Made by a program: the position numbers and the translations under genes. Positions 1-64,000 of a DNA stretch of 64,000 bases are shown in pieces. The DNA lies in the NCBI GenBank assembly GCA_038727135.1, contig JAVYWL010000001.1, forward strand, positions 96,001-160,000, in the 5' to 3' direction. Below the pieces are notes generated by a model. It saw only the letters and a list, made by a program, of their open reading frames with translations, was not told where the DNA came from and searched no databases. Source of the DNA: Candidatus Bathyarchaeia archaeon (lineage in GTDB: Archaea > Thermoproteota > Bathyarchaeia > Bathyarchaeales > Bathycorpusculaceae). The number at the start of each line of letters is the position of its first letter. The stretch's first letter is position 1.

Positions 1-1
1 A

Positions 2-130
2 TATTATGCTCTGCACGAGTGGGATGTAAAAACAAGCTGGCCCTACAAGGAAACTTTAGAAAAATTAGGATTATCAGATGTTGCCAAAGAGCTGGAGAAA
101 CTCGGCAGACTTCCAAAAAGATCTATCTAG
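2..130 (+). CDS. 3' end of an aldehyde:ferredoxin oxidoreductase-family gene (cut by window edge)
   Basis: Frame 2 reads YYALHEWDVKTSWPYKETLEKLGLSDVAKEL...*, resembling the AOR C-terminus (compare EYYKLRGWVNGVPTKEKLAELEI in 54042-55889). Confidence 0.7.
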   Translation, partial: YYALHEWDVKTSWPYKETLEKLGLSDVAKELEKLGRLPKRSI

Positions 131-1436
131 AAAAGTCCAAACCCGTTTCTTGAAGTTCTCCGACGGTTCCTCCCCTTTTTATAAGATCATCTACGAAAAT
201 GTTATAGTAGCCTACTGGTTTTGATGATCCAACGCTTTGCCACCCAACAATCCTATCGGTTTTCTTATCAACAATAACACAGATTTTTGAGTCTCGGGGA
301 ACCTTGAGAGATTCTTGGGCGAAGGCTTCATTTCTCACCATTTTGACAAATAAAGTTTTGGTGTTAAGTCCAAGAGCAGAGGCTTCACTGCTACTCAAGC
401 CCATGCTGCTGATATGCACGCCAAATACATAATCATACTGGTGACGAATACTTCCCTCAAAAGTAATCCCTGCGCCTAAAGCGTTCATCCCGGCTATTTC
501 AGCAGTTCTGGCGGCAAGACTTCCTAATGGACGGTAAACTGGGCGTTTTGTAACGTAATCAATTTTTTCTGCACAATCACCAACAGCATAGACACCCTCA
601 ATATTAGTTTGCATTTTTGAGTCAGCTTTTATAGCTCCATACTCAGCCATCTCTAAACCGCTATTTGCAAAAAGTGCTGTATTGGGCTTCACACCGGTAC
701 AGAAAATTACAAAATCAAACGGAACGCGTTCCCCATTTAAAGTTACGGATTCCACATTCTTTTTCCCTTCGATGTCTCCAAGCTGGCATTGAACCATAAT
801 TTTAACGCCCATGCGCTCAGCTTTGGCTTGAACATATCTTGAAAGAGAGGGCTCAAGCACGCCGGAAAGAATGTGGGGTAAAGCCTCGGCGACTGTAACA
901 TGTAAGCCGCGTTTCATGAGCGCATTTGCGGTTTCCATTCCTATCAACCCAGCACCAACAACTAAAGCCTTCATCCCGGGCTTCGCCCTTCTAGAAAGCT
1001 CCTTTGCCTTGTCAAACCATTTCATGGCGTAGGTTCCCCTTAAATCGGCTCCTTTAACTGGAGGAAGTTTTGGAAGGCTTCCAGTTGCTATTATGAGATT
1101 TTCAAAAAATAGTTCGGATTTTTCCCCATTTCTAAGATCTTCAATTTTAACGGACTTCGCATTAAAATCGACCTGTAAAATTTGGCATCGCCCCAAAAAA
1201 TTCACATTCGCACGCCTAAGATTAGAAATTGGGTAAACGGAGATAGACTTAAGCGAGCTAACTTCATGAGCTATTATGGATGGGAGAGCGCTTCTTGAAT
1301 AAACGGTGCCTTCATTTGAGACTAACGCTATCGAAAAACGTTTCTTTAGGCTTTTTGATTTAAGCGCAGCGGCATATGCTGCTGTTGCTCCTGCAACGCC
1401 GCCGCCTAACACTACAAGATTAAACTTTCTCTTCAT
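123..1436 (-). CDS. FAD/NAD(P)-dependent oxidoreductase, NADH oxidase/CoA-disulfide reductase-like
   Basis: GGGVAG FAD motif, ATGS, GAGLIG NAD motif, VYAVGD motif. Confidence 0.85.
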   Translation of the reverse strand: MKRKFNLVVLGGGVAGATAAYAAALKSKSLKKRFSIALVSNEGTVYSRSALPSIIAHEVSSLKSISVYPISNLRRANVNFLGRCQILQVDFNAKSVKIEDLRNGEKSELFFENLIIATGSLPKLPPVKGADLRGTYAMKWFDKAKELSRRAKPGMKALVVGAGLIGMETANALMKRGLHVTVAEALPHILSGVLEPSLSRYVQAKAERMGVKIMVQCQLGDIEGKKNVESVTLNGERVPFDFVIFCTGVKPNTALFANSGLEMAEYGAIKADSKMQTNIEGVYAVGDCAEKIDYVTKRPVYRPLGSLAARTAEIAGMNALGAGITFEGSIRHQYDYVFGVHISSMGLSSSEASALGLNTKTLFVKMVRNEAFAQESLKVPRDSKICVIVDKKTDRIVGWQSVGSSKPVGYYNIFVDDLIKRGGTVGELQETGLDFSR

Positions 1437-1477
1437 AACAACCCTCTCATGTGGAAATTATTCAATTCTCACGTCAT

Positions 1478-1765
1478 TTATCCGCCGGCTACCGGAGTTG
1501 ACAAAATTATCTGGTCACCATCTCTTAGCACTGTTTTTACACCGTTTATCGTAAGGATGTTTCTGCCATTAACAAAAATTATTAGATTTCCCGCAATGGA
1601 TTTGCCATTTTTGAAAATTAGGCTACGTAGCGGTTCGCCAAACTTGTCACATAAATGTTTTAGCACATCCTCCACGGTGCTGCCTCCAACGATGCTTACC
1701 TCAGCGGATTCTCCTTTCACAGCCTCTTTAAACCCCGAAAGAAATTTCACTTGGACTTTCGCCAT
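1478..1765 (-). CDS. MoaD/ThiS/SAMP ubiquitin-like sulfur carrier
   Basis: Beta-grasp pattern IFVNGRNI...LRDGD...PVAGG with C-terminal GG; start taken at MAKVQVKF. Confidence 0.9.
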   Translation of the reverse strand: MAKVQVKFLSGFKEAVKGESAEVSIVGGSTVEDVLKHLCDKFGEPLRSLIFKNGKSIAGNLIIFVNGRNILTINGVKTVLRDGDQIILSTPVAGG

Positions 1766-1800
1766 AGATTCCACTATCATAGTGTTTTGTGCGGACCGAT

Positions 1801-2982
1801 TTAACATTTCTTTTGTGCAGATAGCACACTTTTAATCCTTAATAAAGCGTCAGTAAGTTTCTCCCTTGACGTAGCATAGGATATTCTGATGTAGCCTTCG
1901 CCGTGCTCGCCAAACGCTGTCCCGGGAACCACCACAACCTTTGCTTTTTCCAATATTTGCATGACAAAATCCTCCGAAGATATGTTAAAGCCTCTTATGC
2001 TTGGAAACGCGTAGAAGGCTCCTTGTGGTTTGGTGCACTTAAAGCCGGGCATCTCTGACAGCTCCTTAAGCAGTAGTTCCCGCCTTCGATTGTACTCCGC
2101 AACCATCTGTTTAACACAATCATCTCCGCCCTTCAGCGCTGCCACAGCCGCCATCTGCGAAATTGAGCTGGGATGCGCGGATATATGCTCTTGAAGCTTT
2201 GTCATCTGGCTTATGATATCCTTGCTCGCAACCACGAAACCTATACGCCAGCCAGTCATAGCGTAGGTCTTAGATAAAGTGAAAATGCTGATTGTCCGCT
2301 CCTTCATGTCAGGTAGCGAGGCAATGCTGACATGCTTTAAACCATCATACACTATTGCTTCGTAAGCCTCATCCGAGATCACAATAAGGTCTTTTTCTAT
2401 GGCAGTCTCAGATATAGCCCTCAAAACTTTTTCATTAAAAACAGAGCCCGTCGGGTTTGATGGCGTATTAAGTATAATCGCCTTAGTTTTCTCCGTGATT
2501 AGTTTTCTGACTTCCTCTACGTCCACTAGAAAATTGTTCTCTTCCCTTAACATGTATGGAACTGGGCGGCCGCCAGCTAAGATTACTTGTGCCTTATAGC
2601 TTGGAAAGCCGGGATCCGGAATTAAAACTTCGTCTCCAGGCTCAACTATTGTTAAAATGGCGAGTGACAGCCCGCCCATGGCGCCGACAGTTGCCATAAC
2701 CTCAGTTTCTGGATCAACGTCTATCCCGTTTTCCCTCTTAACCTTCTCAGCTGCTGCCTCCCTAAACTCTTTCAGTCCAGCGTTTGGAGTATAATGCGTA
2801 TAAGCCTCCTTCATGGCTTTTATAGCCGCCTCAATAATATGTTTAGGAGTGTCGAAGTCGGGTTCTCCCACTGACAAATTTATAACATCCTTGTATTTTT
2901 GCGCAAGATTAAACATCTTCCGAACGCCGGACCACGGAACAAGATCTGCGCGACTTGAGATCCATTTACAGTTAACCACCAT
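1801..2982 (-). CDS. PLP-dependent class I/II aminotransferase (aspartate/aromatic type)
   Basis: GEPDF, NTPSNPTG, DEAY, SKTYAMTGWRIG motifs. Confidence 0.92.
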   Translation of the reverse strand: MVVNCKWISSRADLVPWSGVRKMFNLAQKYKDVINLSVGEPDFDTPKHIIEAAIKAMKEAYTHYTPNAGLKEFREAAAEKVKRENGIDVDPETEVMATVGAMGGLSLAILTIVEPGDEVLIPDPGFPSYKAQVILAGGRPVPYMLREENNFLVDVEEVRKLITEKTKAIILNTPSNPTGSVFNEKVLRAISETAIEKDLIVISDEAYEAIVYDGLKHVSIASLPDMKERTISIFTLSKTYAMTGWRIGFVVASKDIISQMTKLQEHISAHPSSISQMAAVAALKGGDDCVKQMVAEYNRRRELLLKELSEMPGFKCTKPQGAFYAFPSIRGFNISSEDFVMQILEKAKVVVVPGTAFGEHGEGYIRISYATSREKLTDALLRIKSVLSAQKKC

Positions 2983-3135
2983 GCAAACCCCCCACGCTTA
3001 GAGAATGCACGTGACCACGACATTTAATAAAACTTCCGAAAAAGTCGACTAGTTATTAACGTCAATTTTGGCAAGTAAGAATAACGTATATATCCAAATT
3101 TCCAGTAAATTTCTGATGCTGTAAACCGCCAAAAA

Positions 3136-3309
3136 GGGGCCGTAGTCTAGGCAGGTATGACGACGGGCTCCAGAACATTACCAAACGGGTTTGCGGACCG
3201 CTATGCGGAATGAAGAGGTTCTGGAGCGGTCGGTAGAGAAACCCGTAGAAGCAGCCTCTGAGGCTGTTTCGGGGAGAGGTCGTCGGTTCAAATCCGGCCG
3301 GCCCCACCA
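3136..3309 (+). tRNA. tRNA-Trp(CCA) with two introns (3174-3240 at 37/38; 3247-3276 at 43/44) and encoded CCA
   Basis: Acceptor GGGGCCG/CGGCCCC, anticodon arm ACGGG-CT-CCA-GA-CCCGT after removing intron 1, T arm GTCGG-TTCAAAT-CCGGC; removing intron 2 restores the AGGTC variable loop. Confidence 0.88.
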
Positions 3310-3343
3310 ATAAAATTCATGGTATGATGTGTGGGCTTGGTTT

Positions 3344-3772
3344 ATGGCTAGAAAAGTGTTTATGATGAAGTTAAGCGAAATTCAGCCAAGTCAGCTTTAC
3401 ATTTGCTCTGAGAAGTTATCTGAGGTTATGAAAACTTTTGATGGAAATAACCCTACGGCGATGGAGCCTGTACCAGTTAAGAAGCTCGGAGAAGACGTCA
3501 TCTTTGTTGATGGTCACATCAGGGCTTTTGCGGCTTTTCTGTGCGGTTTTTCAGAGGTCCCAGTCTATTGGGAGAATGAGGAGCTGGACTGGGACGCTTA
3601 CAAAATCTGTGTTGAGTGGTGCAAGGAGGAGGGAATACGCACTATAGCTGACCTTAAAGGTAGGATCGTATCCCAAAGGGAATATGAAAAGCTGTGGTAT
3701 GAGCGATGCGAGAAAATGCAGAGAGCCTTAGAAACGAGGAGGAAAAGGAAGCCTACGTTTAGATTTGGTTAG
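3344..3772 (+). CDS. ParB/sulfiredoxin-like domain protein
   Basis: IQPSQLYI...VIFVDGHIRA resembles the ParB/Srx DGHxR motif. Confidence 0.6.
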   Translation: MARKVFMMKLSEIQPSQLYICSEKLSEVMKTFDGNNPTAMEPVPVKKLGEDVIFVDGHIRAFAAFLCGFSEVPVYWENEELDWDAYKICVEWCKEEGIRTIADLKGRIVSQREYEKLWYERCEKMQRALETRRKRKPTFRFG

Positions 3773-3824
3773 CTCACCTAAAATGAAGAAGTGGAGAATT
3801 TTGTAGCGTGTTATGTTAATTCCT

Positions 3825-4091
3825 TTATTCTTCTGCTGCTCCAGCTTCTACAACTTCGGCTTCGGCGAATCTTCGGCTTATCCTTGTTATCTTTATTTTG
3901 ACGTGGTCGCCTGGTTTTGTGTTTGGTATGAAGGTTACTAGTCCTTGGATACGGGCTATTCCTTCGCCTCTTCGGCTTGTTTCTGTGACGTCTACTTCAT
4001 ATTCTTTGCCCAGCTCAACTGGTTTCGGTGGGAACCTTCTTGGTCCTCTTCCGAATTCTCTTCTCCCGCCGAACCTTCTTCTTTCTTCCAT
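3825..4091 (-). CDS. Stand-alone TRAM-domain RNA-binding protein
   Basis: PVELGKEYEVDV...RRGEGIARIQGLVTFIPNTKPGDHVKIKI; Arg/Gly-rich N-terminus. Confidence 0.92.
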   Translation of the reverse strand: MEERRRFGGRREFGRGPRRFPPKPVELGKEYEVDVTETSRRGEGIARIQGLVTFIPNTKPGDHVKIKITRISRRFAEAEVVEAGAAEE

Positions 4092-4131
4092 ACATTTTCA
4101 CCTCTCCTTATTCGTTTAAAATTTCCGCGTG

Positions 4132-4422
4132 TTATTCGACTGTGAGTTTTCCATATTTTCCAACGTTCAGCTGGATTTCTCCCTTGAAGCTTGTCACGTA
4201 GCCGTTTTCTACTTTAACCGTGTCGTTGACGTTTACCTGGTTTATTTGGTCGTTCCACAGGGTCAGCTTTATAGTGCCCGTTTCGTCTGCTATTATGGCT
4301 GTTGCCACTTTGTGGGTTGTGTCGCTGAACCTTGATAGAACTTCGCGCGGCGCGGATTTTTCTACAACTTTGGCTTCAATGTTTACTCGTTTCATTCCAT
4401 TTCGCAGTTCCTTAATTTTCAA
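4132..4422 (-). CDS. Single OB-fold ssDNA-binding protein (crenarchaeal SSB-like)
   Basis: ADETGTIKLTLWN...ENGYVTSFKGEIQLNVGKYG. Confidence 0.88.
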   Translation of the reverse strand: MKIKELRNGMKRVNIEAKVVEKSAPREVLSRFSDTTHKVATAIIADETGTIKLTLWNDQINQVNVNDTVKVENGYVTSFKGEIQLNVGKYGKLTVE

Positions 4423-4441
4423 CCTTTTTCACCATCCCCTT

Positions 4442-4726
4442 TTAGGCTATTCTCTCCGCGACAGCGAATTTTCCGCCAACTGAAACAATGCGCACTCTAA
4501 CGCGTTCGCCTATCTTGCTGTTTGGAACAAAAATTAGGTAGCCCTGTATTCGGGCTATGCCGTCTCCTCTGCTTCCAATGTCGTCTATAACAACTTCCAG
4601 TTCCTGGTTTTCCTTGACTGGTGCCATCTGGAAAAGGGGTTTACCGGGGTTGAAGCGTCTGCTACTCCCAAACCTTCTTGGTTTTCTCTGGATGTTTTTT
4701 GTTTTTTCTGGAAGCCTTCTTGGCAT
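4442..4726 (-). CDS. Stand-alone TRAM-domain protein (second paralog)
   Basis: PVKENQELEVVIDDIGSRGDGIARIQGYLIFVP. Confidence 0.9.
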   Translation of the reverse strand: MPRRLPEKTKNIQRKPRRFGSSRRFNPGKPLFQMAPVKENQELEVVIDDIGSRGDGIARIQGYLIFVPNSKIGERVRVRIVSVGGKFAVAERIA

Positions 4727-4750
4727 ACTGTTTTTTCGTCCTTATCGCGG

Positions 4751-4822
4751 AACCAGCCTCAAACGCTAAAAACTCAAGTGTCCCGCTTTTGCTGAACACC
4801 GAGTTTCCAGCAGAGGCTAGTT
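4751..4822 (-). promoter_or_regulatory. Long 5'-leader RNA hairpin upstream of the TRAM-SSB-TRAM cluster
   Basis: Minus strand AACTAGCCTC pairs with GAGGCTGGTT and encloses GCTGGAAACTCGGTGTTC / GGACACTTGAGTTTTTAGC; TTTATA box at 4847-4852. Confidence 0.65.
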
Positions 4823-4959
4823 AGCATCACAGAAGGCAGCCACACATATAAATCTTGCTAGATGGCTCGCAATATTCAACCTTGGCTAGGAGAGTAAATG
4901 GTATATAGGGTCTTGTGTTATTTGCTATGATGCCAAGTAATGGATGTTGAGGACCAGGT

Positions 4960-5694
4960 TTGTCCGAACAAACGCAACAAAAACCAATAATTCAGTTGGT
5001 GGACGTTTACAAAGAATATAGAGCTGGAACTGTTTCAACTTTAGCCTTAAAAAAGGTTAGCTTCCAAATTTTGAAGGGACAGCTTATCGCCATAATGGGG
5101 CCCTCGGGTTCCGGGAAGACAACACTTCTTAACATGATTGGGCTTTTGGACCGCCCTACAAAGGGCAAAATCTTCTTCGATGGTTTTGACGTTTCAAGGC
5201 TTGACGATAGAACATTGGCTAATTTACGAAACACAAAGCTTGGCTTCGTTTTTCAAACCTTTAATTTGGTTAATAGGCTAAGCGTTTTCGAAAACATCGA
5301 GCTACCTTTAATACCTCGTGGGATTCCCCGTAACGTTAGGGCGAAAATGGTTTGGGAAGCCATAACAAAAGTCGGCGGCGATGAGAGTTGGCTTCACAAA
5401 AAGCCTAACCAACTTTCCGGCGGTCAACAGCAACGCGTGGCAATAGCAAGAGCCATCGTTGGGAAGCCTGTTGTTCTGTTGGCTGACGAGCCAACCGGCA
5501 ATTTGGACAGAGCCTCAGCCAAAGTTGTCGTTGAAACTTTCCTAAACCTTAACAAGGCTGGGCACACAATAGTTGTTGTGACACATGACCCGGAAGTAGC
5601 AAACTGTATGGAAAAGATATATGTTATAAGAGATGGAGAGATAGTGGGAGAATTTATGCCTAATAAGGCAGAATCTCTTATTAGTAAGGCATAA
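4960..5694 (+). CDS. ABC transporter ATP-binding protein (LolD/MacB-like)
   Basis: GPSGSGKT, LSGGQQQR, LADEPTGNLD, VTHD. Confidence 0.95.
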   Translation: MSEQTQQKPIIQLVDVYKEYRAGTVSTLALKKVSFQILKGQLIAIMGPSGSGKTTLLNMIGLLDRPTKGKIFFDGFDVSRLDDRTLANLRNTKLGFVFQTFNLVNRLSVFENIELPLIPRGIPRNVRAKMVWEAITKVGGDESWLHKKPNQLSGGQQQRVAIARAIVGKPVVLLADEPTGNLDRASAKVVVETFLNLNKAGHTIVVVTHDPEVANCMEKIYVIRDGEIVGEFMPNKAESLISKA

Positions 5695-5709
5695 ATTTCG
5701 CGAGGGTAG

Positions 5710-8202
5710 GTGGAAGTGGTGAGAAGCTTAAAGCCGTTTTTAACTCTCGCACTAGCCATTACACTTGTATTGCAGTCTACATCCCTTCTTACACACACCA
5801 TGGTTTTTGGAGAACCCACAGACTTTGTTATAAAAAATGTTAACGTGAGGTCCTCAGCTGATACTCCTTATGTTTATCCGGGAAGCAGAAGGGTCAATTT
5901 GAAAGTTGAGGCAGCTTACCAAAACAGTACAACGGCGCGGAACGTTGTTGGATGGCTTAACATAACTGTGGAAGGCATAAGTTTCAGCTCTGGAAGCGGC
6001 GCATGTTCACCGGCGCGGTTGCTTAATGGAAGTGTAGCCGAAGAAGTAAGCTTAAACACGCATGTCACATTTGAATATTTAATTGACATTTCCAGCTCCG
6101 TAAAAAATGGCACATATCAGTTGGAACTTAACATCACATACGTGAAGGAAAACAGCATCACATTTGAAGCCCATCCAATAGCCATAACCGTTTCGCCTTA
6201 CCCAGAAGTTTCTCTGAGAATGGTGAATGCCTATTTTTCACCCGCCGCCTATCCAGGTTCTGTTGACACAAACCTCTATGTGATATTAGAAAACAATGGA
6301 AGCAGCACCATAAACTCTGCAAACTTTAATGTTACGCTTCCAGAGGGCTTTACGGTCAAGAATCCTAGGACGAGTATAGGACTCGTCAATAGGGGAGACC
6401 GTTTCACTATAACATTTACCGGGGTGTCTATTCCGCTAAACGCCCGGTTAGGAGCATACAATGCGACAATTTATGCGGATTATAGTGCCAGAACGGAGGA
6501 CGGAGTAGCCTACAGCACTACGGCGTCCTTCAACGTCACAGTTATGGTAGAGAACCCGCCTCCGGAAGAACCTATCATGATAGCGGCTGTAAACACGCTT
6601 TATAATGGGGAGCCCGCTCCGCTGCTTCAATCCGCCAGAGGCGTTGTCTTGCGAATCTATCTCATTAATAGGCTTTCAGATACCATAAGCACGATGATTG
6701 TAAACGTAACGCTTCCGGAAAACATTACGGTTAGAGGAGTTACTGGAACGTATATTAATGGGATGGGGCCGGGCGGCTCATGTTTTGTCGACTTAACAAT
6801 AGATGTCGCCCCAGAAATGGAGATTGGAAGACATGATTGCTCGCTGAATGTAACCTACCTCAAGATAGTTTCTGGCTGTTCCTTTCTCATGAGCCAAACT
6901 TTGAAGTTCCAAATAACTGTTGAAAGTCGCCACAGTATCATCGTTGACAGCTCAGCAATAGAAATTGTGGATGTAAGATGGTATGAAGGCTCGGTTGGAC
7001 CTAACACCTATGGCGCCCACCTAATAGTCCTCGTCAGAAACGTTTACATCGATGGCCTCCACGGAGCAGTGCTTGAACTTGACTTACCAGAGGGAATATG
7101 CAATTCTGCAGATAACTCCAGCCAAGTTAAAGCAGCACCCTTATCAGTGCAACTTCAACTACCCCAGCCACTGCAGGCACAAGACCTTACGGAAATATTA
7201 AACGCTTTTCTAAGCGCGCAGATAGCTAGCCCAGCGCAGATTTACGGCAGAGGCGATATCCTAACCTTCATGTTTAGCCTCAACTTGTTCGATATTGCCG
7301 TTGGAAATTACATTCTTGAAGGATATCTATCCTACATTGATGGATGGGGCGGCAACCGACAAATCCCGATTAAAGTGCCTGTTTCCATCCTCGGAAAGGC
7401 TGGATACATCGAAATAATCATGGATGAAACCATCAGCGTGAGAAGCCGATTCACAAACGCTTCCCTAACCCTTGTCAACCATGGAAGCTCACCAGTTTAT
7501 GATGCTTATGTGGTGATTTCGCCATACCAAGGAACGCCAATACTTATTGCTACGCCAGCGGTAAACTATATGGAGAGGATTCCTCCGGGAGAAAGCCTTG
7601 GAATCCCATTGACGTTAGCGTATAATCCATTCGGCTTTTACACGCAAACTGGCGGAGTCGCAGCTGTAACATATGGGCCGGTTCCGTTCACGGTCTCAGT
7701 AATTTACAGGGATGCTTGCGGCTATCAGCGCGTCTTTAACAATTCGATAGTTGTGACCGTCGAGCCCTTCATTGAGCTAGTTTTAAGGAACGTAAAAGCA
7801 ACCAGCACAGGAACAACATCCAAAATAACTGGAACCATTACGAATTATGGCTCTTCGGCGGCAAAGCGTGTCGAAGTAGAGGCGAAGATTGGAAGTGCCA
7901 CCGGAACATGGTTTATCGACGTTATCGACCCCGGCTCAGATGCAGTCTTCACAGTTGATGTTGGCGCGTATGCTGAATCGGCCACTTTAACAGTTAGGTA
8001 CTATAACGCATTCGATGAACTTGCCTCAAAGTCCATGAACGTTACAATAACCCTTCAAGAGGCCGCACAGCAACAGATTCAAGGCGAAGAATTCCCAATT
8101 GAAAGGTGGATTATTGTAGCGGGCGTCATAATATTTCTAGCCGTGGCAACCGTTTTAATATATAGAACTGTCAAGAAGTCAAAACTGGAAAGCAATCCCT
8201 AA
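5710..8202 (+). CDS. Membrane-anchored surface protein with Ig-like repeats (COG1361 S-layer-domain type), ABC-associated
   Basis: Signal peptide, beta-rich modules, many NxS/T sequons, C-terminal TM helix; lies between ABC ATPase and permease. Confidence 0.7.
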   Translation: MEVVRSLKPFLTLALAITLVLQSTSLLTHTMVFGEPTDFVIKNVNVRSSADTPYVYPGSRRVNLKVEAAYQNSTTARNVVGWLNITVEGISFSSGSGACSPARLLNGSVAEEVSLNTHVTFEYLIDISSSVKNGTYQLELNITYVKENSITFEAHPIAITVSPYPEVSLRMVNAYFSPAAYPGSVDTNLYVILENNGSSTINSANFNVTLPEGFTVKNPRTSIGLVNRGDRFTITFTGVSIPLNARLGAYNATIYADYSARTEDGVAYSTTASFNVTVMVENPPPEEPIMIAAVNTLYNGEPAPLLQSARGVVLRIYLINRLSDTISTMIVNVTLPENITVRGVTGTYINGMGPGGSCFVDLTIDVAPEMEIGRHDCSLNVTYLKIVSGCSFLMSQTLKFQITVESRHSIIVDSSAIEIVDVRWYEGSVGPNTYGAHLIVLVRNVYIDGLHGAVLELDLPEGICNSADNSSQVKAAPLSVQLQLPQPLQAQDLTEILNAFLSAQIASPAQIYGRGDILTFMFSLNLFDIAVGNYILEGYLSYIDGWGGNRQIPIKVPVSILGKAGYIEIIMDETISVRSRFTNASLTLVNHGSSPVYDAYVVISPYQGTPILIATPAVNYMERIPPGESLGIPLTLAYNPFGFYTQTGGVAAVTYGPVPFTVSVIYRDACGYQRVFNNSIVVTVEPFIELVLRNVKATSTGTTSKITGTITNYGSSAAKRVEVEAKIGSATGTWFIDVIDPGSDAVFTVDVGAYAESATLTVRYYNAFDELASKSMNVTITLQEAAQQQIQGEEFPIERWIIVAGVIIFLAVATVLIYRTVKKSKLESNP

Positions 8203-8211
8203 ACAGCAACG

Positions 8212-9429
8212 GTGAAAACCCAAATGCTTGCGGACTTCGTTAGGCTTTCGCTAAAAGCCCTAAGCGAAAGAAGAATGAGAGCCACACTAACAATAGTAGG
8301 GATAGCCATCGGCCCACTAGTCCTCGTCATGATGAGCTCGGTTGTTGGAAGCTACTCAAATTACATAGAGGAGAGAATAACATCGTTGGGGCAAAATGCC
8401 ATCGCCATTTTTCCAACAGAAAATTATCGGCTTGACGAAGAAGACCTAAACTACATTAGAGGTATCGAAGCTGTTAGAAGGGCTGAACCCTTCTATAATA
8501 CGCAAGGCATAGTTAAAAGGGGCGCAGAGGACGTTAAAGTGTCAATATTCGCTGTTGACTACAGCCTCCTTTTCGAAGCTATAGGAAGCCTAAAAATCGG
8601 CGAAGGCGACATACCAACGGAGCGCTTATACGTCATAATAGGGCGGAAAATAGCCTACAAAGACAACGAAAAATACTTTCGCCTAGAAGACGGATTAATT
8701 GTGACTGTTCCAAAGATTGAGGGAGGCAAAATAACTGGCAGAAGATCAATAGGAGTGCGGGTCGGCGCCATCCTCGAAGAGTATGGTGGCGCATTAATAG
8801 TAGATCCGGACTCAACGATCTTCATGTGTCTGGAGGCTGGCAAGAGTTCTCTTGGAATGGACAGATGGTCAGGAATTCTCGTTTTAGTAAATGATCCAGC
8901 TAACGTTAAGCCAGTTGTCTCAACTTTGAGACAATATTATGAGGATAAAGCCCAAATAATCGCTTTCAGCTCAATAGCTGAGGCTGTCTCCAGCGTTACT
9001 GGGGCGATAAACTTCATAAACTTTTCAACCTCGCTTTCAGCCTTCGCCGTCGCCATAGCCGGAGTAGCAGCAACAATGATAACATCCGTTATGGAACGCA
9101 CAAGAGAGATAGGCGTAATGAAGGCGATAGGTTATACGAATAGGCAAATTCTTCTACTAATTCTCATGGAGTCAATAGTTATGAGCCTCGTCGGCGGAAC
9201 AGCCGGAATATCAATAGGTGTTGTGGGCGCCTACATACTAGCTTCAAGAGGTTTCACAATAGGTGGCATAGGCGAAGGCGGAATAACCCTACAACTAAGC
9301 CCCTTAATAACGCCAACCCTCATAACCCAAACACTAGCCCTAACAATATTTATCGGCTTGGTGGGCGGAATCCTCCCAGCTTACAGAGCCTCAAAAATCC
9401 CGCCGGTAGTAGCCCTAAGATACGAATGA
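8212..9429 (+). CDS. ABC transporter permease, MacB/FtsX family
   Basis: ERTREIGVMKAIG, PAYRASKIPPVVALRYE. Confidence 0.93.
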   Translation: MKTQMLADFVRLSLKALSERRMRATLTIVGIAIGPLVLVMMSSVVGSYSNYIEERITSLGQNAIAIFPTENYRLDEEDLNYIRGIEAVRRAEPFYNTQGIVKRGAEDVKVSIFAVDYSLLFEAIGSLKIGEGDIPTERLYVIIGRKIAYKDNEKYFRLEDGLIVTVPKIEGGKITGRRSIGVRVGAILEEYGGALIVDPDSTIFMCLEAGKSSLGMDRWSGILVLVNDPANVKPVVSTLRQYYEDKAQIIAFSSIAEAVSSVTGAINFINFSTSLSAFAVAIAGVAATMITSVMERTREIGVMKAIGYTNRQILLLILMESIVMSLVGGTAGISIGVVGAYILASRGFTIGGIGEGGITLQLSPLITPTLITQTLALTIFIGLVGGILPAYRASKIPPVVALRYE

Positions 9430-10596
9430 TCATAGCCAAACCATTCCGAAGGCTAAGAAACGAAACGCCAACACACTAATTATGCTGCTGAGAAGTGAAA
9501 CAGAAATGCTTCTTGCCCACGGGAAATTAAACAATAAATGCACGGCAATACTACATAAAACTACAACCCAACCATAATACATTATTCTCTCTAAAACATT
9601 ATATTGAATAAAGAATATGGACATATAGTTCTGCACATCCCTCGTTAAACCTTCTCCGGGAACTCCACCCAATGTTTCTAAGGATAAACGCATTTCAGGA
9701 TACGCCAGAACAATCCCGGTAAGAATCAGATTCTGCACAAAAAGGGATACAAGCGCGAACCCGGATATCACAAGCATAGTTTTCCAAACAGGCTGAGCCT
9801 TAAATAAACGCGAAAATAAGTAAAGGATAACCCCCAAAATGAACCATTGCATAAAGAATATCATAAACGCATTTACCACAGAGTATAAAACCATCGTGCC
9901 ACCATAAATCTCAAACTCGGATTTGTAAAAACCATGAAAGAAAACTCCATCAACCAGAACTGTAATGTTTTTGTTAGATGGCCATTCTAATTTAAACATT
10001 AAACTAGTAATATTGGACCAGTTACCATTGAAGCTTGAAAAATCGCTTAACAAGATTGTTTTGTTATCCCAAACGCCAACCCTTATGGGGCTGCTCTGCA
10101 GGGAATAGTTAAAGTATTTACCTGTGGAATTTTCTGAGAACAAATAAATGCTCATGTTTGAAGGAGGAGCATCCGAAGGCTCAACTATCTTTATCCTAAA
10201 TGTCAAATTTGTATAGTGGTTTGGCTCAATACAGTTTAATGCTTCTGGAATTTTTAGTTCCATGGAAATTAAGCTGCTGTTTTCTAGCTTGAATTGGATG
10301 CTTTTGTTTCCGTAACGGTCGCCTTTAATATAATCTGTAGTATTTACGGATACGGCTGCATTTTTTTCATTCGAAGACCAGAAGTTGACATTTTCCGTCC
10401 ACTTGTCTGATTCAGACAGTGATGGAGCTGTTTGATCATAGTAAACTCGTGTAGAGAGGACGTAATAAAATCCGGAGAAGGATAATACGAACAAGAGCAT
10501 GATTATTAGTGGTCCTTTGTACTGTGGTTTTTGTATTATTTCTTTGAAGGCTTTGTGTGGTGCATATATGACGCGTAAGACTTCATGCATGGACAT
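9430..10596 (-). CDS. Yip1-like membrane protein with an inserted extracellular domain
   Basis: VIYAPHKAFKEI N-terminus, TM helix, ~180 aa sequon-rich domain, further TM helices. Confidence 0.55.
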   Translation of the reverse strand: MSMHEVLRVIYAPHKAFKEIIQKPQYKGPLIIMLLFVLSFSGFYYVLSTRVYYDQTAPSLSESDKWTENVNFWSSNEKNAAVSVNTTDYIKGDRYGNKSIQFKLENSSLISMELKIPEALNCIEPNHYTNLTFRIKIVEPSDAPPSNMSIYLFSENSTGKYFNYSLQSSPIRVGVWDNKTILLSDFSSFNGNWSNITSLMFKLEWPSNKNITVLVDGVFFHGFYKSEFEIYGGTMVLYSVVNAFMIFFMQWFILGVILYLFSRLFKAQPVWKTMLVISGFALVSLFVQNLILTGIVLAYPEMRLSLETLGGVPGEGLTRDVQNYMSIFFIQYNVLERIMYYGWVVVLCSIAVHLLFNFPWARSISVSLLSSIISVLAFRFLAFGMVWL

Positions 10597-10646
10597 TTAT
10601 TTTAGCTCCGCGGTATTTTGTTGCCAGCACTATTATTAAAGGTTGC

Positions 10647-12155
10647 TTACATGCCAGCTTTAAGTCGTCTATATGTGTTGTAGTCCACATATTCCAAGAA
10701 CGGGTTTTCCGCTTGATATTTAACGGTGAGTTTTTGGCGCTGCCTTTTTTCAAGAATTTGGCTTGTTGTTATGAAGGAGTAGGCGTCGCTTCCAGCTCCA
10801 GAGCCATAGCTTACTATTAGTATACGTTCGTTGGGCTTTGCTATGTCGAGGACTGCTGCCAAGCCAACCGGTGATGAGCCAGAATATGTGTTGCCAAACT
10901 TTGCCACTTGAATTGAGGGTATATACTGCTCTTCTTTAAAGCCTAGTTCGCGAGCTATTCTTATTGGGAATTGGATGTTTGGCTGATGGGCCACAAAATA
11001 GTTTATGTCGCTTGGTTTTAAGCCCAGCCTATCCATAAGCTTCTTTGCAGCTTTTCTTATGTGTTTGAAGTAGGCTGGGTCGCCTGTGAATCGTCCACCA
11101 TGCATTGGGTAGGGTTCGCCGTCTCTCCGCCAGAAGTCTGGCGTATCAGAGGTGCATGAGTACCAGCCTTCAAGCTCTGCTATGACATCTGTTTTTCCGA
11201 ATATGTAGGCGCATCCGCCATAACCGACGAAAAAGTCTAGCTCCCCACCTGGAGAGTCTCTTGGAGCCGCTTGTGAGTTGTCCGCTCCAATAACCATGGC
11301 GTATGGAAAGCCCATCTTTGGATAGCTGACAAGCGATGCGGCGTCCTTAAACATGCTTGTAGCCGCCTTACAGGCGAATTCTGTGTCAACGGCGTCAACG
11401 CCTTGAACATCCTCGTCTTCTTCGCCGAGCTTAAGGACCTGGGCAACCTTTGAAGCTATGGGTTTAACAGCATAGGGATTCGATTCTGAGCCAACGTAAA
11501 CTTTGCCAATAAGCGAGCTATCCACCCCAGAGTGAATTAGGGCGAGTTTTCCGGCTTCAACAGCTGCTGTTATGGCATCCTCATCTATGAATGGGACGGA
11601 ACGTTCTATGCCGCCCTCTCTAATTCTAAACTTGGACGTGTATACGCCGTAGCCAACTATGCCCGGAGTATCATACTCCTTGCATGGCTTTATTACATGG
11701 TACTCTTGATGTGGATAATATTCGTCGGCGAAGGTGAAAGCCAAGGAAATCGTCGGGATTATTTCGCTTTTCTCAACAGAATAGCGTCTCCTAAACCTTG
11801 GGACAACCTCCCTACCTTCAAGGGCTGAAAAGTCTATGGTTTCGCCATCCCCTATTATTTTGTCTGTAAGCCTTCCCGGAACTCTTATCTTGCCGTTGTG
11901 AAAGGAAACTATGCCGTAAATGTATGTGCCAAGCTTTGTAAACTTGTTTGTCGGTTCATTGACAAGGGTGCAAAGCTCAAGTCTGCCCTTCTCATAGAAG
12001 AAGTCAATGTCCTCCATTTTTCCGAAGCTTTTTCTTCCGCAGTTTCCGCAGTAATCCCTTATTTCAAAATATTCTTTTCCACAGATTTGGCATCTTCTAC
12101 CCCTAAGCCTATCGCCAAGATAGGAAACACGCCTTTCTATTGGTTCGCTGCTCAT
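10647..12155 (-). CDS. DUF35 (Zn-ribbon/OB-fold)-HMG-CoA synthase fusion
   Basis: N-terminal CQICG...CGNCG followed by an OB-fold-like region; then archaeal HMGCS motifs GSES, EFACKA, AHQPN, GNTYSGS, SYGSGAGSD. Confidence 0.88.
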   Translation of the reverse strand: MSSEPIERRVSYLGDRLRGRRCQICGKEYFEIRDYCGNCGRKSFGKMEDIDFFYEKGRLELCTLVNEPTNKFTKLGTYIYGIVSFHNGKIRVPGRLTDKIIGDGETIDFSALEGREVVPRFRRRYSVEKSEIIPTISLAFTFADEYYPHQEYHVIKPCKEYDTPGIVGYGVYTSKFRIREGGIERSVPFIDEDAITAAVEAGKLALIHSGVDSSLIGKVYVGSESNPYAVKPIASKVAQVLKLGEEDEDVQGVDAVDTEFACKAATSMFKDAASLVSYPKMGFPYAMVIGADNSQAAPRDSPGGELDFFVGYGGCAYIFGKTDVIAELEGWYSCTSDTPDFWRRDGEPYPMHGGRFTGDPAYFKHIRKAAKKLMDRLGLKPSDINYFVAHQPNIQFPIRIARELGFKEEQYIPSIQVAKFGNTYSGSSPVGLAAVLDIAKPNERILIVSYGSGAGSDAYSFITTSQILEKRQRQKLTVKYQAENPFLEYVDYNTYRRLKAGM

Positions 12156-13355
12156 TTAGAAGCCTCCTCCCAAAATGTGAACATAACTTTTAGTGCCGAA
12201 ACCCTCAAGCTCGAGCACACAGCCATACTTTAACGCTTCATCAGTTTTTATTTGGCGTTCACCAGCTTCGCCCCTAAGCTGCTTAACAACTTCGTAAATT
12301 TGGGCTCCACCAGTGGCGCCCAGCGGGTTTCCATCAGCCTTTAAGCCGCCATTCGTATTAACAAAAAGCTTCTTCCCATTCACCTCGTAGTAGCCCTTAT
12401 AGTCTTTGCAGCTTTCAAAGATGGTTTTCCAAGCTGTTCCCCGCTCGCAGAAGCCTAAATCCTCGAGGGAAACCATTTCCATAACGGTTGATTGGTCGTA
12501 AACCTCCAAAACTTGTATGTCCCATAGGCTTATCCCAGCAGTTTTAAGGGCTTTTTCTATGGCTAGGCGGGTCGCAATAAAACCAGTCATGTCTTCACGG
12601 GCTGGAAAAGTTAGGTAGTCGGTGGCTGACGCGGAGCCAAGTACATAAATTGGCTTGTCAGTCAGCTTTTTAGCTGCTTCCTCGCCGGCTAAAATCACTG
12701 CGGAAGCGCCGTCAGATATAGGTGCAAAATCATAAAGCCCCAATGGGCGCCTCGCGTTTCTTCTGGCTTCCAGCACTTGCTCAACTGTTATTTTCCGCTG
12801 GAACTGGGCGTACTCATTTTTCAAGGCATTCAAATGATTTTTAACAGAGATTTGTGCCAAGGCGATGCCTAACTTTTCAAGGTTCTCGCCGCTTATTCCA
12901 TAGCGCTTAATGTAAGCCCTAAGCATAAGCTCATGGTTGGCTTCAGGTGTGCATCCAGCATAGTAACTCCAAGGGTCTTCAAGAAGCATTAGGTCGTCCC
13001 GGATTTTGTCCCAGCGGTCTGTCATTTTCTCTATGCCGCCTACAAGAACTATGTCATACTTTCCCGCTTGAATGGCGTTACAGGCGTTGGAGAAGGCTGA
13101 ACTGAAGGAGCGCACAACATCCATAGGCACATGTAGTTCGGTCAACTCCGATAGGAAACCCTCTTCAAGCCCGAGCTTATTTGTTATCGGCAGAAAATAA
13201 TCCGATAAGTAACATGCCTCTAAGTCTTTACGTTCAATTCCAGCCTCCTCTGAAGCTCTGAGCCAAGCCTCCTCGATAAGGCGTTCAGGCTGCTTCTCGT
13301 AATGCTCCCCAAACTTTGTCCTACCAGCCGCAACAATCACTGGACGATTTCCCAT
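12156..13355 (-). CDS. Archaeal thiolase-fold protein (acetoacetyl-CoA thiolase/SCP-x type) with altered catalytic motifs
   Basis: GRTKFG, GGIEKM, PISDGASA, NTNGGLKADGNPLGATG; stop abuts the HMGCS start (TAAATG). Confidence 0.85.
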   Translation of the reverse strand: MGNRPVIVAAGRTKFGEHYEKQPERLIEEAWLRASEEAGIERKDLEACYLSDYFLPITNKLGLEEGFLSELTELHVPMDVVRSFSSAFSNACNAIQAGKYDIVLVGGIEKMTDRWDKIRDDLMLLEDPWSYYAGCTPEANHELMLRAYIKRYGISGENLEKLGIALAQISVKNHLNALKNEYAQFQRKITVEQVLEARRNARRPLGLYDFAPISDGASAVILAGEEAAKKLTDKPIYVLGSASATDYLTFPAREDMTGFIATRLAIEKALKTAGISLWDIQVLEVYDQSTVMEMVSLEDLGFCERGTAWKTIFESCKDYKGYYEVNGKKLFVNTNGGLKADGNPLGATGGAQIYEVVKQLRGEAGERQIKTDEALKYGCVLELEGFGTKSYVHILGGGF

Positions 13356-13606
13356 AGCTGCACGCCTCTTACTGTAGCAATTATCCCTTCCAACAAGGCT
13401 TTTAAGTGTTTGCCAAACCAACGCTTTAAACCATAAAACATTAACAAAAATTGATGCACAGTTCTAGCGAGGCAAATGGTCATGACATCTAAGGAAAAGT
13501 ACCGTCTAATCATAACCGTCAAGGAAATAAGGGAACAGACAACATATTGGTTCACGCCCTTGGTTGCATGCTTTCCTTGCCTGTGCCATCAAGCAGCGGA
13601 ATAAGC

Positions 13607-13762
13607 TTAAAAACCTGGGCTTGGGGAAACCTTGTCGTCGGCGCTTAAGTAGACTGGATAGCCCTTTGTTATGTTGGCTGCTGCTTCAAAGGTTTCGATT
13701 ATGGCGTTTGGGTCGTCTGTTTCGCCAGCAGCCATCCAAGGTTTTCCCGTCAAATCAGCCAT
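13607..13762 (-). pseudogene. Truncated capsid cement/decoration-like gene (51 aa, not in ORF track)
   Basis: MADLTGKPWMAAGETDDPNAIIETFEAAANITKGYPVYLSADDKVSPSPGF*; TFEAAANITKGYPVYL resembles DUF2190-type N-termini; GGAG-like RBS upstream. Confidence 0.55.
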
Positions 13763-13792
13763 GTGCTTTCACTCCATCTTTTTCTTTTGGTT

Positions 13793-13972
13793 TCAGCCAA
13801 TTCGTCTTGGCTTACTCCCAGCCACACGAAGTGACCGTAATTCGGGATGTGAATAACATGAAATGTGGAAATGGTTGCCTTGGGCGTCTGTAATGTAGCC
13901 TTCAACAGCATTGTCTATGAGCTTACCACACGCCTTGCATTTTCCAACTATAAAGCTGGGTTTCTCACTCAT
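13793..13972 (-). CDS. Small viral zinc-finger protein (59 aa, not in ORF track)
   Basis: MSEKPSFIVGKCKACGKLIDNAVEGYITDAQGNHFHISC...; CxxC...HxxC pattern; GAGG upstream. Confidence 0.65.
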   Translation of the reverse strand: MSEKPSFIVGKCKACGKLIDNAVEGYITDAQGNHFHISCYSHPELRSLRVAGSKPRRIG

Positions 13973-13985
13973 TATTTATTCCTCT

Positions 13986-15002
13986 TTACATGGCGTAAAC
14001 ACGGCTGCTAAGCCTAAAGCTGGTTTGGGCGGTTCCGCCATTTCGATATGCTACACGCACATAACGCAAGGTTATGGCATGCTGCTGTATAGATGCCACC
14101 TGCACCGTTGAGCCGTCAGGATTTGTAACCGCTTGAGTTGCTTGATTACGCACTGTAACCCAAGTTGAGCCGTCTGGGCTTTCCTGAATCATTAAAGTGC
14201 CAGCTTGATCGCTGACCGCATGGACGTTAATAAAGGCGTAATGGTCGTAGGGTGAACTGCTGCTTATCTGCGTGTCCCGAGAAGTGCCAGTAAAGGAAGC
14301 GTTAGCTCCAAGCGCAGTTGTGGAATCCGCGTAAGGCGTGGCCAAGAGACGGGCTGAAGGCACAATTATGCCTATTCTGTTGGTTCCGGCGGCGAGGGCT
14401 CCAGCATGTAATATGGGTATGCCAACGTTTGCTTGGGCTCCGCCAGAGCCTACGCCGAGCCATGTTCCAACAAGCTCCGGGTAAACAGCTACAAGGTCTA
14501 TTTGGCTTGTGCCTGTGCTGAGGTTTTTGAGGCTTATGGATAACGGCTTGTTGGGTATTTTGCTTCCTTGGTATGGTCCGTAGAAGGTTCCGTTAACCCA
14601 TATTACTATGGCGTCTGGTTCCCAGAGGATTACGAAAACGTTGTAGCTGGTTTCTGTGATGGAAACTGCTGTTATTCCTTCTGTGGGGTCAACGGTGCTT
14701 TTGTAGCGTAGGTTTCCTCCGCTCCAGACAACATAATCGTTTAAGCCGTCGTCAAAGCCTATGCGCAAGTTTCCAGAAGCAGAAGCCTTTGCAACAACTA
14801 TTAAAATGCCGTAGAGAAACTTCCTTTTGCTTCTAACTTCTGTGTTGGCTCCTGAAAGCGAAAGAATGCTGTCCGCGAGGCTAGGCGAACCAGCAATAAT
14901 ATCCCACTGTTCAAGGCTGTCAAAGTCATCTCGGAACACGTAACGCCCAGAAATTGCAGCCTGCCCAACAGGCTCTGGAATATTAGCCAGCTTTTCAGCC
15001 AA
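13986..15002 (-). CDS. Putative virion protein with a concanavalin-A/LamG-like beta-sandwich domain
   Basis: FRDDFDSL...YNVFVILWEPDAIVIWVNG; TTG start at 15002 with AGGAGAG upstream, overlapping the prohead protease stop. Confidence 0.55.
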   Translation of the reverse strand: MAEKLANIPEPVGQAAISGRYVFRDDFDSLEQWDIIAGSPSLADSILSLSGANTEVRSKRKFLYGILIVVAKASASGNLRIGFDDGLNDYVVWSGGNLRYKSTVDPTEGITAVSITETSYNVFVILWEPDAIVIWVNGTFYGPYQGSKIPNKPLSISLKNLSTGTSQIDLVAVYPELVGTWLGVGSGGAQANVGIPILHAGALAAGTNRIGIIVPSARLLATPYADSTTALGANASFTGTSRDTQISSSSPYDHYAFINVHAVSDQAGTLMIQESPDGSTWVTVRNQATQAVTNPDGSTVQVASIQQHAITLRYVRVAYRNGGTAQTSFRLSSRVYAM

Positions 15003-16290
15003 CAGCCTTTCTCTCCTTAAGCTTCCAAATAGCACGGCGAATGTCTTGGCACATCCGCTGCATACCCAAAGTGCTATGCTCAACCGCTGGGCTTGGCAGT
15101 AACCCTTCAAGAATTGAAATGGCTTCTTGAACGGGTATCATGAGTTCTTTGGGCTTTTGGATAAGGCTTTCGGAAATGCTGGCTTGAGTTTGCTTGGCCT
15201 TTAATTCTGCAACTTGTTTTTCCAGTTCTTGAATTTTCGCCATTAGGGATTCTTTCGCTTTTTCGCATGGCAACTTTTCCTGTGTTTGTGTTGCTTCTTG
15301 GGTTTCGCTGCAAACTTCGCTTTCTATCCCGGCCTCTTTGGCGTGAGCGCACAGATGCCTTTTAGCCTCGGCCCTCTCTTCAGGCGTTAAATCTGTTTGG
15401 GATAATCGTGCCAAGGCATTTCGTAGATGAGGCAGGTCTAAGCTGCCATCAGCCTTGTGATGGGGCAAATGCCTAAGCGTTCTTGGAACAGTTTTGCCTT
15501 GCTCGTCCTTATGTCCGCCTTTGCTGATGACGGCAAAAGCTGAATCTGGCAAATCGTTAATGTAGGATGTATCCCACTCCGCTTCTTTCACATTTCGCCC
15601 ATGCTCCAAACTTTCTAAAACTTGAATATTGGTTTCGGGTATGCCCGGCACAGCCACAAGGCTTAACTCTGCATTATGCAAGCCATGAGGCACTTTGCCA
15701 TCTAAAATGTCTAATGTTTCGTAGTCTGCGCCTACGCTTACATGCTGTATTAAGCCTTTACGGATTTTCTCGGCTGTTTCATCATCGTAGATTTCAGCCT
15801 CATACCAAAGATTGGCGCCATCCCACTCGGTTTTTGTGACTTTACCAACCGCGTTTGGAACAGCCACATGCTCAATGTAGACTGGCGCAGAAACAAGCTT
15901 CTGAGCGAAGTTTTGAAGCTCTTCAGGCGTGTAAATGTTAAAATTTCTGCTCATGCCGGCAGTCATGGCTATGCCTTTAATGCGTAGTGGCTTGTCAACA
16001 ATCTTCTCCAAAACCTTGAAGGGCAGAATAGCGCTTACATGCTCCTTAACTACTGCTTCACGGTGCTTCTCAAACCAAGCCTTAGCCTTCTCAACAGTCC
16101 AGCTCTTAGCTTTGTCAAAAAGATAGCTCTGCACTGTTGTTTTGTCTTCGCCCTTAAGCTTGCCTATAACGGCTTTAATGCCTTCATCTTCGCTAAGCGT
16201 TATGGTGCGAAAACTGTTTTGCTCAAAATCTTCTGGATCACGGTGTCCAGAACGAATGTATTGGTCGGTTTCTTCCCAAGGCAGAGCCAA
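14995..16290 (-). CDS. Caudoviral prohead protease/scaffold-like protein
   Basis: IKGIAMTAGMSRN..YTPEEL, VYIEH, HVSVG, ELSLVAVPG; then INDLPDSAFA...LPHH...HLRNALAR domain and a coiled coil. Confidence 0.8.
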   Translation of the reverse strand: MALPWEETDQYIRSGHRDPEDFEQNSFRTITLSEDEGIKAVIGKLKGEDKTTVQSYLFDKAKSWTVEKAKAWFEKHREAVVKEHVSAILPFKVLEKIVDKPLRIKGIAMTAGMSRNFNIYTPEELQNFAQKLVSAPVYIEHVAVPNAVGKVTKTEWDGANLWYEAEIYDDETAEKIRKGLIQHVSVGADYETLDILDGKVPHGLHNAELSLVAVPGIPETNIQVLESLEHGRNVKEAEWDTSYINDLPDSAFAVISKGGHKDEQGKTVPRTLRHLPHHKADGSLDLPHLRNALARLSQTDLTPEERAEAKRHLCAHAKEAGIESEVCSETQEATQTQEKLPCEKAKESLMAKIQELEKQVAELKAKQTQASISESLIQKPKELMIPVQEAISILEGLLPSPAVEHSTLGMQRMCQDIRRAIWKLKERKAVG

Positions 16291-16371
16291 AACCCGCCTT
16301 TCACCTGCTCTGCCCTATAAAAATATATGTTACAAAACATAAATTGAATTATACAATAGGATGGTCAAAAA

Positions 16372-16536
16372 GTGGCAAGAAAATACATTGTTCGGGTTGT
16401 TTTAAGCCCACAACACAAAGAACTATTAGACAGAATATGCGAAAAACTTGGACAAAGCGAAAGCGAAACACTACGCATAGCATTTTTACAATATGCAGAA
16501 AAACTAAGCCTGATAACGGAGAAAGTTCACAGCTGA
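16372..16536 (+). CDS. Ribbon-helix-helix (CopG-like) protein, 54 aa (not in ORF track)
   Basis: MARKYIVRVVLSPQHKELLDRICEKLGQSESETLRIAFLQY. Confidence 0.75.
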   Translation: MARKYIVRVVLSPQHKELLDRICEKLGQSESETLRIAFLQYAEKLSLITEKVHS

Positions 16537-16558
16537 AAAACGTTGCAGTGATTATGGT

Positions 16559-17314
16559 TTATTTGGATCGAACTCCTCCAACTATACACAAAATACTTGG
16601 GATGGTGGTAACTATGAGCAAGGAAATGGGGTTGATTAGTGTAAGAACCCCACCAAGTATGGCCAATCGAAATGCAGATTTACCCCTTCTTGCAAAGTCC
16701 CATGCAATTAAATTAAGGATTAAACCTACGAATCCTGGTAATGTGATCACAATGAGAGAAAAGGAGATTAAAGGATGCGCCATTAAAGATAGAAATGTTG
16801 ATCCGAATGTTACTACAAATGTAGTGAATGCCCACCTAAAAACTTCCCATATTATAGTTGGGCGTTTTTCACTTAGATGTCCGATCCATAAAATAAACCA
16901 AAACATGGGCGCAATCATAAAATATAGCACTACAACCCATGGAGCGACCACCCATACCTCAGCGAAAAGTGAAAATGATAGTGTCCAGACAAAGGTGCCA
17001 GCGACGAAGCTGAATAATAGAAGTTTACTGCCCGGTTTAGGTTTATTTGAGTTTGTGAGTTCCCTATTAGCAAAAAGTAAACAAATACAGCCCAAAACAA
17101 GAAAAGAACTCCCTGTTGCGATGAGAATTGGATAGTCAAATGACAATTGGATTTTAAATTCCCACAAACCCCAAGCTTCTACCTTTTCAGTTAAAACATT
17201 TAGGAATTGATCCACTTCCTTCCATGCATGAAAGATAGCAACCGCCAAAATCAAAAAGAATAAAAGTATAAAAGCAATCCCCGTTATCCAATAGACCCTT
17301 CTATTCGCCCACAT
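16559..17314 (-). CDS. Polytopic membrane protein of unknown function (cargo)
   Basis: About 7-8 hydrophobic segments, AT-rich. Confidence 0.7.
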   Translation of the reverse strand: MWANRRVYWITGIAFILLFFLILAVAIFHAWKEVDQFLNVLTEKVEAWGLWEFKIQLSFDYPILIATGSSFLVLGCICLLFANRELTNSNKPKPGSKLLLFSFVAGTFVWTLSFSLFAEVWVVAPWVVVLYFMIAPMFWFILWIGHLSEKRPTIIWEVFRWAFTTFVVTFGSTFLSLMAHPLISFSLIVITLPGFVGLILNLIAWDFARRGKSAFRLAILGGVLTLINPISLLIVTTIPSILCIVGGVRSK

Positions 17315-17394
17315 TGAACATCATTTTAAGATTTCTACTTACATCAGCATAAGTTTTAACTAAAAATTGTTTCGAAATGATCATTTAACCATAA

Positions 17395-17495
17395 GCATGC
17401 GAAAGCTAGGACATAGCGATAAGTGAAACCCTACGCCAAGCAATCCTCACCACGCTGAAAAGTTAAATTTAATGACGAAAAAGCTCCATAGATAA
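17395..17495 (+). pseudogene. Frameshifted copy of the 3' half of the RHH gene at 16372-16536
   Basis: Pieces CE.LGHS / SETLRQAIL / AEKLNLMTKKLHR* align with CEKLGQSESETLRIAFL..AEKLSLITEKVHS*. Confidence 0.7.
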
Positions 17496-17516
17496 GGTAA
17501 TTTATTTAAGATTAAA

Positions 17517-18236
17517 CTACGTCGAACTTCGAGCTAAACTTTTAAAAACGCTCTTTTCCGCCTCTTTCCACGTTACATAAGCATCATGTAGCGCCATTAT
17601 TTCATTGTCTGATAGTTGATCGATTTTAAAATTACCATTATCCATTTTCATTGTCCATATATCTACAGGCTCGCCTAGACCATAAGCACCTATATCGATA
17701 GCATCTTTTATAACCCTATAAGCCACAAGTTTGCCTTTTTCCGTATCTATATCGCTTGAATAATAGTTTCGCAGTAACGTATAAGCAAAAGTATCACCTA
17801 TACCAGTGCATGCGTAACCTAGCTCATCAAGGAGCTCATCCGCGCAGTCTGGAGCTATGTGCCAGATCCTATATCCTTTGTCGCCCTCATGTGTGCATAT
17901 TAAAATATCGGCAAGCGGAGCACCTTTTGCGTTACCGTGAAATGCCTTGTGCCTCTCAATTTCACTTTTCATTATTTGGAAAAGATTTTGTCTCAATTCT
18001 TCTCTTGTTTTAATATCCAGACCTTTAGATAAGCCTTCAGCAAAATTTTTAATTAAATCTCGGCATCTTTGAACCGTGCCAACAGATCCGGAAGCACCAA
18101 AAACAACATTCGAACCTAACTTAAAAATTTTCTGAATTTTTTGTCTAACAGGTCCTCCAGACGACAATGCAGTTGCTTGTCCATCAGAAGCTATCACTAC
18201 TCCATCCTTGCATTTCAAAGCGATAATTAATGTCAT
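17517..18236 (-). CDS. Proteasome beta/HslV-like Ntn hydrolase without propeptide
   Basis: M-T1LIIALKCKDGVVIASD17...QK35IF..GASGS matches the Thr1/Asp17/Lys33 pattern; YACTGIG at the GSG position. Confidence 0.85.
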   Translation of the reverse strand: MTLIIALKCKDGVVIASDGQATALSSGGPVRQKIQKIFKLGSNVVFGASGSVGTVQRCRDLIKNFAEGLSKGLDIKTREELRQNLFQIMKSEIERHKAFHGNAKGAPLADILICTHEGDKGYRIWHIAPDCADELLDELGYACTGIGDTFAYTLLRNYYSSDIDTEKGKLVAYRVIKDAIDIGAYGLGEPVDIWTMKMDNGNFKIDQLSDNEIMALHDAYVTWKEAEKSVFKSLARSST

Positions 18237-18673
18237 TTGATCACCTTGATGTCTATTATAGAATTTACTGCATACTCCGGGTATTTCTCATAAATATGCC
18301 TAAGAAGGTCTATGAAACCCTTACTTATAACCGTCTTTTTTATTTCCTTCATCTTCGCAACTATTTCTTGATTCATATTTTGCAAAATTTTTTTAGATTT
18401 ATCAGCTCCTTGTGGAGTGACCTTATAATATGACCAATAAGATGGAAGAAATTTTATGGTTGTTAACAAGTTTTCTCTTATGAGAGTATTAAGATCATTA
18501 TAAACATCAAAACTGCAAGGTCCATAGAGATACGGTTCAAAAATATAGAAGTTCTCGAGTTTAAGCTCTTTAGATAATAGAAATAGTCCCTTCATTATTT
18601 GCAGTGGACTTACAACATTTGGTTCACTTACAGGCAAGTATATGTATGAAAGGAGAATATCCTCGCGCTTCAA
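18233..18673 (-). CDS. Winged-helix protein, Panacea/SocA (DUF4065)/YwgA-like
   Basis: LQIMKGLFLL...FEPYLYGPCSFDVYNDL...YKVTPQG...LLRHIYEKYPEY; ATGA overlap with the Ntn hydrolase. Confidence 0.65.
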   Translation of the reverse strand: MKREDILLSYIYLPVSEPNVVSPLQIMKGLFLLSKELKLENFYIFEPYLYGPCSFDVYNDLNTLIRENLLTTIKFLPSYWSYYKVTPQGADKSKKILQNMNQEIVAKMKEIKKTVISKGFIDLLRHIYEKYPEYAVNSIIDIKVIK

Positions 18674-18776
18674 GGCACAATCCCTTCGATTCCTTTAATT
18701 AGAGTAAGGTTAACATTTTCTATTTAAATATTAATTTACAACGCTAATCTGCCAAAACTTAAAAAATCAACTTGGA

Positions 18777-19172
18777 CTAACCACGTGGTCGGCGGAAAAC
18801 AATTTTTTGCTTATTTTCGCGAAAAGTAATGTCAAAAAACTTGAATACGGAATCTCTGCCTAAAACTACGTAAGGTATAGCTTCAGGATTATAAGGCACA
18901 TAAGCTGGAAAATCTTTGAATCCCACAATTGGTGAAGACCCTTTCATAATATAAATATCGACTTTCGTTATAAAAGCCTGAAATTTTCCTCCGGCACCGA
19001 CAGCTGAATCTTCCTTGACTTTGGGTAAAGATAGCATATCTGCAAATTCAAATGGTATGAAAGTGGTTGTAGATCCAGAATCAATAAGACCTATTGTGCT
19101 TACTGAGGCTTGACCTGACGCCAATCTAACATGAACCATTGGAAGGCGTAAAAAATGATTTGTATTAGGCAT
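18777..19172 (-). CDS. Retropepsin-like (clan AA) aspartic protease
   Basis: GLIDSGSTTTFIP catalytic motif and VVLGRD; frame open upstream to a CTG at 19226. Confidence 0.85.
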   Translation of the reverse strand: MPNTNHFLRLPMVHVRLASGQASVSTIGLIDSGSTTTFIPFEFADMLSLPKVKEDSAVGAGGKFQAFITKVDIYIMKGSSPIVGFKDFPAYVPYNPEAIPYVVLGRDSVFKFFDITFRENKQKIVFRRPRG

Positions 19173-19239
19173 TTGATATGAAAGATAACGAAACGTTATA
19201 GCGCCTCGAAATCTTCTCGAGAACAGTTTTTATCTACCT

Positions 19240-19443
19240 TTAAAGAAGCATTACCTGGTCCGCAGGAACCTTTAAGACAAGCGGTTCCCGATCTGGATAT
19301 TTTTCTTTAGCTTTTTGAAAGACTTCCTTCCCTTTGTCACCCGTAGCAACTACCTGATCACCCACAATAGCTATCCATTTGCCAACGTATTTCCCTAGAT
19401 CAGGCATGGACATTAGACACTGGTATTCATTTTTTTTGGACAT
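19240..19443 (-). CDS. DUF5678-like small protein
   Basis: KYVGKWIAIVGDQVVATG...KAKEKYP. Confidence 0.75.
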   Translation of the reverse strand: MSKKNEYQCLMSMPDLGKYVGKWIAIVGDQVVATGDKGKEVFQKAKEKYPDREPLVLKVPADQVMLL

Positions 19444-19467
19444 TTTAATCATCTCAATAATTTAATA

Positions 19468-19659
19468 CTATTTTGTAGTAGTGTTTATAGCTTTCTCTTT
19501 AATAACTTTATTTCCTTTCGGAGAACTATTAATCCATAGTAACATTGCTTCTTCAATAGCTTCTGTGATGTTTCCTTTCCGCATTCCCTTCCTTCTGAAA
19601 ACTTCCTCTCTAAATTTTTTGTCGATTTCTTCTCTAACTTTTACATTTAATTTGCCCAT
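19468..19659 (-). CDS. RHH-type DNA-binding protein
   Basis: MGKLNVKVREEIDKKFREEVFRRKGMRKGNITEAIEEAMLLW. Confidence 0.75.
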   Translation of the reverse strand: MGKLNVKVREEIDKKFREEVFRRKGMRKGNITEAIEEAMLLWINSSPKGNKVIKEKAINTTTK

Positions 19660-19764
19660 TTTCTTCACCTTAGAATGCATGTTATATAGAGAAATGTAGA
19701 TATCCACATATAAATATTTCTACGTTATAATCGTGATTTACAAGAAATAACTATATATTTTATG

Positions 19765-20424
19765 CTACACCCGCAACTCAAAATTTGCTTTCGCGTTTTC
19801 AAGCATTTTTAAGAAGCTCATTTTAAGCCCTATTTTCCAGTAGCCTTGTATATCTGAGCGGTATAGGTAGATTATGTTGTCTTGTCTTAAGTTTTTTAAT
19901 GCTTCGAGAACTTCGTCCGGGTTTGCTTTAATTTTTTCTGCGAGTTCAAACAGGTCTTTGACTAGGATAAATTTTGAGCCTGTTTCGTTGTAATGTTTTA
20001 GCAATACTTCTACTACTTCCTTTTCCACATTTTCTAAGCCTGAATTTTGAAGCCATAAACTAATCGGAATTTGTTTAGTGGTTTTTGGCTGGTTAGTTTC
20101 TATTTTCTTTTTATTTTCTTTTGATCTTTTTTCTACTTTCTTTCGATAATCTATTATATTATTGTATACGAAATCCAAATACTTAACAAATTCAACCCCA
20201 GAATCAGTCAAAAACCAAAAATCGCCATTTTTCAAGGCTAAACCATACCTTTCCATGTTCTTCAAATACCGCCAAACGTAGTTCTGGCTTTTTCCGCTTC
20301 TCTCTGCTAGGTCGCAGCAGCGTCCACCACCATCAAACAACATGTAAAGAAGCGTTACTGTGAAGCCTCTCACACGCCCAAGGGCAGTAGAAGTAGTAGA
20401 TAATAAGGTATAATTAACAGCCAA
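19765..20424 (-). CDS. Viral protein with two winged-helix domains (possible replication or regulatory protein)
   Basis: DLAERSGKSQNYVWRYLKNMERYGL and ELAEKIKANPDEVLEALKNLRQDNII. Confidence 0.6.
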   Translation of the reverse strand: MAVNYTLLSTTSTALGRVRGFTVTLLYMLFDGGGRCCDLAERSGKSQNYVWRYLKNMERYGLALKNGDFWFLTDSGVEFVKYLDFVYNNIIDYRKKVEKRSKENKKKIETNQPKTTKQIPISLWLQNSGLENVEKEVVEVLLKHYNETGSKFILVKDLFELAEKIKANPDEVLEALKNLRQDNIIYLYRSDIQGYWKIGLKMSFLKMLENAKANFELRV

Positions 20425-21926
20425 AAAATCATCTCACAAACTCTATTTCTGAAGCCTCGCTCAGTTATAGCGTAAAGCCTCTTCTGATAGCTTTCAAACT
20501 CCTCCTCAGTCATCAGAATAATGTGTTCGGGTTCTTCTTTGGCTGAGTGCATCAACCTTCCAAACCTTTGGCTCTCCTGCATTCTACTACCATACAAGAA
20601 GGCTACCTCTATGACACGCTCTATTCTTGGAAGGCTTATTCCCTCATCGCCAACACGACTAACAACACATGCTTGGCTTTCCCTTATAATTTCAAGCCTA
20701 TCCCTTGTTTCTCCGTAAACAAACGGTATATTGAAGGTTTTGGCTATCTTCTCGCCCAAATCAAGCCAATCACAGAAAATCAATGTTTTAACGGGTATTT
20801 GCAGCAGCTCGCCAAGCTTACGCATTTTCTCACGGTTGTCGCTTAAAATGTAAACTCGAAAAGTTGGTTCTCTTACCACCTGAAGCCTAATCAATTCTTC
20901 CCAGCTCATGCCCACCGGAAAGCCTGTTAGGGCTATGATGTAGTTTTCACGTCCATCCTCACGGTAGGGCGAACCGCTGAAGCCCATGCGATATTTGGTT
21001 TTCAAAGTTGCTAAGCGGACAAACGTGTTGGCTGGGAGATGCTGACATTCGTCAAAAATGATTAGGACGTATTCATTGTTTTTGACCTTGTCATAGGCGT
21101 GGTATGTGACAACTTCTATTTCATGGCGGTATTGGGGTATGTATTTGGCTATGCGTTCAAGCCACTGCTCCTTAAGCGTTAAAGTAGGCACAACAACGAG
21201 TTTTCTGCCCTTAACCCTCGCAAGGGCATATATTCCAAATAGGCTTTTTCCGCTTCCGAATGCCCAGAAAACTCCGATGGCTCCTTTATTCAGAAATTCA
21301 TTCCATGCATATTGCTGATAGCTTCGCAGTTTGATTCCATCATAGGGCCTAAGGTCTTCTTCTTTTACTGGAACGGGCATGAAGGGCAAAGTGCCGTCCT
21401 CAATCATCTGGGCGATTAGCTTAAACTCGTAGCCCTTCTTTATGCGGAGCCTGTCCTCGCCTTCACGCCTCGTTATAAAACGCTTGTATCGGCGTAGGGC
21501 TTCTTCTTGCAGTTCCTTGCCAGTCAGCAGCATGCCATCATAAACTTTGAAGGGCATGGGCTTAGCGAACTTGAACTTTTCTTCTAGGCTTGGCGGGATT
21601 TCGCTGAACCACTTGACGTAGCGGTTTACGACGAAGATGTTGTAGCTTTTTGTTGAGCGTTCAAGCCAGCCCATGCTGAAATTAAGCCATTTAGGAGCTA
21701 TAACATACCACTCATTAGCCCTTTTAGGAATAATCACATAAGGCTCCTCAAAGAAAGGTTCTAAAAATTCTCGGCGTATCTGGCTGAAGCGGAAAAGCTC
21801 CATTTTGCGCTCAAAATCGCTTTTAATCTGAGACTGCAAAACATCAATGGAATGCTTAAGTTCATCCAGCTTGGCGAGGGCTTCCATAACGGTTTGGCGA
21901 ACCTCAGCCGTGTTAAACTCGCTCAA
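20370..21926 (-). CDS. SF2 DExH helicase, XPB/Rad25-like; probable frameshift near the C-terminus
   Basis: GSGKS, DECQH, SGSPYREDG, GDEGISLP, QRFGR. Confidence 0.88.
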   Translation of the reverse strand: MSEFNTAEVRQTVMEALAKLDELKHSIDVLQSQIKSDFERKMELFRFSQIRREFLEPFFEEPYVIIPKRANEWYVIAPKWLNFSMGWLERSTKSYNIFVVNRYVKWFSEIPPSLEEKFKFAKPMPFKVYDGMLLTGKELQEEALRRYKRFITRREGEDRLRIKKGYEFKLIAQMIEDGTLPFMPVPVKEEDLRPYDGIKLRSYQQYAWNEFLNKGAIGVFWAFGSGKSLFGIYALARVKGRKLVVVPTLTLKEQWLERIAKYIPQYRHEIEVVTYHAYDKVKNNEYVLIIFDECQHLPANTFVRLATLKTKYRMGFSGSPYREDGRENYIIALTGFPVGMSWEELIRLQVVREPTFRVYILSDNREKMRKLGELLQIPVKTLIFCDWLDLGEKIAKTFNIPFVYGETRDRLEIIRESQACVVSRVGDEGISLPRIERVIEVAFLYGSRMQESQRFGRLMHSAKEEPEHIILMTEEEFESYQKRLYAITERGFRNRVCEMIFWLLIIPYYLLLLLPLGV

Positions 21927-22149
21927 ACCTTAGCCTCCAACAAGCTTCTAATCGGCCTAAAAACCAGAATGAAACCTTAAGATGGAAGGGTCTTGGCAAA
22001 CAAATTATTTGGTTAGCGTTAAATCCGAGCAGCTTTAAGTCTTCTAAACACCACTTGCAGACATGAAGTTGCCTCTCATCATTACCAAAAATAATCAAAA
22101 ACTCTGCCTCGTTACGTGTGAAAGGATAGCATAAAACGCAATGGGTCAC
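21913..22149 (-). CDS. Small hypothetical protein, possible Zn finger
   Basis: CVLC...CKWC; overlaps neighbours in an operon-like run. Confidence 0.5.
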   Translation of the reverse strand: MTHCVLCYPFTRNEAEFLIIFGNDERQLHVCKWCLEDLKLLGFNANQIICLPRPFHLKVSFWFLGRLEACWRLRFERV

Positions 22150-22469
22150 GATTCGCGCCTTCTGCTGAATATTCCCTCAAGGTGCGGCTTTACCTGGTGA
22201 AGTGAAAAAGCGTATTCGATTAGCAATCTCCACAATAGTTTGCTTTTAGCCTCTAAACGCTTGGCTAGTTTAGGTCCAAAAGTTGGGCTTATTTCCAACA
22301 TTTTCTCCACAACCTCAATTATCTCGTCATCTCGTGGACACCAGTCGGCCTCAAACATGCTACGGATGCGAAAATTGTCGTCTTTTGGTAGTTCAAACTC
22401 GATGCGTAATGTGGGATAGTTTGGATTAACCCTGTGAGAATCAACATCTTTGGTCACCCTCAAACGCAT
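22146..22469 (-). CDS. Hypothetical viral protein
   Basis: Part of a tightly packed minus-strand run. Confidence 0.55.
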   Translation of the reverse strand: MRLRVTKDVDSHRVNPNYPTLRIEFELPKDDNFRIRSMFEADWCPRDDEIIEVVEKMLEISPTFGPKLAKRLEAKSKLLWRLLIEYAFSLHQVKPHLEGIFSRRRES

Positions 22470-22478
22470 AAAAAGGCG

Positions 22479-22739
22479 TCAGCCCTGCTGAAGTATGTGG
22501 ACAAAACCCTGAAACTCATCAACCTCTACGGAGTCAACCCTATGCCCTAAGGCTTTGACACACTTTGCTAAGGCCTCGTCGACCTTGCCAACAAACTCCA
22601 CGACCCTTGAACCGCTGAAATAAACAACCTTCGTGATGTTGCCTTCGCCATCAGCCTGATAAAATACTGTTCCAAGCTCGTGCATGCTCTTACGCAGAAG
22701 CTCAGCATCCGTGATTTTGGCTAAAAGCTGAAGCTTCAT
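22479..22739 (-). CDS. Hypothetical viral protein
   Basis: GGAGGGAG upstream, ATGA coupling with the previous gene. Confidence 0.65.
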   Translation of the reverse strand: MKLQLLAKITDAELLRKSMHELGTVFYQADGEGNITKVVYFSGSRVVEFVGKVDEALAKCVKALGHRVDSVEVDEFQGFVHILQQG

Positions 22740-22927
22740 TCAACACTCCCTCCAGCAACAGCCTTCTCAACAACACGCGACTCTACATCAGCCAAAAAGC
22801 CAAGCTTCTCCTCAAGACGCTTAATACGGTGCTCATGATCAGCCAAAACATCAAGCGTATCCCGTAAGGCATAGGCTAAATCCTCAGCAGACTTCGCAAG
22901 AACCTTCAAGTCGCCTTTCTCACTCAT
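22736..22927 (-). CDS. Small coiled-coil viral protein
   Basis: HEHRIKRLEEKLG; 4-nt overlaps on both sides. Confidence 0.6.
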   Translation of the reverse strand: MSEKGDLKVLAKSAEDLAYALRDTLDVLADHEHRIKRLEEKLGFLADVESRVVEKAVAGGSVE

Positions 22928-23115
22928 CCGCTGGCCTCCCTTTTAGCTTTAGGCAATCTGCTTGTGGGATGTGGAATTGGATTCTCTTCCTTGTAGGATT
23001 TCAGCCCAAGCTTGATGATATATTCGATGAATGTGCTGCGTTTTGTTATTCCTCGCAGCTCGTCTATCTCCCGTAGTAGTTCAGGCTCGATTGTGAATCC
23101 AATTTTGACTTTCAA
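22924..23115 (-). CDS. RHH (CopG-like) regulator
   Basis: KVKIGFTIEPELLREIDELRGITKRSTFIEYII. Confidence 0.8.
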   Translation of the reverse strand: MKVKIGFTIEPELLREIDELRGITKRSTFIEYIIKLGLKSYKEENPIPHPTSRLPKAKREASG

Positions 23116-23246
23116 GGCGATGTTCTCCTAAAGGTTCTTTGGATACTTAGTATACATCGAAGAATTTATAAATCTAATTCCACTAATCATACTTGTAATA
23201 CCAAAAACGAAATAAACCACAAACAACAAAAAAGGATGGAACCGAA

Positions 23247-23666
23247 ATGAAAACCCTAAAAATCTCGGACGACGTTCACCAGAAGCTCACAGCCTTACTG
23301 GGCGAGTTAACAGCCCAAACAATGAAAATGCAAACTTATCAAGACGCAATAGAAGCCCTCCTAACCCAATCAGTAATAGTCCCGCCAGAGCTACTCCGTG
23401 AAGTAGAAGAGTTCATAACAAAAAACAAGCATAAAGGCTACACACGAAAAGAAGAGTTCATACGCCAAGCCATACGCTTCTTCCTAAAATGGGAAAGCGA
23501 AGAATACGAATACATAGAAATCCCAAAACAAAAATACGACAAACTAAACAAGGCAGTGAAACAAATGAACACGCCTTACTACAACGCAGAGGAATTCATA
23601 TATGACCAAATAGACAAAATCCTAGAACAATACGAAAAATGGCTAAAAGAAAAAGGAGAATATTGA
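23247..23666 (+). CDS. Multi-RHH regulator, divergent from the viral early operon
   Basis: MKTLKISDDVHQKL and SVIVPPELLREVEEFI...YTRKEEFIRQAIR. Confidence 0.75.
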   Translation: MKTLKISDDVHQKLTALLGELTAQTMKMQTYQDAIEALLTQSVIVPPELLREVEEFITKNKHKGYTRKEEFIRQAIRFFLKWESEEYEYIEIPKQKYDKLNKAVKQMNTPYYNAEEFIYDQIDKILEQYEKWLKEKGEY

Positions 23667-23734
23667 AAACATCAACTAAAATAAGTTCAATAAACAAGAA
23701 ATAGCGCAAGCAAATTACAAGAAAAGGGAATTGC

Positions 23735-23989
23735 GTGGAACAAAAACAGCGTTTATATGAGACATCTGATTATCGAGTAGTAAGTGTAAAGATCGTTAAT
23801 GATAGAATTTATCAGCTTATAGAAATAAGTTCACAATTTTCAAACAGAGAAGAACGTGCCGATTTTCTGCAGAAACTAGTTGAAACTACGGGAGCTATTG
23901 GATTAATAGAGTGGTGGCCAAAAGGCAGCATAGTTAAAAAACCGAGAAATGTCTTTCGATGCATTCTTATCTTTGGCATACGAAAATAA
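23735..23989 (+). CDS. Hypothetical protein
   Basis: 84-aa ORF at the head of the methyltransferase run. Confidence 0.45.
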   Translation: MEQKQRLYETSDYRVVSVKIVNDRIYQLIEISSQFSNREERADFLQKLVETTGAIGLIEWWPKGSIVKKPRNVFRCILIFGIRK

Positions 23990-24055
23990 TAAGTGCACGA
24001 TCACGTTTATATACGTGATGAGATATCAATAGTGTTAGCACAAGGGATAACCTAT

Positions 24056-24280
24056 ATGGTTGCAAATAATGATGCTAACACATCTTCATTCCTATCTCAG
24101 AAAGTTAAAAGGATATTAGCTGAAAATCCTGGACTCAGCATAAAAGAAATTGCGAAGGCAGTTGATGTTAACCGCCAATTTATGGCTGGTTTTCTAACAG
24201 CTATGGAAGAAAATGGAGAGATTTGTTCAAGGAAAGTCGGGCCTGCAAGAATATACTTTAACAATGAGGTGAAGAGATGA
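24056..24280 (+). CDS. Winged-helix regulator (possible R-M controller)
   Basis: NPGLSIKEIAKAVDVNRQFMAGFLTAMEENGEICSRKVGPARIY; abuts methyltransferase 1. Confidence 0.75.
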   Translation: MVANNDANTSSFLSQKVKRILAENPGLSIKEIAKAVDVNRQFMAGFLTAMEENGEICSRKVGPARIYFNNEVKR

Positions 24281-25156
24281 ATGAGTGAAAAAGTCGGCTT
24301 TAATGGGCTCACGCCAACAGAATGGACGCGTTTAAGCAAGAGTGTCTGGACTGCACGGGAGGTTAGCTCTCCTCGGGAATGGTATCATCTTGAACATGGC
24401 GCAACCTTCTCGGTAGCCCTAGCGGAGAGAGTCATAAAGATATACACTAAAAAAGGCGACTTAGTGTTAGATCCTTTCCTTGGTGTTGGAACAACATTAG
24501 TTGCCGCTAAAAAACTTGGTAGGAGAGGCATAGGGATAGAACTATACCCAAAATTTGTAGAACTTGCGAAGCAAGTTTTAAGTCAACAGACGCTGGTTGA
24601 AAGCCCAGAGCAGAAGATTATTCAAGGTGACTGTAGGGATCTTTTGCAATGGATAGAGCCAAATAGCGTGCAACTAATGTTTACTTCTCCACCATATGCA
24701 AACTTTATCCATCGCTCAGTTGAAGATAGAGCAAAGACCCACAAAACTTCAAGGCTTGTATTAGATAATAAGTCTGTAGTAAAGCCTTATGGAGATGATC
24801 CAAGAGATTTTGGCAATCTCCCGTATGATGCTTTCATAAAAGAGATTCAAGGTCTTATGGAAAAATTGTATATAGTTACAAAGCCTGGAGGCTATAACAT
24901 TTGGGTGGTCAAAGACCATAGAGATCCGCAAAATGGACGACCATTTATAGATGTTCACTCTGATATAGCACATGCCGGTGAGAGGGCAGGTTTTCTTTAT
25001 CATGATCTTATAATTTGGGACCAAAATGAGCAGCGAAGTCTAGTTTTGTTAGGTTATCCATCAGTTTTCTATGTAAACATAAACCATACCTTCCTAGTAG
25101 TATTAAGGAAACCTCTTACGGAAAATAGAAGGAAATCTTATGAAATTTCCGAATAA
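24281..25156 (+). CDS. DNA amino-methyltransferase 1 (SPPY, likely N4-cytosine)
   Basis: DPFLGVGTT (motif I) followed by TSPPY (motif IV). Confidence 0.9.
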   Translation: MSEKVGFNGLTPTEWTRLSKSVWTAREVSSPREWYHLEHGATFSVALAERVIKIYTKKGDLVLDPFLGVGTTLVAAKKLGRRGIGIELYPKFVELAKQVLSQQTLVESPEQKIIQGDCRDLLQWIEPNSVQLMFTSPPYANFIHRSVEDRAKTHKTSRLVLDNKSVVKPYGDDPRDFGNLPYDAFIKEIQGLMEKLYIVTKPGGYNIWVVKDHRDPQNGRPFIDVHSDIAHAGERAGFLYHDLIIWDQNEQRSLVLLGYPSVFYVNINHTFLVVLRKPLTENRRKSYEISE

Positions 25157-26327
25157 AGAAGAAATATTAAATGTAATACTGAATGCTCAAGATACTACTT
25201 ATCTAACTCATAACTTCCACCCATTTCCAGCCAAGTTTATACCTCAAATTCCAAATTTGATGATAAGGCTGTTTAGTCAGAGAAACGAATGCATATTTGA
25301 CCCTTTTTGCGGTAGCGGAACCACCCTTGTTGAAGCAAAGCTTCTAGGGAGAAATAGCGTAGGTGTCGATATTCACCCTTTAGGAGTTTTTATGGCAAAA
25401 GTTAAAACAACTAAGATACCTGAGGAATGTTTAAAAAAAGTGCCTGACCTTCTAAAAGCGATAGAAATAAAGATAGACGTATTTATTGGGAAACATTATA
25501 AAACCCTTCTTTCTTTTACCGAAAAAGCGGAAAATGAGGATTTGAACTATACACTTCCAAACTTCCCCAGAAGAAATCATTGGTTTCAAGAACATGTTTT
25601 GCACGAACTTGCAATCATAAAATCTTCATTAGTGAAGGATGATTTAAATCCCGATTTACGGGACCTTCTTCTTTTAGCATTTTCATGTATAATAGTTCCA
25701 GTTTCGAATCAAGATAGCGAAACACGATATGCGGCCGTCAAAAAGGAGATTTCACCAAAACAACCCTTTTTGCTTTTCAAGGAAAAAGTGCTGGATATGG
25801 TAAATAGGGTCAAGCTTTTCAATCGGGAAGCGAGTGATTGTGAGGCTAAGGTGTATCTTGCTGATTCAAGGAAACTTGATTTTATTGATGAAAATATTGC
25901 TGACTTCATCATAACGTCCCCGCCGTATCCTAATACATATGATTATTATCTTTATCATAAACTTAGAATGTTTTGGTTAGACATGGATTGGGAAAAAGCG
26001 AAGTTTAATGAAATAGGTTCCAGACTTAGACACTCTAGTCATAGGGAACCAATTGATACATATATAAAAGACATGACCCAATGTTTTGAACATTTTCGCC
26101 GAATTTTAAAACCGCAAAAGTTTTTTGTAATAGTTATTGGCGATTCAATTATCCGAAAGGAATTATGGAAGGGTGATGATGTGGTTTCTGAACTAGCCGA
26201 CAGATCCGGCTTTAAGGTTGTTGATAAAGTTGATTATAATCTCAGTTATGCAAGCAAAACGTTCAATCCAGCATTCAGAAATAAAACTAAGAACGAACAC
26301 ATTATTCTCCTTAAAAACGAAAAGTGA
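25140..26327 (+). CDS. DNA amino-methyltransferase 2 (SPPY, likely N4-cytosine)
   Basis: HPFPAKF, DPFCGSGTT, TSPPY. Confidence 0.9.
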   Translation: MKFPNKEEILNVILNAQDTTYLTHNFHPFPAKFIPQIPNLMIRLFSQRNECIFDPFCGSGTTLVEAKLLGRNSVGVDIHPLGVFMAKVKTTKIPEECLKKVPDLLKAIEIKIDVFIGKHYKTLLSFTEKAENEDLNYTLPNFPRRNHWFQEHVLHELAIIKSSLVKDDLNPDLRDLLLLAFSCIIVPVSNQDSETRYAAVKKEISPKQPFLLFKEKVLDMVNRVKLFNREASDCEAKVYLADSRKLDFIDENIADFIITSPPYPNTYDYYLYHKLRMFWLDMDWEKAKFNEIGSRLRHSSHREPIDTYIKDMTQCFEHFRRILKPQKFFVIVIGDSIIRKELWKGDDVVSELADRSGFKVVDKVDYNLSYASKTFNPAFRNKTKNEHIILLKNEK

Positions 26328-28150
26328 TGGTGATCATGATTAAGGAATTTAGGGTGTATTATGAATCTATAGAACAAGCCTACCACTATATCATTCCAAT
26401 ATTACAGAAGGCGCTGAGAGAAGCTCGAAACGTCGATATTAAACTAATTAAGTTAACTGGAAACTATAAAAGTTATAGCAAAAAGTTAGCTCCTATAATC
26501 TTTTGGAAAGAGCCCGATATACTAATAAGCGTAGTGGATGGCAATGAAGAATACCCGCTGATTCTTATAGAATTTTCAACCGCTGTTTTTACAGAAGATC
26601 ATGAACTTCAACGTTTTGATGGAATGATTGCAGCAGCAAAGAATAACGCCCTATACGCAAAAATATCTCCTACGGAAAAAATGTCCCCTTATGAACATGG
26701 AGGGAACATTGAATTTGATTATACACAACCATTCCGATTAATTTACTTGAAATATCGTAAACCGTATTTCCACTTTGAATGGAAATGTGACGAGAAAGGA
26801 ATGGCAATAACAGATCAGGAATACTGTTCATGTCCTGAACCCATACCTGAATTTGAAGTTTTGCTTTCAGCAATGATTAGGGAAATTACAAATAATGGAT
26901 ATTCAAAGGAATGGATTGATAATGTCTGTAATGTGCTGCAACGAATCGACTATTTTAAGAAGTGGTTAAGTAAACTTAGAAATAGCCCCCAAATAGATGT
27001 ATCTAAACTAAACACTTCCAGAACGCGTTACATTAAGAGAGACCCTATATTAAACTCAGAGGCATTAGAGGTTAAACTAAATAGATTTGGACATGCGATG
27101 GATCCCGAAAGAGGAATGTTAGCTTATTATGGAACTTTGACGTCGAATGTTATATCTAAGATGGTGTTTAGCCGTTTTACTGATGCATGGTATAAGGACA
27201 TACCAAAGGAGGATGAAATAAGGCAGCTTGTTAATGAAGGTCTTGTTAGCGTATATGACTTCTTGTATTGCTTCGCTCTTGGATCAGGTCTGTATGCAAA
27301 TGAAGAATTTATGGACGTTGTAGCTGCATATGAAAATTATGACGCAGATAACGTTGTAATTGACCTTACAGAATTTATTAAAAAGAACTTACATAGCTTG
27401 AGCAAGCCGTTAAAAACAATATTTATTTTTTCAAAACTTTTCGTCATTGAAGATGATACTGGTCAAAGGAAAGTTATATTTAAATGGGAGCCATATCATG
27501 AGCTTCATGCTTATGAAGATCACCCTGAAGTAACACCGATCACAGAAAGAAAGAAGCTTGATGAAGACGATGTAACTTACATAGTGATTCATAACATACT
27601 TAAGCCTAACGGATACAAAATAATTGCAGTGAGTTATCCAGGAGCCCAAGGAGACCGAAGAATTCTTGTTCAGCCAAAAACAGGACGCCGCCAACCAAGA
27701 ATATACATTGATATAATTTCATTTTTGCCTGGAAAAGTAACAAATCTTGTGGAAAACACAGGTGAGTATGCTCGACGTGATGTCCAAGAGAGAATAGATA
27801 AGTTATCATTGTTTAAGACAGAACAAGAATACATTCAAGGTCTTGACGACTTCAAGAAAATTTTCGCGCCAGAATCCGTCAATACGGTGACAAAAATAGG
27901 GGTAGGATTTTGGGCAAGCAACGCATTTACTCTTAATCATATCAAGGAGTTAGACCTAAAGGAACTAGATTATTTTGTTTACATAACACGTGATATGAAA
28001 CAGTGGAAAATATGGCGAACTGGCGAGGACAATATGTTTAGAATAAATCAAGGCATAGTTAGTGTTCCTAAAACTTACGACATACAAGATGCAACTGAAA
28101 GCTTTTCGCTCGAGAAGTGGGTTGATTGGCGAGCAAAGCAAACTTGTTAG
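26324..28150 (+). CDS. Putative restriction endonuclease
   Basis: Coupled to two methyltransferases; EPDILI...LIEFS resembles a PD-(D/E)xK core; AT-rich. Confidence 0.6.
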   Translation: MMVIMIKEFRVYYESIEQAYHYIIPILQKALREARNVDIKLIKLTGNYKSYSKKLAPIIFWKEPDILISVVDGNEEYPLILIEFSTAVFTEDHELQRFDGMIAAAKNNALYAKISPTEKMSPYEHGGNIEFDYTQPFRLIYLKYRKPYFHFEWKCDEKGMAITDQEYCSCPEPIPEFEVLLSAMIREITNNGYSKEWIDNVCNVLQRIDYFKKWLSKLRNSPQIDVSKLNTSRTRYIKRDPILNSEALEVKLNRFGHAMDPERGMLAYYGTLTSNVISKMVFSRFTDAWYKDIPKEDEIRQLVNEGLVSVYDFLYCFALGSGLYANEEFMDVVAAYENYDADNVVIDLTEFIKKNLHSLSKPLKTIFIFSKLFVIEDDTGQRKVIFKWEPYHELHAYEDHPEVTPITERKKLDEDDVTYIVIHNILKPNGYKIIAVSYPGAQGDRRILVQPKTGRRQPRIYIDIISFLPGKVTNLVENTGEYARRDVQERIDKLSLFKTEQEYIQGLDDFKKIFAPESVNTVTKIGVGFWASNAFTLNHIKELDLKELDYFVYITRDMKQWKIWRTGEDNMFRINQGIVSVPKTYDIQDATESFSLEKWVDWRAKQTC

Positions 28151-28205
28151 GTTTGCGCTGTTTACAAAAATATTAAGGTCTTAGCGAATTTAATTGATGC
28201 TTGAC

Positions 28206-28334
28206 ATGAAAGTAGGTAAGTGCGCATACTGCGGTCGTAAAACTTCGTTATGGGAATTGCTACGATATAATGGAGTATGCTCAAAATGTTTTGCCATAGA
28301 AATTAACAAAAAGAAACGGAAGCCGATCCTCTAA
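28206..28334 (+). CDS. 42-aa zinc-finger microprotein (not in ORF track)
   Basis: MKVGKCAYCGRKTSLWELLRYNGVCSKCFAIEINKKKRKPIL*. Confidence 0.55.
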   Translation: MKVGKCAYCGRKTSLWELLRYNGVCSKCFAIEINKKKRKPIL

Positions 28335-28421
28335 CGCTTTGCATATTTTATAATAGGATGGGCCCAATAACCAAGCGGGTAGGCTTCTGATTAAACTTTT
28401 TCACAAATAAAAAAGAAAGTT

Positions 28422-29525
28422 TTAGACCGTTATTACTCCAGCCTTTTTCCGCAAGTCTGTTATATAGTGTGCGTATCTTGGGTAGTATTGGTCTGCCTTT
28501 CGTTTAAGTTGCATGTAATGTTTAGCGCCTATGCTTTTTGGAACTCTTCCTTGGATGAAGTCTGCAACGCTTTCTGGGATGTTTAGCTTTTCGCTTGTCA
28601 TCATGTCGTTGGCAAATTTCCTCAGATACTTTGCCCTTGTATATTTGTGGAGTTGATGCCTTCTTTTCAGCCTAATTTCTGAAACCTTTTCATTTAACTT
28701 CTTTATCAACTGGTAGGTGTATTCTGTCATGTAGCAGTAATACGCTTGTTTTGAGCCTCTGAAAAACCCAACTGGGCAGCGGTAAAACCCTTCCAAATGT
28801 TCAGCCTCTGGAAAATTGTTCAGAAGCCTAACAACTTCCACAAGCCTCAAGCCAGAATCCAAAAGCAAGTTATACTCCGCCTGCAAAGGCAAAGGCTCAG
28901 AAACTATCCTCTTCAAGTCTGAAATTATCTGTTCCTCTTCTGGCACTTTAATGTCTATGCCAACTTCATCCTTGGGAATAGCTTTCCTTAAGCTGTCAAG
29001 AAACTCTTTAAACCGCCCATCAGGCTTGTTAATCTCTAAGCATTTAAACCAAGCCCGCATCGCCCTATTCAAATGATGTCTCTGCCCAGCGGTTAAAGGC
29101 GAAAACATTCGCATAACATCCAGAGGCTCTTTTAAAGGCTGCTTAACAAACCTATCTAAATAGCCAATCATATTCCTCGCATTAGCAGGCTCATAACGCT
29201 TAAACTCAACATACTGCAGAAACAGCTCCCTCGTTTCAGGCCAACTCAAAACAAATCCTTCACCCACTGCACCAGCAGCCAAAGAGCTTAAGGCTTCGCA
29301 AGGCTTTTCCACACGCCTCATCAACTCCCCAAGCCTATCTTCGCCTTCAAGGCTTGAAGCTAAAGAACCCAAAGCTTTACACTGCTCATCCACACGCTTT
29401 TTGAGCTCGCCTATTGTATCCTTGTGCATAGGACAGTCCTCCCAACATAGTTGGGACGGTCCCAGGACGGTCCCAAAAGCCAGTGGGCAAACCAGCCCGT
29501 TTCTGGCTTCTTTCTGCTGAAGCAA
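28422..29525 (-). CDS. SSV1-type tyrosine integrase, C-terminal part (intC)
   Basis: DSGLR, RGSK, KYLRKF (KxxR), QGR, KHY; reading frame stays open upstream through the tRNA-Glu 3' portion. Confidence 0.9.
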   Translation of the reverse strand: MLQQKEARNGLVCPLAFGTVLGPSQLCWEDCPMHKDTIGELKKRVDEQCKALGSLASSLEGEDRLGELMRRVEKPCEALSSLAAGAVGEGFVLSWPETRELFLQYVEFKRYEPANARNMIGYLDRFVKQPLKEPLDVMRMFSPLTAGQRHHLNRAMRAWFKCLEINKPDGRFKEFLDSLRKAIPKDEVGIDIKVPEEEQIISDLKRIVSEPLPLQAEYNLLLDSGLRLVEVVRLLNNFPEAEHLEGFYRCPVGFFRGSKQAYYCYMTEYTYQLIKKLNEKVSEIRLKRRHQLHKYTRAKYLRKFANDMMTSEKLNIPESVADFIQGRVPKSIGAKHYMQLKRKADQYYPRYAHYITDLRKKAGVITV

Positions 29526-29534
29526 GCAGATTTT

Positions 29535-29612
29535 TGGTGCTCCGGGCGGGATTCGAACCCGCGTCTCCGGCTCGAAAGGCCGGAATACTTGACCGGGCTA
29601 TACTACCGGAGC
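29535..29612 (-). tRNA. tRNA-Glu(TTC), integration target
   Basis: GCTCCGG...CCGGC-CT-TTC-GA-GCCGG...GGTTCGAATCC...CCGGAGC-ACCA. Confidence 0.97.
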
Positions 29613-29672
29613 GCTATGAGCCCTTATTTTGGGTCTGGCATCATGCAAATATTTTCGGGTTTCGTTTAAACC

Positions 29673-30857
29673 TTATTCTTTTAGGGCTGTTTTTAAGCAT
29701 TCTTTTAGCGGTGCTAGGATGGTTTCTGCCTTGTTTAGGGCTGGCGCATAATGAGCTGTTTTTGCAGAGTTTGTCATTATTGTTCTTATTCCGAGCTTTT
29801 CTGTCCATGTAACTACGGCGCATGTGTCTGTTAGGATTTTGGCGCCGCTTGCCTCGATTTTATTCATATAAGCTTTAGCCCTTTTTTTTATTAAGTGGGA
29901 TGTGCAAATCCAAAATTCAACGTCATTTCTAACTTTTCGGTTTCCGATGGCATCTGCAATTTCTTTAATTTCCTGGAGGGAGCAGTGGGGACACCCAACA
30001 AAGACCAGGTCTGGTTTTTGCGTTGAGGCTGTTGTTAACTCTGCCACTGTTTCTTTGATGTCCTTTGCTTCCACAGTTATTTTTTCAAGCCTTTCTTCTA
30101 CTTTGACGCCTTCTCTATAATGGAACATGTTTACCATTCCGGCGGAGGCAAGCGCGGCACCCAACTGTTTCAAGTCTTCAGGTGACGGGTTTTTTAAGCC
30201 TTTGATTAGTGGGATTTTGTCTTCCAAAATTTTTCCCAGAGATATTCCCAAGGCTCCGTAATCAACTCTGTTTTCTAAAGTAGCCTTAATTTCGACCATG
30301 ACCTTTGGCTTGCGGTTCTCAGCTCTATGTATTCCACAGTCTGGTGTTTTGCCAATGAGGGCTGCTGCCAGAGCGCTTGGACCTCCTTCACGGTTTGTCC
30401 AAACTCCCAAAACGGAGTTGGCGTAGACAACGGCTGAGGATTCAGCCCATGCCAAGTGGGAGCCTCTCCTCGGCTCTTTAATGTAGTAGGGTGTGCATGT
30501 GAAAGATTTTTGGAAGCCGAGCTTATCGAAAATTTCGCAGAGCTTCAGCTGCCTTTCAACAAGATTTTTCGGAAGTCTCTTTGCCAAGTGTTCGGAGTCT
30601 AAACTTTGAGGGTTAAGGGTGGCTTCAACAGCGACTTTTTCGCCAGCATCCGCTAATGCTTCTAGAAAGTCTGTGGGTGCCTTGCCGAGGGTTTTGTATG
30701 AAACTCCGGAAACGTGGGCAGAGTCGATCGGTATAAGCCTAGGCGCATTGAAAAGCTCTCCAAGTTTGACAAGTATTTTCATGCAAACTTGCTTTGCCCA
30801 GCCGAATTCGCCGTCGTAAATGCGCTCTTCCTCTTTTGTTAGATACGTGCCTTTCAT
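29673..30857 (-). CDS. Aconitase X catalytic subunit (phosphomevalonate dehydratase large subunit)
   Basis: AHVSGVSY, TCTPY, ESSAVVYANS, NREGGP, GCPH, DTC. Confidence 0.88.
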   Translation of the reverse strand: MKGTYLTKEEERIYDGEFGWAKQVCMKILVKLGELFNAPRLIPIDSAHVSGVSYKTLGKAPTDFLEALADAGEKVAVEATLNPQSLDSEHLAKRLPKNLVERQLKLCEIFDKLGFQKSFTCTPYYIKEPRRGSHLAWAESSAVVYANSVLGVWTNREGGPSALAAALIGKTPDCGIHRAENRKPKVMVEIKATLENRVDYGALGISLGKILEDKIPLIKGLKNPSPEDLKQLGAALASAGMVNMFHYREGVKVEERLEKITVEAKDIKETVAELTTASTQKPDLVFVGCPHCSLQEIKEIADAIGNRKVRNDVEFWICTSHLIKKRAKAYMNKIEASGAKILTDTCAVVTWTEKLGIRTIMTNSAKTAHYAPALNKAETILAPLKECLKTALKE

Positions 30858-31270
30858 CCCTCCACCGACTTCAGGATTTTAACAGTTCCTTTATGGGCAT
30901 CCACCTCAATCAAGTCGCCATTCTTAATCTTGCTTATGTCCACACTGTCCACCATTGGAATATTAGCTATAACCGCGCCAACAACAATAACGGGGTCAGC
31001 CTTGTAGTTTATTATGGCCTTTGGCGCCAAGCCCTTTTTGGCCAAAGAGTATAGGACGTAGCTGCCGACTGTTGAGCCGTGTCCATGGGGAAAACATAAA
31101 ACCTTATCTTTTATAGACTCGCCGAACAAGTCGTGCCTTTTCTCAATAATTTTTCCAGTTTCCGGATCGACATCTCCAAGGAAACTTATGGGTTTGGCGG
31201 AGACGAGCGCCTTTGCTTTACAGTATCCCTCAACGATTCCGCGCCCGCGCAGAACTATACACCTTGCCAT
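30854..31270 (-). CDS. Aconitase X swivel subunit (DUF126; phosphomevalonate dehydratase small subunit)
   Basis: ISFLGDVDPETG, GHGSTVGS. Confidence 0.9.
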   Translation of the reverse strand: MARCIVLRGRGIVEGYCKAKALVSAKPISFLGDVDPETGKIIEKRHDLFGESIKDKVLCFPHGHGSTVGSYVLYSLAKKGLAPKAIINYKADPVIVVGAVIANIPMVDSVDISKIKNGDLIEVDAHKGTVKILKSVEG

Positions 31271-31281
31271 TTTAGGCGCCT

Positions 31282-32562
31282 TCAGTAGGATATTTTGGCT
31301 GATGATGGGATTTCGCCGAGGATTTTTGAGGCGGCTTCCGCCACCTTTCCACGATTTTTCTCGTCTGTGTAAACCCTTAAAATGTTTATGAAACCCTTTA
31401 GAACCTCAAATATTCCGGAAATCTCGCTAAGTCTCTTAACCTCCTTCCTTCCATCACGGGTTTTGCTGAAAACTGGGATTTCCATAGGCTCCATGAACAT
31501 AGAATGATGATACGGGACAGAAGGCACTGTTGGCACGTCAATTATTATGGCTTCTGGGTCAACTTTGGCGTCCTTTGCTATTCTGTTCCTTATCTGGTTG
31601 CGGAATTCTTCGGCGCCAAAAATGTTTGAAACTGTTTTGTCCTTAACGTAGAAAGTCTGCTCATAGGCACATTTCAGCATTCTCCGCCTCTCAAGATTCC
31701 TTATTATTGGACTGGATTTCTTGCAGTTTTTAAGCATAGTCCAAACCGTGTAGTCGTCCATTGCCAAATACTCCTCTGGAGTCTTAAAGGCGGACAAGCC
31801 TAGCTCTTCATCTGCCTTCTCAAGGGCTGTTGCCAGCATTATCTGGGCGGCTCTCCCAACGCGGTGGAAATATATGCTTTTGAAGGATTCTATCCTGGCT
31901 ATTATAAAGGATTCAAGGGTTGAAAGCGCCCCAACATCAACGGCTAGGTTTCCATCCAAAACATCGAAAGTGTGAATTAGACGAAAAACGTCTACGAAGC
32001 CATACTCCGCACCTGTGTGGTAGGTGTCTCTAACAACAAAATCTAACTTGTCAACATCAATAGAACTTCTTATTATCTGGTTTAGGAAGGCTTTACCGCG
32101 GATGGACAAGGAACCAACAGCGAGTTCAGCTATGTCTTCGGCTTTATACCCAAAATTGGCGAGAACATCTTTCAGCTCACTATTTTTGATTATCCACGCG
32201 GTTATGTCCTCATGGGTTTTGTTAAGCTTTTTTGTCAACAAATGCTCAAAAACGTGGGAGAAAGGACCGTGTCCAACATCGTGGAGCAATCCGGCAATCC
32301 GCACAGCCTCAGCTTCTTCTTCGCCTACCAGCTGGGAAACGTTTGGGTTTTCAGCCACCTTACCAGCCAAGTACATAACGCCTATGGAATGTTCAAAGCG
32401 TGTGTGATTAGCCCCGGGATAAACGTATTCAGCGCCAGCCAACTGCCTCAGCCTACGGAGCCTCTGCACCGGATAAGAGTCTATTATTTCCTTCTCTTCC
32501 TCTGTTATGTATACGTATCCATGCACAGGGTCTTTTATTTCACCCCAATAGCTTTTCGGCAT
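31282..32562 (-). CDS. HD-domain phosphohydrolase (dNTP triphosphohydrolase/SAMHD1-like)
   Basis: DPVHG, HTRFEHS, LHDVGHGPFSH, DVDKLD. Confidence 0.9.
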   Translation of the reverse strand: MPKSYWGEIKDPVHGYVYITEEEKEIIDSYPVQRLRRLRQLAGAEYVYPGANHTRFEHSIGVMYLAGKVAENPNVSQLVGEEEAEAVRIAGLLHDVGHGPFSHVFEHLLTKKLNKTHEDITAWIIKNSELKDVLANFGYKAEDIAELAVGSLSIRGKAFLNQIIRSSIDVDKLDFVVRDTYHTGAEYGFVDVFRLIHTFDVLDGNLAVDVGALSTLESFIIARIESFKSIYFHRVGRAAQIMLATALEKADEELGLSAFKTPEEYLAMDDYTVWTMLKNCKKSSPIIRNLERRRMLKCAYEQTFYVKDKTVSNIFGAEEFRNQIRNRIAKDAKVDPEAIIIDVPTVPSVPYHHSMFMEPMEIPVFSKTRDGRKEVKRLSEISGIFEVLKGFINILRVYTDEKNRGKVAEAASKILGEIPSSAKISY

Positions 32563-32646
32563 TGCAAATTCTCCAGCAATTGCAGCTTAACAATTATTAA
32601 TGCATGCTCCTCTTATAATGTCTAATGCCGGCTGGAGGATAAAACA

Positions 32647-33246
32647 TTGGAAAAACGGGGGTTCTTCATATGTGTCGAAGGCTTGGACGGTTGCGGAAAA
32701 ACGACCCAAGCCAAAATTCTAGTGAGGAAACTGCGGAAGATTGGCTACGATGCAGTTTACACAGCTGAACCAAGCCGTGGAAAAATTGGAAAATTTATAA
32801 AGAGGTACTGCCTCCATGGCAGCAAACGTATCTCCAGCATAGTTGAAGCCTTACTCTTTGCTGCTGACCGATACGAACATGTGGAAACCGAAATAATCCC
32901 AGCCTTAAAAGAGGGAAAAGTAGTGGTTTCCGACCGCTACCTTTACTCCTCTCTGGCTTATCAGGGAGCAGCTGGGCTAAACCTGGACTGGATTAGAAGA
33001 ATAAACGAGCATGCAATACCTCCAAATTTGGCGATTTTCATAGACGTGGAGCCAAACACTGTCATCAAAAGGCTGAAACCTAAAAAATCCGTCATGGAAA
33101 ATCTTGAAACCCAGCGTAAGGTTCGAGAAGTCTATCTGAAATTTGTTGAAAATGGTGAACTCGTCAGAGTGAATGGAAACAAATCGAAAAGGGAAGTTGC
33201 CAAAGAAATTTTGTCCACAGTTTTAGATCATTTGAAAGGCATCTAG
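32647..33246 (+). CDS. tmk: Thymidylate kinase
   Basis: EGLDGCGKTT, DRY..SSLAYQ. Confidence 0.95.
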   Translation: MEKRGFFICVEGLDGCGKTTQAKILVRKLRKIGYDAVYTAEPSRGKIGKFIKRYCLHGSKRISSIVEALLFAADRYEHVETEIIPALKEGKVVVSDRYLYSSLAYQGAAGLNLDWIRRINEHAIPPNLAIFIDVEPNTVIKRLKPKKSVMENLETQRKVREVYLKFVENGELVRVNGNKSKREVAKEILSTVLDHLKGI

Positions 33247-33743
33247 ATAGTCTTCAAAACTTTTCGTGAATAAAATTTGTTAACCCTCTCAATGATTAGG
33301 TTGGCGAGGTCTTCTGGTGGCACGTGTCTCGGTCCCCTTTCATGAAAAATAAGCGCTTCCAAAGAGCCCATGTTGAATATTAGGCGGAGCATGTAATAGT
33401 CAAATTTCAGCGGAGACCTCTTCCCATCATGCTCTTTATAATATCGTATGGCGCAGAAAAAGTCCATTATCCGAAGAGAAGAACGACTGATTTCTCCCAA
33501 AACTATCCGTGCTTCCTCCGAGTCCAAATAGTTGAATGCGTCACCATCGGCTATTCCAAACTCGAAGGCAACAATGCAATCAGAGGTAGAAGGACTTGTG
33601 ACATCTTGCAGGCGCAGGTTTTCGTTGTTAAGTTTCTCTAGGCACTGGACCAAAACCCTTTGAAGTGTTTTATTGGAAATAGCGGTTGTGAAGCGCATAA
33701 CCTTCTGCACGTTCACTGGAAAATTTTCGTAAAAGCCTAGCAT
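33243..33743 (-). CDS. Conserved hypothetical protein
   Basis: 166-aa ORF with GAGGTGG upstream. Confidence 0.65.
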   Translation of the reverse strand: MLGFYENFPVNVQKVMRFTTAISNKTLQRVLVQCLEKLNNENLRLQDVTSPSTSDCIVAFEFGIADGDAFNYLDSEEARIVLGEISRSSLRIMDFFCAIRYYKEHDGKRSPLKFDYYMLRLIFNMGSLEALIFHERGPRHVPPEDLANLIIERVNKFYSRKVLKTI

Positions 33744-33764
33744 GCTTCCACCTCGCCTTAAGGG

Positions 33765-34151
33765 CTAGATTCTTTTGGCTTTCCTCACTTTTTCTAAATT
33801 TTCCAGCAGTCCAGAAAGCGCTGAACCGAGTTTCTGAAGCTCTTCAACATTCGTTTCATGCAGCATCTTTTCTTGAATCTCCTGTATTTTCGCCAGTAAA
33901 GTGGCCTCAAGGGTTTCAAGACTTAAGGCGCTTGTCACCTTTGCAAGCTCCGCCTCTTCTTTAACAACGATCACTTTTTTCTCGCACCGTGCACACCATA
34001 GCTCTCCGCTTTTAAGCCTAAACAATGGAGAAGCGCAAACGGGACAAGCTAACTCCGTTAAGGTTTGACCTTGACGTAGCAAGTCAGCCATACGCTTAAT
34101 ATACTGTTCTTCAGCTGTTTTTGCATCTGCTTCTTTTGTGTTTCGCGACAT
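33765..34151 (-). CDS. UPF0148/autoantigen p27-like Zn-ribbon protein
   Basis: MADLLRQG..LTELACPVCASPLF....GELWCARC. Confidence 0.85.
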   Translation of the reverse strand: MSRNTKEADAKTAEEQYIKRMADLLRQGQTLTELACPVCASPLFRLKSGELWCARCEKKVIVVKEEAELAKVTSALSLETLEATLLAKIQEIQEKMLHETNVEELQKLGSALSGLLENLEKVRKAKRI

Positions 34152-34213
34152 CCCTCAAGCCTCGAAAATAGATAGGTATAAAAGCCTATATAACTTGATT
34201 ATCTGAAATTGGT

Positions 34214-34504
34214 GTGGTGACAGCCATGGTTAGGAAGAAGAAGCTTGAGGAGTATGAGGAGCGGATAAAGCAGGCTATGGCTGTGCTTGCTGAAGTTTCA
34301 GAAGACACGACAACTCCCCGTAACATTAGGAGGGCGGCTAAGGACTCGATGGACGCCTTGCAGACAACGGAGTTCACACCAGCTGTTAGAGCTTCAAACG
34401 CCATATCCATACTGGACGAGATTTTACAAGATCCAAACATGCCGCCCTACACGCGTGTTAAGCTTTGGAATGTTATGAGTATACTTGAAGCCATAAAAGA
34501 TTAG
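34214..34504 (+). CDS. UPF0147 family protein
   Basis: DTTTPRNIRRAA...RASNAISILDEI.QDPNMP. Confidence 0.9.
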   Translation: MVTAMVRKKKLEEYEERIKQAMAVLAEVSEDTTTPRNIRRAAKDSMDALQTTEFTPAVRASNAISILDEILQDPNMPPYTRVKLWNVMSILEAIKD

Positions 34505-34544
34505 GAAACCAAACGCCAAAATTGCATTGGGGGTAGCGTTTTCA

Positions 34545-34895
34545 ATGAAAGTTTTCCATTATAGTGAGGTTAAACCAGAAGAAGCCATAGAAGAAGGAGC
34601 CTCAAAGTTAAAGGTTAGATGGCTGATTACACGGGAAATTGGTGCTCCGAATTTTGCAATGAGGCTTTTTGAAATGGAGCCTGGAGGACACAGTCCATTG
34701 CATACTCATCCATGGGAGCATGAAGTCTTCATTTTAGAGGGTGAAGGTGTTGTCGTCGGCGCCGATGGAGAAAGAAGGTTTAAGCCCGGCGACGTGGTTT
34801 TTGTTCCACCCAATGAGAAGCACCAGTTTAGAAACGACGGAAGCAAGACTGTGAAGTTTCTTTGTCTTGTTCCTCACCACGACAAATCTAAATAA
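34545..34895 (+). CDS. Cupin-domain protein
   Basis: PGGHSPLHTHPWEHE...GDVVFVPPNEKH. Confidence 0.9.
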   Translation: MKVFHYSEVKPEEAIEEGASKLKVRWLITREIGAPNFAMRLFEMEPGGHSPLHTHPWEHEVFILEGEGVVVGADGERRFKPGDVVFVPPNEKHQFRNDGSKTVKFLCLVPHHDKSK

Positions 34896-34993
34896 GGCTT
34901 GACTTAGTCTAGCCATAGTTGCTGTTTTGGAATTCGCTAAAAATATATGCCTGTTGTTACATCTAGTTTTGGGCTTCAAAGAGGTATAAGGCT

Positions 34994-36394
34994 TTGAGAT
35001 ACGATGTGATAATTGTCGGCGCCGGTCCGGCTGGGATATTTTCAGCCCTTGAAATAGTTGGAAAAGCCGACCTCAACATATTGATGCTTGATAAGGGTCC
35101 AGACCTAGAGCGGAGGAAATGTCCAGCCAGCAGAGGCTTTGGATGCGTAAACTGTGAGCCATGCGGGCTTCTATGTGGTTGGGGCGGGGCTGGAGCCTTC
35201 AGCGATGGCAAACTAACCATATCAACAGAGGTTGGCGGCTGGTTAAACCAATATGTTTCAGAAAGGGAGTTGAGCGAACTGATAGATTATGTAGACAGCG
35301 TTTACATTAAATTTGGCGCTCCAAACCGTGTTTATGGCGAAGACGTAGAAAAAGTTGAGGAAATCGAGAGAAAGGCGTCATTAGCTGGACTGAAACTTAT
35401 CCACCAGAAGATTAGGCACATGGGAACAGAACGATGCGCCCAAACACTGCGAAAGATGCGCCAAGAACTCAACGGAAAAGTCGACATCAGAATGGGGAAG
35501 GACGTTAAAGGGCTCATAGTGAAAAACGGCGCCATAGAAGGGGTCGAAACAGTTGATGGCGAAAAGTTCTTCGGCAAATATGTTATTGTAGCGCCAGGAA
35601 GGGGCGGTGCAGAATGGCTTCAAACAGAAGCCCAAGCATTAGGTTTAAAAACACTTAACAACCCCGTGGACGTCGGCGTCAGAGTAGAAGTTTTAGCCGC
35701 GGTAATGGAGGAGCTAACAAACATTCTCTATGAACCAAAATTTGTTTACTATTCAAAGTTTTTCGACGATCAGGTTAGGACTTTCTGCGTAGCGCCATAC
35801 GGCGAGGTCATATCTGAATCCTACAATGGAGTCTTAACGGTTAACGGTCAAAGCTATGCAGAGCGGAAGACGGAAAACACAAATTTCGCTATTCTCGTCA
35901 GCACCTCATTTACAGAACCGTTTAAAGAGCCAATAGCCTATGGAAAATATCTGGCAAGGCTTTCGAACCTCCTAAGCGGAGGCATCCTAATACAGCGTTT
36001 AGGCGACTTGGAAGCTGGAAGACGCTCAACGCCAGAGAGGATCGCAAGAAGTGTTGTAACGCCAACCTTGAAGAACGCCACACCCGGCGACTTGAGCTTT
36101 GTTTTACCATACCGCTATCTTGCAGATATAAGGGAGATGCTGGAAGCCCTCGACAAGATAGCCCCTGGAATACACTCGCGAGACACACTATTATATGGTG
36201 TCGAAGTGAAATTCTACTCTTCAAGACTGGAACTGAGCAACGCCCTTGAAACAAAAATACGAAACCTATTCACAATAGGCGACGGTGCAGGAGTAACAAG
36301 AGGACTAATACAGGCGTCGGCATCCGGCGTCATAGTAGCAAGAGAGATCTTGAAGCGTGAAAAACAGAAGGTTAAAGGAAATGTCAATCGTTAA
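34994..36394 (+). CDS. FAD-dependent oxidoreductase (COG2509-like)
   Basis: GAGPAG, Cys cluster, GWGGAGAFSDGKL, IGDGAGVTRG. Confidence 0.85.
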   Translation: MRYDVIIVGAGPAGIFSALEIVGKADLNILMLDKGPDLERRKCPASRGFGCVNCEPCGLLCGWGGAGAFSDGKLTISTEVGGWLNQYVSERELSELIDYVDSVYIKFGAPNRVYGEDVEKVEEIERKASLAGLKLIHQKIRHMGTERCAQTLRKMRQELNGKVDIRMGKDVKGLIVKNGAIEGVETVDGEKFFGKYVIVAPGRGGAEWLQTEAQALGLKTLNNPVDVGVRVEVLAAVMEELTNILYEPKFVYYSKFFDDQVRTFCVAPYGEVISESYNGVLTVNGQSYAERKTENTNFAILVSTSFTEPFKEPIAYGKYLARLSNLLSGGILIQRLGDLEAGRRSTPERIARSVVTPTLKNATPGDLSFVLPYRYLADIREMLEALDKIAPGIHSRDTLLYGVEVKFYSSRLELSNALETKIRNLFTIGDGAGVTRGLIQASASGVIVAREILKREKQKVKGNVNR

Positions 36395-37133
36395 GGAGTT
36401 AAGTTGCTCCTACTGTGGCGCACCTATCTCTTTTGAGCCGGGCGAAATTATAGCAACATGCAGATACTGCGGCTACACGGTGATAATTGAAACCGGAAAA
36501 GCCTTCACCTTTGAGCATTCAATGCTGCTGAACAAGTATAATTTGGTGCAAGTAGAAGAGCCTATCAGAGGTTGGATGAGTTCTGGATTTCTCAAACCGG
36601 CAGATCTAGCTAAGAGGTCAAAAATAATTGAGAAGACGCTGATATACCTCCCCTTCTGGATCATATCGGTTGAAGCGGAAAGCACCTACAAAGGCATTTT
36701 TGAAAGGATAACCCCACCCCTTATGAAGGAGGGGAAGATCGTGAAAAAGTATGACTGGCTTGTTCTTGCAAGGAAAGCCACACAATTTCCAACGAGAGAA
36801 TACGACGTTCCATTAGAGGGTAAGATTCCATACGACTTTAGGAAAATTGAGGATTTCGCAAAAATATTAAACAGCGAAATCGACAGAGATGAGGCTGTTG
36901 AAATCGCTAAACAGCAGATTGTGGAACACCACCAATACCTCGCACAGCAAGATGTCGACAGAATCATTGAAATGAAAAACGAGATAAAAATTGGTCAAAC
37001 GGTTTACCTTCACGCGCCGATATGGTTCATAAAATACGAGTATAGGGGCGAAATCTACAATTTGTGGCTGGATGGAGCAACGGGGACCGTCATAAAAGGG
37101 GACATACCAATAGCCAAATTTGGGATATTATAG
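36381..37133 (+). CDS. Zn-ribbon-containing hypothetical protein
   Basis: CSYCGAP...CRYCG, YLPFW, DGATG. Confidence 0.7.
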   Translation: MSIVKELSCSYCGAPISFEPGEIIATCRYCGYTVIIETGKAFTFEHSMLLNKYNLVQVEEPIRGWMSSGFLKPADLAKRSKIIEKTLIYLPFWIISVEAESTYKGIFERITPPLMKEGKIVKKYDWLVLARKATQFPTREYDVPLEGKIPYDFRKIEDFAKILNSEIDRDEAVEIAKQQIVEHHQYLAQQDVDRIIEMKNEIKIGQTVYLHAPIWFIKYEYRGEIYNLWLDGATGTVIKGDIPIAKFGIL

Positions 37134-37215
37134 GCTTTGCTAAACCTTATTCTAATTCTAAACATTTTTTATCCACATACCACAAAAAGAATATTCGGTA
37201 AGGGTTGAAAGCCCA

Positions 37216-38826
37216 ATGGGCAGCGAAATCATCGGTCGAGGAACATGGTACGACAAAATGGCTCTGAAAATAATTGAAAGAGAGCGGAAGCTGGGCAGAA
37301 GCCTAGACATAATAAGGACCGAGATGGGGCTGGGAGCTTCAGGTTTTCCCCACATTGGAAGTTTAGGCGACGCCGCTCGCGCCTACGCTGTCACCCTAGC
37401 CTTGAGGGAGCAAGGCTACCGTTCAGAGCTAATAGCCTTTTGCGACGACAAAGACGGACTACGCAAAGTCCCGGCGGGGCTGCCGAAAACTCTAGAGAAA
37501 TATTTGGGATTTCCTGTCACGGACATACCAGACCCGTTTAAATGCCATGACAGTTACGGCAGACACATGAGCCATCTCCTACTTGAAGCCCTAGACAAAT
37601 GCAACATAGAATACCATTACATATCGGCAAAAGACGCCTACAAAAACGGCTTACTAAACAACGAAATCCGAATATTGCTCTTAAATGCGAAGAAGGTTGG
37701 GGAAATTGTCAAGGAAGAGGTGGGACAAGAAAGATACATGGAGGTCTTGCCATACTTCGCAGTTTGCGGAAACTGTGGGAGAATATACACCACAAAAGCG
37801 CTGGAATACCTTCCAAAAGAGGATAAGGTGCTTTACGTTTGCGATGGTATGGAAATTAAGGGCAGGTGGATTGAAGGCTGTGGATACAAAGGCGAAGCCA
37901 ACATTACAAAGGGTGAGGGAAAGTTAAGCTGGAAGGGCGAATTTGCAGCAAGATGGAAAGCCCTAGACATAAGGTTTGAGGCTTATGGCAAGGATATTGC
38001 CGACTCGGTTCGCGTAAATGACAGAATATGCCGCGAAGTGTTAGGCTGCGAACCGCCAGCCCACGCAAAATATGAAATGTTCCTTGACAAAAGCGGGAGA
38101 AAAATTTCAAAGTCAACAGGCAACGTTTTCACGCCGCAAGTATGGTTTAGGTATGGTTCACCCCAATCGCTCATGCTCCTCATGCTAAAAAGGTTTGTTG
38201 GGACTCGCACTTTGGACGTGACGGACATACCGTCATACATGAACGAATTGGACTATTTGGAAGACATATACTTTGGAAAGAAGATAATTCCAGACAAAAA
38301 GGAGCTAGCAAAGCTTAGAGGCTTATATGAGTACTGCTGGGTCTTAAAACCGCCCAAACAACCGAGCATACATGTGCCATACAACATTCTAACTTTTCTG
38401 GCAAAAATCGCGCCGAAAGGCAAAGAAATAGAGTTCATAACAGAAAAGCTCCAAAGCTACGGCTACCTACAAAAAGGACAACAACCAGACCAAAACCTAA
38501 GAAGGCGAATAGAATATGCCCTCAACTGGGTTAAAGACTTCGAAGAAATCCGAGAAACAGCTATAACCCTAAAACCAGAAGAGAAAAACGCCATAAAAGA
38601 ACTAATCGAAACCCTAAAAACAGAAGAAGAAGCGGAAAAAATACAAAACGCTATATTCAATACTGCCAAAAAACACGGCATACCACCGCCAGAACTCTTC
38701 AAAACCCTATACAACATACTAATAGGCGCGCCACAAGGACCCAGACTAGGCCCATACATAACCGCCATGGGCAAACAAAACGTGATAAACGCCCTACAAA
38801 GAGCGTTAAACCAAAGTCAGAAATGA
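37216..38826 (+). CDS. lysS: Lysyl-tRNA synthetase, class I
   Basis: SGFPHIGS (HIGH-like), KISKS, GPRLG. Confidence 0.95.
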   Translation: MGSEIIGRGTWYDKMALKIIERERKLGRSLDIIRTEMGLGASGFPHIGSLGDAARAYAVTLALREQGYRSELIAFCDDKDGLRKVPAGLPKTLEKYLGFPVTDIPDPFKCHDSYGRHMSHLLLEALDKCNIEYHYISAKDAYKNGLLNNEIRILLLNAKKVGEIVKEEVGQERYMEVLPYFAVCGNCGRIYTTKALEYLPKEDKVLYVCDGMEIKGRWIEGCGYKGEANITKGEGKLSWKGEFAARWKALDIRFEAYGKDIADSVRVNDRICREVLGCEPPAHAKYEMFLDKSGRKISKSTGNVFTPQVWFRYGSPQSLMLLMLKRFVGTRTLDVTDIPSYMNELDYLEDIYFGKKIIPDKKELAKLRGLYEYCWVLKPPKQPSIHVPYNILTFLAKIAPKGKEIEFITEKLQSYGYLQKGQQPDQNLRRRIEYALNWVKDFEEIRETAITLKPEEKNAIKELIETLKTEEEAEKIQNAIFNTAKKHGIPPPELFKTLYNILIGAPQGPRLGPYITAMGKQNVINALQRALNQSQK

Positions 38827-38829
38827 TCT

Positions 38830-39822
38830 TCAACTTTTTGCTAGATGACAAGCCACGAAATGCTCTGCTGCTACAGCTCTCAATTCTGGCTCCTCTTTTG
38901 CGCATATATTTTCGGCGAACGGGCATCTTGGGTGAAAACGGCAGCCCGTGGGAATTTTTATAGCTGAAGGCACTTCACCCTTAAGCTCTATCACTTTCCT
39001 TTTACGTTCCGGATTTGGAACAGGTATGGCTGAAAGAAGCGCTTGAGTGTAGGGATGCACGGGTTTTAAGAATATTTCTTTTTTATCGCCCATTTCCACG
39101 ATTTTTCCGAGGTACATTATCGCGATTCTGTCAGAAATGTATTTGGCTATTGCCAAATCATGTGTTATGAAAAGATATGTGAGTTGCAATGCTTTTTTAA
39201 GGTCTAACATCAAGTCAATTATAGTTGTTCTAAGAGAGACATCAATCATGGAAACTGGTTCGTCTGCAACAATAAATTCAGGTTCTAAGATAAGTGACCG
39301 CGCCATTGCTGCCCTCTGTCTTTGTCCTCCGCTCAGCTGATGGGGGTATAAATCTATGAATTGTTCTGGAGGTGTTAAGCCGACACGTTCCAACATCGCC
39401 AAAACTTTCTTCCGCTTTTCCTCACCCGTAGCTAATCCGTGAATCTCCAGCGGATGTCCTATGGCGTCTCCTATTCTCATTCGAGGATTAAATGAAGCGT
39501 AAGGATCTTGAAAGATTATCTGCATTTTTCTTCTCACAAGCCTTAATTCATTCTGGCCCAGTTTTGTTATTTCCTGATCTTTAAAAAACACCTTTCCAGA
39601 TGTTGGCGGAATAAGCCCTAAAATAAGCTTCCCAGTGGTGGTTTTTCCACAACCACTTTCACCAGCCAAAGTGAAAACTTCACCCTTCCGAACAGAGAAA
39701 GTTACACCGTCAACCGCGTGGACAAAGCTTCTGGTGCGAGTTAGTAATCTCTCTAAAAAGCTTTTTTCAACCGGAAAATACTTTTTCAAGTTTTCAACCC
39801 TTATAATCTCTGTTTGACTCAT
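38830..39822 (-). CDS. Oligo/dipeptide ABC transporter ATPase (OppF/DppF-like)
   Basis: GESGCGKTT, LSGGQRQR, HPYT, GCRFHPRC. Confidence 0.93.
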   Translation of the reverse strand: MSQTEIIRVENLKKYFPVEKSFLERLLTRTRSFVHAVDGVTFSVRKGEVFTLAGESGCGKTTTGKLILGLIPPTSGKVFFKDQEITKLGQNELRLVRRKMQIIFQDPYASFNPRMRIGDAIGHPLEIHGLATGEEKRKKVLAMLERVGLTPPEQFIDLYPHQLSGGQRQRAAMARSLILEPEFIVADEPVSMIDVSLRTTIIDLMLDLKKALQLTYLFITHDLAIAKYISDRIAIMYLGKIVEMGDKKEIFLKPVHPYTQALLSAIPVPNPERKRKVIELKGEVPSAIKIPTGCRFHPRCPFAENICAKEEPELRAVAAEHFVACHLAKS

Positions 39823-39828
39823 TTTCCG

Positions 39829-40809
39829 CTATCCCCCATACAAAAAGCAGCGAATAAGGTGGTCTGTTTCGGTTTCTACCAATTGTGGAATGGCTTTTCT
39901 ACACTTCTCCATAGCGTAAGAGCAGCGGGGCCAAAACCGGCAACCCTTTGGAGGGCTAAGGAGATCTGGAGGGGATCCCGGTATGGCTTCAAGTTTTTGG
40001 TCTGCCAACTCGATGTTTGGAATGGATTTTAAAAGGCCTTGTGTATACGGATGCTGGGGATTTTTATAGACATTCCTTATATTGGAATACTCAACCATTT
40101 GTCCGGCATACATCACAAGAATTTTGTCACATCTTTCAATCGTTATGCTTAAGTCGTGTGTGATAAAGATGAGGGCCATAGAATACATGTTTTGAACATC
40201 CTTTAGGAGGTCAAGTATCTTTGCTTGAACAATTACGTCTAATGCTGTTGTTGGTTCGTCGGCGACAACCACGCATGGATTTAGGGTTATTGCTAAAGCT
40301 ATCATCACACGTTGCCGCATTCCACCGCTTAACTGATGCGGATAGTCGTCGATGCGCTCGGGTTGTATACCAACATCTGCAAGAAGCCTCTCCGCGCGTT
40401 TAAAGGCCTCATCCCTGCTCACGTTTGGTTCATGGGTTTGAATTAACTCTACAAAGTGTTCGCCTATTCGCTTAACCGGGTTTAAAGAAGTCATTGGATC
40501 TTGAAAAACGAAGGAGATTTTCCTTCCCCTAATGTTTCTTATTTCGCCCTCACGAAGCTTTAAAATGTCTTTACCCTCAAGCCACACATTTCCTTTAACT
40601 ATTCTACCCGGCGGAGGAACGAGACGGATCAAGGAAAGACCTAATGTGGACTTTCCAGAGCCCGACTCTCCAACTACACCCAGAGTTTCAGCCTTATCCA
40701 AAGAGAAGGAGACGTCGTCTACTGCTCGCACTTTTCCCTTTCTTGTCCAGTATTCAACTGTTAAGTTTTCCACAGTCAACAGTTGTTTTTGCATTTCCTT
40801 ATTCTCCAA
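39829..40809 (-). CDS. Oligo/dipeptide ABC transporter ATPase (OppD/DppD-like)
   Basis: GESGSGKS, LSGGMRQR, DEPTTALD. Confidence 0.93.
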   Translation of the reverse strand: MENKEMQKQLLTVENLTVEYWTRKGKVRAVDDVSFSLDKAETLGVVGESGSGKSTLGLSLIRLVPPPGRIVKGNVWLEGKDILKLREGEIRNIRGRKISFVFQDPMTSLNPVKRIGEHFVELIQTHEPNVSRDEAFKRAERLLADVGIQPERIDDYPHQLSGGMRQRVMIALAITLNPCVVVADEPTTALDVIVQAKILDLLKDVQNMYSMALIFITHDLSITIERCDKILVMYAGQMVEYSNIRNVYKNPQHPYTQGLLKSIPNIELADQKLEAIPGSPPDLLSPPKGCRFWPRCSYAMEKCRKAIPQLVETETDHLIRCFLYGG

Positions 40810-41689
40810 GTTTCGGATTTAATATTTCGCTCAGTCCCTCCCCCATTAACGTGAATCCCAAGGCTAAAAGGATTATAAATATTCCAGGAAATGTTATTAC
40901 CCACCAAGCTCCACTTGGAAGAAGTTTACGACCGTTTGCAAGATCCCATCCCCAGTCAGGGACGTCTACTTCAACGCCTAAACCGACGAAGGTTAAACCA
41001 GCAGCCGTAAGGATGGCGTCGGCAAAATTTACGGTTGCAACAACAACTATTGATGGAACAACATTTGGCAAAATATATTTGAAGAGTATTGTGCTGCTTT
41101 TTGCCCCAATGGATCGAGCGGCCTCAACGTAGGGCATCTCTTTTATGCTTAGCACCTGACTTCGAACAACTCTGAAGTAGGATGGAACGTATACCACGGC
41201 TATTGATAAGGCCATGTTCACAACTCCTCTACCAAGCATTGCCGCAATTGCAATCGCAAGAATTAGACTGGGGAACGCGTAAATGCTGTCCATAACGAGG
41301 CAAATGCCTCTATCGAGCATCCCACCAATATAGGACGAGAATAGCCCTACCGGAACTCCAATTGCTAAGCAGATCGCAACTGATAGAAAAGCAACTTGAA
41401 GCATTATACCCCCTCCAGATATCACTCTACTTAACATGTCCTGGCCGAGATGATTAGTTCCGAAAGGAAATTTGGAGTTGGGTGGGGTTAGTGGCGCACC
41501 AACGTTTACTCCTTTAGTTGTTGGATCGTATGGAGAAATCCATGGAGCCAGCAAAGTCATAAGAATTATTGACGTTACTATAGCGGCGCCTAAGATTACA
41601 AGCCATCCAGACAACCCTCTCTCTTTCAGAGAACCTATGGCTGGAATAATGCTCGAAAGCATGCCTCGCTTTATACCAAACTTACTCAT
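40799..41689 (-). CDS. Peptide ABC transporter permease (OppC/DppC-like)
   Basis: FGTNHLGQDMLSR, EAARSIGA. Confidence 0.92.
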   Translation of the reverse strand: MSKFGIKRGMLSSIIPAIGSLKERGLSGWLVILGAAIVTSIILMTLLAPWISPYDPTTKGVNVGAPLTPPNSKFPFGTNHLGQDMLSRVISGGGIMLQVAFLSVAICLAIGVPVGLFSSYIGGMLDRGICLVMDSIYAFPSLILAIAIAAMLGRGVVNMALSIAVVYVPSYFRVVRSQVLSIKEMPYVEAARSIGAKSSTILFKYILPNVVPSIVVVATVNFADAILTAAGLTFVGLGVEVDVPDWGWDLANGRKLLPSGAWWVITFPGIFIILLALGFTLMGEGLSEILNPKLGE

Positions 41690-41700
41690 GATGGCCCCCC

Positions 41701-42942
41701 TTACAATCTAATTCTCGGATCCAAATAGGCATATAACAAATCGATCAACAGGCTAACTATGGACACCAAAATCCCAAAGAAAACAACAGCCCCTTGAATA
41801 GCAGTGTAGTCTCTGAAGTTTATGCGTTCGACAATGTACCTTCCAAGACCAGGCCATGAAAAGGTGGTTTCCGTCAAAATTGCTCCGCCAAGGAGGGCTG
41901 CAAATTGTAGTCCCATCATGGTAAGTATTGGAAGGAAGGCATTTCTGAGGGCATAGCCGTAAATCACCGTGGTTTCTTTTAATCCTCTGGCTTTTGCCGC
42001 TGTGACAAAGTCAAGCCTAAGAGTTTCGAACATGTTACTCCTCGTCAGCCTAATGAAGACTCCAGAAAGAACCAAACCCAATGTTAGAGATGGTAGGATA
42101 AGGTATCGTAGGGCTTCAGCGAACTTGTAAAGGTTTCCTTCGAGCAAGCTGTCAATCGTGTATAAGCCAGTTGCTATGCGTAATTCGCCCTTGGAGATAA
42201 AGTACCAGCCTACCCAAGCCCACAGAATCCAAACTATTAAAAATATAGAAATAAGAGTTCCTAAGGTTTTTCTTGTAATTTTTTTGCCTTTTAATTTAAG
42301 TGCAACAAAGCATAAGATAGAGATTATCAAACCAGCTACACAAGACAAAATTAGGTGAGTGGCGAACCCTTCAGAAAGTTGAGAAAGCGGTATTTTTAAC
42401 CCTTCTGGCTCCATTGTTGGATATGTTCTTCCTCCCACTGGTAGCCAGCGCAAATTAACCGCGAAGATTATCTGGAATACCATGCCTAAGAAAAAAATGG
42501 GCATGGCATATGTGACTATTCCAAAAATTCTTATCGCGTGATCTTTTGGTTTATTGTAAGATTTTGACGCTTCCACTCCTAAAAATATGCCAATTAAAAC
42601 TGCAATGATCATGGAATAGATTGCGAGTTCTAATGTCGCAGGAAATGCGGAGAAAATTTGCTCAGCTACTGGGGAGAAGTCATGCATTGACTTGCCAAGA
42701 TCTCCCCTTAAAAGGCCAAGTAAATAGTCGAAATATTGAACCCATAGAGGCTTATCGAGCCCCAATTTTTGTCGCATTTCCTCTATTGCTTCTGGATGTT
42801 CTGCTTTCTCAAAGTGAAGTAAAACGGGGTCCCCGGGTAAAACTCGCATTATGACAAATACCATTGTAAGGAGTATCAATATCATTGGTATTGTAAGCAA
42901 TATTCGTGAAATTATGTAAGCGCGTAGTGTCATGTTGTCCAC
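41701..42942 (-). CDS. Peptide ABC transporter permease (OppB/DppB-like) with a hydrophobic insertion
   Basis: PGDP, GLDKPL..QY, TAAKARGL, LDPRIR. Confidence 0.92.
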   Translation of the reverse strand: MDNMTLRAYIISRILLTIPMILILLTMVFVIMRVLPGDPVLLHFEKAEHPEAIEEMRQKLGLDKPLWVQYFDYLLGLLRGDLGKSMHDFSPVAEQIFSAFPATLELAIYSMIIAVLIGIFLGVEASKSYNKPKDHAIRIFGIVTYAMPIFFLGMVFQIIFAVNLRWLPVGGRTYPTMEPEGLKIPLSQLSEGFATHLILSCVAGLIISILCFVALKLKGKKITRKTLGTLISIFLIVWILWAWVGWYFISKGELRIATGLYTIDSLLEGNLYKFAEALRYLILPSLTLGLVLSGVFIRLTRSNMFETLRLDFVTAAKARGLKETTVIYGYALRNAFLPILTMMGLQFAALLGGAILTETTFSWPGLGRYIVERINFRDYTAIQGAVVFFGILVSIVSLLIDLLYAYLDPRIRL

Positions 42943-42985
42943 ATCAATAATGCATAAAAAGAAGGGAGAAATTAAAGTTTGTTTA

Positions 42986-44623
42986 TTACTCTTCTTTGTA
43001 CACTAGCCAGTGGCGCCAAGACTGTGTTATGTCCAAGTAGACTCCCTTAATGTTTGTCTTTGTAACAGCCCAAGCTGAACCTTGGTAAATCGGTATTATC
43101 GGGCAGTCCTCCACCATGAGTTCTTGAATTTCCTCATAAAGTTGTTCTCTTATGGACGCTGTTGTGTTGCCCCTCGCCCATTCAATGAGCTGATCCATAT
43201 GGGTATTGTTATAGTTATGGTGAAGCCACGATCCGCCGGAAGAATGGAGGAATGGATAGATGTAGTCGTCAGGGTCTATGTAGTCTGGATACCAGCCTAG
43301 GATATAGGCTTCCATTTCTTCATTTATTCGTTTCGTCCTGTATGCCGCCCAATCAACCCCTTGAAGGTTTACTGATATTACTCCACTAGCTTCTAAGGAA
43401 GCCTTTAGCATCTGGGCGAGTTCTGGACTTTGTGGATAGTGTCCGGAAGTTTCGTACCACAATGTGAATGTCAGTTTATTTTCTTCATTATATCCTAATG
43501 GAGCCAGCAGTTGCCGCGTTAGCGTATAGTTTGGATCGCCAAGCGTTAGAAAGGCATCTCTATGTCCGAACATGCCTATAGGTATCATACTGTATAATTT
43601 TTGAACTTGCCCAAGGAAAACCGTGTTAACAATAGCTGTTCTGTTGATAGCGGCAGCAACAGCTTGCCTTATTATCGGGTTATCGAAGGGCGGATATTTT
43701 TCTTGTAAAACAAGATATTGGATGAAAGCTCCTGTTCCTTCCCAAACCTTCAAGTGAGTTTTCGTTTTAAGGTTGTTTATATCCGTAGCTGAAAGCTGTC
43801 TGAAGGCAATGTCGATTTCCCCAGCATCAATAGCTAAAGCGAGACTTGCAGAATCCGAATAGAACTTAATAACAATTTTCTGAGTCTTCGGATAACCTCC
43901 GGACGCATTCCAGTAGTTAGGGTTAGCTTCAAGCACCATCTCTTCGTCTCTGCCAGCAGTTCTAGTCCATTTTGTCAGTCTGTAGGGGCCTAAGCCCATC
44001 GGGTGACTGCCACGGGCATCCCCAGCCTTATATTCAACAACCTGATCCGGTGGAGCATATTTTGGATCAACAATGTATGAGGCTTGACAAGCCAGAAGCG
44101 ATAGAAACGCAGAAAATGGAATCTTCAGGTAAAACTTTACAACATACTTGCTGACTACGGTAACGTTTTCAATAATGTCGCTATACCCGATGCCAACGAA
44201 AGGCCCTTCCGGATCAGCTATGCCTATGCCTCTGTCAAACGTGTATTTGACGTGGGTTGCATTAAACTCTGTGCCGTCGTCAAACTTGACGCCCTGCCTC
44301 AAGTTGAAAGTCCAAACTAACCCATCCTCAGAAACGCTCCAACTAGTCGCCAGCGCAGGAACAATATCCTCAGCAGCACCAGTAGCGCCCGGACGATACT
44401 CCACCAACCCAGCGCCCAAAGCCTGAATTATCTCCCAGCCAAAATAGTCATACGCCCTTGCAGGATCAAGACAAGACTCAACAGTGTCAGTCGTCCCCAT
44501 AATCAAAACACTTTCCTTCTTAGCCGGCTGCATCAAAAGGTAACCCAAAACAGCCGCCACAACTATTATGACTATCACTATACCCACAATAGCAATTCTA
44601 CTAACAGCCCTAATTCCCCTCAT
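42986..44623 (-). CDS. Peptide ABC transporter substrate-binding protein (family 5)
   Basis: PALATSW.VSEDG..WTFNLRQGVKFDDGT, GWYPDYIDPD. Confidence 0.92.
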   Translation of the reverse strand: MRGIRAVSRIAIVGIVIVIIVVAAVLGYLLMQPAKKESVLIMGTTDTVESCLDPARAYDYFGWEIIQALGAGLVEYRPGATGAAEDIVPALATSWSVSEDGLVWTFNLRQGVKFDDGTEFNATHVKYTFDRGIGIADPEGPFVGIGYSDIIENVTVVSKYVVKFYLKIPFSAFLSLLACQASYIVDPKYAPPDQVVEYKAGDARGSHPMGLGPYRLTKWTRTAGRDEEMVLEANPNYWNASGGYPKTQKIVIKFYSDSASLALAIDAGEIDIAFRQLSATDINNLKTKTHLKVWEGTGAFIQYLVLQEKYPPFDNPIIRQAVAAAINRTAIVNTVFLGQVQKLYSMIPIGMFGHRDAFLTLGDPNYTLTRQLLAPLGYNEENKLTFTLWYETSGHYPQSPELAQMLKASLEASGVISVNLQGVDWAAYRTKRINEEMEAYILGWYPDYIDPDDYIYPFLHSSGGSWLHHNYNNTHMDQLIEWARGNTTASIREQLYEEIQELMVEDCPIIPIYQGSAWAVTKTNIKGVYLDITQSWRHWLVYKEE

Positions 44624-44765
44624 CTATTCCACCGCAAACTTATGATTAGAACAGCATACATATAAAAAATTTTAGTTCCTAACAAAAACACAAAGACCAC
44701 ACCATCTAGCAACTGTAAAAGCAGAAAAGAAAAAGGTTATAGAAATGTTCAGACATGAAAAACTT

Positions 44766-44844
44766 GGGCCCGTAGTCTAGTATGGATTAGGACGCTGGCC
44801 TGCGGAGCCGGAGATCCTGGGTTCAAATCCCAGCGGGCCCGCCA
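44766..44844 (+). tRNA. tRNA-Arg(GCG)
   Basis: GGGCCCG...CTGGC-CT-GCG-GA-GCCGG...GGTTCAAATCC...CGGGCCC-GCCA. Confidence 0.96.
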
Positions 44845-44984
44845 AAATGTTGTAGTGTGCCATAACATTTTGATAGGGAAGTTTGATTTTAGAAAAAGGA
44901 GGTTGAGTTTTGGAGGTTTTTGGTGATCAGCGGAGTATTCCATCGAGCCCTTCAAGGCGTTCTAGTTTGTCGAGTATGCACCGT

Positions 44985-45240
44985 TTTGGCAGTGGTAGGG
45001 TTCTGCTTTGAAATTGTAGTCTACCCATCCTTTGCGCATTGTTGGACTTATAACTGGTATTGTGTAGTTTGGTTTTTGGTGGGTGATATGTCAACATCTG
45101 TCTCTGTTTTGTCGCAGAGGCACATGTGAAGGGTATGTATAGGGTCATTCCGTCTATTATGTAGGCGTAGACTATTGTTACTTGGAAGTCTGCTTCTGGG
45201 TAGACTGGTGTCAGGGTTAGTTTTACTCCGCTTACGCTCG
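44985..45240 (-). pseudogene. Possible degraded 3' fragment of a secreted protease paralog
   Basis: Broken frames PVYPEADFQVTIVYAY... and PVISPTMRKGWVDYNFKAEP; resembles the neighbour's ENDFKVNFI C-terminal region. Confidence 0.35.
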
Positions 45241-45253
45241 CTATACGTTACAT

Positions 45254-45296
45254 TTTACAAGTTGTTGAAAATGAAAAGTTTTTAACAACTTGTAAA
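45254..45296. repeat. Inverted repeat with 18-bp arms and 7-nt spacer (terminator or operator)
   Basis: TTTACAAGTTGTTGAAAA-TGAAAAG-TTTTTAACAACTTGTAAA, one mismatch. Confidence 0.75.
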
Positions 45297-45337
45297 CACA
45301 AATAAAAAAGGAGGATTTTGTTTGGAAAGTTTGTTTG

Positions 45338-47599
45338 CTAGTGTAGCCAGTAGTGGATGAGCCAGAAAGGTGCTTCATCTACTATGAAGTAGAATTCTGT
45401 GTAGAATGAGTGTTCGTAGCCTGGTTGGCTTGCGGCAATCATGACGGCTGGACCGCTAAAGGTTTTGGCTGTGTTAACGACTCTTAATAGTTCCCAGCCA
45501 TCTTCAGTTTCATCGCTGAGTTGCACTGGGCTTATTTTGTATCTAACTTTTAATCCGAAGGGTTGTATCGTGTATAGGGATTCGATGAAGTTTACTTTGA
45601 AGTCGTTTTCTACTACGCCTGTTGTTATGTGCCATCCGGCTGTTGCTGTCCATCCATCTGTGCCAGCTTCAACATCGTCGTAGAAGCCTATTTCGGGGAT
45701 TTCTATATCGTCTATGTACCATCCTAGCCATAGTGTATAGCCGTCAGTCCAGTATGTGAAGTATAGTTCGATTGTGTGGCCTGCGAAGGGTGTTAGGTCC
45801 ATTACTTCTTGGTACCAGCCGCCGCTGCTTCCTGTGAAGGCGTTCCACTTTCCTGCATTATAATATGCGAATGGTTCGAATTCGTCTGGGCAGTTGGGGT
45901 TGTCTTGTGGGTTTGGTAGTGTTGAGGTTGTCCCTATTCCTGGCAGCGTGTACCATTCGCCTGTTGTTAGGTCGTGGACTTCAACGTAGCCGTAGTCCCA
46001 GTCCTCTTCGATTTCGTAGCATGTCCAGAATTTGAGGGTTGCGCCTGTTTCTGGTATTGTGAAGGTTTGGCCTAGTCTGAACCATGACCATGCTGTTCCA
46101 TCTGAATGCCATTCATATGAGCCGCTGTGTGGAAATACGCCAGCGTAATCGTCGCCATCGAAGTATACTTTCAGTTCTGGTTCGCCATCGTATAGCTCCC
46201 AGTACCAGACGATGTATGGTAGGCGTTCTGGTAGTATCCATCCTGTTGGATATGCTTCGTCATAGCATCCCCAATATGATATTGCATATGGTATGCTCCA
46301 GCCTCGTGTTGCGGCTGTTCCGAAGTCTAAGCCGTAATAGCCGTAGACTCCTTTTGCGAAGGTTGTGTCGTCTAGGTAATTTGCAATTGCCCATTCTTGG
46401 AAGACTTGGTCGAAGTCCTTCTTTATTCCACGGGCTTTGAAGACGTTGTTGTAGCCTTCTATTCCGTTTGCTTGTTCGTGGACTATGTCCCATATAAATT
46501 CTCTTCCATAATGCTCATAGATATAGTATGTCCAGAGGGCGACTGCGCCGTAGTTTGATAGGGTTCCTTCCCATACTACGAGGGATGTGTCCCAGAAGTA
46601 GGCTAGGTAGTACATTATGTGACCTGATGGGAAGCCGTATCCACATATTGTTTGGGCTAATTCTGAGCAGCCCTCATTAACCCATGAGTATTCGTCTGGG
46701 TCTATGTCGCGGTGTATTAAGTGCTGGAACTCATGGGCGAATGTGCCTTCATACTCGTATGGCATGCATGCTGTTGGCGGATACGGCGGATATACGTAGT
46801 ATTCTGGTCTACCGCCATCCGGGCTTGGTCCTTGCCTTCTGAACCACTGGTACGTGTCAATGTGAATTATGTTTGCATTGTAAAGATTGCTTACATAAGA
46901 CCAGAAGTAGCCTTCAATGAACCATGGAGCATTAACTGGGTCCCAGAACAATCCATCACGGATGTTGAATATCAGTATTTGTATCTTATAGTCATCCAGC
47001 GGGCCTGGTCTGTCTTTATACATGCCGAAGAATGACGTGTCCTTTTCCCATATGTTTTCGTCGAACTCGTGCATTATCTGGATTAGTTGGCTTCCAAAAA
47101 TGTAGTCACGATAGCCTGGTTTAAGGCGCCAAGCTCCCCAGAATGCACCGCCAAGATAGCTCCATGGATAGGCGAAATAGAATACGTCATCTTCAATTTC
47201 TGGCGTTCCTTTAGTATCCCATTCGTCTTTGTAGCCGCCAGTCCAAACATCCGGGGCTAATCCAACCCATATGTTGCAGTGTTCGCCACTTAGCACAAGC
47301 TCAAAGTCCAGATAATACCATGTGCCGTAATAATCGTCTATAACTGCAACCCTCCACGGTGAATGTGGCGTAAGCTCAGGTACGACGCCTTCAGCCACCG
47401 CAAACTCTAGGAATGAAGATGCGTCAAGTCCCGGAATCTCCTCAGGATCTGAGGGGCGACTTATCTTAGGATGTGTTATGCCCTTAATGGCTCCATCTAT
47501 CCTCGGTCCACTTGCAGTTTCCGAAGCAGAGACGCTATTTAATGGCACCATAGAAGCCAAAAGCACCAAAGCGAAGACTAAAGCCAATAACTTCTTCAT
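45338..47599 (-). CDS. Secreted zinc metallopeptidase, immune inhibitor A/M6-M30-like
   Basis: Signal peptide, AHEFQHLIH, WVNEGCSE, EEDWDYGYVEV, YWTDG..GWYIDDI. Confidence 0.85.
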   Translation of the reverse strand: MKKLLALVFALVLLASMVPLNSVSASETASGPRIDGAIKGITHPKISRPSDPEEIPGLDASSFLEFAVAEGVVPELTPHSPWRVAVIDDYYGTWYYLDFELVLSGEHCNIWVGLAPDVWTGGYKDEWDTKGTPEIEDDVFYFAYPWSYLGGAFWGAWRLKPGYRDYIFGSQLIQIMHEFDENIWEKDTSFFGMYKDRPGPLDDYKIQILIFNIRDGLFWDPVNAPWFIEGYFWSYVSNLYNANIIHIDTYQWFRRQGPSPDGGRPEYYVYPPYPPTACMPYEYEGTFAHEFQHLIHRDIDPDEYSWVNEGCSELAQTICGYGFPSGHIMYYLAYFWDTSLVVWEGTLSNYGAVALWTYYIYEHYGREFIWDIVHEQANGIEGYNNVFKARGIKKDFDQVFQEWAIANYLDDTTFAKGVYGYYGLDFGTAATRGWSIPYAISYWGCYDEAYPTGWILPERLPYIVWYWELYDGEPELKVYFDGDDYAGVFPHSGSYEWHSDGTAWSWFRLGQTFTIPETGATLKFWTCYEIEEDWDYGYVEVHDLTTGEWYTLPGIGTTSTLPNPQDNPNCPDEFEPFAYYNAGKWNAFTGSSGGWYQEVMDLTPFAGHTIELYFTYWTDGYTLWLGWYIDDIEIPEIGFYDDVEAGTDGWTATAGWHITTGVVENDFKVNFIESLYTIQPFGLKVRYKISPVQLSDETEDGWELLRVVNTAKTFSGPAVMIAASQPGYEHSFYTEFYFIVDEAPFWLIHYWLH

Positions 47600-47679
47600 T
47601 TTCTCCTCTCTCCTTCCTTTCGCCTTTTAGGCATTATAAAATGTACGAAATGCAAATATGAAGTTTACGGAAACATCTT

Positions 47680-48039
47680 CTATGGCCACAACACGTCACT
47701 AAAAATGATCCTCTCTTTAATCATGACAAACAATAAAATGCGATTTCCCTTTAAACTGACAATATCAGAACATCCACAGTCACCCAAAGGCGGCGCATCA
47801 TCGCCAAAAGAACCACTAGAATAGTCAATAGGGAACCTATGCTTAAAACGAAAAGTAGGCATTGTTAAGTTAGGCCAGAAATCATCCAAAGGCTGAATGT
47901 TATTAACACAATCACGCCTAACAACATTGCTGGAACAATCATCCATAATTAACATAACAGCCTTTGCATCCTCAATCCAGACAACTAAACCTAACAGAAT
48001 AGACACGGCAATGATTCCTATGGCAAACTTTCCTCTCAT
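47680..48039 (-). CDS. Small exported hypothetical protein
   Basis: Signal-peptide-like N-terminus; otherwise unrecognised. Confidence 0.4.
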   Translation of the reverse strand: MRGKFAIGIIAVSILLGLVVWIEDAKAVMLIMDDCSSNVVRRDCVNNIQPLDDFWPNLTMPTFRFKHRFPIDYSSGSFGDDAPPLGDCGCSDIVSLKGNRILLFVMIKERIIFSDVLWP

Positions 48040-48208
48040 ATTTCTTAACTAAAATTTTTCCAGTTTATTAGACTTTTATAATTTCTGGAAAAATCTTCTA
48101 TAAATGAAACTACCTCAGCGAAAAGTGCACTACTTAAAAACTATAGTTAGCTTCCACAGAAATCAATAAATCCGCAGAGCGTTCAGTTTAATAGAAAGGT
48201 GAAAATTA

Positions 48209-48880
48209 TTGGCTATATCAAAGGAGCAACTAGCAAAAATGATAGATTCTACTCTTGTGAAGGCTACAGCAACCAAAACAGAGGTTGAAAAATTATGCTC
48301 TGAAGCAGTCCAATACGAGTTTGGATGTGTTGTTGTAAACCCAACATACGTGAAGCTGGCAGCATCACTTCTCGAAGGCACAGGCATTAAAGTTTGCTCA
48401 ACAGTAGGTTTTCCGTTCGGCGTCACCTTACCAGAAGTTAAAGCCTTAGAAGCCATAAAAGCCATCGAAGACGGAGCATGCGAACTCGACATGGTCGTTA
48501 ATTTGGGCGCATTAAAATCAAGAGACTACGAACTTGTTAGACAGGATATAAGGGCCGTTGTCGACGTCAAACGCTTGTTCAAGGACATAATAGTTAAAGT
48601 GATTATTGAAACGCCGCTGTTAACTACCGAGGAAAAGATAGCCGCTTGCAAGTTAGTTAAGGAGGCTGGAGCAGACTTTGTTAAGACCTCGACTGGCTTG
48701 TTTGGTGGAGGAGCTACGGTTGAAGATGTTAGGCTCATGCGTCAAATTGTTGGGAAAGACATGGGCGTGAAGGCTGCGGGCGGCATCAGATCCTATGCTG
48801 ATGCACTAGCTATGATAGAGGCTGGAGCCAACCGCATAGGAACAAGCACAGCAAAAGCCATAATCCAAGAAGCACCCTAA
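48209..48880 (+). CDS. deoC: Deoxyribose-phosphate aldolase
   Basis: VGFPFG, ELDMV, KVIIET, FVKTSTG, KAAGGIR, RIGTS. Confidence 0.96.
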   Translation: MAISKEQLAKMIDSTLVKATATKTEVEKLCSEAVQYEFGCVVVNPTYVKLAASLLEGTGIKVCSTVGFPFGVTLPEVKALEAIKAIEDGACELDMVVNLGALKSRDYELVRQDIRAVVDVKRLFKDIIVKVIIETPLLTTEEKIAACKLVKEAGADFVKTSTGLFGGGATVEDVRLMRQIVGKDMGVKAAGGIRSYADALAMIEAGANRIGTSTAKAIIQEAP

Positions 48881-48884
48881 AAGG

Positions 48885-50831
48885 CTACATTCTTTCTGGC
48901 GCATGTATGCCAATAAGATTTAGGGCATTCCTTAAGACAATTCTGACAGCATCAACTAAGGCAAGCCTTGCATCGCTGAGTTCCGGCGGCTCAGCCCTAA
49001 TTACTGGAAAAGCGTTGTAAAAAGTGTTAAACTTGTCGGCTAAAGCGTTGGCGTAATCGGCTATCATATTAGGCTTGAGAAGGTCCGCTGCTTCGATGAA
49101 GACTTCTGGAAACTCAGCTAGGGTAAAGACAATCTCATTTTCAAGTTTCTCCCTTAATAAGCCATAGTCTGGTTTTTCCGGCTTTCTCGAAGCTTTACGC
49201 AGTATGCTGCAAGCCCTAGCATGAGTGTACTGAATGTATGGGGCGCTGTTCCGCTCAAAGTTTATCACGCGTTCCCAGCTGAACTCAACGGGCTTTGATG
49301 GGTCAACCTCCACCAGCGCATAGCGGACAGCACCTATTCCCACAAACTCTGCAACTTTACGCTTCTCCTCTTCTGGCAGCTGGGGCGAACGCTTAGCAAC
49401 TTCCTCATACGCCCTATTAACCGCTTCGTCCATAACCTCGTCCAATGTTATGTAACGTCCCCTACGACTAGACATTTTATATCCGGGCAAGGTCACGAGG
49501 TTGTAAGCAAAATGCGTCAAGTTTTCAGCCTGTTTATCATAGCCTAAAGCGTATAAGGCTATTTTCAGCTGCATCTGCGCCAGAGACTGCTCCATCCCAA
49601 TAACATTAATGCACTTTTCAGCTCTCTCAAACTTCCATAAGGTGTAAGCTATATCCCTAGTCGTATACAATGTTGTGCCATCAGCCCTCACCAGAGTCAA
49701 GGAGGGAACAACATAATCCCTTCTTAAGCCCAGCTTATCCCTGAGGTTAAGGTCTTCAACAACCTTGTCAGCCTCAAACTCCAAAACATCGCCCAAGAAA
49801 GAAACGTAAGGCGTCTGCTTCAACCTTTGGAGAACTTCTGCCACAAGCCCGCTCCAAACAAGGTCGCTTTCCCAATCCCAAGAATCATAAAAGACCCCGG
49901 CACGACTTAGCGTTTCCTTAAAACCTTCCAAGCAGAGTTGACTAACCTCCCTAATAAGCCGCCTAGCCTTCACATCCCCAGCCTCATAAGCCCTATTCAA
50001 CTCACCAACAATCTTTTCAGGGTCTTCATCTTCACCTATTTTCTGAAGCAGCTTTTCAAAAAGCTCAGGATATTTGCTCCTCAGCTCGAAGGCAACAGAC
50101 ATCCAGTCATCCAGTTCCCTATTAATCTTCATAATTTCGTCTTCGGCTGAAACAGCCTTAGCACGCTCAAGCTCCCTTTTAAGGCGGTTAATCTCCACAA
50201 GGCAGCTTGTTATGGTGTAAATCTTACCAATGAAATGGTCAGGCTTCTCTGGGGGCTTTGGTCTTCCAAGCTTCTCATAGCCGTAGGCGATTACGGCTGT
50301 CTGCCTCCCAACATCATCCACATAATAATGACGTGCAACCACATGCCCCCTAGCCGAAAGCAAACGGGCAATGGCGTCGCCGAGCATTGGATTTCTTGCT
50401 TGCCCAATATGTATTGGGTGAAGCGGATTAACACTTGTATGCTCAACAATAACTTTCGAGGGTTTCTCAACTTTCACAAACCCATAAGCTTCATTTAAAC
50501 GTCTAACAGACTCTATAGTTAGTTCAGAAAATTTCGCAAAATTTACATGAAAATTTATGTAGCCCCCACCAGCTGCGGTAACGTTGCCTACCAATGAAAA
50601 CTTTGACTTGTCCATGGCGCTTATGAGGCATTCAGCGAGAACCAGCGGCTTTTCGCCGGTCTGTTTAGCAAGTTCGAAACAAACGGATGAAGCCAGCTGC
50701 CCAAACTCCCAAACTGGAGGCTTCTCAAAAACCAATTTAGGCGGCATTTCAAGTGAAAGCTTTTGGATAGCACCGCATAACGCGGATTCGCATTCCCTCT
50801 TTAACTCTGCAAGGGGGTTCTCTGAAACCAT
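48885..50831 (-). CDS. argS: Arginyl-tRNA synthetase
   Basis: EHTSVNPLHPIHIGQARN, KMSSRRG, PYIQYTHAR. Confidence 0.96.
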   Translation of the reverse strand: MVSENPLAELKRECESALCGAIQKLSLEMPPKLVFEKPPVWEFGQLASSVCFELAKQTGEKPLVLAECLISAMDKSKFSLVGNVTAAGGGYINFHVNFAKFSELTIESVRRLNEAYGFVKVEKPSKVIVEHTSVNPLHPIHIGQARNPMLGDAIARLLSARGHVVARHYYVDDVGRQTAVIAYGYEKLGRPKPPEKPDHFIGKIYTITSCLVEINRLKRELERAKAVSAEDEIMKINRELDDWMSVAFELRSKYPELFEKLLQKIGEDEDPEKIVGELNRAYEAGDVKARRLIREVSQLCLEGFKETLSRAGVFYDSWDWESDLVWSGLVAEVLQRLKQTPYVSFLGDVLEFEADKVVEDLNLRDKLGLRRDYVVPSLTLVRADGTTLYTTRDIAYTLWKFERAEKCINVIGMEQSLAQMQLKIALYALGYDKQAENLTHFAYNLVTLPGYKMSSRRGRYITLDEVMDEAVNRAYEEVAKRSPQLPEEEKRKVAEFVGIGAVRYALVEVDPSKPVEFSWERVINFERNSAPYIQYTHARACSILRKASRKPEKPDYGLLREKLENEIVFTLAEFPEVFIEAADLLKPNMIADYANALADKFNTFYNAFPVIRAEPPELSDARLALVDAVRIVLRNALNLIGIHAPERM

Positions 50832-50923
50832 GAAATTTTCGCCTTTCACCTTTAACAGTAAATGTGAACACTAATATATGAAACTAGCCAATTTAAGCTA
50901 AAAGCGTAAAACGGCTGGTACAA

Positions 50924-51763
50924 ATGAGAACAAAGATAATTTTTTCGGAAAAGTGTTTGGAGTATGGATCGTGGCACATTGAAAGCCCCCAAAGGGTTAG
51001 AAAAGCCTACGAAATCCTAAAAGAACGGGGCTACGAGTTTGTTACGCCAGAACCAGCCAAGGAAGAAGACCTACTAAAAGTCCACGACCCAGACTACATT
51101 GAACTGCTCAAAAGAGGAGCCATAGAAGACCCAGACACACCAGCCTACGAGAACATATATGAATACGCGAGGCTTTCAGCTGGAGCAGCAATCCTAGCAG
51201 CAAAAATTCAAGGGTTCTCACTTATGAGGCCGCCGGGGCATCACGCCGGCAAGTACGGCGTTGCATTAGGCGCTTATACAAAGGGCTTCTGCTACATAAA
51301 CAACATCGCTGTAGCCGTAAAGCATCTAGATAAACCGACATTAATCTTGGATATTGACGGGCACCATGGAAACGGAACACAAGAAATCTTCCAAGGAGAC
51401 CCAAAAGTTGTTTACGTTTCACTGCATAGGCATCCCCACTATCCAGGCACGGGCTATTATTCGGAGGCTAATTGCTTAAACTATCCACTGCCAGCAGACT
51501 GCGGCGAGGAAGCCTACTTAAAAACCCTCCAAGAAGCTTTAAAAAAGGTTGACATGCAAAGAGTCGAAGTGATAGCTGTTTCAGCAGGTTTTGACGCTTA
51601 CTCTGGAGACTTGGCTTCTCTTGGATTAACTGAAAGAACCTATTATAAGATTGGGAAAACGCTTGCAGCTTTGCAGAAGCCCACATTCTTTATCCTGGAA
51701 GGCGGATACAAGGGCGAAAATGTCGGAAAAGCCATTGACGCACTTCTAAGAGGCTTCGGATAA
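50924..51763 (+). CDS. Histone deacetylase-family amidohydrolase
   Basis: RPPGHHA, GFC, DIDGHHGNGT, SAGFD, LEGGY. Confidence 0.93.
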   Translation: MRTKIIFSEKCLEYGSWHIESPQRVRKAYEILKERGYEFVTPEPAKEEDLLKVHDPDYIELLKRGAIEDPDTPAYENIYEYARLSAGAAILAAKIQGFSLMRPPGHHAGKYGVALGAYTKGFCYINNIAVAVKHLDKPTLILDIDGHHGNGTQEIFQGDPKVVYVSLHRHPHYPGTGYYSEANCLNYPLPADCGEEAYLKTLQEALKKVDMQRVEVIAVSAGFDAYSGDLASLGLTERTYYKIGKTLAALQKPTFFILEGGYKGENVGKAIDALLRGFG

Positions 51764-51813
51764 GGACAAATTTAATCCTAAAGCTTATGAACCCTTAGGG
51801 CTCATTTAGGGTT

Positions 51814-52371
51814 ATGAAACAAGTAAACAAAGTGGCTGGCGCCCTAATATTTGTTGGAGCAACCCAATTCATCTTATGTATGCTGATCGCTGAATGCCTT
51901 TACTCTGGCTATAGTATCTCTGGAAATTACATAAGCGACCTTGGAAAACTTGGTGTAGTCTCCGCACCCATTTTCAATGCTTCAGTTTTTGTGCTTGGCT
52001 TAACCGTTGTGGCTGGCGCCTACTTTCTGAAGAAAACAATTGCCAATAAGGTCTTTCTATGCCTTCTAATTTTATGTGGAGTTGGCGCCATGGGTGTTGG
52101 AGTATTCCCAGAAGACTTCGGCCCAATACACCTCACACTCTCGTTAATAGCATTTCTTTTCGGAGCCTTATCAGCAATAGCCTCCTACAAGTTCCAAAAA
52201 GCTCCATTATCCCACTTCGCCGTTGTTTTGGGCGTAATCTCGCTGGTGGCGCTCATACTCTTTGGACTGAAAATTGACCTTGGCTTGGGTGTTGGCGGAA
52301 TGGAGCGCATGATAGCCTATCCAATTCTTTTATGGGCAATAGGGTTCGGCGGATACCTAATAAAAGAATAA
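51814..52371 (+). CDS. DUF998 membrane protein
   Basis: YSISGNYISDLG, GVGVFP, GGMER. Confidence 0.8.
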   Translation: MKQVNKVAGALIFVGATQFILCMLIAECLYSGYSISGNYISDLGKLGVVSAPIFNASVFVLGLTVVAGAYFLKKTIANKVFLCLLILCGVGAMGVGVFPEDFGPIHLTLSLIAFLFGALSAIASYKFQKAPLSHFAVVLGVISLVALILFGLKIDLGLGVGGMERMIAYPILLWAIGFGGYLIKE

Positions 52372-52397
52372 GAGCACAACAGTTTGATATGGACGCT

Positions 52398-53690
52398 TTA
52401 AATGTTACATTGTGCCAAGTCAACACTGTATAGGCACTCGTTGCATGTGGGCGTATTTGCGTAACAGTCAACTTCACTGGTTTTTGTATAAAAGCATCCT
52501 AAAGCCGAGTAGGGGCAGTCTCCACACCAAGGCATGTTTTTAGCCATTTCCCGCCTAACTTCTCTAAATTTGACGTAGGCGTCTCGCTGCCAAACTTCTT
52601 CAACCTTTTCTTTTACTGCATCCCCGAAGATTACTTCATGGGCATCTTTCTTGTGGGCGTTAACATAGTAAGGGTGGGTATACATGAAATCTTGGCATGG
52701 TGAAACTTTTCCATCGCTTCTTATGACTAAAGTTCTCTTTTCAATGTAGGGGCATGTTCTTTTCTTGGCGTCTGGGTATAGATTTGGCAGCCTCAAATCA
52801 ATTTGGTATTCGTGTGCAATTTTCTCGCTTTTTTGTAAAACTTTCTCAAGATGACTCAACATGTCAAGCTTTTCTGTAGAGCTTAAAAGTAAGGGTAGAT
52901 TAATCCAGTAGCCCTTCTTTTCAGCTTTGGCCCAAAAGCTTCTGATAAGCTGGGTTGAGGCGGTTTCCATTTCCACACCGTAAGCTTTGCCGAAAAGCTC
53001 TAAGGTAGATTCGCGTATAAGGTTCCACCCGTGTTTCAGTGATGGTTTCAGTATTTCAATTGTTGGCTTGCTTAGGGTTAGATAAATAGTTTCAGTGAAA
53101 ATCTCTTTTGTGTAAGGCAAAACATGAGATGCTATCATATAGTTAACATTGTTCAAAGCTGCAAACTTGACTAGTTCTGGAATGTCTAGGAAATTATCCT
53201 TCATTATGACTGTTTCTAAGCCTAGCTTAAAATCCCTTTTAGCCTTGTCCTTTTCCCTTGCTAGTTCTATAATGTTATTGGCCATTAATTTGAAGTTGGA
53301 ACCTTCTCTTATGCGGCTTAGTTTGGCTTGGCTGATGGTGTCTATGGAAAAAGATATGGAGTCAACACCTATTTCCTTTACAATTTTGCTTGCAGTTTTT
53401 GTAGTTATTAGCGAGCCGTTTGTGCTTATAATGATTTCTCCATTTTCCGGGAGGTTTCTTCTGGCTATGCGGAGCATTTCAAGAATTTGTGGATGAATAA
53501 AAGGTTCTCCGAAGCCATAAAGCATAAGCCTCCTCAATCTTGAAAAGCATGCCCTAGCGATTTTTCTGTATAAGGTCATGTCCATGTTCAATGGCTTTGC
53601 GTTCCAAATACGTCTAACACACATTTTGCAGTTAAAGTTGCACTTGTTTGTAACTTCTATCTGCAGAGCTTCTGGGAATTCATCATCCAT
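52398..53690 (-). CDS. Radical SAM/SPASM protein, tungsten-oxidoreductase maturase-like
   Basis: CNFNCKMC, GFGEP, Cys-rich SPASM tail; follows AOR and MoaD. Confidence 0.85.
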   Translation of the reverse strand: MDDEFPEALQIEVTNKCNFNCKMCVRRIWNAKPLNMDMTLYRKIARACFSRLRRLMLYGFGEPFIHPQILEMLRIARRNLPENGEIIISTNGSLITTKTASKIVKEIGVDSISFSIDTISQAKLSRIREGSNFKLMANNIIELAREKDKAKRDFKLGLETVIMKDNFLDIPELVKFAALNNVNYMIASHVLPYTKEIFTETIYLTLSKPTIEILKPSLKHGWNLIRESTLELFGKAYGVEMETASTQLIRSFWAKAEKKGYWINLPLLLSSTEKLDMLSHLEKVLQKSEKIAHEYQIDLRLPNLYPDAKKRTCPYIEKRTLVIRSDGKVSPCQDFMYTHPYYVNAHKKDAHEVIFGDAVKEKVEEVWQRDAYVKFREVRREMAKNMPWCGDCPYSALGCFYTKTSEVDCYANTPTCNECLYSVDLAQCNI

Positions 53691-53708
53691 GAGGATGCTT
53701 TCCTATGT

Positions 53709-53996
53709 TTAGCCTCCGGCTAGAGGGGGGAATATGGCTATTACATCATTGTCTTTTAGGGTTATCTCTCCCTTCAAGTCTTTAATGTTTCGTCCATTCA
53801 CCATAATTATCATGTCGTCCCTGATTTTTCCCCTATTTCTGTCATAAACATCGTCAATGAATTCTGGCCCCAGTATTTTGGATGAGTTCTCAATCATGCT
53901 TAAGAGTGTTCCATCACATGCAACAGCGAGCTCTCTAGTCTTATATTTGCTTCGCAAAGTTGCGAAAAGCAAAATTTTTACAGATATCATGGCCAA
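53709..53996 (-). CDS. MoaD family sulfur carrier
   Basis: FATLR, MVNGRNI, IFPPLAGG. Confidence 0.92.
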   Translation of the reverse strand: MAMISVKILLFATLRSKYKTRELAVACDGTLLSMIENSSKILGPEFIDDVYDRNRGKIRDDMIIMVNGRNIKDLKGEITLKDNDVIAIFPPLAGG

Positions 53997-54041
53997 GGTG
54001 CTTCCAACAAATGAAAAGAAGAAAAAGGGATTTTTACTTTT

Positions 54042-55889
54042 CTAAAGCTCTATTTCAAGCTCAGCCAACTTCTCCTTTGTTGGAACGCCATTAACCCAGC
54101 CGCGCAGCTTGTAATATTCTTCCTTCATTTTCTCCAGCTCGGTTATTTGGCCTTTTGCTGGGCCTTCCGGCATGGGCTCTTCCAATAGGCGTTTTGGCAA
54201 AGTGTCATCTTTTCCGTCGAATCCATACTTGTTGATTATGACTCTTTCTAGGTTGTAGATGCGCTCTCCAATTTTTAGGATTTCATCCTCCGTCAGCTCC
54301 CATCCAGTGACTGCTGACAAAAGCTCAGCGTAGTCCTTCGTTCCTAAAGCGAAGGTTGTGAACAAACAGTTCACAGCCGAATTAACCACACATGTGAAGT
54401 CTTGGAATATTTTAACCCATTTCGCCTTTTCTTCAGTCTTCAACGGGTCTATTTTTTCTGGTATTCCTAAAACTTCTGGAGAGACCGTGTACCCGGTTAC
54501 ATGGCAGCCTCCTCTATTCGCTGTGGCATAGTTTAGCCCTATGCCTTTTATGGCTCTCGAGTCGTAGGCTGGCATTTCCAAGCCTTTAACGCTCATGGAA
54601 AGCTCCGGATGCCCATAAATCTCGCAGAGCTTCTTTGAACCCAGGGCCAAGTATTTTCCAAATCCAGCTTTGTAGGCTGTTCGCCAAACCGCCTCCACAA
54701 GGGCCGCGGCATTTCCAAAACGTAAGTCCAGGCCTTGCAGGTCTTCTTGCGGAATGTACCCCCTTTCATTAAGTTCCATGGCCGCTGCTATTGTTGAGCC
54801 CATGCTTATTGGGTCCAGTCCAAACTCGTCACAATAGTGGTTTGCCTTAACAACAGCATCTAAATCTTTAACTCCTGTGCTGCTTCCCAAAGCCCAAACA
54901 GACTCGTATTCAGGGCCTTCTGAGGCCAAAATTTGGAACGGCCCAGACTTGACGCTTGTAACTCTTCCACAGCCAATTGGGCAGCCCCAGCACGACCTCC
55001 GACTGGTCAGATATTTTTCTGCAAGAGTTTCACCACTTATCTTCTCCGCGTCTGGGTTCACACCTGTCTGCCAGTTCTTGTATGGCAGTCCGCCAGCAGT
55101 GTTAATTATGTTTATGAGTATGGCTGTGCCGTATGTTGGCAGTCCAACACCGGTGACAGCGTTTGTTTTAAGAGCATCTAAGCATCTTTTTGAAACTTCT
55201 GAGAATTCTTTTGGCTTAGCAACCGGAACCTTTTCTTCTCCAGAAACAACAATGGCCTTAAGCTTCTTCGAACCCATAACAGCCCCAACGCCTGTTCTCC
55301 CCGCAGCCCTGTGTTCATCATTAACTATGCAAGCCATATACGCCAAATTCTCACCAGCAGGCCCGATACAAGCAACGCTTGTGTTTTTGCCACCAACCTT
55401 ATCCCTCAATATTCTACAAGTGTCAAACACGTTTTTACCCCAGAGGTTACTCGCATCTCTTAATTCGGCCTCCCCATTCACAACAGCCAAGTATATGGGA
55501 GACTCAGAGACTCCCTCAACTACAATGGCGTCAAAGCCGGAAAACTTTAGGAAGGGGCCAAACTCCCCACCTGAATTTGCACTTCCAACAGAGCCTGTCA
55601 ACGGCGACTTCAGCGCCATCACATGATATCTGCCAGAAGACGGAAAGCCCGGCACGCCGGTTCCGGGTCCTGTTGCAAATATTAGAACATTTTCTGGACC
55701 TAAGGCGTCAATATCTTTTGGTGAAATTCCGGCCTTTTCATATTCTTTCAAATACTTGTAGAGGAGGTATACGGCGTAACCTTTACCCCCTAGATATTTC
55801 CTTGCAACTTCTTCTGAAGTCGGCTCAACCTTCAAGCTTTTAGTGGTCAAGTTTACTCTGAGAATTTTCCCCATATAACCCCTAGGCAT
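54042..55889 (-). CDS. aor: Tungsten-containing aldehyde:ferredoxin oxidoreductase
   Basis: KSPLTG, GPAGEN, AAGRTGVGAVMGSKKLKAI, CWGCPIGC, GPEYES, RGGCH, DDTLPKR. Confidence 0.95.
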   Translation of the reverse strand: MPRGYMGKILRVNLTTKSLKVEPTSEEVARKYLGGKGYAVYLLYKYLKEYEKAGISPKDIDALGPENVLIFATGPGTGVPGFPSSGRYHVMALKSPLTGSVGSANSGGEFGPFLKFSGFDAIVVEGVSESPIYLAVVNGEAELRDASNLWGKNVFDTCRILRDKVGGKNTSVACIGPAGENLAYMACIVNDEHRAAGRTGVGAVMGSKKLKAIVVSGEEKVPVAKPKEFSEVSKRCLDALKTNAVTGVGLPTYGTAILINIINTAGGLPYKNWQTGVNPDAEKISGETLAEKYLTSRRSCWGCPIGCGRVTSVKSGPFQILASEGPEYESVWALGSSTGVKDLDAVVKANHYCDEFGLDPISMGSTIAAAMELNERGYIPQEDLQGLDLRFGNAAALVEAVWRTAYKAGFGKYLALGSKKLCEIYGHPELSMSVKGLEMPAYDSRAIKGIGLNYATANRGGCHVTGYTVSPEVLGIPEKIDPLKTEEKAKWVKIFQDFTCVVNSAVNCLFTTFALGTKDYAELLSAVTGWELTEDEILKIGERIYNLERVIINKYGFDGKDDTLPKRLLEEPMPEGPAKGQITELEKMKEEYYKLRGWVNGVPTKEKLAELEIEL

Positions 55890-56023
55890 AGAATCACCGC
55901 TGTAAAATTTCTGCGGCAAAGCAGATTTAATACTTGCCCTCTTTAAGGCTTTTGACTTTCAGAAAATCTTAATGGTAAAATCGATAAGACCTAAAGCCAC
56001 CATATTTTAGTGTGGAGATTTGT

Positions 56024-57790
56024 ATGGCCCGCATAACTGGCGGCGAAGTTTTAAAACGCTGCCTAATTCAGGAAGGCGTCCGCTATGTTTTCGGAGTTCC
56101 CGGAGACCAGCTATGCCCACTATTGGATGCCATTTACAAGGATAAGCGCATAGAATTCATAACAATGCGCCACGAGGCCGCTGCGGCCCACGCCGCTGAC
56201 GCTTGGGCTAGAACGACTGGGCAGCCTGGAGTCTGTATAGGAACGGTTGGTCCCGGAGCTGCAAACCTTATTGGAGGTGTTTATCCGGCTTTTGCTGACA
56301 GCATACCGATAGTTGTTATTACGGCTCAAAATCAGTCTTGGCGTTCATATCCAGACCAAGGTTCCCAACAAGCTCTTGATCAATTAACGCTCTTTAAAGC
56401 GGTTACGAAATGGAATGCTGTGGTTTCCCATTGGAAACGCATCTCAGAGCTCACCCATTGGGCTTTTAGGGCGGCAATGTCCGGAAAACCAGGCCCAGTG
56501 CATCTAGATTTTCCCTCTGATGTTCTATTCCAAACTGGAGAGGAGGCGGAAGTGGAAATTTTGCCTCCAAAGAGTTATAGGGCCATGAAAAAGCCTGTCG
56601 GAGAGTTATTCCTCATAGACAAAGCTGCAAGAATACTTGCAGAAGCGAAAACACCTCTAATACATGCCGGCGGCGGTGTTCTAAGGTCTGGAGCATCAAA
56701 AGAGCTTATGGAATTGGCTGAATACTTACAAGCCCCTGTTACTACATCAATGAGTGGAAGAGGAGCAATACCTGAAGACCATCCCCTATGCCTTATTCCA
56801 GCGGCGCCGGGCAATGGGGCTATTGTGGCTCAGGCTGAGGCTGACGTTGTTCTTCTCGTTGGTTGCAGACTTGGAGCCTTGGATATGTGGGGGAAACCGC
56901 CGGCGTGGGGTGAACCACCCAAGCAGAAAATCATTCAGATAGACATTTCAGGCGACATGATAGGCTTAAACAGACCTGTTGATTTAGGAATTGTGGGTGA
57001 TGCGAAAGCAACACTTAAGGCTTTGTTGGAAGCCGTTAAAAAGTATACGCCTCCTAGGAAAGAGAATCCCTTCCTTCAGGATTATAAGCGTCTAGAAAGG
57101 ATGTGGCTTGAAAATTTTGAGGAAATGTCACGATTAGACACCGTGCCAATTCATCCGCTACGCGTGGTGAGGGAGGTCAGGGAGTTCTTCCCGAGAGACG
57201 CTATAACAATTGTTGATGGAGGAAACACAGCCGTTTGGTGCTTCTACCTAAACAGGGTTTATGAACCAAACACCTACATTAGCTGTGTTAGTGGTGATTC
57301 TGGACACTTGGGCGCTGGAATCCCATACGCCATTGCGGCAAAACTTGCCCATCCGGAAAGGCATGTTTACTGCATAACCGGTGATGGAGCCTTCGGCTTA
57401 AACATTCAAGAGCTTGAAACTGCAAGCCGCCTCCAACTGCCAATAGTGTTCGTGGTTTTGAACGACTGCGCTTGGGGAATGATAAGGGCTGGACAAACGC
57501 TGTTCTATTCGAGAAGACATATCGGGGTTGATTTCTCAGACATAAGGTATGACGAAGTGGCGAGGGGCATGAACTGCTACGGCGAGAGGATTGTCGAGCC
57601 ATCCCAAATAAAACCTGCCCTGCAAAGGGCTGTGAACTCCGGAAAACCAGCTGTCCTAGACGTCAGAATCGATAGAGAGGTTATACCCCCAGACTTCGCT
57701 GTTCTTGCGTCAATATGGCTTGAAGGTTGTGAACTACCGGAAGAGGAGAGGGAAGCAGTCAAAGAAGCAGCGAAAATCGTGCAACTCTAG
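56024..57790 (+). CDS. Thiamine-diphosphate enzyme (acetolactate synthase/2-hydroxyacyl-CoA lyase/benzaldehyde lyase superfamily)
   Basis: RHEAAA, GPG, GPVHLD, GDGAFG...LND motif. Confidence 0.88.
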   Translation: MARITGGEVLKRCLIQEGVRYVFGVPGDQLCPLLDAIYKDKRIEFITMRHEAAAAHAADAWARTTGQPGVCIGTVGPGAANLIGGVYPAFADSIPIVVITAQNQSWRSYPDQGSQQALDQLTLFKAVTKWNAVVSHWKRISELTHWAFRAAMSGKPGPVHLDFPSDVLFQTGEEAEVEILPPKSYRAMKKPVGELFLIDKAARILAEAKTPLIHAGGGVLRSGASKELMELAEYLQAPVTTSMSGRGAIPEDHPLCLIPAAPGNGAIVAQAEADVVLLVGCRLGALDMWGKPPAWGEPPKQKIIQIDISGDMIGLNRPVDLGIVGDAKATLKALLEAVKKYTPPRKENPFLQDYKRLERMWLENFEEMSRLDTVPIHPLRVVREVREFFPRDAITIVDGGNTAVWCFYLNRVYEPNTYISCVSGDSGHLGAGIPYAIAAKLAHPERHVYCITGDGAFGLNIQELETASRLQLPIVFVVLNDCAWGMIRAGQTLFYSRRHIGVDFSDIRYDEVARGMNCYGERIVEPSQIKPALQRAVNSGKPAVLDVRIDREVIPPDFAVLASIWLEGCELPEEEREAVKEAAKIVQL

Positions 57791-57851
57791 CCATTACAAA
57801 GCCTCCCCATTTTTCACATCAGACATAGAAAAGGGGATGATGAGCATTAAA

Positions 57852-59018
57852 TTAGAAATCTACAGCCTTACCTTCAAACGCATACACAAAAAGCTTCCTA
57901 TAATCCTCTGCTGTTGGAACTCTTGGGCTTGCTATAGTGCCAGTTGACCCAATAGCCCTTTCCACGAGGTTATCAAGTTCGCTTTGGAAGTTTTCCCAGC
58001 TAATTCCCAACTCTTTTATGGAAGCTGGCTCGTCAATATCTCTTAAAAGCCGCTTTAAGGCTTGGATAAACTTTTCAAAGGCTTCCTTGTCCGTTTCCGC
58101 CTTAATTCCAGCAGCTTCAGCAAGGGCGCTGAACCTTTCCATCGCTTCCTTGGCCATATACTCAACCGCAAAGGTTAGCACTGCCGCCACACTCTTGCCG
58201 TGGGGGATTTTGAATAAAGCGCCTAAAGCGTGACCCATAGCATGAGCCACACATATTTGAGAGTTGCTGAAGGCAAGACCAGCCATAGTGGCCGCATAAT
58301 GCATATTCTCTTTCGCCTCCCTGTCTTGGCTGTTGCTGTAAGACCTTGGAAGATACTTGAAAACTGCTTGTATGGCATTTATGGCCAGAGCATCTGAAAA
58401 ATGGTTTCGCCACTGGGAGAGGTAAGCCTCCAACGCGTTCACAAGCGCATCAACACCGGTATCAGCCACAAGCCTCTTAGGCATAGTCATAGGAAGCTGA
58501 GGGTCAAGAATCACTATGTCGGCAACCAGCTCCTTTGAGGCAAGCTCCATCTTCCTCCTCTCCCTAGCATCGGTAATAACTATCGCCCATGTAGCCTCAG
58601 AACCCGTCCCGCTTGTAGTTGGTATCGCTATAAGCCTCGCTTTCTTTCTCAAACCAAGCTTCAACAACGGACTTATCTCGTCAATTTGGATGTCCGGCCT
58701 CTCATAAAGCGCCCATGAAGCCTTAGCCGCGTCAATACAGCTTCCACCACCCAATCCAACAATCCAATCGGGCTCAAAAAGGCTAGCACACTTTGCACAT
58801 TTAACCACAGTCTCTTTAGAAGGCTCAGCCTCAACATCATCAAAAATTTCCACGCCCAATCCTGCCTCTTTAAGGTAGCCCACGGCCTTTTCGGCGAAAC
58901 CTAATCCGCGAATCACCTTGTCCGTGACTATTAGCGCCTTTTTGCCCTCAATCTCCCTCAAAAATTCTAGCGCGCCTTCTCCAAAAACTATGGACTTTGG
59001 GGATGCAAACTCCCACAT
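57852..59018 (-). CDS. Iron-containing alcohol dehydrogenase
   Basis: GGGSCID, PTTSGTGSE, HAMGH, PHG. Confidence 0.9.
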   Translation of the reverse strand: MWEFASPKSIVFGEGALEFLREIEGKKALIVTDKVIRGLGFAEKAVGYLKEAGLGVEIFDDVEAEPSKETVVKCAKCASLFEPDWIVGLGGGSCIDAAKASWALYERPDIQIDEISPLLKLGLRKKARLIAIPTTSGTGSEATWAIVITDARERRKMELASKELVADIVILDPQLPMTMPKRLVADTGVDALVNALEAYLSQWRNHFSDALAINAIQAVFKYLPRSYSNSQDREAKENMHYAATMAGLAFSNSQICVAHAMGHALGALFKIPHGKSVAAVLTFAVEYMAKEAMERFSALAEAAGIKAETDKEAFEKFIQALKRLLRDIDEPASIKELGISWENFQSELDNLVERAIGSTGTIASPRVPTAEDYRKLFVYAFEGKAVDF

Positions 59019-59031
59019 GAATGTTAGACCT

Positions 59032-59442
59032 CTAAATAAACTCTGTTGGAACCTTGCTAGCAGTTTTTACAAGCTCAGAAGCCGCCTTGGTATAACGCAT
59101 AATTTTGGCCATATTACCCTTCAACTTAAACTTCCGCATAAGCAAACTCTGAATGGGGTCCAACTGCCCCATTATCAACTTCTTCCAATTGGAATACGGC
59201 CCCTCATAAACAAACTCGGCAGTCTTAGCCTCTCTGCTGGGCACTATGTAGGCGTCCCGACACTTCCCATGCCAAAGATCAACATAAAAAACCATCTCCT
59301 TGTCCAAGCCTTCGTCTGGAGTCACAATAAAAAGGAAGTCGCCCTCCCAGTCCTTAGCAGCGTCAGCATAAGCCTCGTTCTTGTTAAGCTCTTCTTTGTA
59401 GGCTTTAATCCACTCCTCGCTTGGAAACCTAAACTTCCCCAT
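59032..59442 (-). CDS. SCP2 sterol/lipid-binding domain protein
   Basis: FPSEEW, WKKLIMGQLDPIQSLLMRKFKLKGNM. Confidence 0.85.
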   Translation of the reverse strand: MGKFRFPSEEWIKAYKEELNKNEAYADAAKDWEGDFLFIVTPDEGLDKEMVFYVDLWHGKCRDAYIVPSREAKTAEFVYEGPYSNWKKLIMGQLDPIQSLLMRKFKLKGNMAKIMRYTKAASELVKTASKVPTEFI

Positions 59443-59527
59443 ACAAACCACAAAAACACTTTCAAACCAACACATATATAATAATTTTAAGCCAATTCGG
59501 CTTACATCGCTTCTGGAGCCCTTATTT

Positions 59528-59606
59528 TGGCGGGCCCGGTGGGATTTGAACCCACGTTCTCCGGCTCCGAAGGCCGGCGCCTTGATCCGTTCTTGGCCAC
59601 GGGCCC
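59528..59606 (-). tRNA. tRNA-Arg(TCG)
   Basis: GGGCCCG...CCGGC-CT-TCG-GA-GCCGG...GGTTCAAATCC...CGGGCCC-GCCA. Confidence 0.96.
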
Positions 59607-59698
59607 CTTTTCCTGTGAAGATAATGTTTTAAATGGGTTAAAAGGGTTCTGAAAACCTTAAAAATGTTGGTTTGTTATTACTGTTTAGTGTTGTGGGT

Positions 59699-59773
59699 GG
59701 GCCGGTAGCTCAGCTTGGTTGGAGCGTTCGGCTGATAACCGAAAGGTCGCCGGTTCAAATCCGGCCCGGCCCA
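59699..59773 (+). tRNA. tRNA-Ile(GAT), CCA not encoded
   Basis: GGGCCGG...TTCGG-CT-GAT-AA-CCGAA...GGTTCAAATCC...CCGGCCC-A. Confidence 0.96.
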
Positions 59774-59826
59774 TTTTCAGCGTTTTGGCATCAATTTTTT
59801 ATACTGCCTATGGAGAACTTTATTGT

Positions 59827-60504
59827 ATGATATCTGTTGAGGAAGTGGTTGCCACAGTTGTACTTTTTGTTTGGGTTATTTTTGTAGCTGAAGTTCTAAC
59901 TAGAAGGCTTTATGGCTTTTTAACGGGGCGGGGTGTGGGGCATTATGTTGCAGTCTATTATAACCGGAAGATTATTCATATCTTGACCGGTGGAGTTGTG
60001 GCTTTTCTTGTGCCTTTTATTTTTAAGACGCCCATTTTTCCATTTGCTATGGCTATGCTTTTGGCTGTTTTTCTCTATGTGCCGCATAGACGCGGCAAGC
60101 TTATGTACTGGTTCCAGACTGAGGAGAACGCTTACGAGGTTTCCTTCTGCATCATGTGGGGTGTTGTGATAACTCTCGGCTGGCTTGTTTCCGGCGGGGA
60201 AAGCTTCTGGTTTGGAGTTTTACCAGTTATTTTTATGTCTGTTGGGGACGCCATAACTGGGATTGTGCGGAACATTCTTTATAAGAGGAGGACAAAGTCT
60301 TGGTGGGGAAACTTGGCTATGGCTTCCTTCTCTATACCGGTAGGTGCAGTTTTAGGCGGGGCTGGGGTTATAGCTGGAGCGGTAGCCTCTTTTATTGAGC
60401 ATTTTGAGTCAAATCCGATAGATGATAATGTTACTGTGCCCCTTTCCTCGTTCCTAATACTTGTTTTGGCAAAGGCTTTTGCGCCTTGGCTCTTGTCATT
60501 TTAG
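59827..60504 (+). CDS. Dolichol/phytol kinase-like membrane protein
   Basis: RKIIHI, GDAITGIV, TKSWWG, IDDN; start reassigned to MISVEE. Confidence 0.85.
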   Translation: MISVEEVVATVVLFVWVIFVAEVLTRRLYGFLTGRGVGHYVAVYYNRKIIHILTGGVVAFLVPFIFKTPIFPFAMAMLLAVFLYVPHRRGKLMYWFQTEENAYEVSFCIMWGVVITLGWLVSGGESFWFGVLPVIFMSVGDAITGIVRNILYKRRTKSWWGNLAMASFSIPVGAVLGGAGVIAGAVASFIEHFESNPIDDNVTVPLSSFLILVLAKAFAPWLLSF

Positions 60505-60854
60505 AGCCTTTTCACTAGAAAATAGCTCCAGAGTTTAAAACCAAGTTTTTCAAAAAGTTTTTTGGCGTTCTCGTTCCAATAGTTAACGAGCAGACCAACC
60601 TTTTCAACTTCTAAAGACTTTAAATAAGCCATTGTATTTTTGAGAAGGGCTGTTCCAACACCTTTGTTTCTGTATTCCTTAGCGACATAAATGTCCCATA
60701 TGTACGCTGTTTTCCACGTGATATCCATCACCATCCCTTTGTAATTATGCAATTTTTTAACTGCAACAAAATAGCCAATAATTTTGCCGTTAATACATGC
60801 AGTTTTAACGAGATTTTCGTCGTGGTGGCTTATTCCTAAAACTGCCTTAGCCAC
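60501..60854 (-). CDS. GNAT acetyltransferase, possibly N-terminally disrupted
   Basis: IYVAKEYRNKGVGTALL, N..A..LFEKLGF; short out-of-frame ORF MSQTELGWEPP... just upstream. Confidence 0.7.
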   Translation of the reverse strand: MAKAVLGISHHDENLVKTACINGKIIGYFVAVKKLHNYKGMVMDITWKTAYIWDIYVAKEYRNKGVGTALLKNTMAYLKSLEVEKVGLLVNYWNENAKKLFEKLGFKLWSYFLVKRL

Positions 60855-60917
60855 CCATCTAAATACTCTTGTGGAGGTTCCCAGCCTAACTCTGTCTGGG
60901 ACATGGCTTTAGGGCAG

Positions 60918-62267
60918 TTATTGTTTTGAGATTATGTGGATGTTGTCCACGAGTATTGGCGGTGTATAGGCGCGTATTTCTGTTGGGCGAATTTCGCATC
61001 CTATTTCGATTATGTCTTGTAGTGCTTGGAAGGCGTTGCCCGAAATCATAGTCTCTCCTAGTGCATGTTTGATTTGTCCTTTTTCTATGTAGCTTGCTTG
61101 TTTGGCTATTCCTGAGAATTCTCCGCTGTCCGGTCGGACGTTGCCGCTAAAGCGTCGGACAATTATGCCCTTGTCAACTTCGGCTATGAGATCTTCAAGC
61201 TTTCTTTTTCCGGCTTTGACCACGAGGTTTGAAGGCGCCACTGTTGGAAGCATAGTGTAACTTTCTCTATAGGCGTTTCCGGTTGATTTTCTTCCTTCCT
61301 TATTTGCTGTGTAGGAGTTGTGTATGAAGCCTTCAAGCTTGCCACGCGTTATTATTGGCGTTTTTTGTCTTGGAACACCTTCAAAATCGAAGTTTAGGGA
61401 GCCTATTCCCTTTGGCATTAAACCATCATCAAAAACCGTAAGTTTTGGCGCCGCAACTTTTTCGCCGACTTTTCCAGCCCATAGGCTTCTTCCCCTTTGC
61501 ACGTTGTCGGCGTTCACACTGCTGATAACCGGGTAAAGCAGTATGAAGGAGGCTGGATCTGAGTCGAAGATGACTTTTCCGGTGAAGGATTTAATTGTCT
61601 TTGGATGGAGGGAGGATAGGGCTTTTTCTGCGGCTGTTCTTCCAATTTTTTCTGGTGAAAATTCCTCCAGCATTGTGGAGGCATCATATCCATATGCCAT
61701 GCTTGATGTTTCGCCGCGTTCCTTTGCCACGCAGACTAAATATCCCTCAATACGGGTTGTTTTTTCTTGAACTTCAACTCCGTGGGAATTGGCGACTGCT
61801 ATTTCGTTTAGGATTGCAGAGAACTTTCCATCGTCGATGTCCACGCGTTTGTCGTAGCCTTTCGCTGCATCATAGGCGTTGATGACGAGACTTAGCATTT
61901 TGTCTGCGCTAATGTTGGCGATTTCTGGGTCGAATATGCCCTTTGGAGTTTTTGGGAGCCTCTCTTTTGTTGGAAGGGAAACCCATTCAGGGTTTGGCAC
62001 CGAAAACTTTGCTAGGCTTATGGCGGCCTTGCAGGTTTCCTCTATGCTTTCTTTTGAGAGTTTTGATGTGAAGGCGAAGCCAAGTTTCTTGTCTTTTATT
62101 ATGCGTATGCCTATGCCGCTTTGGGTTTTGAAGCGTTCATTTTGGATTTCAGCCCTTTCAAGGACAACTTCTACTATTTGCTGGTTTTGTACGAAGGCTT
62201 CAGCCTCGTCTGCTCCGAATTTCTGGCATACTTTAACGGCTAATTCTGCAAAATCTAGAAGGCTCAT
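60918..62267 (-). CDS. TldE/PmbA family protein
   Basis: DFEGVP, STGNA, SGEFSG; no HExxxH motif. Confidence 0.9.
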   Translation of the reverse strand: MSLLDFAELAVKVCQKFGADEAEAFVQNQQIVEVVLERAEIQNERFKTQSGIGIRIIKDKKLGFAFTSKLSKESIEETCKAAISLAKFSVPNPEWVSLPTKERLPKTPKGIFDPEIANISADKMLSLVINAYDAAKGYDKRVDIDDGKFSAILNEIAVANSHGVEVQEKTTRIEGYLVCVAKERGETSSMAYGYDASTMLEEFSPEKIGRTAAEKALSSLHPKTIKSFTGKVIFDSDPASFILLYPVISSVNADNVQRGRSLWAGKVGEKVAAPKLTVFDDGLMPKGIGSLNFDFEGVPRQKTPIITRGKLEGFIHNSYTANKEGRKSTGNAYRESYTMLPTVAPSNLVVKAGKRKLEDLIAEVDKGIIVRRFSGNVRPDSGEFSGIAKQASYIEKGQIKHALGETMISGNAFQALQDIIEIGCEIRPTEIRAYTPPILVDNIHIISKQ

Positions 62268-63649
62268 TTGGCTCCCCCTATCAAAACTTTTGTTCTTAGG
62301 CTTGCCCCGCCCATGCCAACGTAGTTTATCTGTTCTTTACCGCATAAGCCTACACGCATTATGAAGTCTTTTCCTATAGCGTCCACATTTTTTAGAACTT
62401 CGAAGGCGTTTCCGCTTATCGTCACGCCTCGAAGGGATTCGGCGAATTCGCCGTTCTTTATTCTTATGGCTTCTTGTGTGCCGAACATGAATTCTCCATT
62501 GAAGTCAGCTTGCCCCGAAAGCCCGCCCTTTAGGAAGAAGCCCTCTTCTATGTCTTCTGCAAGCTCCTCTAATGTGTAATCGCCTTTTTCGATGTAGGTG
62601 TTCCTCATCCTTATGATTGGGTCGTATTCGAAGGTCCATGCACGGGCGTTTCCGGTTGGGCTGACCCCGAAATGTTGGGCTGTTTCACGGGAGTGCAGAA
62701 AACTTTTGCAGACGCCTTTCTCTATTATGACCGTTTTCTGCGTTGGCACACCCTCATCATCATACTTCATTGTTCCAAAACCGTTTGGATATACTCCATC
62801 ATCAACCAGAGTTACCTTTTCAGAGGCAACCTTTTCGCCTATCTTGTTGGCTAGGAAGCTTCCGCCGAAAACGAGATCTGCCTCCGCACAGTGTCCAACA
62901 GCCTCGTGGGCTAATAATCCAACAATGCGATTTTCGAGAATTACTTGATGATATCCCGCGGGCGCCACTTTTGCTGAAACAAGTTTACTCGCTCTCTCAG
63001 CAGCTGTTAAGCCAGCATTCATTAACGGCGTTTTCTCCAAAACCTCTAATCCAGATTGTTCACCAATGCTTTCGTAGGCGGAGGTGATGTTTCCCTTTTC
63101 TTTGGCGACAACCATTACGCTTCCAAAGCACCGCACTATCCGCTGGTGAATTTCGGAACCCTCAGAGTTTAGGAAGGCTAGGTTGTCGTCAACAATGTTG
63201 AAGGTTACAGTGTCGGAAACTATTGTTTTGGAGAAGTCCCTAACGGCTTTGTCCACGTCTATGACTAGGCTTACAAGCTCTTCTCTGTCCGCTTTTTCGG
63301 GGTCTTTCTTCATTGGAGTTTCATACTTGTCCACGTATGGTTTTAGGCTCGCAAGTTTCACGGCGCGTTTCTTTTTTGGCTTTGAGGACCTAGCAAGGGA
63401 AGAAGCATCCTTCAACATTTTAGCAATTTTCTCCTTCTCAAGCGTTGTTGAAGAGGCGAAACCCCAGCTTCCATCTATAAGAACCCTTGCACATGCACCC
63501 TCCACAGCTCCGCTGTTTAGCGCGTCGATTTTTCCATCCTTAACGGAAATGTTGAAGGCTTGTCTTTTATGGTATCGCAGTTCCACATAACCTTCCACGT
63601 GTTTTTTGAGGCTTTCCTTCAAAACTTCAACAGCCACAATTTTCACCAA
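62264..63649 (-). CDS. tldD: TldD family metalloprotease
   Basis: HEAVGHCAEAD, YDDEG, PTGNARA, RMRNT, CGK. Confidence 0.92.
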   Translation of the reverse strand: MVKIVAVEVLKESLKKHVEGYVELRYHKRQAFNISVKDGKIDALNSGAVEGACARVLIDGSWGFASSTTLEKEKIAKMLKDASSLARSSKPKKKRAVKLASLKPYVDKYETPMKKDPEKADREELVSLVIDVDKAVRDFSKTIVSDTVTFNIVDDNLAFLNSEGSEIHQRIVRCFGSVMVVAKEKGNITSAYESIGEQSGLEVLEKTPLMNAGLTAAERASKLVSAKVAPAGYHQVILENRIVGLLAHEAVGHCAEADLVFGGSFLANKIGEKVASEKVTLVDDGVYPNGFGTMKYDDEGVPTQKTVIIEKGVCKSFLHSRETAQHFGVSPTGNARAWTFEYDPIIRMRNTYIEKGDYTLEELAEDIEEGFFLKGGLSGQADFNGEFMFGTQEAIRIKNGEFAESLRGVTISGNAFEVLKNVDAIGKDFIMRVGLCGKEQINYVGMGGASLRTKVLIGGAK

Positions 63650-63700
63650 TCAGCATAATCATAGGCTTTAGAATAAAAAATTTGGCATTAGAATTGACTA

Positions 63701-63946
63701 TTAGTCTTCGCTTTCTTGCAATTCTTGAATTCCGCTTAGCTCGGTTTTAATGAAGACCTTTTTTATTCCAAGGTAAATTGTTAGGCAGCCGAATATTACT
63801 GCTCCAGCTAGGAGGGACGCTAAGGCGAGTAGGATAAACTGCTTTTTTAAGGTGTCGTCAAAGGCTTGCAGGGATAAATATGAAAAGTAGAAAGTTAGGA
63901 AGAGGCAGATTGCAACTGTTACAACTATTGCTGACTCCGCCTTCAA
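63701..63946 (-). CDS. Small two-TM membrane protein
   Basis: Two hydrophobic helices and an acidic tail. Confidence 0.55.
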   Translation of the reverse strand: MKAESAIVVTVAICLFLTFYFSYLSLQAFDDTLKKQFILLALASLLAGAVIFGCLTIYLGIKKVFIKTELSGIQELQESED

Positions 63947-64000
63947 TCGTAATGCACCATGTCGCCTTTCAAGGCTAAAAAACGGTTGAGTTTCAAAAAG

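What the first reader, a model, noticed from the sequence alone, without database searches (positions are those of the whole stretch)
17517..18673. Provirus-borne pair: Panacea/SocA-like wHTH coupled to a propeptide-less proteasome-beta homolog
Seen: two AT-rich genes overlap by ATGA (18233-18236). The downstream protein starts M-T and keeps the Thr1, Asp17 and Lys33-equivalent residues of proteasome beta/HslV. It has no propeptide, GSG is replaced by TGIG, the DxxSG motif is missing, and no alpha subunit or AAA ATPase is nearby. The upstream protein has the K.LFLL / PY.YGP.S / YPEY pattern of the DUF4065 (Panacea/SocA)-like winged helix. Known: Panacea domains act as antitoxins for diverse toxins, and SocA is a proteolytic adaptor. 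Inference: a two-gene module that is either a toxin-antitoxin/abortive-infection system with a Thr-protease effector, or a virus-encoded adaptor plus protease (or host-proteasome modifier). I know of no described system with this pairing.
Basis: partly seen in the sequence, partly recalled or inferred. Interest (0 to 1): 0.85.

Follow-up and report, generated by a model that had tools for sequence, protein, structure and literature searches.

The report
Panacea-like protein paired with proteasome-like protease
A small antitoxin-like winged-helix gene and a proteasome-type threonine protease gene form a tightly coupled two-gene unit that recurs across archaea and bacteria, often wedged inside restriction-modification operons, which makes it a credible but untested new toxin-antitoxin or anti-virus module.

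Summary
On the minus strand, a 146-aa winged-helix gene (18233-18673) overlaps by ATGA a 239-aa proteasome-fold gene (17517-18236) that starts Met-Thr and keeps the Thr1/Asp17/Lys33-type residues.

The pair is not a local accident. Of 80 metagenome loci fetched with the small protein, 73 carry the protease gene directly downstream, 4 are cut by a contig end, 2 have it broken, and 1 lacks it.

The small protein misses Pfam's Panacea model. It matches Panacea proteins profile-to-profile (98% probability), and its best fold match is the toxin-binding domain of antitoxin DarG.

The protease sits far from the host's three canonical proteasome genes. It probably belongs to the 'WPH' homologs of Fuchs et al. 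2021, who reported no informative gene context.

The new point is that context. In 13 of 14 scanned loci, the large gene just upstream of the pair is a restriction-modification protein, mostly a type III methyltransferase.

In the window, the pair lies in a strain-specific 15.9-kb integrated element that also carries a type II restriction system.

Best reading (about 0.45): a Panacea-type toxin-antitoxin or abortive-infection module with a threonine-protease effector. This is untested. A host-proteasome modifier is not supported.

The parts
18233..18673 (-). 146-aa winged-helix protein, remote Panacea/SocA (DUF4065) and DarG-C-terminal-domain relative; invariant IMK..F and PY.YGPCSF..Y motifs
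   Evidence: ORF. Family of 97 relatives. Alignment A2. AlphaFold2 pLDDT 93.1. Foldseek best hit 7yk3 B/D (DarTG complex), E 6e-4, TMq 0.65. hhalign vs 19 PF13274 proteins: probability 98.1%, E 1.1e-13. PADLOC PDC-M19A E 7.7e-16.
17517..18236 (-). 239-aa proteasome-fold Ntn hydrolase, Met-Thr start, no propeptide, long C-terminal helix (residues 210-236)
   Evidence: ORF. PF00227 E 5.1e-18. Below all NCBIfam equivalog cut-offs. Alignment A1 with invariant T2, D18, K36, G50. AlphaFold2 pLDDT 92.1. Foldseek matches to 20S alpha and beta chains at E about 1e-13.
18233..18236 (-). ATGA overlap: start codon of the hydrolase gene and TGA stop of the winged-helix gene share bases; the Thr codon (ACN) after ATG supplies the A of TGA
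   Evidence: Sequence. The same zero-offset junction occurs in 66 of 73 paired metagenome loci.
13625..29536 (.). Strain-specific integrated element (about 15.9 kb) that carries the pair; host synteny with three same-genus genomes stops at about 13624 and resumes at 29537
   Evidence: No second att copy found. No strong match to the winged-helix profile (none at E<=0.001) in 13 same-genus genomes.
28422..29525 (-). Integrase (archaeal phage integrase domain) at the right end of the element
   Evidence: PF16795 E 4e-29.
29535..29612 (-). tRNA-Glu (TTC), integration target; relatives carry a 42-43-nt partial copy of its 3' part
24281..28150 (+). Type II restriction-modification operon in the same element: two methyltransferases and a restriction enzyme
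   Evidence: PF01555. PADLOC MTase_II E 1.5e-42 and 6.8e-59; REase_II E 1e-39.
14995..16290 (-). 431-aa protein whose residues 101-229 resemble prohead proteases of archaeal tailed viruses; the only virion-type gene found in the element
   Evidence: tblastn: Pro-Nvie1 'protease/major capsid protein' E 2e-8; Halogranum tailed virus 1 'prohead protease' E 5e-4.

Best explanation
The two genes form a Panacea-type (PanAT-like) two-gene conflict module.

The upstream winged-helix protein is made first, through translational coupling. It binds the proteasome-fold threonine hydrolase. That hydrolase needs only removal of its initiator Met to expose the catalytic Thr, so it has no propeptide safeguard. 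The winged-helix protein keeps it inactive or restricted.

When that control is lost, the hydrolase cuts host or viral protein(s) and stops growth or infection. Loss of control could come from viral shut-off, loss of the element, or attack on the neighbouring restriction system.

The module travels horizontally. It typically lodges inside or next to restriction-modification operons as a second-line or addiction function, as DarTG and PrrC do (the DarTG/PrrC comparison is recalled, not taken from a call).

Shown here: the conserved pairing, the coupling, the homologies, the intact catalytic residues, the restriction-modification and mobile context, and the accessory status in this genus.

Inferred: binding, inhibition, toxicity, the trigger and the substrates.
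For: Pairing:
- 73 of 80 metagenome loci fetched with the winged-helix profile have the hydrolase directly downstream. Four are cut by a contig end, 2 have it broken, and 1 lacks it.
- 66 of those 73 share the ATGA-type overlap.
- 10 of 21 assessable genome loci are paired, in at least five archaeal and five bacterial lineages.

Antitoxin-like partner:
- Foldseek best hit is the DarG C-terminal domain in the DarTG complex 7yk3 (E 6e-4, TMq 0.65).
- 10 of 40 family members hit NCBIfam antitoxin_DarG, best E 2.8e-5.
- hhalign to PF13274 proteins gives 98.1% probability.
- The family profile hits ORFs in 13 of 20 PF13274 loci at E<=0.01.
- The GP(C) of YGPCSF is invariant. It aligns with the GPV motif that Kurata et al. 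call critical for neutralisation (PMC8832971, passages).

Effector: catalytic T2, D18, K36 and G50 are invariant in 40 of 40 sequences.

Context:
- The upstream large same-strand neighbour is a restriction-modification protein in 13 of 14 scanned loci. Nine have type III methyltransferase as best hit, 2 have type II (with type III next), 1 is type IIG, and 1 is a type I S subunit.
- Of 6 downstream neighbours scanned, 2 are type III restriction enzymes, 1 is BrxL, and 1 is a type I/II methyltransferase.
- Pfam tally over 109 neighbours in 38 loci: N6_N4_Mtase 13, ResIII 9, N6_Mtase 5, Methylase_S 4.
- The same domain is fused to HsdS C-termini.

Mobility:
- It lies in a 15.9-kb tRNA-Glu-linked element.
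- There is no strong match in 13 same-genus genomes.
- The tree mixes archaea and bacteria.

Complex prediction is reported under Tried and rejected, as the tool instructs for weak passes: score 0.54 against a best control of 0.00, graded 'weak support'.
Against: - No toxicity, binding or defence data exist.
- 11 of 21 assessable genome loci carry a related hydrolase without the winged-helix gene. These are a deltaproteobacterial clade, two Micrarchaeota, L021 and L022. A constitutive toxin should not persist this way unless those clades are controlled otherwise.
- Proteasome-like proteases are usually self-compartmentalised and not obviously toxic.
- The small protein also resembles DNA-binding PadR/MarR winged helices. 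12 of 40 members hit PF03551, many Foldseek hits are MarR-type, and the family median pI is 8.8. It could therefore be mainly a regulator.
- The window's own protein fails Pfam PF13274.
- In the window, the pair is not inside a restriction operon but 5.6 kb from one.
- No relatives were found in phage, viral-contig or (for the hydrolase) plasmid collections.
Confidence: 0.45

Rival explanations
1. Adaptor plus protease. The winged-helix protein acts like SocA, as a proteolytic adaptor or regulator. It delivers specific substrates to the proteasome-like protease rather than inhibiting it. Substrates could be the restriction subunit of the surrounding restriction-modification system, giving restriction alleviation or establishment control, or a viral protein.
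For: - SocA, the founding Panacea protein, is a proteolytic adaptor (PMC8832971, passages).
- The pair sits exactly between mod and res genes with overlapping or abutting junctions in many loci. This position suits control of the restriction subunit.
- Hydrolase clades that lack the winged-helix gene fit an accessory regulator better than an essential antidote.
Against: - About half of the longer loci, and the window itself, have no restriction gene directly adjacent, so a restriction-specific job is unlikely to be general.
- Kurata et al. found direct type II neutralisation, not adaptor action, for the PanA proteins they tested.
- No unfoldase is associated.
Confidence: 0.22
2. Regulator plus enzyme. 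The winged-helix protein is a PadR/MarR-like DNA-binding repressor of the operon. The hydrolase is a stand-alone peptidase, amidase or ligase with a non-conflict role (as connectase is a ligase). The two do not form a functional complex.
For: - 12 of 40 members hit PadR, best E 1.4e-5.
- JGI names some members PadR or YwgA.
- MarR/PadR folds fill the Foldseek list after DarG.
- The protein is basic, pI 8.98.
Against: - The strict one-to-one coupling with ATGA overlap across two domains of life is unusual for a mere repressor.
- The same domain is fused to HsdS, where DNA-operator binding makes little sense.
- The best fold and profile matches are protein-binding antitoxin domains.
- No convincing operator palindrome lies upstream, only short AT-rich ones.
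Confidence: 0.15
3. Housekeeping or virus-serving proteasome part: an extra beta-type subunit or a virus-encoded modifier that enters or remodels the host 20S proteasome, with the small protein as an assembly chaperone.
For: - It has the proteasome fold.
- The host has a canonical 20S set it could join.
- The element carries one prohead-protease-like gene.
Against: - It is far below the PsmB/PsmA equivalog cut-offs and on a long separate branch.
- No match to its winged-helix partner's profile at E<=0.001 in 13 same-genus genomes; the hydrolase itself was not searched for in them.
- It occurs in bacteria that are not known to have proteasomes, such as the Fusobacteriales and Dehalococcoidia MAGs. 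The absence of a proteasome there was not tested.
- No relatives were found in viral collections.
Confidence: 0.04

Closest known systems
PanAT toxin-antitoxin systems (Panacea/DUF4065 antitoxin PanA with diverse toxins; Kurata et al. 2022, PMC8832971; passages read, supplements closed)
   Same: - It is a two-gene operon with a small Panacea-type winged-helix protein next to an unrelated enzyme.
- The GP-x signature is conserved.
- It is mobile and patchily distributed in bacteria and archaea.
- It shows profile-profile homology (98.1%) and a direct tblastn link to WP_050049451.1, a homolog named in that paper.
   Different: - The window protein is not detected by the Pfam model those authors used.
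- The partner is a proteasome-fold hydrolase, a word absent from that paper's main text (0 occurrences).
- This subfamily is faithful to one partner rather than promiscuous.
- Toxicity is untested.
DarTG (antitoxin DarG C-terminal, DarT-binding domain; PDB 7yk3)
   Same: - It is the best structural match of the winged-helix protein, with weak but recurrent sequence hits (10 of 40).
- DarTG is also reported next to type I restriction genes (recalled, not checked here).
   Different: There is no macrodomain and no ADP-ribosyltransferase. The partner is a Thr hydrolase, and the domain stands alone.
WPH ('widespread proteasome homolog') and its neighbour PHD, from Fuchs, Alva and Lupas 2021 (PMC8665760; Results and Discussion read)
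   Same: - It has the proteasome fold with Thr1/Asp17/Lys33 and no propeptide.
- It is similar to both alpha and beta subunits.
- It has a long C-terminal helix.
- It is spread over many archaeal and bacterial phyla.
- A deltaproteobacterial sister clade fits PHD.
   Different: - Membership could not be verified, because the representative accession is not retrievable with these tools and the supplements are closed.
- That paper states that no informative genomic context or co-occurrence was found. Here a fixed partner and a restriction-modification context are shown.
20S proteasome beta subunit (PsmB) and HslV
   Same: It has the Ntn fold, an N-terminal Thr nucleophile, and Asp17/Lys33/Gly47 equivalents.
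   Different: - It has no propeptide.
- Ser129, Asp166 and Ser169 are not conserved as such.
- No alpha subunit or AAA partner is present.
- It scores 55.6 bits against a 224-bit cut-off for PsmB and 17.6 against 137 for HslV.
- It is an accessory, mobile gene.
Restriction-embedded second-line modules such as PrrC in the EcoprrI hsd locus (recalled, not from a call)
   Same: It is an effector gene inserted between restriction-modification genes. A related binding domain is fused to the specificity subunit.
   Different: The effector is a protease-fold protein rather than an anticodon nuclease. No functional link to the restriction complex has been shown.

Membership tests
20S proteasome beta subunit (archaeal PsmB, TIGR03634) | Score above the equivalog cut-off | tested here: not met
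   55.6 bits against a cut-off of 224.
20S proteasome beta subunit (archaeal PsmB, TIGR03634) | Propeptide removed autocatalytically to expose Thr1 | tested here: not met
   The protein starts Met-Thr. Profile position 1 aligns with residue 1 in most of the 150 listed representatives. The host's own beta genes have N-terminal extensions.
20S proteasome beta subunit (archaeal PsmB, TIGR03634) | Catalytic Thr1, Asp/Glu17, Lys33, Gly47 | tested here: met
   T2, D18, K36 and G50 are invariant in 40 of 40 sequences.
20S proteasome beta subunit (archaeal PsmB, TIGR03634) | Groups with housekeeping subunits in a tree | tested here: not met
   40 family rows are separated from the 3 canonical G000 subunits by a branch with SH-aLRT 100. 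Only these three canonical sequences were used.
HslV (TIGR03692 / NF003964) | Score above cut-off; HslU partner | tested here: not met
   16.6 and 17.6 bits against cut-offs of 157.75 and 137, covering the N-terminal 53 residues only. No AAA gene was found among the scanned neighbours.
WPH (Fuchs et al. 2021) | Clusters with representative WP_040339656.1 in CLANS/HHpred | not testable with these tools
   The accession is named in the paper, but its sequence is not retrievable and the supplements are closed.
WPH (Fuchs et al. 2021) | Descriptive features: no propeptide, no large insertion, long C-terminal helix, similarity to both alpha and beta, wide archaeal and bacterial spread | tested here: met
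   A subgroup has an 18-residue insertion after helix 1.
Panacea / SocA domain (Pfam PF13274, DUF4065) | Match to the Pfam model above the gathering score | tested here: not met
   The window protein has no hit at E<=0.1. There is no PF13274 match in G000. 7 of 40 family members hit at E<=0.05, best 2.2e-5.
Panacea / SocA domain (Pfam PF13274, DUF4065) | Homology by profile-profile comparison, and the conserved K-L-x-K/F-L and GP(V) motifs | tested here: met
   hhalign gives 98.1%, E 1.1e-13, over 123 columns. IMKGLFL and YGPC are invariant. The GPV motif is described in PMC8832971.
Type II toxin-antitoxin system (PanAT type) | Conserved adjacent gene pair, usually overlapping | tested here: met
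   73 of 80 loci are paired, and 66 of those 73 have the ATGA-type overlap.
Type II toxin-antitoxin system (PanAT type) | Toxin inhibits growth; antitoxin neutralises by binding | not testable with these tools
   This needs expression and pull-down experiments. The complex prediction was only a weak pass.
DarG antitoxin (NF048014) | Macrodomain plus C-terminal DarT-binding domain; score above cut-off | tested here: not met
   13.6 bits against a cut-off of 250. Only profile positions 183-280 match, and there is no macrodomain. The fold match is limited to the C-terminal domain.
Provirus | Integrase, att sites, and a set of virion genes (capsid, portal, terminase) | tested here: inconclusive
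   An integrase sits beside tRNA-Glu, and there is one prohead-protease-like gene. No second att copy was found. No other virion gene was found among the ORFs scanned with Pfam, PHROGs or PADLOC.

The most novel reading that the evidence does not exclude
This is the first immune or addiction effector of the proteasome fold. A propeptide-less threonine protease is held in check by a dedicated Panacea-type protein and carried inside restriction-modification operons of both archaea and bacteria. It would fire when a virus disables restriction or shuts off host expression (a guard-type backup). The HsdS-Panacea fusions would be the tethered version of the same logic. It would also give the orphan WPH family its first function.
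Probability: 0.3. Interest if true: 0.9.

Novelty: new variant of a known kind. Interest (0 to 1): 0.78.

Why it matters
Fuchs et al. 2021 described 22 orphan proteasome homologs and could find no gene context that hinted at a function. Here one of these families gets two things:
- a fixed partner from a known antitoxin superfamily;
- a recurrent home inside restriction-modification operons.

This turns 'function unknown' into a directly testable hypothesis, using toxicity/rescue and virus-challenge assays with a Thr1 mutant.

If the hypothesis holds, it would have three consequences:
- It would add a new enzymatic class, the Ntn threonine protease, to toxin-antitoxin and defence effectors.
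- It would extend the reach of the Panacea domain beyond what its Pfam model detects.
- It would provide a module shared by archaea and bacteria.

Earlier notes of this scan report other proteasome-like hydrolases beside restriction systems with other partners. The phenomenon may therefore be broader than this one pair.

Tried and rejected
- **Complex prediction.** Hydrolase plus winged-helix protein, each given as a 40-row alignment. Median score 0.54, best of 3 controls 0.00, graded 'weak support'. The mark was reached by 58 of 80 solved complexes and 2 of 110 mismatched pairs; at 0.60 or under, it was reached by only 7 of those 80 solved complexes and by both mismatches. The runs agree in at least 96% of contacts, and partner pLDDT is at least 87. 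No interface was given. I do not count this as evidence.
- **Expression.** 16 runs hold part of the stretch, all hot-spring or sediment metagenomes kept as contigs. The one true RNA run (X16) covers only 19148-19300, not the pair. X9 and X13 are probably DNA. Nothing can be said about transcription.
- **Second att site.** Neither an exact-match search nor a short-word blastn search with the tRNA-Glu region found a copy in the window.
- **Operator search upstream of the pair.** Only short AT-rich palindromes were found.
- **Viral origin.** There were no relatives of either protein in IMG/VR contigs by pattern scan. The hydrolase has none in 50,697 phage records by tblastn.
- **Plasmids.** The hydrolase has no match. 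The winged-helix protein has only 5 distant hits at 31-35% identity, none next to a hydrolase.
- **PDB by sequence for the winged-helix family.** Nothing below E 0.06.
- **Literature.**
  - 'proteasome-like' together with 'anti-phage' gave 0 papers.
  - 'PDC-M19' occurred in none of the 20 listed papers.
  - 'widespread proteasome homolog' was found only in the 2021 paper among those listed.
  - Kurata 2022 and Ernits 2023 have 0 occurrences of 'proteasome' in their main text.
  - The supplements of these papers and of Fuchs 2021 are closed. They could list this pairing or the WPH members.
- **Protein Atlas.** The nearest clusters are unnamed. One cluster at score 0.95 has PF13274 on 21% and PadR on 15% of its members. 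This is a lead only.
- **A housekeeping role.** Rejected on accessory status and mobility.
Full report
**1. What is in the sequence**

Two genes lie on the minus strand. Gene A (18233..18673) encodes 146 aa and has a TTG start. Gene B (17517..18236) encodes 239 aa and has an ATG start. They overlap by four bases: TCAT on the + strand at 18233-18236, which is ATGA on the coding strand.

Because gene B always begins Met-Thr (ATG ACN), its second codon supplies the A of gene A's TGA stop. The overlap is therefore tied to the catalytic threonine codon.

The stretch is AT-rich: GC is 0.374 at 17001-18000 and 0.342 at 18001-19000, against about 0.46 in the host flanks.

**2. The downstream protein**

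- It matches Pfam Proteasome (PF00227) at E 5.1e-18, 65.8 bits.
- It is far below every NCBIfam equivalog cut-off:
  - archaeal beta, 55.6 against 224 bits;
  - bacterial beta, 29.2 against 191.9;
  - archaeal alpha, 24.8 against 219;
  - HslV, 17.6 against 137.
- An AlphaFold2 model built on 40 relatives is confident (pLDDT 92.1). It shows the proteasome sandwich plus a long C-terminal helix, residues 210-236.
- Foldseek matches 20S alpha and beta chains about equally, at E about 1e-13 and 14-22% identity.
- In the 40-sequence alignment, T2, D18, K36 and G50 are invariant. So are family-specific residues C9, Q20, S25, W125, D130, Y141 and W223.
- The GSG position reads G-x-G with a variable middle residue. 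The DxxSG position reads (D/E)IGAYG.
- The genome holding the window (G000; 1.55 Mb, 94.7% complete) has three canonical proteasome genes elsewhere, scoring 205, 186 and 184 bits. This gene is the fourth PF00227 match, at 65.8 bits.
- In a quick maximum-likelihood tree of 43 rows, the family is separated from those three canonical subunits by a branch with SH-aLRT 100. Only these three canonical sequences served as outgroup.
- A profile search of 1.84 billion representatives found 76 clusters at E<=1e-30, 455 at E<=1e-10 and 1644 at E<=1e-3. In most of the 150 listed, profile position 1 aligns with residue 1, meaning no propeptide.

**3. The upstream protein**

- It has no Pfam hit at E<=0.1, and the PF13274 model finds nothing in G000.
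- PADLOC gives PDC-M19A at E 7.7e-16 (N-terminal 114 of 294 profile positions) and the C-terminal tail of a type I specificity-subunit model at E 2.3e-9.
- PHROGs gives phrog_14939 at E 7.1e-14.
- NCBIfam gives a weak hit to the C-terminal part of antitoxin DarG, E 0.031.
- The AlphaFold2 model (pLDDT 93.1) is a winged helix followed by a helical bundle.
- Its best PDB fold matches are chains B and D of 7yk3, the DarG C-terminal domain in the M. tuberculosis DarTG complex (E 6e-4, TMq 0.56-0.65). MarR/PadR-type winged helices follow at E>=6e-3.
- At family level, of 40 members: 12 hit PadR, 10 hit DUF4364, 7 hit SocA_Panacea (best 2.2e-5), 10 hit antitoxin_DarG (best 2.8e-5), and 1 hits SocA_antitoxin.
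- I collected PF13274 proteins from 14 of 301 genomes of the same phylum and aligned 19 of them. hhalign against the family alignment gave probability 98.1%, E 1.1e-13, over 123 columns. IMKGLFL lies on the K-L-x-K-L-x-F-L helix, and FEPYLYGPCSFEVY lies on the W-x-Y-GP-x-s-x-x-V segment.
- Conversely, the family profile hits ORFs in 13 of the 20 PF13274 loci at E<=0.01 in a 539-ORF set. The five strongest Pfam scorers were not hit.
- tblastn also links the window protein to WP_050049451.1 of a Halanaeroarchaeum plasmid (E 2e-7, 31% identity, 86% coverage). NCBI annotates it as a SocA-domain antitoxin, and Kurata et al. name it as a DUF4065 homolog.
- The invariant G51-P52-C53 corresponds to the GPV motif that those authors call critical for neutralisation (passages only).

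The protein is not a member by the Pfam criterion.

**4. The pairing**

- The lists of relatives of the two proteins share many contig lengths, and one case has adjacent locus tags.
- A scan of one genome per species found 22 loci with a relative of the hydrolase.
  - In 10, the winged-helix gene ends at or just before the hydrolase start: L001, L002, L003, L005, L006, L009, L010, L011, L013, L020.
  - L004 is cut by a contig end.
  - The other 11 lack it: a deltaproteobacterial clade at about 31-34% identity (L012, L014-L019), two Micrarchaeota (L007, L008), L021, and the fragment L022.
- Searching metagenomes with the winged-helix profile gave 230 relatives, of which the best 80 were kept.
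  - 73 have the hydrolase directly downstream, 66 of them with the zero-offset ATGA-type junction.
  - 4 end within 150 nt of the gene.
  - 2 have a fragmented hydrolase downstream (L074, L083).
  - 1 (L086) has none within 2.3 kb.
- More distant winged-helix relatives have no hydrolase beside them. These include the plasmid proteins, two relatives in the order, and the PF13274 loci.

The fidelity therefore belongs to this subfamily. The tree suggests that the partner is widespread and was lost in a few clades. Archaeal and bacterial rows are interleaved.

**5. The context elsewhere**

I took the two nearest ORFs on each side of the pair in 38 loci that had at least 2.5 kb of flank, giving 109 ORFs (L043 and L044 were dropped as duplicates of L001). 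The commonest Pfam families were:

| Pfam family | ORFs |
|---|---|
| N6_N4_Mtase | 13 |
| ResIII | 9 |
| SWI2_SNF2 | 7 |
| DEAD | 6 |
| N6_Mtase | 5 |
| Methylase_S | 4 |
| Eco57I | 4 |
| HSDR_N_2 | 3 |
| MmeI_Mtase | 3 |
| BrxL_ATPase | 1 |
| GmrSD_N | 1 |

I then scanned with PADLOC 14 large same-strand ORFs that end at the start of the winged-helix gene:
- 9 have a type III methyltransferase as best hit (down to E 6e-299).
- 2 have a type II methyltransferase as best hit, with type III next.
- 1 is a type IIG enzyme.
- 1 is a type I specificity subunit.
- 1 has no hit.

Of 6 ORFs that begin at the hydrolase stop: 2 are type III restriction enzymes (E 1e-152 and 1.8e-140), 1 is BrxL, 1 is a type I/II methyltransferase, and 2 have no hit at 1e-10.

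In many loci the arrangement is therefore mod - winged helix - hydrolase - res, in one direction, with overlapping or abutting junctions.

The same winged-helix domain is fused to the C-terminus of HsdS in two metagenome proteins and in Sulfolobus islandicus plasmid pYN01.

I found this restriction link before reading earlier notes of this scan. Those notes report other proteasome-like hydrolases beside restriction systems with different partners. They are unchecked leads, not support.

**6. The context in the window**

- Host synteny with three same-genus genomes ends at about 13624 and resumes at 29537, the 3' end of tRNA-Glu. The pair therefore lies in a 15.9-kb insertion.
- The insertion's right end carries an integrase (PF16795, E 4e-29).
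- Relatives carry 42-43-nt partial copies of this tRNA, but no second copy is detectable in the window.
- The element also holds:
  - a type II restriction-modification operon at 24281-28150;
  - an XPB/ResIII-type helicase;
  - small RHH and wHTH proteins;
  - one gene whose residues 101-229 resemble prohead proteases of archaeal tailed viruses.
- I found no other virion gene among the scanned ORFs. 'Integrated mobile element, perhaps a decayed provirus or satellite' is as far as the data go.
- A strong match to the winged-helix profile occurs in G000 only (E 2.4e-59), plus a partial one in G056 (E 6.5e-17), among 61 related genomes. None of the 13 same-genus genomes has one (several of them are incomplete).

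**7. How it most likely works**

Shown:
- a dedicated, translationally coupled pair;
- a partner from a protein-binding antitoxin superfamily;
- a hydrolase with intact catalytic residues and no propeptide;
- horizontal mobility;
- residence in restriction and defence neighbourhoods.

Inferred:
- The small protein binds and restrains the hydrolase.
- Release leads to proteolysis that arrests the cell or the virus.
- The module acts as an addiction or second-line defence element.

I put this at about 0.45.

The main rivals are:
- a SocA-like adaptor that feeds substrates, possibly the Res subunit, to the protease (0.22);
- a PadR-like repressor with an unrelated enzyme (0.15).

The strongest argument against a simple toxin is that whole clades keep the hydrolase without the partner.

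The 1:1 complex prediction scored 0.54 against 0.00 for the controls, but it is graded weak. I list it only under Tried and rejected.

**8. Comparison with what is known, and novelty**

The hydrolase family was probably already described as WPH, with the deltaproteobacterial sister as PHD, by Fuchs, Alva and Lupas 2021. I read that paper's Results and Discussion. I could not verify membership, because the representative sequences and supplements are out of reach. That paper states that no genomic context or co-occurrence suggested a function.

The Panacea papers do not mention proteasomes in their main text. Their survey used the Pfam model, which misses this family.

My literature searches found no description of this pairing or of its restriction-modification context.

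I therefore rate it a new variant of a known kind: a PanAT-like module with a new effector fold and a new, dedicated antitoxin-like subfamily. It is of high interest because it makes an orphan protease family testable.

Noticed in passing
window 18777-19452 (minus strand): Directly upstream of the pair, a DUF5678 gene (19240..19452, E 7.7e-18) precedes a weak retropepsin-like aspartyl protease (18777..19172, PF13650 E 3.4e-4, below cut-off; PADLOC PDC-M52B E 0.0014). This could be a second 'small protein plus protease' pair.
   Followed up: no
window 24281-28150: A type II restriction-modification operon lies in the same element: two N6/N4 methyltransferases and a 608-aa restriction enzyme. 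The enzyme has no Pfam hit but matches PADLOC REase_II at E 1e-39.
   Followed up: partly
window 29535-29612 and relatives G003, G005, G012: tRNA-Glu(TTC) is an integration hotspot in this genus. G003, G005 and G012 each have a 42-43-nt partial copy of its 3' part, and G003 and G012 have a different insertion beside the same flank. G012 has an 83%-identical integrase. The window's element has lost, or never had, a detectable second copy.
   Followed up: partly
window 14995-16290 (minus strand): A 431-aa protein has a prohead-protease-like middle part (residues 101-229) and a coiled-coil tail. It overlaps by 116 nt the next ORF (13986..15110), which has a discoidin/jelly-roll-like C-terminus. 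These may be remains of a capsid module.
   Followed up: partly
L140 (S. islandicus plasmid pYN01), P0218, P0219: Type I specificity subunits carry the same winged-helix/Panacea-like domain at their C-terminus. No hydrolase gene lies nearby in pYN01. This suggests that the domain can tether some partner to a restriction complex.
   Followed up: partly
L007, L008 (Micrarchaeota): Here the hydrolase lacks the winged-helix gene. It is followed in both loci by a Cys/His-rich repeat protein (HPGC.HSGC repeats) and a conserved gene of about 230-245 aa. This may be a different partner set.
   Followed up: no
window 20370-21926 (minus strand): An XPB/Rad25-like ResIII helicase (PF04851 E 3.3e-13, ERCC3_RAD25_C E 2.5e-12; weak PADLOC PbeA hits) overlaps a wHTH gene (19765..20424) in the same element.
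   Followed up: no
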